Below are positions 1 to 64,000 of a DNA stretch of 64,000 nt, one piece after another. Positions within the stretch are counted from its first letter, which is position 1; the number at the start of each line of letters is the position of its first letter. This DNA comes from Planctomycetota bacterium (lineage in GTDB: Bacteria > Planctomycetota > UBA1135 > UBA2386). Location of the stretch: the NCBI GenBank assembly GCA_965223545.1, contig OZ245006.1:6304001-6368000 (forward strand), given 5' to 3'. The notes under the pieces are model-generated. The model was not told where the DNA came from. It was given only the letters and a program-made list of their open reading frames with translations, and searched no databases. The position numbers and the translations under genes were made by a program.

Positions 1-2
1 GT

Positions 3-1922
3 GTCACCGAGAGCCGCGCGCTGTTCGGTCTGTGGCCGCATCCGGCGGGCGAGGTCGCCCGCGGTGGTGTGTTCGTGCACCGCGGGCACTTCGCCCAGTT
101 TGCCAACCTCGCGACCGGCGCCGCCGCGGGCCTGCTGCTGGCGCGTCTCGTCGGTGCGATGCAGCCCAGCGACCGCCGCATCGAGGGCGCCTGGTCGGCG
201 CTGCGGGCGCGGGCCGACGGCGCGGATCGCGCGCTGCTGTTGGCGATCGTGCTGGGGATCGTCGCGGTGGCGCTGTCGCACTCGCGCAACGGTGTGCTCT
301 CGCTGGTCGTCGCCGCGCTGGCGGTCGCGTTCGCGATGCAGCGCTCAGGCTTCCTGCGCGGCATCGGCTGGCCGCTCGCCGGGCTTGCGGTGGTCGCCGG
401 CGCGCTCCTGTGGTTGGTCGGTTTCGATCCGGTCTACGAACGGCTGTCGACGCTGCAGGATCCGGTGGCCGCGGCCAGCGGGCGGCTGGCGCTGTTGCGC
501 GACGCGCTTTCCCTGTCGTCGCTCTCGCCGTGGGTGGGGGTGGGCCTCGGCGCCTTCGGCCTCGCGTTTCCGCCATTCGACACGAGCACGCGGCCGGGCA
601 CCGCCGAGCACGCGGAGAACCAGTACGTCGAGATCTTGTGTGAAGTGGGTTGGGTCGGCGCCGCGCTGCTGGCGGCGGTGCTGGTGGCCGCGCTGCTCGG
701 CTTCCAACGCGTGCGGCGTGGCTCCGCCGTGGCCGCCGGCATGGCCTACGGCATCGGCTTCGGTTTGGCTGCGGTGTTGTTGCACGCGCTCACCGATTTC
801 GGGCTGCGCGTTCCCGCGGTGGCGCTGGTGACCACGCTGTTCGTTGGCTTGCTGCTGGGCGGCGCGGCCCGCCCGCACACCGGCGAGCGGGGCACGCGGA
901 TCGCCGGCGTCGGCCTGCTGGCGGCGGCGATCGGCATCGCCGCGATGTTGCCTGCGGCCTGGGACGAGGCGCGCGCCGAACGCGCGTGGCGCGCGGCGCG
1001 GGTGCTGCACGAGCAGCTGGCGCCGCCCGACTTCCTCGCCCCGGTCGCCGAGCTGGACCGTCTGTTGGCACACGCCGACGCGGCGGCGGCGCGTTCCGAG
1101 CGGGTGGATGTCGGCTATTGGCGGGCGGCGCACGGTTGGCATCGGGCAGTCGCGCTCGCCGTCGACTTCGCGGCTGGCGACGAGCTACCGGAAGTGCCGG
1201 ACACACCGGAACTGCGCCGCGCCGCCGCCGACGCCCAGCGCGCGCTGGCCGAGGTGCGGCGCCGGGCGCCGACGCACGGGCCATCGCTGTCGTTGATCGG
1301 CCAGCTCGGTGTGCAGTGGCTGGATGATCCCGCGGCGGGCCGGCACGTCCTGCGCGCGCGTGCCCTGTGGCCGCACGATCCCGGCGTCTGCGCCGCGGCT
1401 GGCGAGCAGCGACTGCGCGACGGCGATCTCGCCGGCGCGGTCGCCGACTACCGGCGGGCGCTGGCGGTCGGCGCCGATTGGGACGCGATGCTCTTCGCGT
1501 TGCTCGATGACTTGCACCGGCCCGACGTCGCGCGGTTGGTGGCAGCCGGCGATGCCCGCCGGTTGTTGCGGCTGGAATACTGGTGGTCGCGGGCGGGCGA
1601 CGCCGAGGTGGCGGTGTCCGAAGAGCTGCGCGCCGAGGTGCGGGCCGAGGCGTTGGGGCTGGTGCGCGCCGGGTGCGAAGACGCGCATCCGCCGTCCTGG
1701 ATGCTGGCTGCGGCGGCGCAGCTATCGGAGGACATCGCGCCGCGAGAGGCGGTGGACTACTACCGGCGCTACTTCGCGCGGGAGCCGTCGAGCGCGTTGC
1801 GCATTCGGCTGGCGGGTCTGCTCGAGCGGCTGGGGGAAGGGGAAGAGGCGCGGGCGGAGGCGCGGCGGTTGCTGCGGTTTCACCCGGGGCATCGGGGCGC
1901 GCGGGCGATGCTGCGGGAGTGA
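3..1922 (+). CDS. O-antigen ligase (Wzy_C)-like membrane protein with C-terminal TPR-like helical region, 5'-truncated
   Basis: Frame is open from the window edge; many TM helices; 'GVGLGAF' and 'HAENQYVE' motifs typical of the O-antigen ligase family; helical repeat C-terminus. Confidence 0.75.
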   Translation, partial: VTESRALFGLWPHPAGEVARGGVFVHRGHFAQFANLATGAAAGLLLARLVGAMQPSDRRIEGAWSALRARADGADRALLLAIVLGIVAVALSHSRNGVLSLVVAALAVAFAMQRSGFLRGIGWPLAGLAVVAGALLWLVGFDPVYERLSTLQDPVAAASGRLALLRDALSLSSLSPWVGVGLGAFGLAFPPFDTSTRPGTAEHAENQYVEILCEVGWVGAALLAAVLVAALLGFQRVRRGSAVAAGMAYGIGFGLAAVLLHALTDFGLRVPAVALVTTLFVGLLLGGAARPHTGERGTRIAGVGLLAAAIGIAAMLPAAWDEARAERAWRAARVLHEQLAPPDFLAPVAELDRLLAHADAAAARSERVDVGYWRAAHGWHRAVALAVDFAAGDELPEVPDTPELRRAAADAQRALAEVRRRAPTHGPSLSLIGQLGVQWLDDPAAGRHVLRARALWPHDPGVCAAAGEQRLRDGDLAGAVADYRRALAVGADWDAMLFALLDDLHRPDVARLVAAGDARRLLRLEYWWSRAGDAEVAVSEELRAEVRAEALGLVRAGCEDAHPPSWMLAAAAQLSEDIAPREAVDYYRRYFAREPSSALRIRLAGLLERLGEGEEARAEARRLLRFHPGHRGARAMLRE

Positions 1923-1928
1923 TTTGGG

Positions 1929-2230
1929 CGCGGTCGCGCGACCCGGCGTGTCGATGAGCGTGACGCGAGAGTTGATCGCGGTGAGCGGTGGGCCAGCACT
2001 GGGGAAGAACGAGCCGAGGCCTGAGTAGCTGAAGACGGTCAGGCTGTTTCGTAGCGCCGACCTCGCCGGAATTGCTCGAGGCAGAGCCCGCCCCCGGCAC
2101 GGCGAATCAGCTCGGGCTTTCCGGTAGTTGCCGGTGGGAGTGGCGAAAAAACTCAGAAAGAGGGAGACGGCCAAGCTCCAAAGACGAACTCCGATCTCCG
2201 AGCAACCAAGTCCGATTCCCCTGGAGTTCG
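1929..2230. repeat. String of intergenic hairpin modules at the left edge of island 1
   Basis: Inverted repeats by eye: cgcggtcg/tgatcgcg, gcctga/tcaggc, agagcccg/cgggcttt, cgaactcc/ggagttcg. Confidence 0.4.
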
Positions 2231-2268
2231 TAGTGTTGAGAGCATCCCCCCCTAGCAGCCCATCTGTT

Positions 2269-4506
2269 GTGAACGGTTCCGGCACGCATGCTAGATTGTC
2301 TCGAGTGGTACTAGCCGTCCTGCTATCTGGCTCAAGTCACGGCGTGTTATCAGCGCAGCATCTGCCAGGGGCAGCCCTCGAACTCGAACGCGGTATGTGG
2401 AAGACCACGTCGATTCGCGTCGGTGGACCACGCGATGCCGTCGCATCGAGTCTCACATTGGAATGCGCAATGAGCGGCAGCGAAGACGATCTCCAGGTGG
2501 ACTTCCGAGGTCAGCCCGGCACACTGTGGGGCGCGAGTATCGGGGGGAGCGAAGCTAGTGCAGCGGCTCCGGCGCAGCAAGCATCGGTAATGATCGAGCT
2601 TCCGAGACAATGGCCGAGAAACAGCGAAACCTGGCTACACATCAGTCGATCTTCATCGCCCCCGTTGCGCTACTTCCCGGATCCCTCTGCCTGGTCCGGT
2701 CCCGAGCGGATGCGGACGCTGCAGCCCGCAGTTCCGAACTGTCAAGGTAATTACCATGGTCTTGGAGCGTGGCGGGCTCAGGATGGCGATGGTGGCGATG
2801 CCAATCTGACGATTCACTACAAGTCCGTGCCGGGACAGCCACCAGAAGCTCGCTTCTGTTTCACCTGGATCTCCAGCCAAGGAATCCATTTCACTTCCCG
2901 ACCGGCCGCAGATGTCGCCCTTCCCTCCGGCGGGTGGACTCCGGATTTCCCTCCCGGATATCCGGCGACGGCCTTCAACCCGATTGCAACACTGCCCCCA
3001 ATGGGGAGCTTCCCTGGGAGCATCGCGAGTGACTGGGTGGATACTCCATTCACGCTTCAGCGGCCCGACAGCGACCAGATCTTGATTATGAACTCGGTGT
3101 TCCCCGGGACGGTGCCTGAGCTGCCATGGGTGGCTCCAGGAAGTGCCGAAGGCGCTCTCCAGCGATCGATATCGAACTCACAGGGGTTTCCCACCCAGAC
3201 GTCCCTGTGGACACGCTATCTCGGGGAGCCGACGATTGGCTCCGCCCGAAGTGTCTCGGGAGTCGAGGGTGGGTGGAACAGCGGCTACAAAGAGTCCTTC
3301 GGGGCGCAAGGCCATCATTTTGATGGGGGGATCAACGAGGCTGGTGGGGCGTTCTATGACCCCGATCTCGATGGTCCGAACAAGTACGTGTTCTTCTACG
3401 GAACCAAGGGTTCTGTGTCCGTTAACTCGGCGATTACAATTTCGTCGTTCGTGCTCACGTGGACGACAAACCCGTGTAATGCAGAGATTAGGGCGGTACT
3501 TGCAAATCCAACGAGTCAAAACCTAAGCAAGGGTGACCGTATCAATGTATCGGGAGTGCTCGATGGCGCACAGAATTTGATCCCCGAGTACAATGGGTCG
3601 CACATTATCTCCGACTTGACGGCAACGGGAGTCGGCCCCAATCGTCTCGTGCACGATGTAACCTACCTTGTTAGCTGTCCACCAACAATCGCGATCGGAA
3701 GCGCCGCAGCGTCGGCGACGATCGCACGCGCGGATATTAGATACGCGGTAGGGCGTGCGACATGCGCCGATCCATTTTCTAGCGCGGCCCCGGTCTTCAC
3801 TCGGACACCATCGACGAACTTCGTGTACGCTCCCATAGGAAAAGCTGGGTTCGGAACGTGGCCGGGTGTGCTTCACCCCTATGTGTTTCCGCACTCAAGC
3901 GGAACGTATCATATGTTAGCACTTGGTCGTTCTTCTTCGTCCGATGCGACGACGGGGATCGGGCATTGGTATTCCGAGGACAAAGGGTTGACCTGGATCT
4001 TTGACAAGGTTCTCGTTGATGTTGATTTGTTGCACCCTGTGGCACCCGCCCCGAAGAATCGGAATCCGAATACGCCAAACAAATTAGGAGAGCTCCTCTA
4101 TTTCAACAATGTTCTAGGATCGCCCAGTGGCTTGTTCCATACTGTTAACGGTATCGAGTATGTATATGTTTGTTTCGATGCCGCCGGACCCCTTTGGCCT
4201 GAGTGGAGCATCGCCTCGATCACTCGTCAGTCTGGGTCGGTGTACAAAGTCACTCTCAATCCTTATGCGCCTTGTCGTGAGTTCGTCAATGGCGATAGTG
4301 TTGTAATTGAAGGCACGATCGGGAATCAGTTCGATGGCAACTATACGGTTGGTGGGTTCAATGCAGCGGCCGCAAGTTTCTTGATTAGCGTAGCGGGCCT
4401 TCCTCCGGATCAGTTGGCCGGCGGCACCGCTTCCTACGGTCGGCAATGGGGCAGGGGAAACCCCGGCGTAGGGTTTTATGTCATGCGGGCGTCGACCGGA
4501 TTCTGA
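2269..4506 (+). CDS. Secreted hypothetical protein with Asp-box/beta-propeller-like region and two inserted small beta domains
   Basis: Long ORF (track 2128..4506); signal-peptide-like segment after GTG 2269; 'YSEDKGLTW' Asp-box; lower-GC codon usage; start uncertain. Confidence 0.6.
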   Translation: MNGSGTHARLSRVVLAVLLSGSSHGVLSAQHLPGAALELERGMWKTTSIRVGGPRDAVASSLTLECAMSGSEDDLQVDFRGQPGTLWGASIGGSEASAAAPAQQASVMIELPRQWPRNSETWLHISRSSSPPLRYFPDPSAWSGPERMRTLQPAVPNCQGNYHGLGAWRAQDGDGGDANLTIHYKSVPGQPPEARFCFTWISSQGIHFTSRPAADVALPSGGWTPDFPPGYPATAFNPIATLPPMGSFPGSIASDWVDTPFTLQRPDSDQILIMNSVFPGTVPELPWVAPGSAEGALQRSISNSQGFPTQTSLWTRYLGEPTIGSARSVSGVEGGWNSGYKESFGAQGHHFDGGINEAGGAFYDPDLDGPNKYVFFYGTKGSVSVNSAITISSFVLTWTTNPCNAEIRAVLANPTSQNLSKGDRINVSGVLDGAQNLIPEYNGSHIISDLTATGVGPNRLVHDVTYLVSCPPTIAIGSAAASATIARADIRYAVGRATCADPFSSAAPVFTRTPSTNFVYAPIGKAGFGTWPGVLHPYVFPHSSGTYHMLALGRSSSSDATTGIGHWYSEDKGLTWIFDKVLVDVDLLHPVAPAPKNRNPNTPNKLGELLYFNNVLGSPSGLFHTVNGIEYVYVCFDAAGPLWPEWSIASITRQSGSVYKVTLNPYAPCREFVNGDSVVIEGTIGNQFDGNYTVGGFNAAAASFLISVAGLPPDQLAGGTASYGRQWGRGNPGVGFYVMRASTGF

Positions 4507-4567
4507 CCGTCTCTGGGGAATGGGCGATGAGTGGTGCTTCGACTGAGGTCCTGATTTTGAAGTCGAA

Positions 4568-6577
4568 ATGGTGAGACCGAAGAGCGATCGTCACAGTGAT
4601 CTGTTTCTTCGATTCCGCGAAACAGCAGACGCGGACGCGTTTCAGGAGTTGGTTCAGGTCACGACGCCTCGGCTCGTGGGAATCGCGCGGAGAATGGGTG
4701 TAGAAGGTGGCGATGTCGACGATATCGTGCAGGAAACGTATATGGCAGCATGTCGATTTGCTACCCGTTACGATCCGTCGAAACGAGTTTCTGATTGGCT
4801 CTGCGGGATCCTTTTCAAGAAAATAGCAGATCTACATCGTCGTCGAGGCCGCAGAATCAAGCGGGGCTGTCTCGTAGATGTGGCCTCGGCAGATCCTACG
4901 ATGGAGCTTGAGGTTCGAGAGGTTCAATCGGTTCTCCAAGAAACACTCAGTCGATTGCCGCCGACGAACCGTCAGCTGTTGCGAATGTATTTTCTTGAGC
5001 AGATGACTGCGGAGAGCATCGCTCGCCGTTATGGCAAGAAGCCGAGTACGGTTCGCTCCCAGATTCAGAGGAGTATCGCAAAGTTGCGCAAGAAACTGCC
5101 TCGAGACTTGACCCTGGCGTTATTCGGAGCATGGCCCATCTCGCGCCTACCGGGCCAATCTAGATTGTTGCGCGGCGCTACCAGAGCTGTCGTTGACTCG
5201 GCAAAACTTGGCGCGCATGTGGGCGCCTTGCAGGCGAAACTCTTGACGTTTGGCGTTGCGGGACTCTCGATTGGAGTTTGCGTGGTCCTAGCGTTCTCTC
5301 GTGGATCTCGGGTTGCGGCGCCTATGGGCGCTGCCGTCGCGAATGTTCCATCTCCTGGGTTCGAGCCTGATTTGTTGATAGGTGAAAAACTCGACAGTGC
5401 ACGATTGTCTGCTGAGCCAACTGTGGAGGATGAAGCGGATCGTGTGCAGAGTGCTAGGGCTTGGATTCGGTTGGTTGATGCTTCGACGAACGCAGGAGTG
5501 CCTTTCTCAACGTTCGGGGTTGAATTGGTGGCCACGGAATCTCCGTCGGCGCCGCATACGTTGTTTGAAAGTATTCGCACGTCGTCGACAGATGCGAACG
5601 GCGTAGCATGGTTGAATCCCAGACCGAGAGATCGGTTTCGGTTGCGGTACAATGAGGATGTGGTCAGCGATCCGTTAGAATTGGCAGGTGACAGCGGGAG
5701 AACAGTGTTTGTTGACGAAGCACATTTGTTGGTTGGAATCGTGCGAGACGAGTTCGGAGCCGTGGTGGCCGATGCTGAGATATGTTCTGCGCTTACTATG
5801 GCGAGTCCAGATCCTGTTCTTCTCGCGACTACTGACCGGAGTGGTTGTTTTGCATTGTCGATAATTCAAGGTCGTCGGTCGGTGCTTTGGGCTCGACTCA
5901 AAGGGAAGGCCTGCTCGGAAGAACTGGTTGTGACGCCGTCTCAAACGCAGCAAGCGATCGAGCTCGTCGTCCATCCTGCCGATCTGTCGCTACGCGGAAC
6001 GGTGTGGACTAATGCTGGGCGACCTGCCGAGGGTGTGCGCGTTGTGATGCACCCGAAGGACAGAAAGACCCGTTTGCCGACATCTAGTACTTGGAGCCGT
6101 CCGGGGGGAGCGTTTCTGGCAGACGGACTCGTACGAGGGGAGTATTCTCTCGTCGTCTTGGCGAAAGATGGCTCACATGCTTATCGAGAAGTTACAGTTC
6201 CGTACGAGGGAGGATCGCTAGAAGTAGAAATGGACTCGGGATGTGCCGTCTCTGGGCGATTGGGTGCGGGGTTCGGTCGCCCATGGAGTGACTACGTTGT
6301 GCTTGCTATGCCGACTGCAAAATTTTGGTTGGCAAGGTTCTTCGCCCGGTTCGCTGATGTGGGAGGTGATGGTAGTTTCGAATTGGCGGGCGTGCCGCGC
6401 GGGCCAATTCTGTTCAGGGTGCTGGAGAGGGCAACGGCGCGCGTGTGTTCCACCGAGACTTTTGACATCAATGACTTTGCTGTCGTGATTCCGGAGCCGG
6501 ATGAGCACAAGTCAGACTTGGATATCGGGCCATGGATACTGTCGATTCTGCACCGCCCGTCCGGAGAGGGATGGTAG
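4568..6577 (+). CDS. ECF sigma-70 factor with TM helix and C-terminal carboxypeptidase-regulatory-like (Ig/prealbumin) extension
   Basis: Sigma2 'DVDDIVQETY...WLCGI', sigma4 'LPPTNRQLL...TVRSQIQR', TM 'FGVAGLSIGVCVVLAF', repeated 'GxVxD/N...GxF' modules. Confidence 0.85.
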   Translation: MVRPKSDRHSDLFLRFRETADADAFQELVQVTTPRLVGIARRMGVEGGDVDDIVQETYMAACRFATRYDPSKRVSDWLCGILFKKIADLHRRRGRRIKRGCLVDVASADPTMELEVREVQSVLQETLSRLPPTNRQLLRMYFLEQMTAESIARRYGKKPSTVRSQIQRSIAKLRKKLPRDLTLALFGAWPISRLPGQSRLLRGATRAVVDSAKLGAHVGALQAKLLTFGVAGLSIGVCVVLAFSRGSRVAAPMGAAVANVPSPGFEPDLLIGEKLDSARLSAEPTVEDEADRVQSARAWIRLVDASTNAGVPFSTFGVELVATESPSAPHTLFESIRTSSTDANGVAWLNPRPRDRFRLRYNEDVVSDPLELAGDSGRTVFVDEAHLLVGIVRDEFGAVVADAEICSALTMASPDPVLLATTDRSGCFALSIIQGRRSVLWARLKGKACSEELVVTPSQTQQAIELVVHPADLSLRGTVWTNAGRPAEGVRVVMHPKDRKTRLPTSSTWSRPGGAFLADGLVRGEYSLVVLAKDGSHAYREVTVPYEGGSLEVEMDSGCAVSGRLGAGFGRPWSDYVVLAMPTAKFWLARFFARFADVGGDGSFELAGVPRGPILFRVLERATARVCSTETFDINDFAVVIPEPDEHKSDLDIGPWILSILHRPSGEGW

Positions 6578-6589
6578 AATGCAGTTTCC

Positions 6590-7181
6590 GGACCTCGAGG
6601 ATGCTTCGGGAGGTTCGAGCTGAGAGCTTCGACGAGGGTCAGAAGCCAGTCGAGCGCCGTATGCCTCCGGTGCCTCGAATCGTCGAGCGGCGACAACATT
6701 CTCGAGGCAACGCCGCTGCCGCGCCGGAGGTTCGGGGAGACAGTGCCTCTGGGCTCAGCCCGGCGGCGGATGTGTTGGACCTTCCAAGCCGCGCCGGCAA
6801 GAGCGGCATCCGAGTTTGCGGCCTCGGCCGCGCTGAGCAAGGCCCGGTGGCCGAGACATTTCCATCGGAGCATCACGACCGAGGCGCAGAACGAAGTCGT
6901 GCAGCAGCAGCAAGTGCGGCAGCCGCCACGACGATGCCGGGCGGAGAGCTTGCGTGGCACGTTCGAGACCGAGCGATCGAGCGGTTTCGACGAACCTGTT
7001 TTCCACGCGCGCGACGAAGCGCTTCGGATAGCCACGAGTAGATCGAGACTCTCTACAACCGTGATCGATGCCGGAACCATTGGTGACGTCAGCCCGGCCG
7101 AGGTTGAATCTCGTTACAACGGAGTGTCCGACCAGCACGCGGAGCGGATTCGGCGACTGCGCGGCAAGCGGAAAGGCCGGG
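6590..7181. repeat. Array of hairpin modules at the right edge of island 1, including one diverged copy (about 6664-6838) of the 195-bp repeat unit
   Basis: cctccggtgc/gcgccggagg, gctcagcccggc/gccgcgctgagc, gcccggt/gccgggc, gcgtgg/ccacgc, cccggcc/ggccggg; shares 'gcgacaacattctcgaggc' and 'cggcatccgagtttg' with 22.7-22.9 kb. Confidence 0.75.
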
Positions 7182-8162
7182 TCAGACTCCGTGCTTCCGC
7201 GAGAAGGCAAGTGGTGGGTCTTGCTGCATGGTTCGCAGGGATGCGGCGAGCGCGGCGGATGGGTTGGCGGCGCGCCAGTCGGAGGCGGCGCGTGGGCCGC
7301 GCTCGTGCAGTGCGGCGCGCACCGGTGGTGTGCGCGTGACGGCGAGGATCAAGTCGGCGAATCGGTCGGCGTTGCCGGGCGCGCCGAGCAGCGCCGCGCG
7401 GTGTGCGGCGAGGTGGCGGTGCGCGACCGTGTCGCTGAGGATGCACGGCAGGCCACAGGCCATCGCCTCGATTGGGGCGAGGGACCACGGGCCGGCCCCG
7501 CGCGCGCAGCTGACGAACACGTCGGCTTGGCGAAAGAGCGCGCCGCGGCGCGGCGCACTCGGTGCGTTGTGGTACTCGACGAGAAACGGCGGGGTCGCGG
7601 TGTCGACGGGGGGGTCGGTGGCCATCAGGCGAACCAGCGAGAGAGGTTGGCCACGGCGCGCGGCGTGCCTGCAGGCCGCCATGGCGGTGGCGACGTCGTC
7701 AGCGACCCGGTTGTCGTCGCCGACGACGACGATTCGAGGCGTGGTGCCCAGGGCCTCGGTCGGGTCTTCATAGCCCGGGTGGAAGTCGCGCGGGTCGGGT
7801 GCCGGTGTGTGCACAGCGGCGCCGGCGCGGCGCCAGGCCGACGCAACGTCGGGATCGGCGGTGATGATGGCGATGCCGGCGGCTTGGATCGAGGCAGCCG
7901 CAGCGGTTCCGTCGGGCGCGGCGCTTGCGCTCCACAGCGCGACGGGGGCGAGCGCCAGCTCGGCGGCGGCGACCGCGGTCTGCCAGTCGTCGGCGAGCAC
8001 CAGGTCGGGCGAGGGCGCGTCCGACAAGGCACCGGCGAGCACCTCGACACCGGCGGTGCCCTCGCAGGCGGTCAGTGCCACGCCGTGGTCTTCCAACCCG
8101 AGCACGGGCGCCTGGCGCGCGGCGTCCGGGCCGTGCGCGCCTCGCAGGTAGACGATGTTCAA
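7182..8162 (-). CDS. Glycosyltransferase family 4 (GT-B)
   Basis: 'ADVFV...SLAPIEAMACGLPCILSD' signature. Confidence 0.8.
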   Translation of the reverse strand: MNIVYLRGAHGPDAARQAPVLGLEDHGVALTACEGTAGVEVLAGALSDAPSPDLVLADDWQTAVAAAELALAPVALWSASAAPDGTAAAASIQAAGIAIITADPDVASAWRRAGAAVHTPAPDPRDFHPGYEDPTEALGTTPRIVVVGDDNRVADDVATAMAACRHAARRGQPLSLVRLMATDPPVDTATPPFLVEYHNAPSAPRRGALFRQADVFVSCARGAGPWSLAPIEAMACGLPCILSDTVAHRHLAAHRAALLGAPGNADRFADLILAVTRTPPVRAALHERGPRAASDWRAANPSAALAASLRTMQQDPPLAFSRKHGV

Positions 8163-8278
8163 TGGGCCTCCCCCCGTCCACGGCGGGTCCGTTCCAGTGG
8201 CTTGATCGGTCTTCCGTCGGCCGGACTTGGGCGCTAAACATCGCTGCTGTCCGGGCGCCCGACGCTCCGCACCGCCGC

Positions 8279-9208
8279 GTGAACCTCCTCATCCGTCTCA
8301 TTCCGCCGCCCTTGGTGCGCCTCTTCGCACGGCCGTACGTGGCCGGGGACTCGCTCGAGGCGGCGTTGGTAGTGGCGGAACGGCTGCTCGCCGAGCGCGG
8401 CCTGTGCACCACGCTGGACCTGCTGGCGGAGGACATCGAGGCGCCGGCGATGGTGCAGCGCAACCTCGATACCTATCTCCAGATGGTGGACGCGGTTGCG
8501 GACGCCGCACGGTTTCCGGACCCGGCCACGCGCCCGAGTCTGTCGCTGAAGCCGTCGAGCTACACGACGGCGCCGCTCGACGACGGGGGCGATGCGGAGG
8601 GAGCCCGCGAGGCGCTGTTTCGCATCGCCGACCACGCGGCGAGTGCCCAGGTGCCGCTGACCATCGACATGGAGGGGCGCGCCTGGACCGACTTCACCCT
8701 GGACGTGCTCGAGGATCTGGACCGCAGCGGCTATCGGGACGTCGGCTGCGTGCTGCAGACGCGGCTGCATCGCACGGAGGCGGATTTGGACCGGCTGCCG
8801 CCGGCGTGTCGGGTGCGGCTGGTGATCGGCATCTACCGCGAGCCCGAAGAGGTGGCGATCACCGACAAGCCGCGGATGAAGCAGCGGCTGCTGGACTACG
8901 GCGAGCGGCTGCTGCGCGCCGGGCACTACGTCGAGCTGGCGACCCACGACGAGCGCATCGTGCGCGCCTTCGTCGGCGAGGTCGTGCCCAGGGTCGGCGC
9001 CGACCCGAGCCGCTACGAGATCCAGATGCTTTACGGTGTGCCGCGCAACAAGCTGCTGCAGGAGCTCGTCGGGGCCGGGATCCGGGCCCGGTTGTACGTC
9101 CCGTTCGCGCTGAGTTGGCCGCAGGCGATCCGCTATCTGCGGCGCCGGCTGGACGAGTACCCGGCGATGATCTGGCTGGTGTGCAAGAACATGCTCCTGC
9201 GCCGGTAG
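8279..9208 (+). CDS. Proline dehydrogenase (monofunctional)
   Basis: 'FARPYVAG', 'TIDME', 'ELATHD', 'EIQMLYG', 'YVPFA...YLRRRLDE' motifs; GTG start at 8279 inferred. Confidence 0.85.
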   Translation: MNLLIRLIPPPLVRLFARPYVAGDSLEAALVVAERLLAERGLCTTLDLLAEDIEAPAMVQRNLDTYLQMVDAVADAARFPDPATRPSLSLKPSSYTTAPLDDGGDAEGAREALFRIADHAASAQVPLTIDMEGRAWTDFTLDVLEDLDRSGYRDVGCVLQTRLHRTEADLDRLPPACRVRLVIGIYREPEEVAITDKPRMKQRLLDYGERLLRAGHYVELATHDERIVRAFVGEVVPRVGADPSRYEIQMLYGVPRNKLLQELVGAGIRARLYVPFALSWPQAIRYLRRRLDEYPAMIWLVCKNMLLRR

Positions 9209-9325
9209 CTCTGATCGGCGCCGTTCACAACCACCCTTGGCAACGCTACTTGTGATCGCCCGATTCGGATTCCCCGGGTCGGACGAGCGCTGCCGGGCGG
9301 GGTTCGCTATACTGTGGGCCTGATT

Positions 9326-9649
9326 ATGGAAGCACTAGGAACCATCGTAGAGCGCCTCTGCGCCTGGAAAGACGTGACCCGCGAGGATCAGTCCGGCAAG
9401 GACAGCTTTTTCGTCCGCGGGCAGATCTTCGCGTATCTGGGCAAGAAGGGCGTGGTTGTGAAGCTGGCTCCGCCGCAGGTGACCGAGGCCTTGAAGATTC
9501 CCGGCGCCAAGCGGCAGCCCGACGACGGCGATCCGCACTCGCGCGAGTTCGTCGAGATCCCGGTCACCGGGCCGCGCGAAGTCGAACGCGCGATGATGTG
9601 GTTGCGGCGCGCATGCCGGCTCGGCCGGACCGCCGCTGGACCGGTCTGA
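9326..9649 (+). CDS. Small hypothetical protein (TfoX/YjbR-like fold possible)
   Basis: Compact ORF with host-like codon usage; 'FFVRGQIFAYL...VVVKL' pattern; TATACT at 9308-9313 upstream. Confidence 0.55.
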   Translation: MEALGTIVERLCAWKDVTREDQSGKDSFFVRGQIFAYLGKKGVVVKLAPPQVTEALKIPGAKRQPDDGDPHSREFVEIPVTGPREVERAMMWLRRACRLGRTAAGPV

Positions 9650-9937
9650 GACCCCTTTCCCGGGGTTCGCGGCCCCGGCCCCGCAGGAAATCTCGGACTG
9701 TGCCCCACAACTGGGGCGCATCTCCCGCGCGGCCTCCGGCGCTGACCGGTTGCCTGTTCGGCGGTGTGGACTACGAATGAACGGGTCCTCGACCGGGCAT
9801 CGGCCGCCGTTCTGGCACCCGGCCGGCGCTGGCTTCAGCCCGCGACCTGCCCCGAGGTGAGGGTCACGGCAGCGGCGCCCGACGGGACCCTTAGGGCTAC
9901 ACTTTGCCTGGCGCCACCCTCATCCCCGACGATCGAC

Positions 9938-11011
9938 ATGCACCCGATCCCGAAGACTCTCCTCGCCCTGGCGGCCATGCTGCCGGCTCTACCGGCTCAG
10001 CCGATGCCGATCACGGCGACCCTGCCGACCTCGACCTTCTGGTTGGCGACCAACGAGCCCTTCGCCGGCCAATCGCCCAAGCGCTACCAGCAGTGGTTTT
10101 CGCCGGCGGCGTGGCAGACCGCGGTCGGCCGGCCGATGCGGGTGGTCGGGCTCGACTTCTTTGCCGGTACTCCCGGCGGTCAAACCGGGGCGTCGATCGA
10201 CATCCAGATCACCATGGCGAACGGCCCGCTGTCGTTCCCGACGACCAACATGACGACCAACCTGGCCAGCGGGGCGGTGGTCGTCGTGCCGCGCAGCCAG
10301 CAGACCCTCAACACCGCGACGCCGGGGACGATGCCGCTGTCCATCAGCTTCAAGCAGTTCGGCACCGAGTTCGTGTGGGACGGCAGCTCCGCGGTCGTCG
10401 TCGACATCCTGGTTTTCAACAACGGCAAGGGCAACCAGCCCTATCGCTACGACCTGCAGGCGACGTTCTCGTCGACCGGTCAGGTCTACCGGCTTTGGGG
10501 CTTCGGTGCCGACCCACGCGCCGTGACCCAATCGAGCTTCTTCCAGAACGGCGCCGGTCTGGCGATGCAGTTCACCCTCGAGGACGGAGTCAGCGTACCG
10601 TTCGGTCGAGGGTGCGCCGGCGCCGGCGGCGCGGTGCCTCTGGCCGACACCACGGGTGGACTGCCGCTGAGCGGCAACCCGAGCTGGACCCACACGCTGG
10701 CAAACGCCAACTCGCAGGTCGGCACCGCGCTGATCCTCGGCGGCAGCCGCACGCAGTTCATGGGCCTGCCCTTGCCGCTCAACCTCGCGCCGCTCGCGCC
10801 GGCTTGCGACCTGCTCAACAACTTCATGTTCTCGATCCCGACGCAGACGGTCGGCGGTGGGCCGGGATCCGGGCTGGCCAGCGTGCCGCTGCCGATTCCG
10901 CCGGTGACGCAGTTCGTCGGCCAGTCGCTGTTCGCTCAGTGGTTGGTGATCGATCCGGGCGCGTTCGGCAACATCGCCATGTCGAACGGCATCTGGACCG
11001 TGTTCGGCTAG
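9938..11011 (+). CDS. Secreted hypothetical protein
   Basis: Signal peptide 'LLALAAMLPALPAQ'; C-terminal 'FGRGC...LFAQWLVIDP...SNG' domain; strong C-ending codon bias. Confidence 0.7.
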   Translation: MHPIPKTLLALAAMLPALPAQPMPITATLPTSTFWLATNEPFAGQSPKRYQQWFSPAAWQTAVGRPMRVVGLDFFAGTPGGQTGASIDIQITMANGPLSFPTTNMTTNLASGAVVVVPRSQQTLNTATPGTMPLSISFKQFGTEFVWDGSSAVVVDILVFNNGKGNQPYRYDLQATFSSTGQVYRLWGFGADPRAVTQSSFFQNGAGLAMQFTLEDGVSVPFGRGCAGAGGAVPLADTTGGLPLSGNPSWTHTLANANSQVGTALILGGSRTQFMGLPLPLNLAPLAPACDLLNNFMFSIPTQTVGGGPGSGLASVPLPIPPVTQFVGQSLFAQWLVIDPGAFGNIAMSNGIWTVFG

Positions 11012-11027
11012 GCGCGGCGACCGCTCG

Positions 11028-12269
11028 TCACGCCTCGGTGGCGGTGGAGGGTCGCAACAGCTCGACCGGGTGCAGCACCGGGCACGCGCTGCCCGCGGCG
11101 GCCAAGTGCGCGCCGATCTGCATCATGCACCCGGGGTTGCCGGTGGCGACGGCATCGGGTTCGGCGGCGATCAGCGCCGCGGCCTTGGCCGCGCCGATGG
11201 GCTCGGCGAGCTCGGGATGCACGAGGTTGTAGATGCCAGCCGAGCCACAGCACCGCTCGGGGTCGGCGTGGGCGACCAGCTGCAGGCCGGGCACGCGCGC
11301 GAGCAGCTGCCGCGGCGCGGTCCGCACCCCCTGGGCATGGCACAGGTGGCAGGGGTCGTCGTAGGCGACCCGGCCGACGAACGGGGCGGGCTCTTTGACC
11401 ATGCCGTGCCGGTCGAGGAACTCGCAAATGTCCGCGCACTTGGCGGCGAACTGCTCGGCGTCCGCGTCGCCCGGCAAGTGGTGGTGGGCTTCGGCGAGCG
11501 CGGCGCCACAGCCGGCGCTGTTGTGCACGACGGCCTCGGCATTGGCGAAGGCGCGGACGTTGGCGCGCAGCAGCGCGCGGGCGGCATCGCCCTGTCCGTT
11601 GTGCAGCAAGAGCGCCCCGCAGCAGGTCTGTTGGGCGGGGACGTCGACGACGAAGCCATTGGCCACCAACACGTCGATGGTGGCGCGGTGGACGTGGCCG
11701 AACAGCTGCTCCATGACGCAGCCGGTGAACAGGGCGACGCGGCCGCGCGGTGTGCCCTTCGGCGTGTAGGTGCCGTGCAGAGGGCGCCGCTGTTTGGCCG
11801 GCGGGACCGAGGGCAGCACCGCGCGCATCCCGCGCGGCAGCAGGCGCAGGCGCGCGGCGGCGCGGTCGAGCCGCAGGATGTGGGCCGCGCGCAAGACGTA
11901 GAACGCGCCGCGCAGCCGCGCGGGCCGACTGACCACGTGCTGCAGCAGCCAGCGCCGCAGCCGGCCGCCGACGGTCCGCGCCGGCGCGGTGCGCTCGTAG
12001 TTCTCGCGCGTCGCCTCGAGCAGCGCGCCGTAGCGCACTCCCGAGGGGCAGGCGGTCTCGCAGGCGCGGCAGTCGAGGCAGCGATCGAGCGCGGCGCGCA
12101 CGGTCGCCGGTTGTTGCACGCGGCCCTCGATCAGCGCGCGCATCAGGTAGATGCGCCCGCGCGGCGAGTCGGTCTCGGTGCCGAGTTCGTCGTACGTCGG
12201 GCACACCGGTAGGCAGAGGCCGCAGTGGACGCAGTCCAGGGCGTGCGGATAGTGCTCCGGACTGGTCAT
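11028..12269 (-). CDS. glcF: Glycolate oxidase iron-sulfur subunit
   Basis: CVHCGLCLPVCP and CLDCRACETACP 4Fe-4S motifs, two CCG domains; coupled to glcE and glcD. Confidence 0.9.
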   Translation of the reverse strand: MTSPEHYPHALDCVHCGLCLPVCPTYDELGTETDSPRGRIYLMRALIEGRVQQPATVRAALDRCLDCRACETACPSGVRYGALLEATRENYERTAPARTVGGRLRRWLLQHVVSRPARLRGAFYVLRAAHILRLDRAAARLRLLPRGMRAVLPSVPPAKQRRPLHGTYTPKGTPRGRVALFTGCVMEQLFGHVHRATIDVLVANGFVVDVPAQQTCCGALLLHNGQGDAARALLRANVRAFANAEAVVHNSAGCGAALAEAHHHLPGDADAEQFAAKCADICEFLDRHGMVKEPAPFVGRVAYDDPCHLCHAQGVRTAPRQLLARVPGLQLVAHADPERCCGSAGIYNLVHPELAEPIGAAKAAALIAAEPDAVATGNPGCMMQIGAHLAAAGSACPVLHPVELLRPSTATEA

Positions 12270-13327
12270 CGCAGCATGTCGAGGTTGTCCAAGGCGCGGC
12301 GCAGCCGGGCGCTCACCGCGCGGCTGCCGGCGTCGTCGGCGCTGCGGCGGCCGTGCCGTTGCGGGTCGCCAGCGCCGATCTCGAGATGGCAGCCCAGGTC
12401 GGCGGCGCGCGCCATCAGAGCGTCCGTCTCGGTGGGGTCGATTCGGGCGCAGAAGCGGCCGTTGCCGTTGATCACGATCCGCTCGCAGCTGGTCTTGGCA
12501 AGCACGTCGGCGACGCGGCTCGGCCGCACTGCACCGTACAGCACCTCGCGGTCGGCCGCCGGCAGCACGGTCGGCGGCTGCCACGCTGGAGTCTCGGTGA
12601 GTCCCAAGCGAGCGAGCTCTCCGTCGACGTGGCGTGGATTGCCGCCCAGCAAACCGCGCACGGCGTAGCCGGAGCGACCGCCGTCGATCCAGACGCCGAG
12701 AGGTGGCGTCTGCAGCAGCCGGAGCGAATGGAAGCGCGCCGTGGCCTCGCCGGCATCGAGGTCGGTTGCGGCAAACCACGCGCGCCGCGCCGGCAGCGGC
12801 CGCAGCTTGAGGTGCATCAACGTCACCGCGAACAGCCGGCCGCGGCTGCCGACGAACAGCCGCGGCAGATCGAAGCCGGCCACGCTCTTCACCACGCGGG
12901 CACCGGCCTTGAACGGCAATCCCTCGGCCAGCACTCCCTCGATGCCGAGCAGCAAGGCGCGCGGCCCGCCGCTGCCCGGAGCGGTGCCGCCGTGCAGGTC
13001 CAGGGCGAAGTCACCGCCGACGGTGCCGTGGCCGATCGCCGGTAACCAGAGGCCTTCGTCCGCCAAGATGGCGTCGAGCTCCGCGCGGACCACGCCCGGC
13101 TCGACCGAACAGGTGAGGTCGCCCGGCAGCAGTCGATGCACGCGGTCGAGCCCTGCCAACGACAGGCGGGTCACCGCCACGTCGCTGTCGGGCGGCGGCA
13201 CGGCGTGCTGCTGGCTGGCGTTGCCGACCAGGCGCACCGGCTGGCCGCGCAGTGCGGCCAAGGCCTCGGCGACGGCGGCGGGATCGTCCGGCGCGAGGGT
13301 CGCCGCCGGGGCGTCGGCGTCGGTCAT
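12266..13327 (-). CDS. glcE: Glycolate oxidase FAD-binding subunit
   Basis: 'GARVVKSVAGFDLPRLFVGSRGRL'; 4-nt overlaps with both neighbours. Confidence 0.85.
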   Translation of the reverse strand: MTDADAPAATLAPDDPAAVAEALAALRGQPVRLVGNASQQHAVPPPDSDVAVTRLSLAGLDRVHRLLPGDLTCSVEPGVVRAELDAILADEGLWLPAIGHGTVGGDFALDLHGGTAPGSGGPRALLLGIEGVLAEGLPFKAGARVVKSVAGFDLPRLFVGSRGRLFAVTLMHLKLRPLPARRAWFAATDLDAGEATARFHSLRLLQTPPLGVWIDGGRSGYAVRGLLGGNPRHVDGELARLGLTETPAWQPPTVLPAADREVLYGAVRPSRVADVLAKTSCERIVINGNGRFCARIDPTETDALMARAADLGCHLEIGAGDPQRHGRRSADDAGSRAVSARLRRALDNLDMLR

Positions 13328-14787
13328 CCGCGGTCGTCCTCGCGCAAGACGGCGTCGACCATGGCCGGCCACTTGGCGACCTCGGCGCAGCTGCGGCGCT
13401 CGGGCAAGGCCTTGCCGGGGTTGCAGCGCTGGTCGGGATCGAAGGCTTCGCGGACCCGCCGCATCACATCGAGGTCCGCGGGTTCGAACATCAGTGGCAC
13501 GTGCTCGAGCTTCTCGCTGCCGACGCCGTGCTCGCCGGTGATGCTGCCACCCTTCGCCATGCACAGCTCGAGGATCTCATGGCCGGCGGCGGTCACTCGG
13601 GCGACCTGGTCGGGATCCCGGCCGTCGAAGCTGATGTTCGGGTGCAGGTTGCCGTCGCCGGCGTGGAACACGTTCGTCAGAGTCACCCCGTGGCGCGCGG
13701 CGATCGCGTCGATGCCGGCGAGCGTCTCGACCAGTGCGGTGCGCGGCACGACGCCGTCGAGGACGTAGAGGTCGGTGTTGAGTCGCCCCATCGCGCCGAA
13801 CGCGCCCTTGCGGCCCTTCCACAGCCGCAGCCGCTCGGCTGGATCGTCGGTCGACTCGCTGCTCAGGGCCTCGAAGCGTTCGAACCAGGACTGCACGGTG
13901 TCGGCGTCCGCGTCGACCTCGACCACCGGGCCCTCGAGCTCGACCAACAGCACCGCCTTGGCGTCGGTCGGATAGCCGGCGCGGTACACCGACGCCTCCA
14001 CCGCGGCGATCGTGCCGTGGTCGAGGATCTCCAGCGCCGCCGGAACCAGCCCGCGCTCGACGATGGCGCTGACGCAGCCGCACGCCTGCTCCATGCTGCC
14101 GAACGCGGCGAGGAGCGTGCGGCGGGCGGGGGGATCCGGGGACAGTCGCACCGTGATCTCGGTGGCGATGCCGAACGTGCCCTCGGAGCCGGTGAACACA
14201 CCGAGCAGATCGAGCTCGCCGGGCAGACGGGGACCGGCGGCGTCGCCCAGCGTGGCCAGCTCGCCGTCGGCGAGCACCACGACCGCGCCGAGGACGTGGT
14301 CGCTGGTCATGCCGTGCTTGAAGCAGTGCGGGCCACCGCTGTTCTCGGCCAAGTTGCCGCCGATGGTGCACACCGACTGGCTGCTGGGATCGGGGGCGTA
14401 GTGCAGACCGAGGTGCTGCACCGCGCGCGTCAGGTCGAGGTTTACGACGCCGGGCTGGACGACAGCCAGTCGGTCCACCGGATCGACCTCGAGGATTCGG
14501 CGCATGCGCGCGGTCTCGATCACCAGTGACGGCTGCGTCGGCGTCGGTCCGCCGGACAGGCAAGTGCCGGCGCCGCGCGGGACGAACGGCACGTCGTGCC
14601 GCGCGGCGAGCCGCACGGCGGTCTGCACTTCGGCTGTCGACTCCGGCAACACCACGGCCCGAGGTGGTGACTTGTGCAGCGTGAACCCGTCGCACTCGTA
14701 GGCGAGTAGGGCGTCGGGCTCGACCAGGGCGCGGGCGCCGAATGCCTGTTGGAGAGCGGCCTCGAACGGGGGCACGTCCGGCAGCAT
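13324..14787 (-). CDS. glcD: Glycolate oxidase subunit (FAD-linked oxidase)
   Basis: 'PRGAGTCLSGG', 'PDPSSQSVCTIGGN', 'HAGDGNLHP', 'GEHGVG'. Confidence 0.9.
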   Translation of the reverse strand: MLPDVPPFEAALQQAFGARALVEPDALLAYECDGFTLHKSPPRAVVLPESTAEVQTAVRLAARHDVPFVPRGAGTCLSGGPTPTQPSLVIETARMRRILEVDPVDRLAVVQPGVVNLDLTRAVQHLGLHYAPDPSSQSVCTIGGNLAENSGGPHCFKHGMTSDHVLGAVVVLADGELATLGDAAGPRLPGELDLLGVFTGSEGTFGIATEITVRLSPDPPARRTLLAAFGSMEQACGCVSAIVERGLVPAALEILDHGTIAAVEASVYRAGYPTDAKAVLLVELEGPVVEVDADADTVQSWFERFEALSSESTDDPAERLRLWKGRKGAFGAMGRLNTDLYVLDGVVPRTALVETLAGIDAIAARHGVTLTNVFHAGDGNLHPNISFDGRDPDQVARVTAAGHEILELCMAKGGSITGEHGVGSEKLEHVPLMFEPADLDVMRRVREAFDPDQRCNPGKALPERRSCAEVAKWPAMVDAVLREDDRG

Positions 14788-14921
14788 ACCCGGTGCGCCG
14801 ACGGCCTTCGTCGCCTTGTTCGGCAGCTGTCGCAGAATGCCGCAGAGGCGGTCCGTGCGGAGCCTGGGGGCGGTCAAGTTGTCTCGATGGCGACGTCGAT
14901 ATCGACGCAGGCACACAGAGG

Positions 14922-16274
14922 ATGCGGCGCAGTGTCGACAAGCAAGTGGTGGTGTTGTTTCACGACGCCGCCAAGGAGGTCCTGTCACATCTCAGTCGGT
15001 GGAAGATCCGGCTGAACGAATGTGGCCGTGACGCTCCTCGAGGACTGGCTTCGGTCTACGGTCGCGTCCGTCGCTTGCGAGACTACCTGCAGCGCATGGC
15101 CATGGCGTATTCGACGCCGGTGGAGATCGACCTCGGTGCCGACGAGGAGAACCTCCTGGTCTCGTGTGCCGTGCACTACCTCGGTGTGGTCGATCTGGCG
15201 TTGCAAACCGACAAGTCGCCGGCCGAAACGGCCGAGCTTGAGCTGCGGCGCCAACAGCTGTCGGAATGGGCGGTGTACTTCGCGTCCGCGCCGGTGGAGC
15301 GCATCCCTTCACCGGACGCGGTTCAGCTGAACACGCCGAGCGCGCGCGCGATCGTGACCACGGTGATGCGTCAGTGCGGCACCCCGGCGCGACCTGCCGG
15401 CATCCCCACCGCGTCGCCGTCCGCCGCGCCGTCCGCCGGACCGGCTCCGCCGGTTGGTGTCGCGCCGCCCCCGGCGCCAGCGGGAGTGCACGCGCCTCCG
15501 CCGTCGTTGCCGGCGCCGCCGTCGATACCGTCACCGCCGGCGGCCGCACCCCCCGCGTCGCCACCCCCCGGAGCGGCTCACCCGGCCGGCGCCGGGTGGA
15601 CCCCGCCGCGTCCACCTGGTCCGTCGGGGCAGCCACCGGGCGGCATCGCGCCGCCCGGCGCGGGTGCGCCGGCCATGTCCGGCACGGCGGAGGGTGGTCT
15701 GCCGTTGGAACCCGACCGCATGTACGATGCGCGGTTGCGCACCATCATGGCGATGGACCTCAACGCGTACGTGCGCGCGCGGTCGGCGCAGGATTTCCGG
15801 CTCGCCATGGTGCACCTCTCCTCGATCCTCGAAGGGGCGGTCGTCGACCACGCGCTGCCCCGAGCACAGGCGCTCGGTTTGCGCGGCACGCCGGAGACCT
15901 GGAAGCTCGAGGAGATCCTCGCGCGGGTGATCGGCGACCGGCTCGGCTCCATGGACCGGGCGTACCTGTATCAGGTCATCGGTGGGCGCAACTTGCTGCG
16001 CCCATCGATCCAGCTGCAGGCACCGATGGTGGTGACCTCGCAGAGTCTCGATCAGGCGGAGGCCTTCGTGCGGAGAGTCGTCGAGCAGCTCGGGCTGTGT
16101 GCCCTTCCCGAGCAGCCGTCGGCCGATCCGACCGCGGCGGCCTTCTTCGGTGCGGCGGTGGCGTCCAACGCGCCGCAGCGTCAGCTCGCTCCGGACCCCG
16201 GACGGAGCCGGCCGTCCGATGCGACCGCCCGTCCGGGCCGTCCCGGTCGGCCACCGCCCTGGCCACGGCGTTGA
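14922..16274 (+). CDS. Hypothetical protein, two helical domains joined by a Pro/Ala-rich linker
   Basis: Long ORF divergent from glcD with host codon usage; no family motif recognised. Confidence 0.6.
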   Translation: MRRSVDKQVVVLFHDAAKEVLSHLSRWKIRLNECGRDAPRGLASVYGRVRRLRDYLQRMAMAYSTPVEIDLGADEENLLVSCAVHYLGVVDLALQTDKSPAETAELELRRQQLSEWAVYFASAPVERIPSPDAVQLNTPSARAIVTTVMRQCGTPARPAGIPTASPSAAPSAGPAPPVGVAPPPAPAGVHAPPPSLPAPPSIPSPPAAAPPASPPPGAAHPAGAGWTPPRPPGPSGQPPGGIAPPGAGAPAMSGTAEGGLPLEPDRMYDARLRTIMAMDLNAYVRARSAQDFRLAMVHLSSILEGAVVDHALPRAQALGLRGTPETWKLEEILARVIGDRLGSMDRAYLYQVIGGRNLLRPSIQLQAPMVVTSQSLDQAEAFVRRVVEQLGLCALPEQPSADPTAAAFFGAAVASNAPQRQLAPDPGRSRPSDATARPGRPGRPPPWPRR

Positions 16275-16382
16275 TGGGAGGTCGAGGCGGGTCGACCTGG
16301 CCACGGGATTTCACGCGCCGGCGCGAACTTTTCCCCTGTTCGCCCTCGGGGTTGGCTCCTACGTTGCGCTGTGCTTCCGCCC

Positions 16383-17618
16383 ATGAGCGCCCTCCTGCAC
16401 CTCGATTCCCTGGACGCGGAGATCGAGACGCGTCTGCTCGGTTCGCCCGAGCCGGAGCGTCGTCTCCTGGGCATCGAGATCGAGCGCTTGGTGCTGCACG
16501 CGGACAGCCGTGAGAGTGCACCGCTCGACTTCTGCCGCCAGCTGATGCGGGACCTGGCGCGCGAGTTCGACGCCGAGGAGACCTGGCAGGGCGGAGTGTT
16601 GACCAAGCTGCGCGGCCGCGATTTCGGTCTCTCGATGGAACCGGGCGGGCAGCTCGAGGTCGACACCGATCCCGGGCCCAACCTGCGCGCCTTGGAGGAG
16701 ATCTTTCTGCGGGTCACGGCCGACATCGAGGCGCGCCTCGCGTCCACGCCCTACCGCCTGTTTGCCCTCGGCCACGCGCCGGTCACGCCGGTGGACCAGC
16801 TCGGCCTGCTGCCGCGCGAGCGCTACCGGATCATGGACCGGGCGATGATCGAGCGCGGCTCGCTGACGCGCCACATGATGCGCGCCACCGCCGGTGTGCA
16901 GTTGACGTGCGACTTCGCCGATCGGACCGCTGCCGGTCGCCTGCTGGCGCTGCTCAACCGCCTGACGCCGGTGCTGGTGTCGTTGACCGCCAACTCGCGC
17001 AGCATCGGCGGCCGCGATTCGGGTTACGAGAGCTATCGCCACCGCGTCTGGTGGGACACCGACGTGTCGCGGACCGGAGTGCCGGAGGGGTGCCTCGATG
17101 CGGCGACCGCGGTCGCCGGCTACGTTCGCTTCGCGCGTCGCGCGATCGCCCTGTTTCGGCACGGCCCCGATGATCTGCTGCCGACGCCGGCGGTGCCGTT
17201 CGAGGAGCTGGTGCGCGCTGGCGGGGTGACCGAAGCCGACCTCGACCTGCACTTGTCGTCGCTGTTTCCGTTCGTGCGGCTGCGCCGCTACCTCGAGGTG
17301 CGCTGCTTCGACACCGCGGAGTGGCCGTTGGCCAAGAGCGCGCTGGCGATGCTGTCGGGCGTGGTCTACTGCCCGAAGGCGACCGCCGCCGCCGAGGAAC
17401 TGTCGGGCGTGCTGGCGCTGCGCGATCCGACGGCGCTGCGCGCCCTGCACCTCGAGGCCGCGCGGCTGGGGTTGGATGCGCAGGTGCCGGGTGGGCCGTC
17501 GTTTCGCGGCATCGCCGGCCAGCTGATCGAGTTCGCCTCCGGCACGCTCGGCGGCCCGGATTGCTGTTGGGCCACCGTCGGGGATCTCGATCCGCTGCGG
17601 GCTCGGCTGGACTCCTGA
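16383..17618 (+). CDS. Glutamate-cysteine ligase (GCS2 family)
   Basis: 'GIEIER', 'SMEPGGQLE', 'MMRATAGVQ', 'HLSSLFPFVRLRRYLEVR'. Confidence 0.85.
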   Translation: MSALLHLDSLDAEIETRLLGSPEPERRLLGIEIERLVLHADSRESAPLDFCRQLMRDLAREFDAEETWQGGVLTKLRGRDFGLSMEPGGQLEVDTDPGPNLRALEEIFLRVTADIEARLASTPYRLFALGHAPVTPVDQLGLLPRERYRIMDRAMIERGSLTRHMMRATAGVQLTCDFADRTAAGRLLALLNRLTPVLVSLTANSRSIGGRDSGYESYRHRVWWDTDVSRTGVPEGCLDAATAVAGYVRFARRAIALFRHGPDDLLPTPAVPFEELVRAGGVTEADLDLHLSSLFPFVRLRRYLEVRCFDTAEWPLAKSALAMLSGVVYCPKATAAAEELSGVLALRDPTALRALHLEAARLGLDAQVPGGPSFRGIAGQLIEFASGTLGGPDCCWATVGDLDPLRARLDS

Positions 17619-17630
17619 CGCCAGGACTCG

Positions 17631-18329
17631 ATGCGTCTGTTCGCCATCAGCGACCTGCACCTGAGCTTCGGCGTCGACAAGCCGATGGACATCTTCGGGC
17701 CACAGTGGGTCGGTCACGCCGACAAGATCCGCTCGTCCTGGGATGCGCGGATCGGCGAGCAGGACTGGGTCTTGGTGGGGGGCGATACGTCGTGGGGGCT
17801 GACCCTCGAGCAGGCGCTGCCCGATCTCGAGTGGCTCGGCGATCGACCCGGACAAAAGGTGTTGATCAAGGGCAACCACTGCACTTGGTGGACGTCGCGC
17901 AGCAAGGTCGAGGCCGTGCTGCACCCCTCGATCCGACTGCTGCAGAACGATGCCGTCGCGCTTCCCGATGGCACGGTCGTGGTTGGCGCGCGGCTCTGGG
18001 ACCCACCCGACGCGCCTTGGGCCGACGAGAAGGCTGGCCGCATCTACCGGCGCGAGCTGGGGCGCTTGCAGCGGTCGATCGCCGCCGGTCAAGCGATGGG
18101 CGGGACGCGCACCATCGCCTTGATCCACTACCCGCCGAAGTTCGCCGACGGCCGCGAGACCGAAGCCGTGGCAATGATGCAGCAGGCCGGCGTGAGCGTG
18201 TGCATCTACGGCCACCTGCACGGCCGTGACCACCGGCACGGCTTCCAGGGCGAGGCGGACGGGATTCGCTACATGCTCACCGCCTGCGACGCCATCGACT
18301 TCGCGCCGGTCGAGGTCGTCCTCTCGTAG
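17631..18329 (+). CDS. Metallophosphoesterase
   Basis: DLH, GD, GNH and GHLH calcineurin-like motifs. Confidence 0.9.
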   Translation: MRLFAISDLHLSFGVDKPMDIFGPQWVGHADKIRSSWDARIGEQDWVLVGGDTSWGLTLEQALPDLEWLGDRPGQKVLIKGNHCTWWTSRSKVEAVLHPSIRLLQNDAVALPDGTVVVGARLWDPPDAPWADEKAGRIYRRELGRLQRSIAAGQAMGGTRTIALIHYPPKFADGRETEAVAMMQQAGVSVCIYGHLHGRDHRHGFQGEADGIRYMLTACDAIDFAPVEVVLS

Positions 18330-18385
18330 GCGGCAAACCGCGGGCGCGTGCTCAATCTCGAGCGCCCAAGGGTTAAGTTGCGCGC

Positions 18386-21175
<2,790 letters not shown>

Positions 21176-21296
21176 ACCGGGCTCGGTTGGCCGGGGTGTG
21201 TCGCGACCACGGCAATCGGCCGGCTCGCTCGGTTCCGGCCTGCTAGACTTTTCTCGGGCCCACCACCCGCCGCATTCTCAAGCCGCAGTTCCGTCA

Positions 21297-22685
21297 ATGC
21301 CACGCCTCGTATCGAGCCTGCTCCTGTTGACCGCCGGCGCCGTCGCTGGCGTCCTCGCCCAGCGTGCGGGTCTACCTGCCACGGTGCGCTCTTGGTTTGT
21401 TTCGCGGCCGGAGGTGCGGCAGGCCGGTGATCTGGTGCTCGGCCGTGACGGTGTTTGGCATCAGGCGCGCGACCTGCAGAGTGGCGCGCTCGATGTCGAC
21501 AACGAGGACCTCGCCAACCTGCCGTACCTGCGCGGCACGCGTTCGGCCAACGACGTGCAGACCATCCTGCGCTACGACCCGGACGCCGCCGCCGATGGCG
21601 TCAACCTCGTCGTCTCGGGCCATGCACCCGAGGCGGTGCTGTTCGACATGAAGGGCAATGTGCTGCACCGTTGGCGCCGGCCGCTGAAGGACGTGTGGCC
21701 GGGGCCGCTCGGTTTCGACGAGTGGGAGGTGCACGGCCAGTTTTGGCGCCGCGCGCACCTGTTCCCCAACGGGGATCTGCTGGCGATCTTCGAGGGCATC
21801 GGCATGATCAAGCTCGACCTTCACTCCAACGTGCTGTGGGAGTCGAAGTGTCGCGCGCACCACGACCTCGAGGTGCAGGCCAACGGTGAGATCTACACCC
21901 TGGCGCGCCATCCGCGCTCGACTCTCGACGGCGTGGAGCTCGATGCTCCGCTGATCGAGGACTTCGTCGTCGTGCTCGGCGCCGACGGCACCGAGCTGCG
22001 CCGGGTATCGGTGCTCGACTGCTTCATGCAGTCGCGCTACGCCTCGCTGCTGTCGGGCATCAAGTGGCGCGGCGACGTGCTGCACGTCAATACCGTCGAG
22101 GTCTTGGACGGCCGCTTCGCCGACCGCCTGCCCGCCTTTACCGCCGGTCGTGTCCTGATCTCGGTGCCGACGCGGAACGTGGTCGCCGTGCTCGACCTCG
22201 AAACACAGCAGGTTGTCTGGGCGTTGGCGGGGCTTTGGGTGTTCCAGCACCAGCCGACGATGCTCGACGACGGCAGCATGTTGGTGTTCGACAACATGGG
22301 GGCGAATGGTGAGTCGCGCGTTCTGCAGCTGGATCCGAGCAGTCAGCGGCTGCTCTGGTCCTACGGCGGCACCGCCGAGCAGCCGTTGGCGTCGCGCATC
22401 CTCGGTTCGGTGAGCCGTCTCGACAACGGCAACACGCTGATCACCGAGTCGGTCGGCGGCCGCGCGCTCGAGGTCACCACGGACGGCGACGTAGTCTGGG
22501 AGTTCATGACCCCGTTTCGGGCGGGTGACGACAACGAGCTGATCGCCAGCTTGCTCGAGGTCGAGCGGCTGGACCCGGCAGCCTTCGAAGGCGAGCTGGC
22601 CACCGTGGTCGCCGGCTTGGCTGGTGATGGCGAGGGCGAGATCGACCTGCAGGGTGCCGACGCCCTGCTGCGCGGCGGCAAGTGA
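21297..22685 (+). CDS. Arylsulfotransferase (ASST)-like beta-propeller protein
   Basis: 'HHD', 'LHVNTVE', 'QHQP', 'VFDN', 'RLDNGNTLITES' motifs; N-terminal anchor. Confidence 0.8.
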   Translation: MPRLVSSLLLLTAGAVAGVLAQRAGLPATVRSWFVSRPEVRQAGDLVLGRDGVWHQARDLQSGALDVDNEDLANLPYLRGTRSANDVQTILRYDPDAAADGVNLVVSGHAPEAVLFDMKGNVLHRWRRPLKDVWPGPLGFDEWEVHGQFWRRAHLFPNGDLLAIFEGIGMIKLDLHSNVLWESKCRAHHDLEVQANGEIYTLARHPRSTLDGVELDAPLIEDFVVVLGADGTELRRVSVLDCFMQSRYASLLSGIKWRGDVLHVNTVEVLDGRFADRLPAFTAGRVLISVPTRNVVAVLDLETQQVVWALAGLWVFQHQPTMLDDGSMLVFDNMGANGESRVLQLDPSSQRLLWSYGGTAEQPLASRILGSVSRLDNGNTLITESVGGRALEVTTDGDVVWEFMTPFRAGDDNELIASLLEVERLDPAAFEGELATVVAGLAGDGEGEIDLQGADALLRGGK

Positions 22686-23150
22686 GGCTCCGGCGCCGCG
22701 AGTCGTCGAGCTGCGACAACATTCTCGAGGCGACGCCGCTGCCATGGCAACGGTGCCGCCGCGCCGGAGCCTCGGAGAGACAGTGTCTCCTGGCTCAGCG
22801 CGGCGGCGGATGTGTCAGGCCTTCCAGACCGCTCCGGCAGAATCGGCATCCGAGTTTGGTTGCGGTCGTGGCCGCGCTGAGCGTCCGGCGCCGCGAATCG
22901 TCGAGCTGCGACAACATTCTCGAGGCGACGCCGCTGCCATGGCAACGGTACCGCCGCGCCGGAGCCTCGGAGAGACAGTGTCTCCTGGCTCAGCGCGGCG
23001 GCGGATGTGTCAGGCCTTCCGAACCGTTCCGGCGAGAGCGGCATCCGAATCTGGTTGCGGTCGTGGCCGCGATGAGCGTCTTGCGCCGCGAATCGTCGAG
23101 CTGCGACAACATTCTCGAGGCGACGCCGTTGGCAAAGCAACCGCGCCGCC
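22684..23150. repeat. 195-bp tandem repeat (about 2.3 units) of alternating hairpin modules, REP/BIME-like
   Basis: 'ctgcgacaacattctcgagg' starts at 22711, 22906 and 23101; perfect inverted repeats gaggctccggcgc/gcgccggagcctc and gctcagcgcggc/gccgcgctgagc. Confidence 0.9.
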
Positions 23151-23191
23151 GCGCTTGACCGCGGCACTGGCGAGCCCCTTCAATCGACGCC

Positions 23192-26149
23192 ATGGTCTCG
23201 GCTCGTCCCGAGGTCGGCGAGCGACCTCAGCTGCGCAGCTTCCAGGAGCTGATGCGGCAGCGCGTGCAGCGCATCCTGTTGGTCTCGAGTCTCTACGATT
23301 CGTTCATCCTGTCCGAGGAGGGGCAGCTGCAGGAGACGCTGCTCGGGCAGTTCATCGACCTGAACCTGCTCAACGTCCCGGACTTGACCCGGGTGCCGGA
23401 CGGCGACGAGGCCATCGAGCGGCTGCAGAGCCCCGGTGAGTTCGACCTGGTCGTCTCCAGCATCAAGGCCGGCGACATGGACGCCAGCGAGCTGGCGCGG
23501 CGGCTGCAAGAGGAGGGCATCTTCGTCCCGGTCATCGTCCTGGCGTACTCGAACCGCGAGCTGGCCGACTTCCTGGCGACCGCCGACCTGCCGCGGCTGG
23601 CTGGGGTGTTCTTGTGGCAGGGAGACGCCCGCATCCTGCTGGCGATGGTCAAGCACGTCGAGGATCGGCTCAACGTCGTGCACGACTGCGGTGAGTTCGG
23701 CGTGCCGGCGGTGATCGTCGTCGAGGACAACGTCCGCTTCTACTCGTCGTTCCTGCCGGTGATCTACTCCGAGGTCTTCCGGCACATGCAGCGCCTGTTG
23801 TCGGAGGACCTCAACCTGTCGCAGAAGATGCTGCGCATGCGGGCGCGGCCCAAGGTCCTGTTGTGCCGTACTTATGAGGAGGCCTGGTCGTACTACATGC
23901 GCTACGAGGAGCACATCCTCGGCGTGATCAGCGACATCGAGTTTCCGCGCGGTGGCAAGCTCGACCGGCAGGCCGGCATCGAGTTCACTTCGCGGGTCCA
24001 CGCCGCGCACCCCGACGTGCGCATCGTGCTGCAGTCGAGTGTCATCCAGAATCAGCGTCTCGCGGAGCAAGTCGGTGCATCCTTCTTGCTCAAGGGCTCG
24101 CCGAGTCTGCTGCACCAGCTGCGGCGGATCCTGGTCGAGCGCTTCGGCTTCGGCGATTTCGTGTTCCGATTGCCAGACGGCAGCGAGGTCGACCGCGCCC
24201 ACAACCTGAAGAGTCTGGTGGAGAAGCTGGCCACCGTGCCGGCCGCCTGCATCGGCTATCACGGCGAGCGCAACCACTTCTCCAACTGGCTCAAGGCGCG
24301 CACCGAGTTCGTGTTGGCCGACCGGCTGCGGGCGCGTCGCGTCGAGGACTTCGACAGCATCGAAGACCTGCGCAGTCACTTGCTGGCCAGCATCGGCAAC
24401 TACACCAAGGCGCGCACGCGCGCAGTGGTCGCCGATTTCGAGCCGTCGCGGTTCGAGGAAGCCGGCGGGATCGCGCGGATTGGACAAGGCTCGCTCGGCG
24501 GCAAGGCGCGCGGCATCGCGTTCGCGAGCCGGATCCTGCAGCGGTCGCAAGTCGCCGAGCGATTTCCGGATGTCGACGTGTTCGTGCCGGCGTCCGTCGT
24601 GCTCGGGACGCAAGTGTTCGACGAGTTCATGGAACGCGGCGGCTTGGACGATTTCGCGTTGGAGTCGCACACCGATGCCGCGACCCTACAGCGCTTCCTG
24701 GTGCAGCCGTTTCCCGAGGAAGCGGTCGAGCATCTGCGCGCGTTCTTGGAGCGCGCGAGGTACCCACTCGCGGTGCGCTCATCGAGCCTGCTCGAGGACT
24801 CGCTGGCGCAGCCGTTTGCCGGCGTCTACCAGACCTTCATGCTGCCGAACAACCACGCCGAGCTCGAGGTGCGGCTCGCGCATCTGGTCTCGGCCGTGAA
24901 GCGGGTGTACGCCTCGATGTTCGCCACCGACGCCAAGGCCTACGTCAGCGCGACCGCCTACCGCGTCGAGGAAGAGAAGATGGCGGTGCTGATCCAGCAG
25001 CTGGTCGGCACAACGCACGGCGAGCGGTTCTATCCGGACTTCGCCGGCGTCGCCCGCTCCCACGACTTCTACCCGCGCTCACCGGCGGTGGCCGCTGACG
25101 GGGTTGCCGCCGTCGCGTTGGGCATGGGTGCGACAGTGGTCGATGGCGGCGCGTGCGTGCGCTTCTCTCCGCGCTACCCGCGGCATGCTCTGGACTACTC
25201 TTCGGTGCGCGATGGCCTGGCCAACGCGCAGCGCGAGTTCTGTGCGCTCGACCTGGACCGGTCGCCCGACGCCGGCGAGTTCGCGCAGCTGCGCACTCTG
25301 CCGCTGTCGGTCGCCGAGGAGGACGGCGTCCTGTCCTGGGTGGGTTCGACGTACGTGCCCGAAGACGATCGCATCATCGACGGCACGTCCCGGCCCGGCG
25401 TGCGGCTGGTCAGCTTCGCACGCGTGCTGAAGCACGGCGCGTTTCCGCTTGCCGAGCTGCTCGACTACTTGCTGAAGTACTGCTCTCGGGGCACCAGCGG
25501 CCCGATCGAGATCGAGTTCGCCGGCAACTTCGATCGCGACGGGCGGCGTCCCGAGCTCGCGTTCCTGCAGCTGCGCCCGCTGGCGATGTCCACCGAGGAC
25601 GAGGAGGTGGCGATCGGCGAGGTCGCGCGGCGTGACGTCTTGTGCCGCAGCCAGCAAGTGCTGGGCAACGGGCGCCTCGAAGTTCGCGACGTCGTGGTCG
25701 TCGACGCGGCGCGGTTCGAGCGTGCTCGCAGCCGCGAGGTCGCGCAGATCGTCGCCGCGTTCAACGCCAAGTTGCAGCGCGAAGAGCGGCCGTACGTGCT
25801 CATCGGCGTCGGCCGCTGGGGGTCGTCGGATCCTTACCTTGGGATCCCGGTCGGCTGGAACCAGATTGCCGGTGCCCGCGCGATCGTCGAGTCGGGCTTC
25901 GTCGATCTGTGCGTGGTCCCGTCTCAGGGCACGCACTTCTTCCAAAACCTGACGTCGTGCCAGGTCGGATACTTCACCGTCGACGCGGCCTCCGAGCAGG
26001 GCCACATCGATTGGCAGTGGTTGGCGGACCAGCCGGCGGTGGCCGAGCAAGAATGCGTGCGGCACTTGCGCACCGAGCAGCCCGTGATCGTGAAGATGGT
26101 GGGCCGCACCGGCGAGGGTGTGATCCTGAAGCCAGGCACGGAGGGTTGA
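23192..26149 (+). CDS. PEP-synthase/PPDK nucleotide-binding-domain protein with N-terminal receiver-like domains
   Basis: 'GSLGGKARG', 'PLAVRSSSLLED...FAGVY', 'EKMAVLIQ'; receiver-like 'ILLV', 'VIVVEDN', 'VISD'; no PEP-binding barrel recognised. Confidence 0.8.
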   Translation: MVSARPEVGERPQLRSFQELMRQRVQRILLVSSLYDSFILSEEGQLQETLLGQFIDLNLLNVPDLTRVPDGDEAIERLQSPGEFDLVVSSIKAGDMDASELARRLQEEGIFVPVIVLAYSNRELADFLATADLPRLAGVFLWQGDARILLAMVKHVEDRLNVVHDCGEFGVPAVIVVEDNVRFYSSFLPVIYSEVFRHMQRLLSEDLNLSQKMLRMRARPKVLLCRTYEEAWSYYMRYEEHILGVISDIEFPRGGKLDRQAGIEFTSRVHAAHPDVRIVLQSSVIQNQRLAEQVGASFLLKGSPSLLHQLRRILVERFGFGDFVFRLPDGSEVDRAHNLKSLVEKLATVPAACIGYHGERNHFSNWLKARTEFVLADRLRARRVEDFDSIEDLRSHLLASIGNYTKARTRAVVADFEPSRFEEAGGIARIGQGSLGGKARGIAFASRILQRSQVAERFPDVDVFVPASVVLGTQVFDEFMERGGLDDFALESHTDAATLQRFLVQPFPEEAVEHLRAFLERARYPLAVRSSSLLEDSLAQPFAGVYQTFMLPNNHAELEVRLAHLVSAVKRVYASMFATDAKAYVSATAYRVEEEKMAVLIQQLVGTTHGERFYPDFAGVARSHDFYPRSPAVAADGVAAVALGMGATVVDGGACVRFSPRYPRHALDYSSVRDGLANAQREFCALDLDRSPDAGEFAQLRTLPLSVAEEDGVLSWVGSTYVPEDDRIIDGTSRPGVRLVSFARVLKHGAFPLAELLDYLLKYCSRGTSGPIEIEFAGNFDRDGRRPELAFLQLRPLAMSTEDEEVAIGEVARRDVLCRSQQVLGNGRLEVRDVVVVDAARFERARSREVAQIVAAFNAKLQREERPYVLIGVGRWGSSDPYLGIPVGWNQIAGARAIVESGFVDLCVVPSQGTHFFQNLTSCQVGYFTVDAASEQGHIDWQWLADQPAVAEQECVRHLRTEQPVIVKMVGRTGEGVILKPGTEG

Positions 26150-26562
26150 CTACTGCTGTGGCTTCGGCCAGCGCAGGTCGTCGGTAGTGTCGAACTCGCC
26201 GTCGGGACCGGCGCTGGCGACTGCCGCGTGTCCGCCGAGGCCCTGCCGTTCGACCAGGAGACGCAGCGCGGTCTGCCACGGATCGAGCACTGTCGCGCCG
26301 CCGGGGAGCGGTTGCCATGAGCGCTGGTCGGTCGGGCTACCGAGCATGACGTCGAGCACCGCGCGCCGGTCGAGGGATTCCCAGGTGTCGGTGACGAGCG
26401 TCTGGCCGCGCCGCAGCATGGCACGCGGGCTCCGATCGGTGTCGGCGGTGTGCGCCGGCCCGGGTCGGGGCGGCGCGGACTCGCCGCAGCCGATGCCCAC
26501 GGCCGCAGCGGCGATGGCGAGTGCCACAGCGCGTGGCCGGCCGGAGAGGAGGGAGTCCGAGG

Positions 26563-26566
<4 letters not shown>
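26150..26566 (-). CDS. Putative lipoprotein with GspG-like C-terminal motif
   Basis: Lipobox-like 'AVGIGC'; 'LDPWQ...[14 protein letters not shown]'; overlaps fumarase stop by 4 nt. Confidence 0.6.
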
Positions 26567-28176
<1,610 letters not shown>

Positions 28177-28240
28177 GCGCGCACGGTAGCCTTCCGGCGG
28201 CGGGTTGCGAGGACCCGGTCCGCGGCGGTGGGCGGGCGGC

Positions 28241-28272
28241 GCGAAGCGAGAAAATCGAGCCTGACTCCGTAC
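28241..28272 (+). promoter_or_regulatory. 32-bp motif duplicated (inverted) at 43823-43854
   Basis: GCGAAGCGAGAAAATCGAGC-ct-GACTCCGTAC; 30/32 identical to the reverse complement of 43823-43854; function unknown. Confidence 0.55.
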
Positions 28273-28353
28273 GGGCTGTTGCACGGGTGGGTGGTGTGGT
28301 GGGGATGTCTCAAGCGGGGGTGTCGGCGGGCGACGATGACGTAAGGGGTAGAG

Positions 28354-28908
28354 ATGTACGGGTTGGTGAACCGAGCGATCCGGGAGCTGGTGACGGCGCG
28401 GTATGGCGTCGAGCGGTGGCGCGCGTCGGCGGCGCGCGCGGGCGTTCCCGGCGAGTTTCGCCTGACCCAGATCTGCCCGGACGAGTGGACCCTCTCGCTG
28501 GTGGATGCGGTCGCGGTGGAGACCGCGCAGTCGCCCCAGGACGTGTGGAACGTGCTCGGGCGCTACTGGCTCGAGCACGCGGCGCGCTCCGGTTTCGGCG
28601 GGTTGGTGGATGCCGCGGGGAGCACGTTCGGCGCCGTGCTCGCCAATCTGGACCAGCTGCACAGCCGGATCGGCGTCTCGATGCCCGAGGTTCGGCCGCC
28701 GTCGTTCCGCGTCGAGCAGGTCGAAGACTCGGTGTTCCGCGTGCGCTACCGGAGCCACCGCGATGGTCTGCAGCCGATGGCGATCGGGCTGCTGCGCGGG
28801 CTGGCCGCCCGGTTCGGGATGCAGGCCGAGGTCACGGTCGATGTCTCGGCGCGCGTGGGCCGCGACGTGGTGCTGGTCGTGCGTTTGCGCGAGGTCGCGT
28901 GCCGATGA
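28354..28908 (+). CDS. H-NOX heme NO-binding protein
   Basis: 'MYGLVN', proximal His in 'LDQLH', 'PPSF', YxSxR heme motif 'YRSHR'. Confidence 0.9.
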
Positions 28909-30563
28909 CGGCTCCGGATCTGCGGTTGTCGACCGAATCGTTCTGTACGGCGTTTCCGTTCCACGTCGTTCTCGATGAGGAGCTGACGTTCGTCCAGATC
29001 GGCACCGCGCTGCGGCGCGTGTGCGAAGACCTCGCGTTGGGTGGCCAGTGGAGCGAGGCGTTCGACGTGTTGAAGCCGAGCTGCGTCGAACTCGACTTCG
29101 ATGGTCTGAAGCACCAGGCGAGCACGGTCTTCTTGGTCCGGCATCGCCATACGGGTCTCGACTTGCGCGGCGCGTTCGTCGCCGAGGCCGATCCCGCGCT
29201 CCTGTTCTTCCTCGCCAGTCCCTGGGTCGTCGACGTCGGTCAGCTGCCGCGCTTTGGCCTGAGCATCGTCGACTATCCGCCCCACGATGCCTCGGCGGAC
29301 TTCCTCTTCATGGTGCGGGCGCGCGAGTCGGCGATCCAGGACGCGCGGCAGCTGGCGAGCGAGCTGCGCCGCCGCACCGACCAACACCTCGAGGCCGTGC
29401 GGACGGCGGAGTCGGCCAGCGCGGCCAAGAGCCAGTTCTTGGCCAACGTTAGCCACGAGCTGAGGACTCCGATGAATGGCATCCTCGGCATGGCCGAGCT
29501 CCTGTGCCACTCGGAGTTGGCGCCGTCGCAGCGCGAATGCGCGGACACGATCCATCAGTCGGCGAACACCTTGCTGCGGCTGATTGGCGAACTCCTCGAC
29601 TTGGCCAAGCTCGACGGCGGCGAACTCGATCTCGTCGATGGCGTCCTCGATGTGCGCGCGCTGGTGCGGCAGGTGATCTCCGACTGCGAGCAGGAGCGGC
29701 CGCGGTCGCGCGTCGCCGTCGGCTACCAGGTCGATCACGACGTGCCGGCGCACGTGCGCGGCGACGTCGACCGGCTGCGGCAGGTGCTGCTCAACCTGTT
29801 GGACAACGCGCTCAGATTCACGATCGAGGGGCACATCGTCGTGCAGGTGCGGCGGGTCGTGCGCGACGGCGACGCCGAGTGGTTGGAGTTCGAGGTGCAG
29901 GACACCGGCGTCGGCATCGACCAGGAAGACTTGGGCAGCATCTTCGCCCCGTTCTTCCAGGTGGATGGCTCGCGCACTCGCCGGCGCGGTGGTGCTGGCC
30001 TGGGACTGTGTGTCAGCCAGCGCTTGGTGCAGCTGATGGACGGCGACATCGACGTGGAGAGCGCGCTGCGCGTCGGTTCGCGCTTCTGGTTCCGCGTCCC
30101 GCTGCGGGCTGCATCCGACTATCTCCCGCCGTCCGCCAGCGAGCCGAGCGGCGAGCGGTTGCTGCGTGGGCGGGTGCTGCTGGTCGAGGACAACGCGGTG
30201 AATCAGCTGGTCATCAAGCGGATGTTGATCAAGCTCGGCTGCGACGTCGAGGTGGCCGACCACGGTGCCGATGCGTTCGATCGAGTGCAGCGGGAGGCGT
30301 TCGACCTGGTGCTGATGGATCTGCAGATGCCGGTGATGGACGGGCTCGAGGCCACGCGGCGGATCCGCGGGCTCGGCGGGCCTGCCGGTGAAGTTCCGAT
30401 CGTCGCGGTCACCGCCAACGCGCTGCGGCGCGACCGGGATGCCTGCATCGAGGCCGGGGCGCAGGGCTATCTCACCAAGCCGTGTCGGATGAAGATGCTC
30501 GAGGACGTCCTGCTGCGCTTCCTGCCGAGTAGTGCCGTGGACCCGTGGCTGGTCGCGGACTGA
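28905..30563 (+). CDS. Hybrid histidine kinase with HNOBA/PAS-like input and receiver domain
   Basis: '[12 protein letters not shown]' HNOBA-like; H-box '[10 protein letters not shown]'; N, G1, F and G2 boxes; receiver '[10 protein letters not shown]'. Confidence 0.9.
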
Positions 30564-32064
30564 TCGCCGCGGGCGCGCGGCCCGCCAGCTGACTGGTCAG
30601 CGACGCGCCGCCGATCCACAGCAAGCCGAAGGCGAACAGGGCGTGGAAGCCGGCGGTCGCCGGCATTGCCAAGTGGATCGACAGGGCGCTGGTGGTCAGA
30701 GCCCAAAGGCCGAGTCCTATCTCCAGCCACGGCAGCAGGCCGCGAGGCCGCGCCTCGGCCGGGGGGGGCGGCGCCTGGGCGCCGCGCAGATCGTGCTTGG
30801 GCGTCCGTTCGAACGATCCGGTGCGACGGCGCATTCCACCGAGCACCGCGGCGGTGTTGTTGACGCACAGGCCGGCACCGACGGCGAGGATCAGTGGAGC
30901 CCGCATCAGCCCGCCGAGGCCGCGCCGCAAGCGGCGCTGGGCGAGTCCGTAGTAGGCGAGCACGCAGGCAGTGGACAGCAGCATCGGGATGCTCTCCACC
31001 GCGATCAGCCATGCCGGCGGCAGCGCTTCGGTGACCACCCGCAGCCACTGCAGTGGCAGGGCGATCAAGATCAGCAACAGCAGTAGTGGGAACGCTGCGT
31101 TGCCGAGCAGGTGAAACACTGCCTCCAGCAGCACCAAGGGGCGGCGGACGGTGCGCAGAATCCGTGGCAGCAGCTTGCGCGCGGTCTGGATCGATCCCTT
31201 CGCCCAGCGGTGTTGCTGGTGCAAGAACGCGTTGACCTCGATCGGCAGCTCCGCTGGGCAAGCCAACTCCGGGCGGTAGACGAACCGCCAGCCCGCCAGC
31301 TGGGCGCGGTAGGACAGGTCCATGTCCTCGGTCAGCGTGTCGCCCTGCCAGCCGCCGGCCTGCTCGATGCACGCGCGGCGAAACACGCCGGCGGTGCCGT
31401 TGAAGTTGAAGAAGCAGCCGGCCCGCGCCCGCGCGATGTGCTCGACTGCGAAGTGGCCGTCGAGTAGCAGCGCCTGCATCTGAGTCAGCAGGCTGTAGTC
31501 GGGGTTCAGGTGCTCCCAGCGCGCCTGCACCATGCCGACGTCGGCGGCGTCGAAGTGCGCGACGATGCGGCGCAGGAAGCCGGGTTCCGGCGTAAAGTCG
31601 GCGTCGAACATCGCCACCAGCTCGCTGCTCGACGAGCGCAAGCCCGCGGCCAGTGCGCCGGCCTTGAAATGGGTTCGCTCGGTGCGGCGCAGATGCTCGA
31701 CGTCGAGGCCAGCCGGCGCGCGGCGCACGCGGTCGGCAATCACCGACGAGGTCGCGTCATCGGAGTCGTCCAGGATCTGGATCTGCAGGCACTGCCGCGG
31801 GTAGTCCAGCGCGAATACTGCGTCCAGGAGTCGGCCGGCGACGCGCGGCTCGTTGTAGATCGGCAGCTGCACCGTGACCCGCGGCAGCGTGCTCGGTGCC
31901 TGGGCTTGGGGCTCGGCGGGACCCGGTTCGGACCGCGTGCCGGTCCGGTGCCCGCCGACCAACACGCTGAGCAGTGCCATCCACCCGCGGTGCAGGCCGA
32001 GCAGCGCCAGCGAGGTGAGGACCGCGAGCTGGGTCCATGTCAGGATCTGTTCGAGCAGCGGCAT
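30472..32064 (-). CDS. Processive glycosyltransferase family 2 (cellulose-synthase-like/CslA-like)
   Basis: 'QLPIYNE', 'KAGAL', 'FDADF', 'TED', QxxRW ('QQHRW'), C-terminal TMs. Confidence 0.9.
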   Translation of the reverse strand: MPLLEQILTWTQLAVLTSLALLGLHRGWMALLSVLVGGHRTGTRSEPGPAEPQAQAPSTLPRVTVQLPIYNEPRVAGRLLDAVFALDYPRQCLQIQILDDSDDATSSVIADRVRRAPAGLDVEHLRRTERTHFKAGALAAGLRSSSSELVAMFDADFTPEPGFLRRIVAHFDAADVGMVQARWEHLNPDYSLLTQMQALLLDGHFAVEHIARARAGCFFNFNGTAGVFRRACIEQAGGWQGDTLTEDMDLSYRAQLAGWRFVYRPELACPAELPIEVNAFLHQQHRWAKGSIQTARKLLPRILRTVRRPLVLLEAVFHLLGNAAFPLLLLLILIALPLQWLRVVTEALPPAWLIAVESIPMLLSTACVLAYYGLAQRRLRRGLGGLMRAPLILAVGAGLCVNNTAAVLGGMRRRTGSFERTPKHDLRGAQAPPPPAEARPRGLLPWLEIGLGLWALTTSALSIHLAMPATAGFHALFAFGLLWIGGASLTSQLAGRAPAAISPRPATGPRHYSAGSAAGRPRASSSDTAW

Positions 32065-32101
32065 GGTGGGGGCGGCGAGCAAGGCTATAAGAGCAGATGT
32101 C

Positions 32102-33145
32102 TTGCAGGTCTCCGAGTTCGACTTCGAGTTGCCGCCCGACTTGATCGCGAAGGCACCGGCCGAACCGCGGGACGCCGCGCGGCTGCTGGTCTACGACCGG
32201 AAACGCGGCGAGATCCGTCACTCTCGGGTTGGCGCGCTCCCCGAGCTGCTGCGCGCCGGCGACCTGCTGGTGGTCAACGACACGCGCGTCATGGCGCACC
32301 GGTTCGTCGGTCGGCGGGCTACCGGTGGCCGGGTCGAATGCCTGTTGCTCGAACGCGATGGCGCCCGTGGCCGGGGGTTTCTGAAACCGGCGGCCAAGCT
32401 CGGACTGGGCGAGTCGATCGAGCTGGAGGGCGGCGCGTTGGTGCTGCGGCCGGAGCGCGCCCTGGGCGGCGGTCGGTTCGAGTTCGAGCTGCAACCGGCG
32501 GGCGCGGAGCCGCTCGATCAGTGCATCGACCGGGTCGGTCGGGCGCCGCTGCCGCCCTACCTGCGTCGCGACGCGGCGACCGAGGACGTGGCGGCCGATC
32601 GGCGGCGCTATCAGACCGTCTTCGCGGCCGAGCCCGGGGCGGTGGCGGCGCCCACGGCGGGATTGCACTTCACCGAGGGCCTGCTCGATCGCTGTGCCGC
32701 GCGCGGCATCGAGCTGGCGCGGGTCACCCTGCACGTCGGCGAAGGGACGTTCGCCCCAGTGCGCTGCGAGCGCGTCGACCAGCATCGTATGCACGCCGAG
32801 ACCTATCGGCTCGGCGAGGCGGCCGCCGATGCCGTGGCGGCGTGCCGGCGCCGCGGTGGTCGAGTGGTCGCGGTCGGTAGCACCGCGACGCGCACCTTGG
32901 AGACCTGTGCGGCGGACGGCGGAGCCGTGCGTCCCGGCAGCGGTGCGTCCGACTTGTTCCTCGTGCCCGGCAGTCGTTTTCGCGTGGTCGACGTGATGCT
33001 GACCAACTTCCACCTGCCGCGGTCGACCTTGTTGATGCTGGTCGCGGCGTTCATCGGCGTCGACGCCATGCGCCGGCTCTACCGCGCGGCGATCGACGAC
33101 CGTTATCGCTTCTACTCGTTCGGCGACGCCTGCTTGCTGTTGTAG
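32102..33145 (+). CDS. queA: S-adenosylmethionine:tRNA ribosyltransferase-isomerase
   Basis: 'FDFELP', 'PLPPY', 'AAPTAGLHF', 'TNFHLPRSTL', 'YRFYSFGDA'. Confidence 0.95.
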   Translation: MQVSEFDFELPPDLIAKAPAEPRDAARLLVYDRKRGEIRHSRVGALPELLRAGDLLVVNDTRVMAHRFVGRRATGGRVECLLLERDGARGRGFLKPAAKLGLGESIELEGGALVLRPERALGGGRFEFELQPAGAEPLDQCIDRVGRAPLPPYLRRDAATEDVAADRRRYQTVFAAEPGAVAAPTAGLHFTEGLLDRCAARGIELARVTLHVGEGTFAPVRCERVDQHRMHAETYRLGEAAADAVAACRRRGGRVVAVGSTATRTLETCAADGGAVRPGSGASDLFLVPGSRFRVVDVMLTNFHLPRSTLLMLVAAFIGVDAMRRLYRAAIDDRYRFYSFGDACLLL

Positions 33146-33789
33146 GGCGGATCGAGATCGGTCGTGGCGCCGTCGAGTGCCTGGCGCAGGGCGGCCACCG
33201 CAGCACCGGGATCGTCGGCAGCGAGGACGAAGCTCGAGACCGCGATGCGCCGGCACCCGACGCGAGCGAGCGGTGCCACCCGCGCCGGGATGATGCCGCC
33301 AATGCCGAACACCGGCAGCGGCGTCGCCCGCACCGCTTCCGCGATGGCGGCCGGGTCTTGTCCGCGCGCGTACCCCTTGGTCGCGGTCGGGTAGCACGGT
33401 CCGAAGCCGAGGTAGTCGGCCCCCGCCGCGGTGGCGGCGCGGGCCTGCTCGGCGTCGTGCGTGCTCACCCCCAACCAGCGTCCGGGGCCGAGCAGCCGGC
33501 GGGCGACGGCCGGAGTTGCGTCTCCTTGGCCAACGTGGGCCCCCGCTGCGTCGATGCGCGCCGCCAGCGAGGGGTCGTCGTTGACGATGAGGGGAGTGTG
33601 GTGCGCCTTGCAGACGCCGGCGCACCGCGTGCCGTCCGCTTCGGTGAGGCGCGGGTCCGCCGCGGGCCGCCACTGCACCAGATCGACCCCGGCTTCGAGC
33701 GCGCCTTGCAGCACGGCCCAAGGGTCGCCCCGGCACAGGGCGGGAGTGAACAACAGGTACAGCCGGCAGTCGTCGAGTTCACGCTTCAT
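33112..33789 (-). CDS. thiE: Thiamine-phosphate synthase
   Basis: 'LIVNDD', 'HVGQGD', 'GVSTH', 'PTATK', 'IGGI'. Confidence 0.9.
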   Translation of the reverse strand: MKRELDDCRLYLLFTPALCRGDPWAVLQGALEAGVDLVQWRPAADPRLTEADGTRCAGVCKAHHTPLIVNDDPSLAARIDAAGAHVGQGDATPAVARRLLGPGRWLGVSTHDAEQARAATAAGADYLGFGPCYPTATKGYARGQDPAAIAEAVRATPLPVFGIGGIIPARVAPLARVGCRRIAVSSFVLAADDPGAAVAALRQALDGATTDLDPPYNSKQASPNE

Positions 33790-33824
33790 TCGCGATGTGG
33801 CCCAGCGTACCGTCCTCGGCGTCG

Positions 33825-34349
33825 ATGTTCGCCGACTCGCTGTGGTTCAACGGTGTCGCGTTCGTCCTCGGTCAGATCGCGGCCTGGGGCTACCTGCGCA
33901 CCGGCAGGGTGGCGCGCGGTGCGGCGCTCATGGTGGGCGGCTGGGTGCTGGCCGACGTCGCCCTGCTGGCGCGCTTCGCTTACGACCATCAGGGCGGCGT
34001 CTATCTGTGCGCGCTGCTCGGCATGCAGGTGTACTCGTTGGTCGAGTTCACCCTGTTCGTCGTACGGCGGTGGCTGCGGCGCCGGCCGGCGGCGCGCGAT
34101 CGGCGCGCCTCTCTCTACCGACAGGCGGTGACCCACTACGTGCGCAACGAGCTCGACCAGGCCGAGCAGCTGCAGCGCCAGCTGATGCGCGCCGACCCGT
34201 GGGACGTCGACGTCGCGGTCGCGCTCGGCTGTCTGCTCGTGCGGCGCGGGGAGCCGCGCCGTGCGCGGCGGACGCTGCGCGCGGCGAGCGCGCTGGATCG
34301 GGACGCGCGCTACGTGGATGTCATCCGCGAAGAACTCGCGCGCGTGTAG
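33825..34349 (+). CDS. Membrane protein with C-terminal TPR-like motif
   Basis: Three hydrophobic helices followed by a TPR-like helix pair. Confidence 0.6.
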   Translation: MFADSLWFNGVAFVLGQIAAWGYLRTGRVARGAALMVGGWVLADVALLARFAYDHQGGVYLCALLGMQVYSLVEFTLFVVRRWLRRRPAARDRRASLYRQAVTHYVRNELDQAEQLQRQLMRADPWDVDVAVALGCLLVRRGEPRRARRTLRAASALDRDARYVDVIREELARV

Positions 34350-34519
34350 CACGGCGGTCCGCAGCGCCTAGGACGTATGGAGGCCAGGAGGCGCTCGAGT
34401 TGGGCGCGGACCGGGTGTTCGCGTTGGGTGCCATCTGCGCGATTCAGATCAGTGGAGACCCTTCCGCGTCCCGGGCCGGCGAAACCGCAGGATCTCCCGC
34501 GCGCGTTTCGGTCTCCTGG

Positions 34520-35116
34520 CTACGCTCCCGCTCCCCATGAGTTTTCGCTGGCTGGATTCGCGTTTCGGAGCACGGCGCCCAGCTTGAGTATGGCCCGGTT
34601 GTGCAGATGGGTGACTGCGGTGACCGAGCGGCTCATGCGCCGCGCCACCTCCTTTAGCGCGAGCCCCTCGAAATCGCGTAGGTCGATGATGCGCTGATAG
34701 TCCTCGGGCAAGGTCTCCAGGGCCTCGAACAGGAGGTGCAGCCGCTCTTGCTGCGAGGCCTTCTGCGCCGGGCCCAAGGCGTCGCCGTCTTCTACTTGAC
34801 CCGCCGAAAAGCTGGACGCGCAGGACTCCACCCGCTCCAGTCGAGGGCGCCTTGCTGTGTCGATGATCAGCCAGCGTGCCCGCTGAGTGGCCAACCGGAG
34901 GAAGTGATCGGGGTCTCGCACGTCCACTCTTGCACTGTCGGCGAGGAGCCGGGCAGAGACCTCATGCAGGAAGTCCGACGATTCTGCCGTGTGGCGATTC
35001 CGTGGCCCCAGCATCCATCGGATGCGGCACAGCAGTCGCTCCTGGTGAGTCTCCAGGAGCCTGCGGATCCGTGCCGCCCTGATTGCGCTGGATCGAAATT
35101 GAGAGGGATCGGGCAT
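34520..35116 (-). CDS. ECF sigma-70 factor (kinase-associated type)
   Basis: Sigma2 'ESSDFLHE', sigma4 'LPEDYQRIIDLRDFEGLALKEVARRM'. Confidence 0.85.
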   Translation of the reverse strand: MPDPSQFRSSAIRAARIRRLLETHQERLLCRIRWMLGPRNRHTAESSDFLHEVSARLLADSARVDVRDPDHFLRLATQRARWLIIDTARRPRLERVESCASSFSAGQVEDGDALGPAQKASQQERLHLLFEALETLPEDYQRIIDLRDFEGLALKEVARRMSRSVTAVTHLHNRAILKLGAVLRNANPASENSWGAGA

Positions 35117-35180
35117 TCAGCTCGGAGAGGTGGTGTCCAAATCCTAGCAGAAGCCTCGAGAGACCGCCCCCGCCGAGGAC

Positions 35181-38100
35181 CTACCGATCGCGGTTCGGTT
35201 GCCGCCGCTTCTGAGGCGACAGCTCGCCAAACCACTCGCCCGGGCTCGATGGCCCCCCGTACCAGAAGTGCAGCAACATCTTCGTTCTGGGTTCTTCCGG
35301 GTCGACCGTCCCGATGATTACGTGGTCTTGTCGGCTGACCGCCAGAAACCGGGCGATCCCGGAGCCCGCGGCCAGGGGTGGCAGCGGCTGGCCGGACGCG
35401 CCATCAAAGATCGCCAATCGGCCGCGGCGACCCGCAGCAAAGACGCGGCTGCCGTCCACCGAAAACTTGGGAGACCGATACTCGTCTCGCGTTGCGCCCG
35501 CGTGGCGCCAGCGGACTCTGCCGGACTCGAAGTCCAGACATAGCAGCTCGGAGCCGAACCGCAGGCCGAACCGGACTGCGAGGTCGCGGCCATGCGGAGC
35601 GATGGCGGGTGCCCCCAGAAAGCCCTCGGAATCGAGAGTGACCTCCCGAACGAGCTCACCGGTCTCAACGTCAATCCAACACAGCCGTCCGTCGGTGGTC
35701 CCCGCGACCAGCCAGGCCCCATCGGGGGAGAACGCGGTGGTCACTCCGAATGGCCAGCGCGTCGTGCCGGTGGGCACTGCCCAGCGACGTTGGTTGGTCT
35801 GGACGTCCCACAATTCGACCGTTCCATCGTAGTCGCCGGTGGCGCAGTGTGGCAGGGTCGGGTGCATCGTCAGATGCCTCACGTGGTCGGTGTCCAGCAG
35901 GACCGAGAGCTCGAGGGACTCGGCATCGCGCACTTCGAGTTGGCCCTCCACCGGCGCGACCAGCAGGTTGTGGCCGTCGGGGGTGTAGATCGCGGCGATC
36001 GCGTCACCCTCACGGGGCGTTGATCGCAGCTTTCGACGCTCCTCGAGCCCCCAAATCTCCAGGTGCCCGGCGTTGGTCAGGGCGAACTCGGCGGCCGAGG
36101 GGCGGATGGCGACACCGAAGTACTCCCGCGCCTCCATCTGGGTCTCGACCCGCTGTCTCGGATCGTCCAGAGTCCAGAAGCTGGCGGCTCGCGAATGCGT
36201 CTCGACGACCCTTCGCTCTGGAAGAGAGAACAACCGCATATTGCCGGGCGGTGTGCCGGCCAGCACCTCGACGACTTTCCATGAGGTCACATCCAGCACC
36301 CGGGTCGACTGTGGCAAGGAGCTGACCAGCAGGGATCGGCCATCGCGGCTCCACGCGACTTGGGTCTCGCCAACCGCTTGCGGCAACACTCGCGGGGGCT
36401 GGGAGCCCTGCAGATCCCAAACGATCACCTTGCCGTCATGATCTCCGCTCGCCAACAGCGTTTCGTCGGGATGTAGCGAAAGCGCTTGGACCCAGTTTTG
36501 GTGTCCGGCCAGCTCCTCGGTGAGCCGGCCAGAAGCGACGTGATACACTCGAACCGCACTGCTTCTTGTGCCGTTGGCCCAGCTGTCGCCGCCACCCCAG
36601 TACAGGCGCTCGCCGTCACTCGACCACTGCACCGCGGTGCCAGGGCCGACCCGCTTCCCCAAGGTGCGCCGCCGGCGCAAACTCCGGGGGTCGACCAGGG
36701 CGAGTTCGCCATTGTGCAGGCTCACCGCCAACTGCTGTCGATTGGGAGACAGGGCGATGGCGTTGAGCCACGGATTCCAGCCGCTCGAGAGTTGACGCTC
36801 TCGCAGGACCGCCCCGCTCTGCAGGCCATGGACGCGCAGCCAGCCATCGCGACCGCCCAGGTACAACTCGTCGCGCTCGACATCAAATGCATGCGCACTC
36901 AGGTAGTCTTCGGGAGACGGAAACGCACAGACCAGGGCGCGTTGCGCGACGTCCCATATTTCGCATCGCTGTTCCGTGTGGTCCCCCCAGAGCAAGTAGC
37001 GGCCATCGGGCGATGCGACCGCGAAGGCCATATCGGTGGTGGGACGTAGCACGTCGGTGCGTGTATCCGAATTGCGCGCTAGGGCACGCCACTCCCAACC
37101 GCGCAGCTCTTCAGGGCAGCTGCGGAGGTGGCGCCGCGCGCCCTTGAGATCCCCGTTTTGTAGGGCGCTGGCAGCGAGTCCGACGTCGCTCGCGTACAGC
37201 TGCCACCGCGTTTGCCGAGCGCTCGCGGCGAGTTCGCTTGCCGCATGGTACTGCAGAGCGGCGCCCGCCACGAGGCTCGCCAAGACCAGCAAGGACGCGG
37301 CCGCGAGCATTCGGTTGCGAAGAACCCATTTGCGGACCTCGGCGAGCACCCCGGTCCGGTGAGCGCCCACCACCCTCCCCTCTAGCCACGCCCGCAAGTC
37401 GTCGGCGAGGGCGCGCATGTCCGGGTAGCGCGCGTTGGGATCGCGGGCCATCGCCTTCTCGGCGATCGCGATCAGCTCGAAGGGCGCGCCCGGGGCGGCC
37501 TTGCGGAGTGGTTCGGGGGGGCCGGACCGCACTTGGTCGACGGTGGTCTTCGGTGTGACTTGCGTCGTGGTCTGCGCTGAGTATGGCGCCCCGCCCGCAA
37601 GCAGGTGGTAGAGAATCGTCCCTGCGGAGTAGACGTCGGTGCGCGGGTCCGCGCCCGAGACTCTTCCGAAAGCCTGTTCGGGGGCCATGTAAGCTGGCGT
37701 GCCAATCACCTCTCCCGCCATCGTCAGCACCGCTGGCGTGGATTCGGCGTTGCCGGTCTCCGGAACGGTGCACGGCTCGCCGCGGGCGGCGGCACTCGCG
37801 GTGGCCGCCGGCGGGGCAGTGGGTTGACTCACGCGCTTGGCCAGGCCCCAATCCATGACGTAGGTCTCGCCGAACGGGCCAACCATGACGTTGGCTGGCT
37901 TGAGGTCGCGGTGCACGATGCCCTTTCTGTGGGCGTGCGCCACCGCTTCGCACACCCGATGCAGGACTCCGGCGAGGCGGGCCAGGGTCCACTCGGCCTC
38001 GTGAGGGCCGGGGCCGATCAGAGTGCCCAAGTGCCGGCCCTCGACGAACTGCATGGTGAAGAACACCACGCCCTGGGCTTCTCCGACGCTGTGCAAGGGC

Positions 38101-38510
38101 ACGACCGCGGGATGAACGATGCTCGCCAGGGTCCGAGCTTCGTTTCGCAGCCGTTCTTGTCGCCGCACCCAGACTTCCGTTGCGCGCATGGCGCGGCCGC
38201 CGCGCGCGGTCTTCAGTGCCAGCTCGCGCTGCAGGCACTGGTCCCACACCTTGTAAACCACCCCCATCCCTCCCGCGCCGATCTTCCGTAGGACGCGATA
38301 GCCTCCGATGTGCTCGGGTAGAGGTGGTTCGTCGGGCCGGACCAACGCCCGGCGGCCCGCTTCAAAAGCGGCGTGGAGGTCGCGCAACCGCTCGGCGAGC
38401 TCGGGGTGCTCAGAGCACAGATCCTCGAGCCCGCCTGGACCGTTCGCTTGCAGGTGGGCCAGCAGCAACCGCTCGGCACGCTCATCGAGCGTCGAGCTGG
38501 AGGTCGTCAC
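35181..38510 (-). CDS. Hanks-type Ser/Thr kinase with TM helix and WD40 repeats
   Basis: GAGGMGVV, ALK, HRDLKPAN, DWGLAK, GTPAYMAPEQ; 'LRGWEW' linker; WD40 repeats. Confidence 0.95.
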   Translation of the reverse strand: MTTSSSTLDERAERLLLAHLQANGPGGLEDLCSEHPELAERLRDLHAAFEAGRRALVRPDEPPLPEHIGGYRVLRKIGAGGMGVVYKVWDQCLQRELALKTARGGRAMRATEVWVRRQERLRNEARTLASIVHPAVVPLHSVGEAQGVVFFTMQFVEGRHLGTLIGPGPHEAEWTLARLAGVLHRVCEAVAHAHRKGIVHRDLKPANVMVGPFGETYVMDWGLAKRVSQPTAPPAATASAAARGEPCTVPETGNAESTPAVLTMAGEVIGTPAYMAPEQAFGRVSGADPRTDVYSAGTILYHLLAGGAPYSAQTTTQVTPKTTVDQVRSGPPEPLRKAAPGAPFELIAIAEKAMARDPNARYPDMRALADDLRAWLEGRVVGAHRTGVLAEVRKWVLRNRMLAAASLLVLASLVAGAALQYHAASELAASARQTRWQLYASDVGLAASALQNGDLKGARRHLRSCPEELRGWEWRALARNSDTRTDVLRPTTDMAFAVASPDGRYLLWGDHTEQRCEIWDVAQRALVCAFPSPEDYLSAHAFDVERDELYLGGRDGWLRVHGLQSGAVLRERQLSSGWNPWLNAIALSPNRQQLAVSLHNGELALVDPRSLRRRRTLGKRVGPGTAVQWSSDGERLYWGGGDSWANGTRSSAVRVYHVASGRLTEELAGHQNWVQALSLHPDETLLASGDHDGKVIVWDLQGSQPPRVLPQAVGETQVAWSRDGRSLLVSSLPQSTRVLDVTSWKVVEVLAGTPPGNMRLFSLPERRVVETHSRAASFWTLDDPRQRVETQMEAREYFGVAIRPSAAEFALTNAGHLEIWGLEERRKLRSTPREGDAIAAIYTPDGHNLLVAPVEGQLEVRDAESLELSVLLDTDHVRHLTMHPTLPHCATGDYDGTVELWDVQTNQRRWAVPTGTTRWPFGVTTAFSPDGAWLVAGTTDGRLCWIDVETGELVREVTLDSEGFLGAPAIAPHGRDLAVRFGLRFGSELLCLDFESGRVRWRHAGATRDEYRSPKFSVDGSRVFAAGRRGRLAIFDGASGQPLPPLAAGSGIARFLAVSRQDHVIIGTVDPEEPRTKMLLHFWYGGPSSPGEWFGELSPQKRRQPNRDR

Positions 38511-38630
38511 CTCGCGTGCTCGGGCAGAAACATACGCTCAGGGTAACCGACAGACCGCTGGTCGTGTTGTCGAATGGCGTGCATCCAGTCTTCGCAGGTC
38601 CGCGACGCGTGGCTCTCCCGCCGTCGAGAA

Positions 38631-38654
38631 CCCGGAGTGGTTTACCACTCCGGG
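38631..38654 (-). terminator. Perfect 10-bp stem hairpin downstream of the large secreted protein gene
   Basis: cccggagtgg-ttta-ccactccggg; only a weak U-tract on the minus strand. Confidence 0.45.
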
Positions 38655-38689
38655 CCTCCAATGTTTGACACTGCGGGGTCCGCCGCGGC

Positions 38690-41600
38690 TCAGTTGAGAA
38701 TGCGAAGATGGTCTTCGCACACGAGTGCGTCGTCGGCGAACACTTGCACGGGAATCAGCGAGTTGGCAGCGATCTGGCCGGTGGCCAGTGCCGCTCGGAT
38801 CGCGGCGATCAGCTCTTGTCGATCGAATTTGACGGTCAGTTCGGGGATGCCATTGTTGTTCTCGTCGACCAAGCCGCTCGTGAACTCGCTCAGCGCGGTC
38901 ACGGGGCTCGCGCCGGCGATTCGCAGCTCGACGGAGTGGTCCTGGATCGGAAGTAGGAGGCCGAGGCTGTCACCTTCCATCCAGAGAGTCATCGTGCGTC
39001 CGAGAGACTTGCCCCGGTTCTTCTTCTGCATGCCTTTGGGCCCCACCCCGCGCGTGCCGCTGCCGCTGCGAACGCCGCCGCGGTTCGACTTCATGTTGAG
39101 GGTCCTTGGGTTGAGCACGCAGTCGATGGACGCGACGTTGTCCACCGTGACGGTCGTGGCGCAGGTCGACTGGTTGCCGAGGTTGTCGGCAACCAGTACG
39201 TAGATGACCATCGGGCCGTCGAGTCGGGCGGTAGTGTCGTAGCTCACGGTGAACGGAGACGCCGTCGAGATGCCGAGCGACTGAGACTCGACGAAGATCT
39301 CGATCGACGCCAGGTCCGGGTCGAGGGACTCTGCGGTGATCGGGATCGTGCCGCGCACCACCTCGCCTTCGGCCGGCGTGAGCAGTGCCTTGTCCGGCGC
39401 GGTGTTGTCGGTCTGAACGAGGATCGATGCGCTGGCTTGGTTGCCGGCCGCGTCCGTCGCGCTGACGGCCAGCACCAGGGGCCCATCCATCATGGCACTC
39501 GTATCGACCTGGCTCGACGTCATCGCCGTACCCTGTGGGAGCGGCAGGACGATCGAGCCGTCGACCGGGCTCGGAGCAGCGCCGGCGGCTGTCATGGTGA
39601 CCTCGATCACGCCACTGCCACTGTCGTTGGCAGTCGTATCGAACGCGATCAGGCCGGCGACCAACGAGCCGGCCGTCGGGTCGGTGATGACCAGGGACGG
39701 CTCGGTGTTGTCGACCAAGATCTGTTGTGTTCGGATCGCGGAGTTCCCGATTCCGTCGGTGGCAACCACCGAAAGCGTGTGTATGCCATCGGCGAGCAAG
39801 GTACTGTCGATCCGCGACTCGTACGGCGCCCCGGTCAGCGTCTCGATGGTGCTGCCATCGACCTGCAGTGCCACCGAAGCCACGGCGGAACCCGGTAGTG
39901 GGTCGACTACGCTGGCGGCGAATTCGATGGTCCCGCGTACCGCAAGACCCGCGCTCGGTGAGTCGATGACGATGTTCGGTGGCGTCGAGTCGTAGATCAC
40001 CGCGACGGTGTCCGAGGAGCTGAGGCCGACCGTGTCGGTCGCCACCACCTGGATCGGGTTGGTGCCCTCGGACAGAGCGACCTCGCCGGCCAACGTGCCA
40101 CCGCCGGCGGGCAGGGTGCCGGTGACTCCGGTCGGCGTCGAACTCACCGCCGTCGAGGTCAGGTCGGCGACCGTGACCGCGACGTTGATCGATTCCGATC
40201 CTGGGCCGAAAATCGCGCCGTCGAGCGGTGCGTCGATCGTGACGTTGGGGGCTGACGTGTCGTAGATCAGAGTGCGTTGAAGGGTTGCGGCATTGCCTAC
40301 GGCATCCACTGCATCGACCTGCACTACATTGACTCCTGGGGTCAGCGCGACGTTGCCGGTGGCGGTGCCTCCGCCGGCATTCAGCGCGATTGTGTTGGCG
40401 CCGAAGGTCACTGTCGTCGCAGTGAGGTCGGTGATAGAGATCACGAACCCCGCGTCCGGACTGCCGTAGATCGAGCCCTCGGCCGGCGAGTCAATGGTGA
40501 TCGAGGGTGCGATGCTGTCTCGCACCACATCCACCGAGCTGCCGCCGACGTTGCCCTCGGCATCGATCGCCGAAACGACCAGTTGGTTGAGACCCTCGGC
40601 CAGAGGTAAGGTGCCGCTGACAGACCCTCCGCCAGCAGGCAAGGAGGCCATGATGCCGCTGGGCACCGAGGTCACATCGGTGGTGCTCTCGTCCACCACG
40701 GTGGCCTGTAGGAGGATGTCCGGAGCCGCGGTGAGGGTCGCGAAAGTCGGCGCCGTGATCGTCACGTCCGGCGGAGTGGTATCAGGCGGGACCGCGGGAT
40801 CCGGCAGGTACACCCAGCTTTGGCGAGACGTGGGATAGTAGCCGGGAAAGTACTGGAGTCGTGTCACCAGGAGATCGCGGCTCTCGTCGAACGCCAAGCC
40901 CGGCATACCGGCCAAGAGCTCTCCCGCAGTCTGCGACGAAGGAGGGAGGGTCGCTGGCGAGACTGTGCGCCACGCGTGCTGACCGGTTGCCGCATCCAGC
41001 GCGAACTCCCAATGTTCGAAGCCAAACTTGTTGGAGCCGAGATGGACAGTCGAAACCAGCATCGCTCGATCGCGGTGGGCATCCCACGCCATCCAAGCGG
41101 ATCTTTGTGTGGAGCGAGGGTTCGGGCCGGCACTGGTGATCGGGGCCGGAGTCAGTAGCTGGCGCCAACCACCGGCTTCGGTCCACTGCCAGGTGTCGTT
41201 GTACTCGAAGCCACCGGAGTGACCTCCATAAAGCAAGACTCTGTCGCGCGTCGAGTCATAGCAAATGGAGGGGTGAGAGCGATTGCCCGGTCGTGTCGAT
41301 GCGGGGTAGGTCGACCAGCTGTTTCCGTCCCACAGGAAGGTGTCGCTTCTATGTCCTCCGCCATCGTGTCCGCCGAACACCAGGACTCTGCCTTGGCCGG
41401 CGTAGCTAAGGCCGGCGTGCTCTCGGGGCGGCCCGTTACCGACCTGGGTCCAAGAGGCGCCGTTCCACTCCCACGTCAGCCCGGTGCCGGAGCCTACGTT
41501 GGGCTGGTACCCCACGGTCACTCCGCGCTGCTCATCGAACGCGAGCCAGGCGTAGGGGGGGCCGCTGCTTGCGCGATGGGCCCAAGTCGATCCGCCGAAG

Positions 41601-41797
41601 ACCCTGGTGCCCTGGTCGACCGCCACGACTTCTTGCCGCACCGAGTCGTAAGTGAAAGACCCCCGGGTGTTGATCGGGTAGAGCGACGTGTCGCGCCGCT
41701 CCCATCGATTGGTCTGGGCGATCGCGAGCGAGGGGACAGCGAGAAAAAGGGCCAGAGCGATGACCCCCCTCCCCGAAGAACAAGCAGGAAACGCCAT
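38690..41797 (-). CDS. Large secreted protein: Kelch-like propeller plus about six bacterial Ig-like repeats
   Basis: Signal peptide; 'TWEWNG', 'VFGG', 'LYGG' Kelch-like motifs; six 'D[TSN]xxP' repeats; GGAG before ATG 41797. Confidence 0.8.
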   Translation of the reverse strand: MAFPACSSGRGVIALALFLAVPSLAIAQTNRWERRDTSLYPINTRGSFTYDSVRQEVVAVDQGTRVFGGSTWAHRASSGPPYAWLAFDEQRGVTVGYQPNVGSGTGLTWEWNGASWTQVGNGPPREHAGLSYAGQGRVLVFGGHDGGGHRSDTFLWDGNSWSTYPASTRPGNRSHPSICYDSTRDRVLLYGGHSGGFEYNDTWQWTEAGGWRQLLTPAPITSAGPNPRSTQRSAWMAWDAHRDRAMLVSTVHLGSNKFGFEHWEFALDAATGQHAWRTVSPATLPPSSQTAGELLAGMPGLAFDESRDLLVTRLQYFPGYYPTSRQSWVYLPDPAVPPDTTPPDVTITAPTFATLTAAPDILLQATVVDESTTDVTSVPSGIMASLPAGGGSVSGTLPLAEGLNQLVVSAIDAEGNVGGSSVDVVRDSIAPSITIDSPAEGSIYGSPDAGFVISITDLTATTVTFGANTIALNAGGGTATGNVALTPGVNVVQVDAVDAVGNAATLQRTLIYDTSAPNVTIDAPLDGAIFGPGSESINVAVTVADLTSTAVSSTPTGVTGTLPAGGGTLAGEVALSEGTNPIQVVATDTVGLSSSDTVAVIYDSTPPNIVIDSPSAGLAVRGTIEFAASVVDPLPGSAVASVALQVDGSTIETLTGAPYESRIDSTLLADGIHTLSVVATDGIGNSAIRTQQILVDNTEPSLVITDPTAGSLVAGLIAFDTTANDSGSGVIEVTMTAAGAAPSPVDGSIVLPLPQGTAMTSSQVDTSAMMDGPLVLAVSATDAAGNQASASILVQTDNTAPDKALLTPAEGEVVRGTIPITAESLDPDLASIEIFVESQSLGISTASPFTVSYDTTARLDGPMVIYVLVADNLGNQSTCATTVTVDNVASIDCVLNPRTLNMKSNRGGVRSGSGTRGVGPKGMQKKNRGKSLGRTMTLWMEGDSLGLLLPIQDHSVELRIAGASPVTALSEFTSGLVDENNNGIPELTVKFDRQELIAAIRAALATGQIAANSLIPVQVFADDALVCEDHLRILN

Positions 41798-41886
41798 GGA
41801 GAGCTCCATCGTGGTCGGAAACGAGGTGGTGCCTGCCCGGAGCAGGCTAGTCACACCACATGCAGCGATTCGGCGCTGGGCGATCT

Positions 41887-42130
41887 GTCAGGGTTCTGCC
41901 AAGAACCTGACTCTTGGGCACTCGGCTCCGCCAATCGCTCCAAGAGGAGGGCCACGGCGGGAGCGTGTATGAACACGCCGCGGTCGGCAGCTACGGTGGC
42001 TCGGCATGGAACAACCGAAGGCGAAGTCGCTGCCCGCCGAACTCGAAGCCGTTCGGCGCGTGTCGAGCACGACGCCACGAACGCGATCGAAGTCGCGTTG
42101 AACTACACGGTGGCGGCGCTGCGCTCGACC
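41887..42130. repeat. String of intergenic hairpin modules at the right edge of island 2
   Basis: gtcagggttct/agaacctgac, gcgtgt/acacgc, cgccgaac/gttcggcg, gtcgagc/gctcgac enclosing aacgcga/tcgcgtt. Confidence 0.5.
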
Positions 42131-42151
42131 GGGCTATGTGATCGGAGAACC

Positions 42152-42340
42152 CTACCCCGACACCTTCCACTTGCGCTTCTCGAGGTCGGCGCTGAAGCGG
42201 CGTTGGTCTTCCTTGCTGAACATCCGGACCGGCGCGCCGCAGGAGATGCAGTACGAGTGGTTCACGCTCATCAAGTAGCGGACGTAGTCGTTGCACTGCG
42301 CGCACCACTTCTTCTCGTGATAAAAGTCTCGGTTGTCCAT
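42152..42340 (-). CDS. Small 62-aa zinc-ribbon protein
   Basis: MDNRDFYHEKKWCAQC...YCISCG (two CxxC); GGAGAG RBS upstream; host codon usage. Confidence 0.7.
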   Translation of the reverse strand: MDNRDFYHEKKWCAQCNDYVRYLMSVNHSYCISCGAPVRMFSKEDQRRFSADLEKRKWKVSG

Positions 42341-42658
42341 TGAAGCTCTCCAGGTTCGGTTCCGCGCCAGCGTGGAGTCGGGCGTCCCGTGCCGGCCGGA
42401 GAGCATCAGAGCAACTCGCTTGCCAACCTCGCTCGGGCGGTTGCGAATTGGTCGTAGATCCCGGTGGGAGCGCGAGTTGCGTGTCTCCCCGCCGGGCTTG
42501 CGGAGACCTGATCTCGGCGTTGTGCGCGATGGACGCTGGCGCCTTGTCGACGGCGCCGTCGGCCGGCCGCGGGCTCCTTGTTCCCATGGTGTCGGATGCG
42601 TGAACGCGAGGGTGTGCGGATACGACACGTTGTGGTGGTGCAACACCGCTACCGGGCG

Positions 42659-43813
42659 TCAGCGAGCGTGGCGCGGCGGCGGCGCATCGTCGGCCGCGGC
42701 GCCGTCGATCGCGCGCTGCAGTTCGCCGCGCACGGCTGGGTCCGGTTCGCGCTCGAGGGCGGTGTGCAGCGCGCGCGCGCCGGGGTCGACGCGACCCAGT
42801 GCCCAGGCGGCGTGGCCGCGGACCACGGGGTCGGCGTCGGCCAGGGCGTTGGCCAGCGCCTCGGCCGCTCCGTCGGGACGCAGGTTGCCGAGCACGACCG
42901 CGGCGTTGCGCCGCAGCCCGCTGCGAGTCGCGCGCCGCATCGCCGTGCCCACCCAGTCCCGCTGGTATTCGTCTTCAGAGAGGGCGAGCACGTCGAGCAG
43001 GGCGTAGTCCTCGACCACGGCGTGCGGCCGTAGATCCGCTGGCGGCGTCGAAGACGGCTGCGCCGCGCGCCCCTTGCTGGTGAACGGGCACACCTCCAAG
43101 CAGATGTCGCAGCCGAACAGCCACTCGGCCTGCGCCGCCCTCAGCGGCTCGGGGATCGCTCCGCGCAGCTCGATGGTGGTGTAGCTGAGGCACTGCCGGG
43201 CGTCGACCTCGAACGGTGCGACGATGGCGCCCGTCGGGCAGGCGTCGAGACAGCGCGTGCAGGTGCCGCAGCTGCCCGCCGCGGGTGGGTCCGGCTCCAG
43301 CGCGAGCGGGGTGAGCAGCTCGGCGAGCAGCAAGTAGGGGCCATGGGTGGGCGAGATCACGCCGCTGCTCTTCGCCAGAAAGCCGATCCCGGCCCGTGCG
43401 GCGAGCGCCCGCTCGAGGACCGGCACCGCGTCGGTGCCCGCCTTGATCGTGCCGAGCGGCACGCCCTCCCGCTCCAGGGCGGTCCGCAGCCGCCGGGCGG
43501 CGCCGCCCAGCGAGCGGTGGTAGTCACGGCCCCGCGCGTAGCGTGCGATCCGGGCCCCGCCCGCCAGCTCCGCCGGCGGACCGCCGTAGTCGCGCGCCAG
43601 CGCGATCGCGCTGCGCGCCCCTGGCGCAAACGCCCGCGGATCGACGATGCGGTCCCGGTTGCGCCGCAGGTAGTCCATCTCGCCGTGCCGGCCCGCCTCG
43701 AGCCACCTGGCAAAGCGCGCGCTGTCCTCGCCCACCTCCGCGGGCCCAAAGCGCACTAGGTCAAACCCGAGGTCCGCCGCCATCGCGCGGACCTTCGCCG
43801 GAGACAGCCCCAT
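42659..43813 (-). CDS. queG: Epoxyqueuosine reductase
   Basis: 'YARGRDYH', 'PVLER', CGTCTRCLDACP, 'FGCDICLEVCP', 'RRNAAVVLGN', HEAT repeats. Confidence 0.95.
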   Translation of the reverse strand: MGLSPAKVRAMAADLGFDLVRFGPAEVGEDSARFARWLEAGRHGEMDYLRRNRDRIVDPRAFAPGARSAIALARDYGGPPAELAGGARIARYARGRDYHRSLGGAARRLRTALEREGVPLGTIKAGTDAVPVLERALAARAGIGFLAKSSGVISPTHGPYLLLAELLTPLALEPDPPAAGSCGTCTRCLDACPTGAIVAPFEVDARQCLSYTTIELRGAIPEPLRAAQAEWLFGCDICLEVCPFTSKGRAAQPSSTPPADLRPHAVVEDYALLDVLALSEDEYQRDWVGTAMRRATRSGLRRNAAVVLGNLRPDGAAEALANALADADPVVRGHAAWALGRVDPGARALHTALEREPDPAVRGELQRAIDGAAADDAPPPRHAR

Positions 43814-43822
43814 CCCCCGAAA

Positions 43823-43854
43823 GTACGGAGTCCCGCTCGATTTTCTCGCTTCGC
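43823..43854 (-). promoter_or_regulatory. Second copy of the 32-bp motif, just upstream of queG
   Basis: Reverse complement reads GCGAAGCGAGAAAATCGAGC-gg-GACTCCGTAC. Confidence 0.55.
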
Positions 43855-44049
43855 CCGCGGCCCACGTCGCGCCCGCCCCCGCGGTGCCCGCCAACCCCGT
43901 CGATACGGGAAATTCGCGGCACAATGGGGTTTCACGGCGCCGATGACCCCGCGGCTGACAGCAGCGGAGGGGTTACTACCGGTGGAACCCCAGCTATGGC
44001 AACATGGTGCCCTGGCCGGCCCCGGTGGCCGGCACGGGTCCCTTCCCCG

Positions 44050-44823
44050 ATGCAGACCCTTCCGTCCACCACCGCCAGCGACCCCGCCCTCTGCGCGCGG
44101 CTGGAGGGGGTCTGGGAGCGCACCGGGCATCCCCGCCTGCGCTGGGTCCTCGACTCGGTCGCCGCGCTGGGGGACGACGAGTGGACCGACTGGGTCTCGA
44201 CCGCGCTGATGGCGTGCTACAAGGAGACCGGGGACGCTCAGGCGTTCGCCCTGTTGTTCGAGCGCAACCGGGCGTCGTTCACGCACGCGATTCTGTCCAA
44301 GGTGCGCCGCTGTGGTGCACAGGTGGACGCCGGCGACGTGTTGCAGGAGGTGTTCCTCAACATCTACCGCTACCCGCACCGGTTCTTGCCCGAGAAGGCG
44401 GACGCGTTCCGCAACTGGGGCCACCGGATCGTCCGCAACACCCTGCTCAAGTTCCTCAAGGGCCAATCCCGGGTTGGCCGGTTCGCCTCGCTCGACGACG
44501 AAGCCGGCGATCGCGAGGACCCGAAGTCCCGTTCCCCCTACCTGTCGGCGCAGCAGGCGGAGTCCGCCGGCATCGTCGACCGGGCATATCTCATCTATCT
44601 GCACCTGTATCTGCAGCACTTCAACAGGCTGTCGGCAAAGGAGCAGCGCGCGCTCACCATGGTCGAAGTCCACGGGGCTTCCTACAAGGAGACCGCCGCC
44701 GCGCTCGGCATCCGGCTCGAGAACCTCAAGATGGTGATCTTTCGCGGCCGTCGAAAGATCTTCCGGGGTCTGAGTCGAACGCTGGATCAGCTCAACGCCG
44801 CCCTTCCGTCAGCCAACAACTAG
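44050..44823 (+). CDS. ECF sigma-70 factor
   Basis: 'DAGDVLQEVF', 'FRNWGHRIVRN', 'SYKETAAALGI...KMVIFRGR'; start uncertain. Confidence 0.85.
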   Translation: MQTLPSTTASDPALCARLEGVWERTGHPRLRWVLDSVAALGDDEWTDWVSTALMACYKETGDAQAFALLFERNRASFTHAILSKVRRCGAQVDAGDVLQEVFLNIYRYPHRFLPEKADAFRNWGHRIVRNTLLKFLKGQSRVGRFASLDDEAGDREDPKSRSPYLSAQQAESAGIVDRAYLIYLHLYLQHFNRLSAKEQRALTMVEVHGASYKETAAALGIRLENLKMVIFRGRRKIFRGLSRTLDQLNAALPSANN

Positions 44824-44839
44824 TCCTCGGTCTGTCTCG

Positions 44840-45937
44840 ATGAAGTCTCCTTTCCCGTTCTCTGGCGCGGGCGCCGGTGGTCCGCACACCGACGAGTCGC
44901 GTCGCGCGCCGCATGCGGTGGGGCGCGATGATGCGCCGTGTGAGCGGATCCAGCTCGACCTGTCGGCGATGATCGACGGTGAGTTGGACCCCTCTGCCGT
45001 GCGCCGCGTGTTGGTGCACGCGGATGCGTGTCCCGCATGCCGCGGCTTCCTCAACGGCATCCGCGGCCAGCTGCGCGCGCACCGCGCGATCGCCGGGGTC
45101 GAGCCCCGTGCGGATGGGGCAGAGTGGGATGACGGCTGGGGCGACGTGCCGGATCGCACGCATCAGATCCGCGACCGGCTGCTGCACAACCGCCGCCAGA
45201 TGGCGCGCATTTTGTACACTCTCGGTCGCAGTCACGTGCTGATGGGCACCTCGCCCGCGTTCACCCGCGAGGTGGCCGAGGAGCCGGTGCCGATCCCCGA
45301 CGTCGAGCAGCGGGGGCGGGCGCTGTTGGCCGAGCTCGAGTGCTACGGCCCCGAGGTCGAATGGGTGCCGGCCAAAGAGCTGTTCGCCTCGCACGGCGAG
45401 CGGAGCGCCAGCGACAACCTCGCGCGCGGAATGCGTCTGCTGCGCGAGGCGCTGCAACTCGATGCCGACTTGCACGAGGCGCGGATCTATCTCGGCCACG
45501 CCCTGCATATCTTCGGCGAGCGCGACGAGGCGAGGGACGAGTTCGCCCGCGTGCTGCGCCACGCCAGCGACGCGCTGGTAATCGGCTTCGCCACGATCAA
45601 CCTCGGCAATGTCTTCCTCGAGGAAGGCGATGTTGCCGCGTCGATTCCCTATTTCGAGCGCGTCGTCGAGCTCGGTCTCGTGGCGGCTGAGCCCCGGTTC
45701 TTCACGGCCTACTTCAACCTGGCGCTGGCCCACGGCTTGCTGGCCAGGTTTGATTCCGCCGAGCGGTGGTTCCACCGTCTCTACGACGAGTTCCCGCACA
45801 AGCGCCGGCTGGTGGGGATCGAGATCGGCAAGCGCCGCTTGTTGGGCGCGGCGATCGACCGGCGCGCGGGGCAGCGACAACGCTGGGCGGCCGCGTTCCC
45901 GGAGTGGTTTTCGGTTGCAGGTGAGGTGCAGCAGTGA
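44840..45937 (+). CDS. Anti-sigma factor-like protein: zf-HC2 zinc finger plus TPR repeats
   Basis: C...'LSAMIDGEL'...HxxxCxxC ('HADACPAC'); TPR helices; immediately follows the ECF gene. Confidence 0.8.
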   Translation: MKSPFPFSGAGAGGPHTDESRRAPHAVGRDDAPCERIQLDLSAMIDGELDPSAVRRVLVHADACPACRGFLNGIRGQLRAHRAIAGVEPRADGAEWDDGWGDVPDRTHQIRDRLLHNRRQMARILYTLGRSHVLMGTSPAFTREVAEEPVPIPDVEQRGRALLAELECYGPEVEWVPAKELFASHGERSASDNLARGMRLLREALQLDADLHEARIYLGHALHIFGERDEARDEFARVLRHASDALVIGFATINLGNVFLEEGDVAASIPYFERVVELGLVAAEPRFFTAYFNLALAHGLLARFDSAERWFHRLYDEFPHKRRLVGIEIGKRRLLGAAIDRRAGQRQRWAAAFPEWFSVAGEVQQ

Positions 45938-46338
45938 TGAGTGGGACCTTGTTGCGTGTGTTCGCGTTCTCGCTCGCCGCGCTGCTGTGGGGCGTCTCCG
46001 TGCCGGCGGGCGCGGGTGGCGAGGGCGGCTGGGTCGTCACGCCGCGGATGTCGTCGAGCGCGAGCCCGCGATTGTTGCAGCGCGCACCGATGGCGACTGG
46101 CCTCCGCCTCGAGCTGCCCGGCAGTGGTTGGGTGGTGGACGTCTCGATGCCCGAAGTCGGCGTCGTCGCGCGGTTCCCGGTCGAGGGGCGGCAGCTGGTG
46201 GTGCCCGGCGGCGTTCTGACCCAGCTGGCAGCGGCGGGAGTGCGCCAGTTCGAGCTGAGTGGCTTGGGCGTGGACGGCGCCGCCTGGCGGGTCCGCGTCG
46301 AGCTCGACGTCTCGGAGCTGGCGATCTCGGCGTTCTGA
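45934..46338 (+). CDS. Small secreted hypothetical protein
   Basis: Signal peptide; overlaps upstream stop codon. Confidence 0.55.
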   Translation: MMSGTLLRVFAFSLAALLWGVSVPAGAGGEGGWVVTPRMSSSASPRLLQRAPMATGLRLELPGSGWVVDVSMPEVGVVARFPVEGRQLVVPGGVLTQLAAAGVRQFELSGLGVDGAAWRVRVELDVSELAISAF

Positions 46339-46459
46339 CCGCTTGTGATCGAGAGCGGGCGGCGGTCCCGGCCATTTTGCGTGTGGTGCGCTCTGCGTCT
46401 CGCAGGGCGCGCGCTCCCTCGGCCTCTGGATCGAGAGCTCGCGGGGCCGCCCGCAGCTC

Positions 46460-48492
46460 GCCGAGTAGCCGCGGGGGGTTGCCCCCCCGCAGCTCTCACA
46501 GAACCGGACTTGTGGGTCACACATCCGGCTCTTCAGGACGGTATCCCCCAAAGGGGCCGCCAGTCGTAGCGGCGCTCGTCCCAGAGCTTGGAAAGCGACA
46601 CCAGCCGCTCAGCAAACCACTGATTGGGATAAGCGCGTTTGATCGCTCCCGAGTTGCTCTGCCACCACGTGCCACGCCGGCCAAACGCGGTGCGTGCAGC
46701 CGACTGCCAGCTGCACCCACGGGCGACAAGGTCTCGGAAGAGGTATCGCGGTCTCTTCTTCTGCCGAATGATGATCGCCCGCAGGCGTCGTCGAATATGG
46801 CCATCGAGATTCCGCAAGGTCCGCCACGCGGCCTTCGTGATCAGCTTGAAGTAGCCGATCCAACCACGGAGGTAACGGTTCAGTCGTTCGATGCACCAGG
46901 ACAGCCGACCACCCCAGGACCGCGGCGTAAGCTCACGGATTCGGGCGTCGATGCGATCCAGAGTGCGACGGGACAACTGCACCGTCAGCCAGCCCTTTCG
47001 AGTTGCGCCTACGCGAAACCCGAGGAAGTGCCGGCGATGGGCCAGGTCGACGGAACTCTTCGCTTCGTTCACTTTCAGTCGCACGCGACGTTCGATGAAC
47101 CTGCGAATCGAAGCCATGACCCGGTGTCCTGAGCGCTCGCTACCGACGTAGATATTGCAGTCGTCGGCGTAGCGCACAAAACGCAACCCGCGTCGTTCCA
47201 ACTCCCAGTCCAGTTCGTCCAGGACGATGTTGGACAGCAGAGGTGATAGCGGGCCGCCCTGGGGCGTTCCTTCTTCCGTGATGACGCGGGTGCCATCTGG
47301 AAGAACCACGTTCGCTTTCAGCATCAGGCGGATGATCCGCAGCACCCGACGGTCCTTCACCTTCTGAGCCAGCCGGTCCAGGAGGCGTTGGTGATGGACA
47401 CGGTCGAAGAACTTCTCCAAATCGATGTCCACCGTGTACCGCCGACCCTGCTTCACGTAACCCGCTGCTTCGGCGATCGCTGTGTGGGCTCCCCGCCTCG
47501 GCCGGAAGCCGTGGCTGCTGTCGTGGAACGTCGGGTCGTAGATCGGCTCCAGAATCTGGCGCACGGCCTGTTGGACCCAGCGGTCGATCACGGTTGGAAT
47601 CCCGAGACCCCGCTGCCCACCACTGGGCTTCGGGATCCACACCCGACGAATATCGCCGGGCGCGTAGGTCTCCATGAGCAGAGCATCGCGGAGTTTCGGG
47701 AGCAGGTGTTTCGCATGACGCTTGACCTCTGACACCGTCTGTCCGTCGACGCCCGGGGCGCCCTTCTTGCTTACGACATGTGCCAGTGCGCTTCGCAGGT
47801 TGCCCTGCTCCGCGACCAGCTCCAGCAGATGGCAGTAGCCGTCCGCTGGCGGCGGAGCCGATTCCGATCGATGGCTGCAATCCGTCGTAGGCACCGACGT
47901 GGACTTCGTGGCAGATTCGTCTGCCCTTCCGGCCACGCCGTCCCCTTGCGGGCTCTCGGCGAAAGCGAACTGCAGTTGCCGTGGTTTCGGCTTTCTCATC
48001 CTGTCACCCCCTTCGCTCCACCGGCATTACCCGGCTTCATCACTACTACGGGGTGATCCGACTTCTCTGCATGCCTTGGTGGGTCGTCGTTGCCTCCTCC
48101 CCACCTACCGCTCGAAGCGGACACACAGAGATCTCCCTGGGTAAGAACGCAGAGTTTCGCGCCGCCGCCGGTTCCAGTACTCCGAGGTCGCGACTGGATA
48201 TCGGGCGTCACGTTGGATGGCACGCTGACCCAGACCTCGAGAGCCTTACGGAACTTCGCTTTCGCTCGGTGCTGCGCTGCGTCTAGGGCTTCCATCCCAC
48301 ACGACCTCGCGGGAACAGCACGGCACGGTGTCCGTCCTGTTCTGGCATCCCGGATCAACACCGCGCACCGCCCTCTCGGACGGCACACGGCTCCCCTTTC
48401 TGCCTCGTGCAGCTGCCTTCGACTCATGGTTTCCTCCAGTACGGATCCATAAAGAACTTTCATCTTCAACTCTGCGCCCATGCCAGGCGCAA
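46460..48492 (-). mobile_element. Group II intron (class C-like), copy 1, 2033 nt
   Basis: 5' TTGCGCCTGGCATGGGCGCAG; DV GAGCCGGATGTG...GTCCGGTTC; DVI with bulged A; ends ...CTACTCGGC; boundaries from three-copy comparison. Confidence 0.92.
46533..47999 (-). CDS. ltrA: Group II intron reverse transcriptase/maturase (no En domain)
   Basis: 'KGAPGVDG', 'IPKPSGGQRGLGIPT', 'GTPQGGPLSPLLSN', YADD, 'LRGWIGYF'. Confidence 0.95.
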   Translation of the reverse strand: MRKPKPRQLQFAFAESPQGDGVAGRADESATKSTSVPTTDCSHRSESAPPPADGYCHLLELVAEQGNLRSALAHVVSKKGAPGVDGQTVSEVKRHAKHLLPKLRDALLMETYAPGDIRRVWIPKPSGGQRGLGIPTVIDRWVQQAVRQILEPIYDPTFHDSSHGFRPRRGAHTAIAEAAGYVKQGRRYTVDIDLEKFFDRVHHQRLLDRLAQKVKDRRVLRIIRLMLKANVVLPDGTRVITEEGTPQGGPLSPLLSNIVLDELDWELERRGLRFVRYADDCNIYVGSERSGHRVMASIRRFIERRVRLKVNEAKSSVDLAHRRHFLGFRVGATRKGWLTVQLSRRTLDRIDARIRELTPRSWGGRLSWCIERLNRYLRGWIGYFKLITKAAWRTLRNLDGHIRRRLRAIIIRQKKRPRYLFRDLVARGCSWQSAARTAFGRRGTWWQSNSGAIKRAYPNQWFAERLVSLSKLWDERRYDWRPLWGIPS

Positions 48493-48764
48493 CATCACCA
48501 TCAGCGCCGGTCCAAGACGAGGCACAGGGTGCGACCGACGCCGATGGTGACGGAGCTGCGGGCGGCGGTCCCGGTGCGTGATGGGTAGGAGTGCAGCTCG
48601 GGCGCCTGAGCCGCAGGTCGCGGACTCAAGAGCGGGTTGTTTCGTCGCGGAGTGGTGCGCACTCGCTTCAGCTCTGGAGCTGGAGGTGGTGTGAGCTCTG
48701 GGGCTCGCAGAGCGCGCGCTCCCTCGGCCTCTGGATCTAGAGCTCGCGGGGCCGCCCGCAGCTC

Positions 48765-50797
48765 GCCGAGTAGCCGCGGGGGGTTGCCCCCCCGCAGCTC
48801 TCACAGAACCGGACTTGTGGGTCACACATCCGGCTCTTCAGGACGGTATCCCCCAAAGGGGCCGCCAGTCGTAACGGCGCTCGTCCCAGAGCTTGGAAAG
48901 CGACACCAGCCGCTCAGCAAACCACTGATTGGGATAAGCGCGTTTGATCGCTCCCGAGTTGCTCTGCCACCACGTGCCACGCCGGCCAAACGCGGTGCGT
49001 GCAGCCGACTGCCAGCTGCACCCACGGGCGACAAGGTCTCGGAAGAGGTATCGCGGTCTCTTCTTCTGCCGAATGATGATCGCCCGCAGGCGTCGTCGAA
49101 TATGGCCATCGAGATTCCGCAAGGTCCGCCACGCGGCCTTCGTGATCAGCTTGAAGTAGCCGATCCAACCACGGAGGTAACGGTTCAGTCGTTCGATGCA
49201 CCAGGACAGCCGACCACCCCAGGACCGCGGCGTAAGCTCACGGATTCGGGCGTCGATGCGATCCAGAGTGCGACGGGACAACTGCACCGTCAGCCAGCCC
49301 TTTCGAGTTGCGCCTACGCGAAACCCGAGGAAGTGCCGGCGATGGGCCAGGTCGACGGAACTCTTCGCTTCGTTCACTTTCAGTCGCACGCGACGTTCGA
49401 TGAACCTGCGAATCGAAGCCATGACCCGGTGTCCTGAGCGCTCGCTACCGACGTAGATATTGCAGTCGTCGGCGTAGCGCACAAAACGCAACCCGCGTCG
49501 TTCCAACTCCCAGTCCAGTTCGTCCAGGACGATGTTGGACAGCAGAGGTGATAGCGGGCCGCCCTGGGGCGTTCCTTCTTCCGTGATGACGCGGGTGCCA
49601 TCTGGAAGAACCACGTTCGCTTTCAGCATCAGGCGGATGATCCGCAGCACCCGACGGTCCTTCACCTTCTGAGCCAGCCGGTCCAGGAGGCGTTGGTGAT
49701 GGACACGGTCGAAGAACTTCTCCAAATCGATGTCCACCGTGTACCGCCGACCCTGCTTCACGTAACCCGCTGCTTCGGCGATCGCTGTGTGGGCTCCCCG
49801 CCTCGGCCGGAAGCCGTGGCTGCTGTCGTGGAACGTCGGGTCGTAGATCGGCTCCAGAATCTGGCGCACGGCCTGTTGGACCCAGCGGTCGATCACGGTT
49901 GGAATCCCGAGACCCCGCTGCCCACCACTGGGCTTCGGGATCCACACCCGACGAATATCGCCGGGCGCGTAGGTCTCCATGAGCAGAGCATCGCGGAGTT
50001 TCGGGAGCAGGTGTTTCGCATGACGCTTGACCTCTGACACCGTCTGTCCGTCGACGCCCGGGGCGCCCTTCTTGCTTACGACATGTGCCAGTGCGCTTCG
50101 CAGGTTGCCCTGCTCCGCGACCAGCTCCAGCAGATGGCAGTAGCCGTCCGCTGGCGGCGGAGCCGATTCCGATCGATGGCTGCAATCCGTCGTAGGCACC
50201 GACGTGGACTTCGTGGCAGATTCGTCTGCCCTTCCGGCCACGCCGTCCCCTTGCGGGCTCTCGGCGAAAGCGAACTGCAGTTGCCGTGGTTTCGGCTTTC
50301 TCATCCTGTCACCCCCTTCGCTCCACCGGCATTACCCGGCTTCATCACTACTACGGGGTGATCCGACTTCTCTGCATGCCTTGGTGGGTCGTCGTTGCCT
50401 CCTCCCCACCTACCGCTCGAAGCGGACACACAGAGATCTCCCTGGGTAAGAACGCAGAGTTTCGCGCCGCCGCCGATTCCAGTACTCCGAGGTCGCGACT
50501 GGATATCGGGCGTCACGTTGGATGGCACGCTGACCCAGACCTCGAGAGCCTTACGGAACTTCGCTTTCGCTCGGTGCTGCGCTGCGTCTAGGGCTTCCAT
50601 CCCACACGACCTCGCGGGAACAGCACGGCACGGTGTCCGTCCTGTTCTGGCATCCCGGATCAACACCGCGCACCGCCCTCTCGGACGGCACACGGCTCCC
50701 CTTTCTGCCTCGTGCAGCTGCCTTCGACTCATGGTTTCCTCCAGTACGGATCCATAAAGAACTTTCATCTTCAACTCTGCGCCCATGCCAGGCGCAA
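48765..50797 (-). mobile_element. Group II intron (class C-like), copy 2, 2033 nt
   Basis: Same ends as copy 1, offset 2305 bp; SNPs at 48874 and 50476 relative to copy 1. Confidence 0.92.
48838..50304 (-). CDS. ltrA: Group II intron reverse transcriptase/maturase
   Basis: Protein identical to copy 1 in the ORF track. Confidence 0.95.
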   Translation of the reverse strand: MRKPKPRQLQFAFAESPQGDGVAGRADESATKSTSVPTTDCSHRSESAPPPADGYCHLLELVAEQGNLRSALAHVVSKKGAPGVDGQTVSEVKRHAKHLLPKLRDALLMETYAPGDIRRVWIPKPSGGQRGLGIPTVIDRWVQQAVRQILEPIYDPTFHDSSHGFRPRRGAHTAIAEAAGYVKQGRRYTVDIDLEKFFDRVHHQRLLDRLAQKVKDRRVLRIIRLMLKANVVLPDGTRVITEEGTPQGGPLSPLLSNIVLDELDWELERRGLRFVRYADDCNIYVGSERSGHRVMASIRRFIERRVRLKVNEAKSSVDLAHRRHFLGFRVGATRKGWLTVQLSRRTLDRIDARIRELTPRSWGGRLSWCIERLNRYLRGWIGYFKLITKAAWRTLRNLDGHIRRRLRAIIIRQKKRPRYLFRDLVARGCSWQSAARTAFGRRGTWWQSNSGAIKRAYPNQWFAERLVSLSKLWDERRYDWRPLWGIPS

Positions 50798-51034
50798 CAT
50801 CACCATCAGCGCCGGTCCAAGGCGAGGCACAGGGTGCGACCGACGCCGATGGTGACGGAGCTGCGGGCGGCGGTCCCGGTCGTGATGGGTAGGAGAGCAG
50901 CTCGGGCGCCTGAGCCGCAGGTCGCGGAATCAAGAGCGGGTGTTTCGTCGCGGAGTGGCGCGCACTCGCTTCAGCTCCGTCACCGTCGGCGGCGGTCGCA
51001 CCCCGTGCCTCGTCTTGGACCGCCGTCGTCGGTG

Positions 51035-53067
51035 TTGCGCCTGGCATGGGCGCAGAGTTGAAGATGAAAGTTCTTTATGGATCCGTACTGGAGGAAACCA
51101 TGAGTCGAAGGCAGCTGCACGAGGCAGAAAGGGGAGCCGTGTGCCGTCCGAGAGGGCGGTGCGCGGTGTTGATCCGGGATGCCAGAACAGGACGGACACC
51201 GTGCCGTGCTGTTCCCGCGAGGTCGTGTGGGATGGAAGCCCTAGACGCAGCGCAGCACCGAGCGAAAGCGAAGTTCCGTAAGGCTCTCGAGGTCTGGGTC
51301 AGCGTGCCATCCAACGTGACGCCCGATATCCAGTCGCGACCTCGGAGTACTGGAACCGGCGGCGGCGCGAAACTCTGCGTTCTTACCCAGGGAGATCTCT
51401 GTGTGTCCGCTTCGAGCGGTAGGTGGGGAGGAGGCAACGACGACCCACCAAGGCATGCAGAGAAGTCGGATCACCCCGTAGTAGTGATGAAGCCGGGTAA
51501 TGCCGGTGGAGCGAAGGGGGTGACAGGATGAGAAAGCCGAAACCACGGCAACTGCAGTTCGCTTTCGCCGAGAGCCCGCAAGGGGACGGCGTGGCCGGAA
51601 GGGCAGACGAATCTGCCACGAAGTCCACGTCGGTGCCTACGACGGATTGCAGCCATCGATCGGAATCGGTTCCGCCGCCAGCGGACGGCTACTGCCATCT
51701 GCTGGAGCTGGTCGCGGAGCAGGGCAACCTGCGAAGCGCACTGGCACATGTCGTAAGCAAGAAGGGCGCTCCGGGCGTCGACGGACAGACGGTGTCAGAG
51801 GTCAAGCGTCATGCGAAACACCTGCTCCCGAAACTCCGCGATGCTCTGCTCATGGAGACCTACGCGCCCGGCGATATACGTCGGGTGTGGATCCCGAAGC
51901 CCAGTGGTGGGCAGCGGGGTCTCGGGATTCCAACCGTGATCGACCGCTGGGTCCAACAGGCCGTGCGCCAGATTCTGGAGCCGATCTACGACCCGACGTT
52001 CCACGACAGCAGCCACGGCTTCCGGCCGAGGCGGGGAGCCCACACAGCGATCGCCGAAGCAGCGGGTTACGTGAAGCAGGGTCGGCGGTACACGGTGGAC
52101 ATCGATTTGGAGAAGTTCTTCGACCGTGTCCATCACCAACGCCTCCTGGACCGGCTGGCTCAGAAGGTGAAGGACCGTCGGGTGCTGCGGATCATCCGCC
52201 TGATGCTGAAAGCGAACGTGGTTCTTCCAGATGGCACCCGCGTCATCACGGAAGAAGGAACGCCCCAGGGCGGCCCGCTATCACCTCTGCTGTCCAACAT
52301 CGTCCTGGACGAACTGGACTGGGAGTTGGAACGACGCGGGTTGCGTTTTGTGCGCTACGCCGACGACTGCAATATCTACGTCGGTAGCGAGCGCTCAGGA
52401 CACCGGGTCATGGCTTCGATTCGCAGGTTCATCGAACGTCGCGTGCGACTGAAAGTGAACGAAGCGAAGAGTTCCGTCGACCTGGCCCATCGCCGGCACT
52501 TCCTCGGGTTTCGCGTAGGCGCAACTCGAAAGGGCTGGCTGACGGTGCAGTTGTCCCGTCGCACTCTGGATCGCATCGACGCCCGAATCCGTGAGCTTAC
52601 GCCGCGGTCCTGGGGTGGTCGGCTGTCCTGGTGCATCGAACGACTGAACCGTTACCTCCGTGGTTGGATCGGCTACTTCAAGCTGATCACGAAGGCCGCG
52701 TGGCGGACCTTGCGGAATCTCGATGGCCATATTCGACGACGCCTGCGGGCGATCATCATTCGGCAGAAGAAGAGACCGCGATACCTCTTCCGAGACCTTG
52801 TCGCCCGTGGGTGCAGCTGGCAGTCGGCTGCACGCACCGCGTTTGGCCGGCGTGGCACGTGGTGGCAGAGCAACTCGGGAGCGATCAAACGCGCTTATCC
52901 CAATCAGTGGTTTGCTGAGCGGCTGGTGTCGCTTTCCAAGCTCTGGGACGAGCGCCGCTACGACTGGCGGCCCCTTTGGGGGATACCGTCCTGAAGAGCC
53001 GGATGTGTGACCCACAAGTCCGGTTCTGTGAGAGCTGCGGGGGGGCAACCCCCCGCGGCTACTCGGC
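51035..53067 (+). mobile_element. Group II intron (class C-like), copy 3, 2033 nt, inverted
   Basis: TTGCG at 51035; DV 52996-53026; ends CTACTCGGC at 53067; SNPs at 51670, 51770 and 51878. Confidence 0.92.
51528..52994 (+). CDS. ltrA: Group II intron reverse transcriptase/maturase
   Basis: One amino-acid difference (ESAPP to ESVPP) from copies 1 and 2. Confidence 0.95.
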   Translation: MRKPKPRQLQFAFAESPQGDGVAGRADESATKSTSVPTTDCSHRSESVPPPADGYCHLLELVAEQGNLRSALAHVVSKKGAPGVDGQTVSEVKRHAKHLLPKLRDALLMETYAPGDIRRVWIPKPSGGQRGLGIPTVIDRWVQQAVRQILEPIYDPTFHDSSHGFRPRRGAHTAIAEAAGYVKQGRRYTVDIDLEKFFDRVHHQRLLDRLAQKVKDRRVLRIIRLMLKANVVLPDGTRVITEEGTPQGGPLSPLLSNIVLDELDWELERRGLRFVRYADDCNIYVGSERSGHRVMASIRRFIERRVRLKVNEAKSSVDLAHRRHFLGFRVGATRKGWLTVQLSRRTLDRIDARIRELTPRSWGGRLSWCIERLNRYLRGWIGYFKLITKAAWRTLRNLDGHIRRRLRAIIIRQKKRPRYLFRDLVARGCSWQSAARTAFGRRGTWWQSNSGAIKRAYPNQWFAERLVSLSKLWDERRYDWRPLWGIPS

Positions 53068-53307
53068 ACGGTGCTGAGGCGAGCCTTCAGCTCTGGAGCT
53101 GGAGGTGGTGTGAGCTCTGCGTTTCGCAGGGCGCGCGCTCCATCGGCCTCTGGATCGTGAGCGGGCGGTGGTCACGGTCCTCGGAGCTTGGGGGTTTGGC
53201 TTGGACTGAACGGAGAAAAAACGTGCGAACTGCTGACAGGTTTCACGAGTTTCCTTTTGTCGGATTCTTGCATGCTGACTCGCTCTCTAGTAAGGTCGCT
53301 AATTCAA

Positions 53308-54006
53308 ATGACGAGCAAGACGGTTGGGGCGCGGTGCGGGGGACGACGCCGTGGGGTGGTGCAGGGCGAGCTGCCGTTTCGGCAGTGGGGTGGGGCTCGG
53401 GAGGGGGCTGGGCGGCCCAAGGTGAGTGACGAGACGGTGCCGCACTTGGCGCGGGGGGCGTTGGTGGCGCGGTATCCGTTGCACTTGACGGTGCGGTTGT
53501 GTCGGGGGTTGCCGGGCTTACGGAATGCGCGGACGTACTGGATGTTGGTGGAGCGGATCCGGGCGGGGTGTGGGCGGTTCGGGTTTCGGTTGGTGGAGTT
53601 CTCGGTGCAGCGTGATCACTTGCACCTCTTGGTCGAGGCGAAGGATCGGGAGGCGTTGACGCGGGGGATGACCGGGCTGTTGGTGCGGATGGCGCGGGGG
53701 TTGAACAAGTTGTGGGGGCGCTCGGGGCGGGTGTTTGCCGAGCGGTTTCACGAGCGGGTGCTGCGCTCGCCGACGGAGGTGCGGCGGGCGTTGGTGTATG
53801 TGCTGCAGAATGCCTGGCACCACCGGCAGCGGCCGCGGCAGTTGATCGACGTCTACTCGTCGGGGCCTTGGTTCGACGGGTGGCGCGAGGTGGTGGAGTT
53901 GTCGGAGCCGGTGGTGCGGCCGACGGTGCGGGCGCGAACGTGGCTGCTCAAGGGAGGGTGGCGGCGGTCGCGGGGACGGTTGGACTTCCGCGAGCGGCCG
54001 GCGTAG
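53308..54006 (+). CDS. RAYT-like (Y1 HUH, IS200-superfamily) tyrosine transposase
   Basis: 'LHLTVR', HUH motif 'DHLHLLVE', 'VFAERFH', catalytic Tyr in 'ALVYVLQN', 'YSS'; adjacent hairpin array; no tnpB. Confidence 0.85.
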   Translation: MTSKTVGARCGGRRRGVVQGELPFRQWGGAREGAGRPKVSDETVPHLARGALVARYPLHLTVRLCRGLPGLRNARTYWMLVERIRAGCGRFGFRLVEFSVQRDHLHLLVEAKDREALTRGMTGLLVRMARGLNKLWGRSGRVFAERFHERVLRSPTEVRRALVYVLQNAWHHRQRPRQLIDVYSSGPWFDGWREVVELSEPVVRPTVRARTWLLKGGWRRSRGRLDFRERPA

Positions 54007-54075
54007 CCGGTGGATTGCTAATGCAGGAGTCGACTCGGGCAGGGGGGCGGTTGCCGACGTCCAGGGCCGACTGGC

Positions 54076-54942
54076 CTAACGGCGCAGCGAGCCCGCCTCG
54101 ATCAGCGCGCGCATGCGCGCCGGCACGTTGGTCGTCACCATGTCCAAGCCCAGCGCGCCGGTGCCCAGCAGGTGGAGGTCGGCGTTCACGGTGTAGACGC
54201 AGACCGGATAGTCGTGGGCGTGAAAGCGTGCGACGTCGTCTGCGGTGATCGCCGTGGCGTTCCAGTGGACGAAGCTCGCGCCGGTCGCGGCAATCTCGGC
54301 CAGCATTCCATCGCGCCATGGGTCGTCGCACAGCGCGCCCAAGGTCAGCCGCGGCTCGAGCGCGTGGACTTCCTGCAGCCACTGCCAGTCGAAGGCCTGC
54401 ACCAGGACGTCCTCGAGGTGGCCGGAAGCGCGGAGCATCTCGACCAGGCCGTGGGCGCTTCCCGCCTTGCGCTCGATCATCGTCGTGCCGCGCGGCTGGA
54501 TCAGATCGAGCGCTTCCTGCAGGGTGGGGATCTTGGCGCCCGCATGCTCCGCGCCCTTCCAGGCGCCGGCGTCCAGAGTCGTGAGGGTCGCCAGGGAGAG
54601 TTGCGCCACCGCGGCATCGGCGCCCAACCGCCGCTCGGCGTCGGTGGTGCGGGCGACGGTGGCGTCGTGGATGCAGACCCACTCGCCGTCCGCCGTCTCG
54701 CGCACGTCGAGCTCGATCATCTCGGCGCCGGCATCCAGGGCGGCGGTGAACGCCGGCAGTGTGTTCTCCGGCAGCCGCTGGCTGGCTCCGCGGTGGCCGA
54801 CGGTGACCGGGTGGGTTGCCCACAGCCGGCGCAGGTCGTCGAGCAGGGCAGACTCGCGTGCGGCGTGCGGCGCCATCTTGCAGGCCATCGGAGCTGCGCA
54901 TAGCAGCAGAGCCAGGCCGAGGACCACGGGAATGGAGAGCAT
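54076..54942 (-). CDS. Glycerophosphodiester phosphodiesterase
   Basis: 'GHRGAS...PENT', 'IELDV', 'HD', 'IPTLQE', 'YTVN'. Confidence 0.9.
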   Translation of the reverse strand: MLSIPVVLGLALLLCAAPMACKMAPHAARESALLDDLRRLWATHPVTVGHRGASQRLPENTLPAFTAALDAGAEMIELDVRETADGEWVCIHDATVARTTDAERRLGADAAVAQLSLATLTTLDAGAWKGAEHAGAKIPTLQEALDLIQPRGTTMIERKAGSAHGLVEMLRASGHLEDVLVQAFDWQWLQEVHALEPRLTLGALCDDPWRDGMLAEIAATGASFVHWNATAITADDVARFHAHDYPVCVYTVNADLHLLGTGALGLDMVTTNVPARMRALIEAGSLRR

Positions 54943-55083
54943 GTGCAAGCCGCCCGGAGTTTCGTCGATCCACCTCTGTGTTGCTTGCGCGTTTGCCCGA
55001 AATGCCGGCTAACGGTGCTCCTCCGCAGCTCGTCCTCGCGCCCGAGCCCTGACCATTGCCCTCCTTGTTCTGCGGGAGCCAAC

Positions 55084-56324
55084 GTGACGTCGTCCCCAAC
55101 CCTGCCGGCCCATCGGGTCCGTCTGCTCGTGCCCGCCGTACTCCTGCCCGCGGGCGTCGCGCTCTCGGTCGGCCTCGCCACCACTACCGCCGCCGCGCAG
55201 CAGGCCTCCGCGCCAAGCGTGCGCTTCGAATTGGCGGGCGCACCCACTCCGGTCGGGCCGATGGCCGGCTTGCCCCAGATCGCCGACCTGGACGGTGACG
55301 GCGCGCTCGACGTCGTCGTCGCGTGCGGACCCTGCTGTGGCATGGAGCCCGACCCGGCCGCGGGCCACGTCCGGGTCTTGCTCGGCGACGGGCGCGGAGG
55401 CCTGCGGCCGCAGGACCGCATCCGCGTTGGCGACACCGCGCTGCGCGTCGCGATCGGCGACATCGACGAGGACGGCCATCCCGACGTGGCGTGCGTGCAG
55501 CACTCCAGCTACCGGGTCGAGCTCCTCAGGGGCAGCGCCGACGGCACCCTGCAGCACCGCCCCGAGTGGGGTTTCGACTGGTGGGATGGAGAACGCCCGC
55601 ACGTGCACTCGGTCGTGCTCGAGGACCTCGATCGCGACGGCCACCTCGACTTGGCCGCGACCCTGGTCGCGGACCACTCCTTGGCGGTGTGGTTGGGAGA
55701 TGGCCGCGGCGGGTTCCGGCCGGCGCTGGGGCAGCCCTACTACGCGCACCGACACCCGTACGAACAGCTGGCGATCGCCGATCTCAACGAGGACGGCAAT
55801 CCCGATGCGGTGCTGACCGACGTGCGTGGCGGTGGCGTGACCGTGTTGGCCGGTTCTGGCACCGGCATGTTCGCCACCTCGCGGGGGTTTCGGTTGGCGG
55901 CGCACACGCCGATCGACGTCGAACGCCCGACCGCGCTCGCGCTCGGCGATCTCGATGGCGATGGCGACGCCGACGCCGTCGCGGTGATCGACGAGGCTCC
56001 GCAGGCCGTGGTGCTGCAGAACCAGGGTGGTGGCGACTTCGCGCCGCTCGGGCCGCCGCTGCGGCTGGCGGTCGCCGCCAACAGTGTCCGCGTCGCCGAC
56101 TTGAACGGCGACGGCCACCCGGACTTCGTCACCGGCTGCGTGCAGGGCACCGCGCTGTCCGTCAACTACGGCGATGGCGCCGGCGGCTTCGCGCCTTCGC
56201 TGGCGGTCGATGTCGGGGTCGCCAACCCATCGGTTGCGGTTGGCGATCTCGACGGCGACGGGCACGTGGACCTGGTTGCCAGCAGCTACTCGGAGGGAGT
56301 GGTCGTCGTGCTCTTGGCGCGGCG

Positions 56325-56331
<7 letters not shown>
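55084..56331 (+). CDS. FG-GAP/VCBS repeat protein
   Basis: Seven 'D[LI][DN]xDGxxD' repeats; signal-like N-terminus; start uncertain. Confidence 0.85.
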
Positions 56332-57689
<1,358 letters not shown>

Positions 57690-57732
57690 CGGCCGGTTCC
57701 TCTTGGGCGAAATTCCGTCAGATGCCTCTCAA

Positions 57733-57826
57733 ATCCTGCGAAAATGGCAAGATTGCAGTGGCACTGGTGCAAAAATTAGCCTCTAGCGTGCGCAGTGTCT
57801 CCAGGATTCTGCGGAATATGCAGAAT
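57733..57826. promoter_or_regulatory. Two related 21-bp palindromes upstream of glnA (candidate operators)
   Basis: ATCCTGC-N7-GCAAGAT (57733-57753) and ATTCTGC-N7-GCAGAAT (57806-57826). Confidence 0.5.
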
Positions 57827-57845
57827 TTGAGACTCGGCCGTGTGG

Positions 57846-60455
57846 CTAGTGCGCGTTCTTCGGCACGGTGACCGCGGCGAGCAAGTAGAGCAGCGCCGCG
57901 GCGACGAACACCGCCGTGAAGCCCCACTGCATCGCCACCACGATGCTGACGATCGAGGCGAGCACCGATGCGGCCCCGTTGATGCCGAACGCCCAGGGCA
58001 TCAGGCTGGCGTTGGAGCGGCCCAGGAGCCGCAGGCCGGTGGGGAACGGCATCCCCATGGCGAACGCCAGCGGCGCGATCCAGGCGACCGTCATGCCGAC
58101 GCGGGCCGACTCCGACCACGCCAGCGTCTCGAGGAGGACGCCGGGCAGCACGTAGCCGTGCACGAAGAGCAGCGCCACCACCGCCAGCGCGGCGATGGTC
58201 GCCAGCCGTGCCGATCCGCCGAGACAGCCGGCGGTCGCCGAGCCGATGCCGGAGAACACCAAGAAGCACGCCAACCCGGCCGAGAGCGAGTAGGTCGGGT
58301 GGCCGAGGTAGAGCACGAAGCGCTGGATGGTGGTGATCTCGACCAGCAGGTACGCCAAGCCGAGCGCGCTGAAGAACAACAGCACGCGCCCGCGCCGCGC
58401 GCCGCCGAAGCCGATGCGCAGCAGTGGCAGCAAGACCAACAGCACCGTGGCGATACCGGTCTGCACCAGCAGCGCGGCGAGGATGTACAGGCCGATCGGC
58501 TCGCTGCCGGTGAGCGCTTCGTAGTCGGCGCTCGACTCGGACTCGAACAGATCGAGGTCGGCGAACGTGTTGAAGTGAAAGAAGAACGGCTTGTCGTCGG
58601 TCGCTGGCTCGATGAAGTAGTCGTAGTCGCGCAGCCAGCTGGCGACCGCGTCCTCACCCGTTGCCGCCGCGGCGAGCATGTGTCCGTATTCGGTCTCCGT
58701 GCCCGCGAACCCCGCGCCGTAGTAGACCTCGTGGTGAACCAGCGGCGGATCGCCACCGCTGTTCATCGGTTGGATGGCTGCTCGGATCGCGTCGACTTCG
58801 GCGGCGGAGAACGGCGTGCGCCGCATCAGGGTCAGCGAGTAGCGCAGCGGCTGCTTGAGGTGCTCCAAGCGGGCTTGGAGGTCGGCCAGGTCGGGGTTGT
58901 GCGGTTGCGCTTCGAGCGCCTCCGCCAGGGACAGTGCCTGGCGGTCGGTCTGGTTGACGACGATGAAGTGGGCGCGCGGATCCTGCACGCCGAGCCGCCG
59001 CAGCGCCGTGGCGGCGGTGGCGACCAGCTTCAGCGTCTCGCGCGGCGGCTCGAACCGAAAGCGGATGATCGACAGCAGGCCGCGCTCGCTGAGATGGGCG
59101 AAGTAGTCGTCGAAAGCCTCTTCGGTGTAGAGGTAGGACTCGGCGAAGACGTAGCTCCCCGAGCTCAGCGCAGCGTAGGTGTCGGTGCCCGACATCTGGA
59201 TCAGGTCGTAGGTCGCGCCTTCTCGGCGCAGGAACGACCTGCCCTCGGAGTGGACCGCACGCACCTTTTGCTTGCCGTACACGTCGCCGCTGTAGCTCTT
59301 GAACGGCTCGCTCTGCACGAGGGCCAGCGTGTCGCCGTTGATGTCGACCGCGGTGACGGCGTCGGCGCGGTAGTGCAAGGCGGTCTCGACGTCGTTGCCG
59401 CCGCCGGGGCCGATGATCAGCACGTTGGGGCTGTCCACCAACCGGTAGCCCAAGCCGTAGAAGTGGCGGTCGTAGCCGCGTTCGCGGGCGTGCGCCGCCG
59501 ACCAGATCGCGGTCGGCGCGTCGCCGTCTTGGAAGACGTGCACCTGGCTGCGCGGCCCGGTGCCCGGCTGCGCGCGGTCGCGTTGATCGTCCTCCGCGGT
59601 CTTGGGGATCGGCAGCGTGTCGATGCGGCAGGTCGGAGTCCACAGGGTCCGCCGCAGGGCGGGATCGGGGCGCTCGTACTCGGGGTCGCGCTGCTGCATG
59701 GCGTCGGCCCAGGCCGCGTACAGCCCCTCGAACGCGGTCTGCGCCTTGCTGCGCGCGGGCTCGACGCGGACCAGCCTCGCCGCTGCCTCGGGCATGGCCA
59801 GCGCGGCGGGCCAGAGAGCCGCGGCGCCGATCGCCAGCGCCGCCAGCGGCCAGCCAGCGCGGCCGGTGCCGCGCAGTGCCGCCAGCCCGGCCCAACCGCC
59901 GAGCGAGGCGAACAAGAACAGGCAGCCCGGTCCGCCTAGGGCGCGGATCAGGAGCAAGAACAGAAAGCTGCCGATGCCCGAGCCGATCAGGTTCCAGAAG
60001 TAGGTGCGGTGCACCGTCGCCGGGAACTCCTTGAGCGCGATCGCGATGGCCAGGCCGGCGAACAAGAACGGCACTACCAGGTAGGCGTAGTGCAGGAACA
60101 GATAGAAGTACTGGCTGCGGTCCTGCTCGATGTCGAGAGTGTCCAGCGAGCTGTGGTTGAGGATCGCGAATGCGCCGATCAGCGTGAGGCCGAACAGACT
60201 GCAGCAGGTGGAGACGGCGCGCCGGGGGTCGCCGCCGGCGCGGCCCAGGCTGGGCCAGGCGGCGAGCAGCGAGCCGCCGGCGGCGAAGCCGAGCAGGGTC
60301 ACCGTGACCACCATGTAGGTGAGGTGGTGCCAGAGCATCACGCTGAACAGCCGCGTCTGCAGCACCTGCACCGCGAGGGTGGCGGCGGAGATCAGCGCGA
60401 CGCCGAGGATGACGCCGGCCGGCGCCGCGTGGGGTTGCGGAGAGGGGTCTGTCAT
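57846..60455 (-). CDS. Membrane-bound spermidine-synthase-like SAM-dependent transferase
   Basis: N- and C-terminal TM bundles; 'VLIIGPGGGND', 'AVDIN', 'EGRSFL', 'YDLIQ', 'LYTEEAF'. Confidence 0.8.
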   Translation of the reverse strand: MTDPSPQPHAAPAGVILGVALISAATLAVQVLQTRLFSVMLWHHLTYMVVTVTLLGFAAGGSLLAAWPSLGRAGGDPRRAVSTCCSLFGLTLIGAFAILNHSSLDTLDIEQDRSQYFYLFLHYAYLVVPFLFAGLAIAIALKEFPATVHRTYFWNLIGSGIGSFLFLLLIRALGGPGCLFLFASLGGWAGLAALRGTGRAGWPLAALAIGAAALWPAALAMPEAAARLVRVEPARSKAQTAFEGLYAAWADAMQQRDPEYERPDPALRRTLWTPTCRIDTLPIPKTAEDDQRDRAQPGTGPRSQVHVFQDGDAPTAIWSAAHARERGYDRHFYGLGYRLVDSPNVLIIGPGGGNDVETALHYRADAVTAVDINGDTLALVQSEPFKSYSGDVYGKQKVRAVHSEGRSFLRREGATYDLIQMSGTDTYAALSSGSYVFAESYLYTEEAFDDYFAHLSERGLLSIIRFRFEPPRETLKLVATAATALRRLGVQDPRAHFIVVNQTDRQALSLAEALEAQPHNPDLADLQARLEHLKQPLRYSLTLMRRTPFSAAEVDAIRAAIQPMNSGGDPPLVHHEVYYGAGFAGTETEYGHMLAAAATGEDAVASWLRDYDYFIEPATDDKPFFFHFNTFADLDLFESESSADYEALTGSEPIGLYILAALLVQTGIATVLLVLLPLLRIGFGGARRGRVLLFFSALGLAYLLVEITTIQRFVLYLGHPTYSLSAGLACFLVFSGIGSATAGCLGGSARLATIAALAVVALLFVHGYVLPGVLLETLAWSESARVGMTVAWIAPLAFAMGMPFPTGLRLLGRSNASLMPWAFGINGAASVLASIVSIVVAMQWGFTAVFVAAALLYLLAAVTVPKNAH

Positions 60456-60601
60456 GCGCGCGTTGGGGCCGGGCGGCAGCGAACTCGGGCCGGTGGCCGC
60501 AAGGTCCGGTGCTCTCGGGGGTTATCGGTAGCTCGAGCGGTGGGGATCAAGTCGTCGCGGGTGCCGCCAGCGGACCCGATCTCGCCCGTCCGCGGAACCG
60601 T

Positions 60602-62407
60602 TCACCGCAGCGGCCATAGCCAGGGGATGACCGTGACGCCGACCGCGATCAGCAGCAGGTCGAGTGGCAGGCCGATCTTGACGAAGTTGCGGAATCGGTA
60701 GCCGCCTGGGCCGTAGACCATCAGGTTGGTCTGGTAGCCCATCGGGTTCGCGAACGACGAGCTCGCGCCGAGGGCGACGGCAAACACATAGGGCGCCACC
60801 GACAGCCCCTCCGCCACCGCCATCTCGTAGGCCAGAGGCGTCATCAGCACGGCGACGGCGTTGTTGGTCAAGAACTCGGTGAGCACTACGGTCGCGACGA
60901 ACGTCGCCAGCAACAGCCACCAGGCGTTGTCGGCGCCGGTGGGCAGCAGGCTGGTCAGGCCCTCGGCGATGGCGTGGGTCGTGCCGGTACTCGCCATCGC
61001 CTTGCTGAGCGCCAGCATGCCGGCGATGAACAGCACGATGGACCAGCGCACCGATTGGTGGGTCTGTCGCACGGTCAGACAGCCGGTGACGGTCATCGAC
61101 AGGGCGCCGATCAGCGCTGCGGTGCTGTGGTGCACCGCCCGGCTGACGAAGAGCACGACCACCAGGACGATGACACCGAACGCCCATGGCGCCTTGGTGC
61201 GGTGATAGATGCTCTCGTGCACGCCCTCGACGACGTGGAAGTCGGACGTCATCCGCAGGTAGGACTTGCTGCGGTCGTCCCCGAACACCAGCAGCACGTC
61301 CCCGCTCTGTAGCGTCATCGTCGAGGCGCGCTCGCGAATGTGCCGTCCGCTGCGCTGCACCGCGACCACCACCGCGCCATAGTCGGCCTTGAGGTGGACC
61401 TCGCCGACGCGCTTGCCAATCCACGCCGATGACGGTGCCAGTGCCAGCTCGAAGAAGGTCATCGTCGCCGGGTCGTAGCTGTCGCCGTCGGCGCCGGCTG
61501 CGCGGGACTCGCCCATCTGCAGCGAAGACAGGTCCTGGATCGACCCGCTCAGCATCAGGATGTCGCCGGGCTGGACTGTCAACTCCGTGAACGGCGGTCC
61601 GTGCAGCGCCTCGCCGCGCACCAGCATCATCGTCTTCGGCCCGATGTCGCTGCCGCCCGGGGTGGAGATCTCGTCGGCGCGTTGGCCCGCCAGTGGGCTG
61701 CCCTCGCTGACCCGGATCTCCATCACGTACTCCTTGAGGGCGCCGCCGGCCATCTGCGTCGACAGCGAGTGATGGCGGGGCAGCAGCCGGCGGCCGACGA
61801 GACCGAGATAGAGTATGCCGGCGCCGGCCATCGCGAGGCCGGCGGGCGTCAGCGTGAACATCTCGAACTCGGGCAGCGCGACTCCCGCGGTCAGCTGCGA
61901 TTCGAGGTCGTTCAGCGCGCCGCGCACCAGCAGGTTGGTCGAGGTGCCGACCAGAGTGCACATGCCGCCGAGGATCGAGGCGTACGACAGCGGGATCAGG
62001 AGTCGAGACGGGAAGAAGCCGCCGTCGCGGCAGATCGTCGTGATCACCGGCAAGAACGTGACCACGACCAGCGTGTTGTTGACGAACGCGGACAGGGTCG
62101 CCGCCAACACCATGACCATGAAGACGATGGCGCCCTCGGAGTTGCCGGTGCGATGCAGGATCGCGTCGGCGAGCATCGACGCCGCGCCGGTGCGCAAGAA
62201 GCCCTCGCCGACGATGAACAGCGCCGCGATGGTGACCAAGGCCGGGTTGGCGAGGCCGGCGATGGCCTCCTCGGCGCCGACCAGACCCGGGGTGGCCACC
62301 GCGACGATGAGAGTGATGCCCAGCACGCTCAGGTGGGCGCGTTCGAGCGCCAACAGCACGATCGTGCCGAGCGCCAACGCGATCACGTAGTACTGATCCC
62401 AGGTCAT
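60602..62407 (-). CDS. SLC13/CitMHS-type permease with two TrkA-C domains
   Basis: 'SAFVNNT', 'LGGMCTLVGTSTN', 'PMGYQTNLMVYGPGGYRF'. Confidence 0.9.
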   Translation of the reverse strand: MTWDQYYVIALALGTIVLLALERAHLSVLGITLIVAVATPGLVGAEEAIAGLANPALVTIAALFIVGEGFLRTGAASMLADAILHRTGNSEGAIVFMVMVLAATLSAFVNNTLVVVTFLPVITTICRDGGFFPSRLLIPLSYASILGGMCTLVGTSTNLLVRGALNDLESQLTAGVALPEFEMFTLTPAGLAMAGAGILYLGLVGRRLLPRHHSLSTQMAGGALKEYVMEIRVSEGSPLAGQRADEISTPGGSDIGPKTMMLVRGEALHGPPFTELTVQPGDILMLSGSIQDLSSLQMGESRAAGADGDSYDPATMTFFELALAPSSAWIGKRVGEVHLKADYGAVVVAVQRSGRHIRERASTMTLQSGDVLLVFGDDRSKSYLRMTSDFHVVEGVHESIYHRTKAPWAFGVIVLVVVLFVSRAVHHSTAALIGALSMTVTGCLTVRQTHQSVRWSIVLFIAGMLALSKAMASTGTTHAIAEGLTSLLPTGADNAWWLLLATFVATVVLTEFLTNNAVAVLMTPLAYEMAVAEGLSVAPYVFAVALGASSSFANPMGYQTNLMVYGPGGYRFRNFVKIGLPLDLLLIAVGVTVIPWLWPLR

Positions 62408-62490
62408 CGGCGGTCTGCTGTTAGCGGTTGGGCTCCGTTCCTGTCAAGCGAACTCGGCGTTCGGCGCGGGATGCCCGCCCCCTGAGAACG

Positions 62491-63237
62491 TCAGTCGAAG
62501 GCCAGCTGCCAAAGCAGCCGGGCGAGGACCGCGACCGTGGTCACCAGCACCACGCCGCGGACCGCGGCGTGTCCCTTGTCGACGGCCCAGCGGCTGGCGA
62601 GGAAGCTGCCGGCACCGCAGCCCAGCGCGAGGATCACCGACGGGCCCCACACGACGTGGCCCGAGAGCGCGAGCACGGCGGTCGCCGAGACCGACGCGCA
62701 GATCACCAGCGCCATCTTCGCCGCGTTCACCTCGACGAGGTCGCGACTGTGCACCGCCGAGAGCGCGGCGATCGCCACCAGGCCGGTGCCGACCTGCAGA
62801 AAGCCCATGTGCGCACCGACGGCGACGAAGAGGAGCGGGGCGGCCCACTGCGCGCCGCTCCGCGGGCGGACGCGCGGCGGGCGCAGCTGTTGCCACAGCA
62901 CCACGCTGAGCACGGTGACCAGGGCCGTGCGGTACACCCAGACCGGCAGGGTGATGGCCAGGGCGGCGCCGGCGAGGGCGCCCGGGATCGTCATCGCGCC
63001 GTACAGCCAGGCGCGGCGGGGAATGGCGCGGCCGCGGGAGCGGAATCCCAGCCATCCGCTGAGCCCGATCGCCACCGCGCTGAGGCGCAGGCTGGCGTTG
63101 GCTTGCAGCGGCGTCAGCGACGCGGCCTCTTCGAGACCGACCAGGCCGAGTGCACCGGCGGCGCCGGCGAGGTTGTTGATCGCGCCCATGGCGAGGCCGC
63201 AGGCGACGAGGACCAGGACCGCGAACGGGCCCAGCAT
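62491..63237 (-). CDS. Sulfite exporter TauE/SafE family
   Basis: 'GAINNLAGAAG', 'ANAS', 'GFLQVGTG', 'NAAK'; highly hydrophobic. Confidence 0.8.
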   Translation of the reverse strand: MLGPFAVLVLVACGLAMGAINNLAGAAGALGLVGLEEAASLTPLQANASLRLSAVAIGLSGWLGFRSRGRAIPRRAWLYGAMTIPGALAGAALAITLPVWVYRTALVTVLSVVLWQQLRPPRVRPRSGAQWAAPLLFVAVGAHMGFLQVGTGLVAIAALSAVHSRDLVEVNAAKMALVICASVSATAVLALSGHVVWGPSVILALGCGAGSFLASRWAVDKGHAAVRGVVLVTTVAVLARLLWQLAFD

Positions 63238-63328
63238 CACCGACGGCGCCGCCGTGGATCCGCGCCCCGCTTCTGCGGCGAGGGGGCTCGGCGGGGCGGC
63301 CTCACGACAGCGGCTGTTGTCGCGACGC

Positions 63329-64000
63329 TCAAGTCAGCAGATCGGCGATCGCGGCGCGCTCTTCGACCAGCTCCGCGACGCTGGCGTCGATCTTGCCGCG
63401 GGCGAACTCGTCGATGGCCAGGCCCTGCACGATGCTCCAGTTGCCGCTCCCGTCGGTGCGGCACGGGAACGAGCAGATCAGGCCCTCCGGCACGTCGTAG
63501 CTGCCGTCCGAGCGCACGCAGAGCGACGTCCATTCACCGTCCGCGGTGGGCTGGTACAGCGCGCGGGCGTGATCGATCGCCGCGTTGGCGGCCGACAGGG
63601 CCGACGACTTGCCGCGCGCCTCGATGATGGCCTTGCCGCGCTCCTGCACCGTCGAGATGAACGGGCCGCGCAGCCAGTCGTCATCGCCGATCACCTGCGC
63701 GGCGGGCTCGCCGCCGATCGTGGCGTGCATCCAGTCGGGGTACTGGGTGTTGCTGTGGTTGCCCCAGATGATGGTGTTGCGCACCGCGCTCCAGTGGACC
63801 CCGGCCTTCTCTGCCAGCTGTGCGTCGGCGCGGTTCTGGTCGAGCCGGGTCATCGCCGAGAAACGGTCGTCGGGGACTCCCGCTGCGCTGTGCATGGCGA
63901 TCAGGCAGTTCGTGTTGCACGGATTGCCGACCACGATGGCGCGCACGTCGGGTCCGGCGGCTTCGGCGATCGCCCGGCCTTGGCCGGTGAAGATCGGACC
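63329..64000 (-). CDS. mdh: Malate dehydrogenase (5'-truncated by window end)
   Basis: 'VVGNPCNTN', 'MTRLDQNRA', 'IWGNHS', 'RGKSSALSAA'. Confidence 0.95.
   Translation of the reverse strand, partial: GPIFTGQGRAIAEAAGPDVRAIVVGNPCNTNCLIAMHSAAGVPDDRFSAMTRLDQNRADAQLAEKAGVHWSAVRNTIIWGNHSNTQYPDWMHATIGGEPAAQVIGDDDWLRGPFISTVQERGKAIIEARGKSSALSAANAAIDHARALYQPTADGEWTSLCVRSDGSYDVPEGLICSFPCRTDGSGNWSIVQGLAIDEFARGKIDASVAELVEERAAIADLLT

What the first reader, a model, noticed from the sequence alone, without database searches (positions are those of the whole stretch)
46347..54006. RAYT plus modular REP-like array colonised three times by a group IIC intron that targets one hairpin module
Seen: removing the three 2033-nt introns leaves about 735 nt of tandem hairpin modules running up to a Y1-HUH transposase gene. 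Every intron interrupts the 3' arm of the same hairpin family (module B). Rejoined sites form long stems: 46446-46459 + 48493-48566 (88 nt), 48751-48764 + 50798-50871 (88 nt), and, inverted, 50965-51034 + 53068-53083 (86 nt). Intron orientation follows hairpin orientation. Established: IIC introns lack En and insert 3' of DNA stem-loops such as terminators and attC sites; RAYTs act on REP hairpins in ssDNA. Inference: an intron lineage specialised on RAYT-associated hairpins (a REP-array analogue of IIC-attC introns), which may exploit RAYT-spread targets or couple an RT to array remodelling.
Basis: partly seen in the sequence, partly recalled or inferred. Interest (0 to 1): 0.9.

Follow-up and report, generated by a model that had tools for sequence, protein, structure and literature searches.

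The report
Intron burst into mobile-element hairpins
A mobile self-splicing intron has recently copied itself 14 times in this genome, almost always into one long DNA hairpin carried by a multi-copy transposase element, which extends the known hairpin-seeking habit of such introns to a new kind of landing site.

Summary
The genome has 14 near-identical 2,033-nt introns. Of these, 13 sit in the 3' arm of module B on one strand: 11 in arrays upstream of an HUH-Y1 gene, 2 in an ISL3 end. Module B is filled at 13 of 26 copies, against 0 of 46 other long hairpins with the same G[AG]TG|R motif.

The intron lacks En and works like class C (4-nt EBS1, short domain V). It has an AGC triad and falls in a clade sister to the class C proteins sampled.

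The HUH gene is not a textbook RAYT: 12 intact copies at 92-97% identity, multi-copy in relatives, no GTAG foot. Module B is conserved beside it in two other genera, but also rides in ISL3 ends and MITEs.

Lineage-wide specialisation on RAYT hairpins is not supported: no relative of this intron was found near a Y1 gene. Array units are older than the introns, so no RT-driven remodelling is seen. A different intron class sits in the leader of the same HUH family in two other genomes.

Verdict: new variant of a known kind; interest 0.5.

The parts
46347..53180 (+). Modular hairpin array in the leader of the HUH element (735 nt without introns); unit order F-A-(B reversed)-C-D-E-(B forward), with B optional at both positions
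46446..48566 (-). Module B copy 1 (46446-46459 + 48493-48566), 88 nt, 38 pairs, split by intron 1
46460..48492 (-). Group II intron copy 1 (2,033 nt); IEP at 46533-47999
48751..50871 (-). Module B copy 2 (48751-48764 + 50798-50871), split by intron 2
48765..50797 (-). Group II intron copy 2; IEP at 48838-50304; different haplotype from copy 1
50965..53083 (+). Module B copy 3 (50965-51034 + 53068-53083), 86 nt, split by intron 3 three nt earlier than the usual register
51035..53067 (+). Group II intron copy 3
51308..51311 (+). EBS1 (CAUC), pairs with G[AG]TG at the end of the 5' exon
   Evidence: 3-4 bp EBS1/IBS1 pairing at the aligned position in 8 of 8 clade introns aligned
51528..52994 (+). 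Intron-encoded RT/maturase, 488 aa, YADD, no endonuclease domain
52996..53067 (+). Domain V (31 nt, AGC triad, short distal stem) and domain VI
46416..46432 (+). Module A core (also 48721-48737 and 53140-53156); travels with B in other genomes
48616..48629 (+). Module D (also 50920-50933); resembles the sequence just before the HUH start codon (53294-53307)
48667..48685 (+). Module F short hairpin (also 53086-53104)
53308..54006 (+). HUH-Y1 transposase-like gene, 232 aa; H104, H106 and Y164 invariant in 35 of 35 homologs; one of 12 intact copies
54012..54059 (+). About 50 nt shared (80-84%) with the downstream flanks of two other HUH copies; at one of them it is the 3' end of a long convergent ORF, so probably flank carried along by the element (inferred)

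Best explanation
Two layers. Older layer: a multi-copy, self-spreading HUH-Y1 element whose leader is an array of hairpin modules that expanded locally by tandem duplication. Younger layer: one En-minus, class-C-like group II intron that entered recently and retrohomed about 13 times. Its RNP most likely docks on the upper 10-12 bp of the module B stem when that strand is single-stranded at the fork. EBS1 (CAUC) pairs with G[AG]TG 14-20 nt down the 3' arm, the RNA reverse-splices before a purine, and a nascent DNA strand primes reverse transcription. Module B is a preferred, harmless, intergenic target in this host; the HUH protein is probably not required. Shown here: copy numbers, sites, strand, register, EBS1 covariation, relative ages. 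Inferred from known class C biology: stem recognition by the protein, single-stranded substrate, priming. Unexplained: why B is chosen over other long hairpins with the same motif.
For: 13 of 14 introns in module B, 14 of 14 at G[AG]TG|R. Filled 13 of 26 B strands against 0 of 46 other >=20-bp hairpin strands with the motif, Fisher p 1.5e-7. Registers of 20 nt (8 sites), 17 nt (4) and 14 nt (1) from the top of the stem fit the ~12-bp stem + spacer + 4-nt IBS1 geometry (PMC10190682). No insertion on the opposite strand of any of the 26 copies, although in the three window copies folded it carries a like motif and a weaker stem. Introns are 99.4-100% identical and HUH genes 92.1-97.4%. A shared array segment is 92.6% alike within loci and 76.4% between loci. 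A B variant inside an ISL3 end, with no HUH gene in cis, was also hit. One copy sits in a coding sequence with only a weak stem. Clade relatives use varied hairpins, including a 79-nt tandem array hit twice in G061.
Against: A generic rule does not predict the specificity: 2,921 of 98,618 motif sites have a >=12-bp stem, and the real sites rank only 622nd to 2,769th among them by folding energy. Many of those sites lie in genes, where selection may have removed insertions; I had no gene calls to correct for this. IBS1 is paired in the full hairpin, so the lower stem must melt. The bias to the lagging-strand template is weak (9 of 13 against 4 of 13, p 0.12). EBS3 could not be assigned. A different intron class sits in the leader of this HUH family in G040 and G047, which hints that the element itself favours insertion.
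Confidence: 0.62

Rival explanations
1. HUH-assisted homing: the HUH protein binds or nicks the array, extruding the hairpin or leaving a 3'-OH that primes the En-minus RT, so introns are drawn to this element.
For: Specificity exceeds the stem + IBS1 rule. 11 of 14 copies lie in HUH leaders. Another intron class is in HUH leaders in 2 other genomes. 4 of 13 B insertions are on the leading-strand template. Relaxase nicking is reported to stimulate retrotransposition (PMC7306698 passage).
Against: The ISL3-borne B was hit without an HUH gene in cis (action in trans is not excluded). G061 and G365 have clade introns and no homolog of this HUH. No biochemical data.
Confidence: 0.15
2. Survivor bias: the intron inserts broadly at stem + G[AG]TG|R sites and only insertions in dispensable arrays survive.
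For: One insertion in a coding sequence shows relaxed targeting is possible. Many of the 2,921 candidate sites appear to be in genes (not counted).
Against: A dispersed palindrome family (29 loci) with GATG|A in long stems is never hit. The opposite strand of B, at the same loci, is never hit.
Confidence: 0.13
3. One reading: a dedicated intron lineage specialised on RAYT-associated hairpins, perhaps remodelling arrays by reverse transcription.
For: Strong association in this genome. The nearest relatives are only 73% and 58% identical and lack a 5' flank, so a narrow specialised sub-lineage cannot be excluded.
Against: An HUH profile over 254 intron loci hit no AGC-clade locus outside this genome (many flanks are short). 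0 of 16 clade introns in five whole genomes lie within 70 kb of a Y1 gene on the same contig. Window units 1 and 2 differ at 7 places in ~240 nt while their introns differ at 2 in 2,033. The longest array has 5 B copies and 1 intron.
Confidence: 0.1

Closest known systems
Group IIC-attC introns (e.g. S.ma.I2; PMC3001079, PMC7923331 passages)
   Same: En-minus; insert into a long imperfect stem-loop of a repeated element, on one strand only, using a 4-nt IBS1 plus IBS3; several copies per array.
   Different: Target is not an attC site; IBS is G[AG]TG|R, not TTGT|T; triad AGC; specialisation is not shown to be lineage-wide.
Class C / IIC terminator-seeking introns (B.h.I1, GsI-IIC, E. rectale IIC; PMC1702495, PMC10190682 passages)
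   Same: Best solved-structure match is GsI-IIC RT (E 2.8e-119); short domain V, short EBS1, stem-loop 5' exon.
   Different: AGC instead of CGC; sister clade in the tree; first base U and penultimate G; no T-run terminator at the target.
REPtrons (RAYT / TnpA-REP with REP/BIME; PMC6006769, PMC5581495, PMC8266576 passages)
   Same: HUH + Tyr core; predicted fold closest to E. coli TnpA-REP 4ER8 (E 5.2e-5, TM 0.52/0.70); modular inverted hairpins in tandem next to the gene.
   Different: 12 intact copies at 92-97% identity (up to 47 matches in a relative); no GT[AG]G foot; 70-90-nt hairpins confined to the element and ISL3; Y motif YVLQN; below the NF047646 cut-off.
REP-targeting mobile elements (ISPpu9/10, ISPa11, IS1397; PMC1525189 table)
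   Same: A mobile element using another element's palindromes as landing pads; that table also lists 2 of 9 P. putida KT2440 group II introns in REPs.
   Different: Here 13 of 14 copies, by a retroelement, at a fixed register and strand.
IS200/IS605 TnpA elements (IS608, ISDra2)
   Same: Multi-copy HUH-Y1 gene with neighbouring hairpins; next-best fold matches.
   Different: Copies far less identical than the 99.4% reported for IS200; no fixed left end; longer protein; no TnpB seen.

Membership tests
Group IIC / class C intron | IEP of class C type without En domain | tested here: met
   RVT_1 + GIIM only; TIGR04416 373 bits; GsI-IIC best PDB hit
Group IIC / class C intron | IEP falls inside the class C clade | tested here: inconclusive
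   With other intron RTs as outgroup, the AGC clade (SH-aLRT 99) is sister to sampled class C (83), joint branch 100. A first tree rooted on one distant RT nested it. No AU test; class C sample is BLAST-best hits only.
Group IIC / class C intron | CGC catalytic triad | tested here: not met
   AGC in the query and in 21 of 22 other clade loci; the 22nd had no domain V in the stretch read
Group IIC / class C intron | Domain V with shortened distal stem | tested here: met
   31 nt, 3-nt gap against RF00029
Group IIC / class C intron | 3-4 bp EBS1-IBS1, stem-loop in place of IBS2 | tested here: met
   EBS1 covariation in 8 of 8 aligned; >=10-bp stem upstream at 13 of 14 sites; exon positions -5 to -12 vary among sites. 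Absence of EBS2 judged by eye only.
Group IIC / class C intron | EBS3-IBS3 pair | tested here: inconclusive
   +1 base is G at 12 and A at 2 of 14 sites; no covarying EBS3 column found
Group IIC / class C intron | Insertion after an intrinsic terminator | tested here: not met
   0 terminator-like sites in 46200-54200
IIC-attC lineage | Insertion at TTGT/T of an attC bottom strand | tested here: not met
   Sites are G[AG]TG|R in module B
RAYT / TnpA-REP REPtron | HUH motif and catalytic Tyr, TnpA-Y1 fold | tested here: met
   H104, H106, Y164 invariant in 35 of 35; model pLDDT 83.7, best hit 4ER8
RAYT / TnpA-REP REPtron | Single-copy, non-duplicating gene | tested here: not met
   12 full copies + 1 truncated; 13-47 matches in five relatives
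RAYT / TnpA-REP REPtron | GT[AG]G-footed REPs dispersed genome-wide | tested here: not met
   No such foot at the three window B copies; 18 module clusters, 13 of them at HUH genes
RAYT / TnpA-REP REPtron | Curated family score | tested here: not met
   NF047646 35.3 bits, cut-off 80
RAYT / TnpA-REP REPtron | Protein cleaves its hairpin in ssDNA | not testable with these tools
   Only indirect: A+B conserved beside the gene in G011 (2 of 2 loci) and G017
TnpA-Y1 subclasses of Quentin et al. 2018 | Match to a subclass profile | not tested
   Profiles and supplements not read; YVLQN differs from the tabulated Y---NP and Y---Q signatures

The most novel reading that the evidence does not exclude
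A multi-copy HUH element not described in the papers searched acts as an active beacon for group II introns: its protein exposes or nicks the leader hairpins and so supplies the single strand, and possibly the primer, that En-minus introns lack. This would explain why two unrelated intron classes in three genomes sit in its leader.
Probability: 0.15. Interest if true: 0.8.

Novelty: new variant of a known kind. Interest (0 to 1): 0.5.

Why it matters
It gives a clean natural data set for a standing question: what, beyond four base pairs and a stem, makes a class-C-type intron choose its target. One genome holds 26 copies of the target (half filled), an unused opposite strand and an unused look-alike palindrome family as controls. 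It points to a third landing class beside terminators and attC sites: long hairpins carried by other mobile elements, one of which (ISL3) then moved with the intron inside. It also flags two poorly described groups: an AGC-triad sister lineage of class C, and a multi-copy HUH-Y1 family with traits between IS200 and RAYT.

Tried and rejected
Tandem duplication of unit + intron as the origin of window copies 1 and 2: rejected. Units differ at 7 places in ~240 nt, and both alleles that separate copy 2 from copy 1 occur in introns at other loci.

Assembly artefact: unlikely; depth ratio about 15, and contigs from two other studies carry intron-module junctions.

Module B as a known RNA: no Rfam match above gathering score in 10 loci.

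An extra 8-nt complementarity between intron domain I and the B junction: seen by eye, about chance level by a rough estimate, and absent from the ISL3 variant; dropped.

C|T cleavage at the HUH right end: all 12 copies have AG at or just after the stop codon, but 7 are TAG stops, so this is weak.

Sequence search of solved structures with the HUH protein: 0 hits. Promoter scan: 0 sites. Expression: no RNA holder listed, which is no evidence either way. Regexes missed the 5' end of several relatives and mislabelled 7 CGC loci and L047; I corrected these by eye. L300 and L308 were dropped from the final tree as bad ORFs and 11 more rows were thinned. One search timed out and was rerun. Look-ups of earlier findings by sequence and place were empty.
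Full report
1. Observation. The three introns, the 735-nt remainder and the 88/88/86-nt rejoined hairpins are as described. Boundaries were fixed by comparing filled with empty sites. The intron starts TTGCG and ends CGGC rather than GUGYG...AY. The same paired change (first U, penultimate G) is seen in L130 and L236 of the same clade and in G785's unrelated intron.

2. Genome-wide picture. The 8.07-Mb contig (70% GC) holds 14 full-length copies and no fragments, 99.4-100% identical, with 16 variable columns. It also holds 12 intact copies and 1 truncated copy of the HUH gene, 92.1-97.4% identical in DNA, with 88 synonymous and 21 non-synonymous codon variants. Module sequences form 18 clusters: 13 directly upstream of an HUH gene, 3 in the left end of an ISL3-like element, 1 solitary diverged copy and 1 short hit in what looks like coding sequence. 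Eleven introns lie in 8 HUH arrays, 2 in ISL3 and 1 in a sulfatase-like ORF (name from my reading of the translation). The two ISL3-borne introns are identical, their hosts share 3 SNPs against the empty ISL3, and each has its own 8-bp target duplication. That is one insertion later moved by ISL3, so there were at most 13 events.

3. Specificity. An anchor scan gave 29 hits. I dropped 2 unrelated hits and 1 diverged copy, leaving 26 module-B hairpins: 13 filled, 13 empty. All 14 sites read G[AG]TG|R. Of 585 hairpin strands with >=20 bp, 72 carry that motif 12-24 nt down the 3' arm: 13 of 26 B strands are filled, 0 of 46 others (p 1.5e-7; 1.2e-6 counting 11 events). The unused set includes 7 strands of a dispersed palindrome family (29 loci) whose end sequences appear, by eye, beside two other Y1 genes, so the intron is not a general seeker of Y1-associated hairpins. 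That family offers A at +1 whereas 12 of 14 real sites have G, which may explain part of the difference. No copy is on the opposite strand of B. By a looser rule 2,921 of 98,618 motif sites have a >=12-bp stem and the real sites are not the most stable; this null is not corrected for coding sequence. With the origin near 4.0 Mb (GC skew), 9 of 13 B copies on the lagging-strand template and 4 of 13 on the other are filled (p 0.12).

4. The intron. The protein has RT and maturase domains only and is closest to GsI-IIC RT among solved structures. Domain V is short but has AGC; class C is defined with CGC (PMC1702495). The query and 22 database loci form a clade with support 1.0. With other intron RTs as outgroup this clade is sister to the class C proteins sampled (FastTree 0.98/0.97, IQ-TREE SH-aLRT 99/83, joint 100). 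A first tree with one distant root nested it, so the position is likely but not settled. EBS1 is CAUC at intron nt 274-277; the aligned loop pairs with the last 3-4 exon bases in 8 of 8 introns aligned. It works like a IIC intron but fails one defining feature.

5. Relatives of the intron. They are sparse: 4 of 401 genomes of the phylum and 7 of 301 of another class at E <= 1e-122 (in these wide searches only 3-5 candidates per genome were scored). G061 has 11 copies after short hairpins in several palindromic repeats, two of them in consecutive units of a 79-nt tandem array, and no Y1 gene was found there. In G365, G637, G465 and G640 the 5 copies are not within 70 kb of a Y1 gene on the same contig. 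An HUH profile over 254 intron loci (with duplicates, many on short contigs) hit no AGC-clade locus outside this genome. The nearest relative (73%) lacks its 5' flank.

6. The HUH element. Homologs occur in 20 of 61 related genomes, counting this one, often in many copies (47, 28, 19, 14, 13 matches). The fold is closest to TnpA-REP, then ISDra2 and IS608. It fails the single-copy, GTAG-foot and dispersed-REP features of RAYTs (PMC5581495, PMC8266576, PMC6006769). Left ends are ragged, similarity stops at the stop codon, and 3 copies share ~50 nt of downstream flank, which suggests imprecise single-strand transposition (inference). Arrays expanded locally: a shared segment is 92.6% alike within loci (11 pairs) and 76.4% between loci (80 pairs). 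Modules A+B lie upstream of the gene in G011 (75% over 120 nt at the best locus, 2 of 2 loci) and on both sides in G017. They also lie in ISL3 left ends (G760, G017, G774) and, by eye, between ISL3-type repeats in G769 and G012. G032 has B-like hits and no HUH match. In 12 hand-picked copies the stem keeps 31 pairs, 15 with changes on both sides; selection by a hairpin pattern favours this result. B is therefore tied to the HUH family but not exclusive to it.

7. Order of events. HUH spread first, arrays then grew in place, and the intron came last. Window units 1 and 2 differ at 7 places in ~240 nt while their introns differ at 2 in 2,033, and both alleles occur elsewhere. Nothing links the RT to array growth.

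8. Convergence. In G040 the only group II RT found, from another class (RF02005, 35% to ours), is inserted in a hairpin of the leader of an HUH gene of this family; in G047 a member of that class is likewise about 200 nt upstream of one. The same class in G785 has 9 copies, and 6 of 6 checked sit at one site of a REP-like doublet, with no such HUH in that genome. Two cases are suggestive, not a test.

9. Literature. IIC introns are known to insert after terminators, after other inverted repeats and into attC stems (PMC4424553, PMC1702495, PMC3001079, PMC7923331, PMC10190682, PMC7306698, PMC12584367: matched passages only). PMC1525189 tabulates 2 of 9 P. putida introns in REPs (one table row seen). 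PMC6006769: abstract, parts 2-4 of section 3 and passages. PMC5581495, PMC8266576, PMC3733652, PMC3552965: passages. Eight searches showed no paper on an AGC sister lineage of class C, on this HUH family, or on near-complete targeting of such arrays. The library lacks most subscription papers; Michel et al. 2007 and the Leon and Roy 2009 papers were seen only as references, and no supplements were read. Earlier AI notes of this scan report similar introns in REPs in other genomes; they are unchecked leads.

10. Verdict. Real and sharper than first reported, but a host-level target preference of a class-C-like intron for a hairpin carried by mobile elements, not a demonstrated RAYT-specialised lineage. 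New variant of a known kind; interest 0.5.

Noticed in passing
L286 (G040:C1 ~610,570-612,610) and L330 (G047:C79 ~1244-3268): A different group II intron class (RF02005 type) is inserted antisense in the leader of an HUH gene of the same family in two genomes.
   Followed up: partly
L321-L326 (G785): Nine copies of that other intron class; the six checked all sit at one site of a REP-like doublet.
   Followed up: partly
G000:C1 2,606,900-2,608,500; 3,672,900-3,676,400; 5,060,100-5,063,600: ISL3-like element carrying modules A+B in its left end; it transposed with the intron inside.
   Followed up: yes
G000:C1, 29 loci e.g. 1,404,868 and 5,081,200; Y1 genes at 1,729,907 and 3,914,571: Second, dispersed long-palindrome family with end sequences beside two longer Y1 genes (YIDHNP motif), resembling TIR/TIRYT families; never hit by the intron.
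   Followed up: partly
window 53294-53307, 48616-48629, 50920-50933: Module D resembles the sequence before the HUH start; a related AATCAAG motif lies within 500 nt upstream of 10 of 35 homologs examined. Possible binding site.
   Followed up: partly
window ~53268-53296: Two hexamers 17 nt apart stay similar across HUH copies while the spacer varies; promoter-like by eye, below the scan threshold.
   Followed up: no
G000:C1 1,355,549-1,357,582 and 6,127,148-6,129,181: Two intron copies share a one-base insertion near the end of the IEP gene, extending the frame, plus several SNPs; the variant exists at two loci.
   Followed up: partly
L205 and L210 (G061:C8): A clade relative inserted in two consecutive units of a 79-nt tandem hairpin array.
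   Followed up: partly
L253, L254 (G017), L255 (G040): HUH genes flanked by inverted hairpin modules on both sides and often duplicated in tandem.
   Followed up: partly
window 43543-46338: Sigma-factor-like ORF (my reading), a zinc-finger anti-sigma/TPR gene and a 134-aa orphan lie just upstream and could read into the array.
   Followed up: no
G000:C1 4,530,834-4,531,541: One other, distant reverse transcriptase (37% over 238 aa).
   Followed up: no

Follow-up and report, generated by a model that had tools for sequence, protein, structure and literature searches.

Can a group II intron give up the G with which it begins, and if so, does the base near its other end change with it? The first and penultimate bases of these introns touch one another, a contact that the relevant parts of PMC4238363 and PMC3669008 treat as established. 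That contact has been defined by mutagenesis, and G1 has been treated as nearly invariant. The question is raised by an intron in a 64,000-nucleotide stretch of a Planctomycetota genome (assembly GCA_965223545.1, contig OZ245006.1, positions 6,304,001 to 6,368,000, forward strand), hereafter called the window. The original prediction for this locus was that U1 and the penultimate G (position n-1) form a compensatory pair in an apparently mobile intron and that these ends, together with an atypical catalytic core, mark one sub-lineage.

The intron and its exact boundaries

The element is a group II intron of 2033 nt with 14 near-identical full copies in the genome, and all 14 have the ends UUGCG...CUCGGC, that is, UUGCG...GC in place of the GUGYG...AY boundary of group II introns. 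The three copies in the window each start with TTGCG and end with CTACTCGGC, as predicted, and the other genomic copies are alike. The further claim that the flanks diverge right after the terminal C does not hold for two of the three, which have their 3' flank in common. The features of the first copy and its surroundings are as follows.

51035..53067, +: full-length group II intron of 2033 nt, one copy among 14 (genome copies, empty-site comparison)
51035..51039, +: 5' end UUGCG, U1 replacing G1 (empty sites; alignment with relatives)
51092..51096, +: AGGAA, a candidate for the IIC-type epsilon' motif (motif position; definition in part of PMC1702495)
51211..51381, +: domain I stretch, Rfam RF02001 (group-II-D1D4-3; 73 bits, E 1.2e-12)
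51308..51311, +: EBS1 CAUC, predicted partner of IBS1 GRUG (covaries with IBS1 in relatives)
51350, +: EBS3 (C), predicted partner of the first 3' exon base
51468..51470, +: J2/3 GGA, gamma = G (GGA in all 25 aligned rows examined)
51528..52994, +: intron-encoded RT/maturase (IEP), 488 aa, YADD (TIGR04416, 373 bits, cut-off 300)
52996..53026, +: domain V (DV), 31 nt, with AGC triad, AA bulge and 5-nt loop
52997..52999, +: AGC triad of DV
53030..53064, +: domain VI (DVI); its bulged branch-point A53061 lies six bases ahead of the 3' end
53066..53067, +: penultimate G (A expected) and terminal C (gamma')
50965..51034, +: 5' exon, the palindrome from its 5' arm through the loop into the 3' arm; IBS1 GGTG at 51031-51034
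53068..53083, +: 3' exon, remainder of the target palindrome 3' arm
48765..50797, -: second copy of the intron; target palindrome from the same family as for the first
46460..48492, -: third copy of the intron; target palindrome again from the same family
53188..54006, +: Y1 (HUH) transposase-like gene, RAYT-like, start codon uncertain

The RF02001 match is found in each of the three window copies (71-73 bits), and a Pfam search of the RT/maturase returned RVT_1 and GIIM only, with no endonuclease domain. Neighboring host genes encode a QueG-like epoxyqueuosine reductase (42659-43924, -), a zinc-finger plus TPR protein (44840-45937, +) and a glutamine synthetase (56325-57689, -).

The 12 copies of 2033 nt differ from one another at 0-6 nt; the other two are one base longer, and in them the protein match stops three residues early. 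The RT/maturase frame is intact in 12 of the 14. When the flanks of each copy were rejoined by script and compared with empty copies of the target repeat, the alignment was gapless at the junction for 13 of the 14, and for three of these (copies 1, 8 and 12) the rejoined flanks were 100% identical to empty repeats over 120 nt. The remaining copy, at C1:2458668, is without an empty homologue. The empty repeats thus pin both junctions to the base and indicate precise insertion without duplication. A G precedes U1 in all 14 copies, so that a 5' junction at GUUGCG, which had been named as the finding that would overturn the prediction, was looked for against the empty sites; it is excluded, because a one-base slide in either direction fails to restore the empty sequence. 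The preceding G is present in the empty sites as well and is the last base of IBS1, and the motif CAUGG begins at intron position 11, as it does in relatives with G1. DNA contigs from other studies carry the intron between different flanks: X5 and X7 span the 5' junction, X7 also spans the 3' junction, and neither has a change listed at 51035 or 53066. In total, the near-identical copies and the empty sites indicate that the intron is real, has recently multiplied and, as had been suspected, has recently been mobile.

Catalytic core and lineage

Is the rest of the ribozyme as unusual as its ends? Read by homologous register, DV has the predicted 31 nt, AGC triad, AA bulge and UGACC loop on a short GUG/CAC upper stem (plain minimum-free-energy folding draws a 4-bp upper stem instead). 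GGA was likewise located in J2/3, where gamma = G fits the terminal C. An AGC triad with (G)GA in J2/3 is the usual triplex combination of IIA and IIB introns, and the core is therefore self-consistent. Group II membership is supported by DV, DVI with its bulged A, a domain I core, the RT/maturase frame and precise insertion. Of the features in the definition of IIC introns, which according to part of PMC1702495 include a short DV and an epsilon' AGGAA, the intron has the shortened distal stem of DV, predicted EBS1/IBS1 and EBS3/IBS3 pairings, and AGGAA by motif. The triad is AGC where class C has CGC, and the IEP falls outside the class C clade, in a separate sister clade. With regard to EBS2/IBS2, bases -12 to -5 take 8 forms over the 14 sites, as would fit the absence of this pairing in IIC introns. 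Class C introns insert directly behind a terminator or another stem-loop; here a hairpin is present, but the intron lies within its 3' arm, and there is no U-tract. Judged by these predicted features, the intron works like a IIC intron but departs from class C in its triad and in the clade of its IEP.

A protein search with the IEP returned 79 loci. Five of the six best matches have the AGC triad, a short upper stem, the AA bulge, a G start and a GAC end; the sixth lacks the intron 3' end, and the remaining loci have the CGC triad. A DV pattern derived from the best protein matches was then applied to metagenomes, where it found at least 119 loci, and to 401 genomes of the phylum, of which 9 matched including the intron's own (8 of 400 others). 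Because the pattern was built from introns having both AGC and AA, these two features are selected by it in its matches; independent of the pattern are three plasmid introns from the protein search, with an AGC triad and an AU bulge. Among close relatives of the host, 4 of 60 other genomes have an IEP match, all 46-49% identical. Viral contigs gave 0 matches to the short-DV pattern and 78 to a pattern with penultimate G, only 1 of them with an RT upstream.

In our trees, one of the three being a quick tree, the short-DV introns form one clade that is sister to the CGC introns (SH-aLRT 94-100 and 0.999), the class C rows being labelled from their CGC triad and not from a curated set. Proteins of fewer than 440 residues, L155 (a long branch), L244 (a duplicate) and L118 were dropped from one tree and from the AU test described below. 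Since the short-DV introns form one clade, the "atypical" core is the normal state of a broad group, 27 of whose 30 members with both ends read are G1/A(n-1). The idea that ends and core jointly mark one sub-lineage is accordingly not supported. The clade seems to be widespread and may be unnamed. The IEP lies outside classes G (g1: Rh.js.I1, Sr.me.I2) and F (g3: Ni.ha.I1) of Toro 2013 in the tree, the unclassified Rh.sp.I1 of the same source falls outside the intron's clade, and a literature search for class G with an AGC triad found no paper. For the classification we drew on parts of PMC3552965 (with Table S2), PMC4244168, PMC8919778, PMC4748821, PMC3753933, PMC5894124, PMC8643678 and PMC12584367.

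Two side observations come from the same scans. Long-DV matches (L102, L113, L145, L158, L178 and others) belong to a distant clade with an AGC triad, an AA bulge and often a very long DVI; they make up 51 of the 134 DV matches listed and were excluded from the tally of ends. At L114 and L200, an intron 3' end is followed directly by another intron start, GUGCG, a tandem insertion.

Covariation of the first and penultimate bases

The last three bases of the 83 short-DV matches listed are GAC in 69, GGC in 5, GAT in 3, GCC in 2, and GGG, GAG and AGC in 1 each, with 1 uncalled. Both ends could be read in 27 loci among the matches listed, 24 of them G1/A(n-1) and 3 U1/G(n-1), the latter being the window intron, L107 and L156. 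(The ends of L006 were assigned by hand, and L240/241 and L243/244 are near-duplicates within this tally.) Adding the three plasmid copies, all G1/A, brings the lineage to 27 G1/A(n-1) versus 3 U1/G(n-1), with no mixed case among the matches listed; the nominal Fisher p for the association is 2.5e-4, the rows not being independent. Complementarity of EBS1 and IBS1 backs the U1 junctions in the two relatives (L107, CCUC/GAGG; L156, GCGU/GCGC). Positions 1 and n-1 are the sole ribozyme columns that separate the three U1 rows from all 24 G1 rows, and a search of RNA columns and protein residues for a compensating third-site change that follows the U1 rows found none.

Do the three U1 introns simply share an ancestor? 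Three trees make L136, a G1/A intron, the sister of L156; the L156 IEP is 68% identical to that of L136 and 51% to that of the window intron, and the L156 RNA is 77.5% like the former and 60.6% like the latter. The IQ-TREE AU test rejects a single clade for the U1 rows (deltaL 220, p-AU 0.001, from 2000 replicates, below the number that the program advises). Taken together, trees, AU test and RNA similarity set L156 apart, and we infer that the double change arose at least twice. The proposal that U1 and G(n-1) covary thus held up, in three rows and two independent origins. There are exceptions at position n-1, and the pair may therefore be less than strict: L162, in the window intron's own small clade, ends in GCC with its 5' end missing, and L247 also ends in GCC. 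Separately, L201 and L190 have a DV and DVI very like those of L243 and L244, yet end in GGC (L201) and AGC (L190) versus GAC (L243), a possible further origin of the end change.

Class C provides a control. Among 155 distinct DVs with a CGC triad, 149 have A at n-1, 2 end in GGU and 4 are uncalled or miscalled. For 88 CGC-triad loci there was enough upstream DNA to look for the 5' end, and no U1 was seen among them: 60 read G1/A (48 automatically, 12 by eye), 2 have G1 but lack a 3' end, ten have no motif call, and the rest are without a match to the 5' profile, apart from L407 and L339. L407 (minus strand, open 465-residue frame) starts CUGUG and is C1...GGU; judged by eye, GUGG/CCAC could plausibly be its EBS1/IBS1 pairing. 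L339 (identical to L258; minus strand, open 487-residue frame) is G1...GGU and is a counterexample; its 5' end departs from consensus too, and it may be decaying or an intermediate. Seven other class C introns (L347, L357, L360, L393, L404, L408 and L346) start GUUUG or GUUCG by register and could be misread as UUGCG.

Target palindromes and Y1 transposase genes

Where does the intron insert? Thirteen of the 14 copies interrupt palindromes of non-coding DNA. On the intron sense strand these form long hairpins with many G-T pairs, and the insertion points are staggered GRTG motifs in the 3' arm. The bases before U1 are GATG in 9 sites and GGTG in 5, all complementary to EBS1 CAUC (a predicted pairing), and IBS3, with which the 3' exon opens, is G in 12 copies and A in 2, the copy at 51035-53067 being one of the two. 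Folding of the rejoined target site gave -43.7 kcal/mol (z -8.6 versus 40 shuffles). We found 26 palindromes of this family, 13 occupied (three of them assigned by eye) and 13 empty. The fourteenth copy, C1:2458668-2456636, lies outside the repeat family, with a GGTG/G match and only a weak hairpin.

Comparison of coordinates groups 22 of the 26 palindromes into nine clusters next to a Y1 transposase gene and puts one beside a truncated Y1 copy; the arrays stand upstream of the gene in alternating orientation. The RAYT-like gene has 12 full copies in the genome, mostly 92-95% identical, plus the truncated one; its profile scores are 25.4 bits for PF01797 (cut-off 23) and, for NF047646, E 9.5e-9 and 35 bits against a cut-off of 80. 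Since divergence among the introns is much lower than among the Y1 genes, the intron would have spread later than the gene. The other three palindromes lie inside a 1.45-kb, three-copy ISL3 element, upstream of its transposase (L455, G000:C1:2607059-2608501; near C1:3675035; near C1:5061510). Two of the three element copies hold the intron at the identical base, and passive duplication may account for these two introns, as it may for the tandem pair in the window. The sense of the leading strand is shared by 10 of the 14 copies, a bias that is not significant (p 0.09). Many introns of relatives lie in hairpin arms, several without a significant hairpin; no Y1 gene was found beside them in the loci searched, all of which are short.

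A probable pyrimidine-G pair in place of the G-A contact

Based on the natural covariation of the ends, its two origins and the C1/G(n-1) intron in class C, we think it likely that a non-Watson-Crick pair between a pyrimidine at position 1 and G(n-1) substitutes for the G1/A(n-1) contact, and that this is why U and G replace G and A at the first and penultimate positions of this recently multiplied 14-copy intron of a class C sister clade. In this mechanism the pair would act where that contact is required, in step two of splicing and in step one of its reversal. Reverse splicing by the RNP would be into hairpins of single-stranded DNA, with four target bases read by EBS1 (CAUC/GRUG) and one by EBS3. 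As for the order of events, we speculate that n-1 went from A to G before G1 gave way to a pyrimidine, the earlier change being tolerated.

Several observations count against a pair: the G1/G(n-1) intron L339, the GCC ends of L162 and L247, and the small sample, the lineage having 3 U1 rows from 2 origins. In addition, G1 contacts the branch helix and a maturase lysine in step one, according to passages of PMC10733145; these contacts would be lost, and no offsetting third-site change was found. Of the predicted compensatory pair, then, the repeated double change stands, L339 runs counter to it, and the mechanism is our reading of the sequences.

Could each end change instead be tolerated on its own, the two being found together by common descent or by chance, with no compensating pair? 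L339 combines G1 with G(n-1) once, C is found at n-1 in L162, in L247 and in RmInt1 (part of PMC4238363), and the numbers are small; because RmInt1 is mobile with that C, the first-to-penultimate contact must have some tolerance. The same source, as far as its relevant part goes, places the RmInt1 mutant with G1 and G(n-1) among those most impaired in step two. Against separate tolerance, the four non-G1 starts found (the window intron, L107, L156 and L407) all have G(n-1), versus A(n-1) in 87 of the 88 G1 starts with a called 3' end among the matches listed; the U1 rows are not one clade by the AU test; and the intron UHB.I2 repeats the pattern in another class (part of PMC7923331). We regard this explanation as unlikely, if the best of the alternatives.

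A second alternative accepts the pair but assigns it mainly to mobility, that is, to the way the 3' end of the lariat docks when the intron reverse-splices into a DNA hairpin, with forward splicing of little consequence for copies in non-coding repeats. The location of 13 of the 14 copies in non-coding palindromes fits, as does the fact that the first step of reverse splicing has the same chemistry as the second step of forward splicing. No lariat can move, however, until forward splicing has released it, and both uses of the pair are therefore expected; we hold a role mainly in mobility to be quite improbable. It is scarcely credible that the RNA is really spliced at shifted positions (say, at GUUGCG) or that the ends are assembly errors: a G does precede all 14 copies, but it belongs to IBS1 and to the empty sites, sliding the junction fails to give back the empty sequence, CAUGG keeps its register with G1 relatives, and contigs of other studies carry the same ends.

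How far does the pyrimidine-1/G(n-1) pair extend? More tentatively, and with slightly less than even confidence, we posit that it is a general alternative boundary code that has repeatedly replaced G1/A(n-1) in unrelated lineages, a counterpart of the spliceosomal swap from GU-AG to AU-AC, seen here in an unnamed sister class of IIC that would combine a IIC-sized DV with an AGC/GGA triplex and home to palindromes beside Y1 genes. If so, the 14-copy intron is a ready, recently mobile model for the geometry of the pair.

Significance and relation to known systems

Independent natural double swaps, including one in an intron that only recently reached its 14 sites, lend phylogenetic support to the contact, and they constrain its geometry, with G-A replaced by U-G or C-G. 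They also make a four-construct rescue test possible. On the practical side, boundary finders based on GUGYG...AY will miscall such introns. Among the papers listed by our search of the literature on group II boundaries, none was described there as treating U1/G(n-1) covariation; Chanfreau and Jacquier 1993, Simon et al. 2008 and Costa et al. 2016, the last reportedly on lariat structures, may mention natural introns with these ends.

With class C introns (B.h.I1, O.i.I1, the E. rectale intron), the window intron shares the short upper stem of DV, AGGAA, a 4-bp EBS1/IBS1, a one-base EBS3, an RT/maturase without an endonuclease domain and insertion at DNA hairpins, and its IEP is about 46% identical to the class C rows. 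Unlike them, it has AGC with J2/3 GGA (versus CGC), a terminal C and the U1/G(n-1) ends; its clade has a 4-5-nt non-GNRA DV loop and an IEP in a separate sister clade; and the sites that it targets are in long palindromes, on the 3' arm, where no U-tract is present.

RmInt1, of class D, starts with G. It is mobile and has a 3' end that departs from AY, according to part of PMC4238363, but it ends in CC, and it is not known to have a compensating 5' change.

The prediction had allowed that these ends might already be common in a described subclass. U1 with penultimate G is in print once, in another class: UHB.I2, a group IIB1 intron with a CL1 IEP, has the ends 5'-UUGCG..GU-3' (passages of PMC7923331). 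It differs in its RNA and IEP class and is known there from one metagenomic copy beside an attC site; the authors note the ends as a deviation, without a reading as covariation in the relevant passages.

Plasmid introns annotated only as ltrA, from S. meliloti SM11 pSmeSM11b (NC_010865.1), Novosphingobium pSA2 and an R. leguminosarum Vaf-108 plasmid, belong to the lineage of the window intron, those of pSmeSM11b and pSA2 being placed in the short-DV clade by the tree. All three share with it 55-57% IEP identity, a short DV with the AGC triad and a terminal C; they differ in starting with GUGUG, ending in GAC and having an AU bulge.
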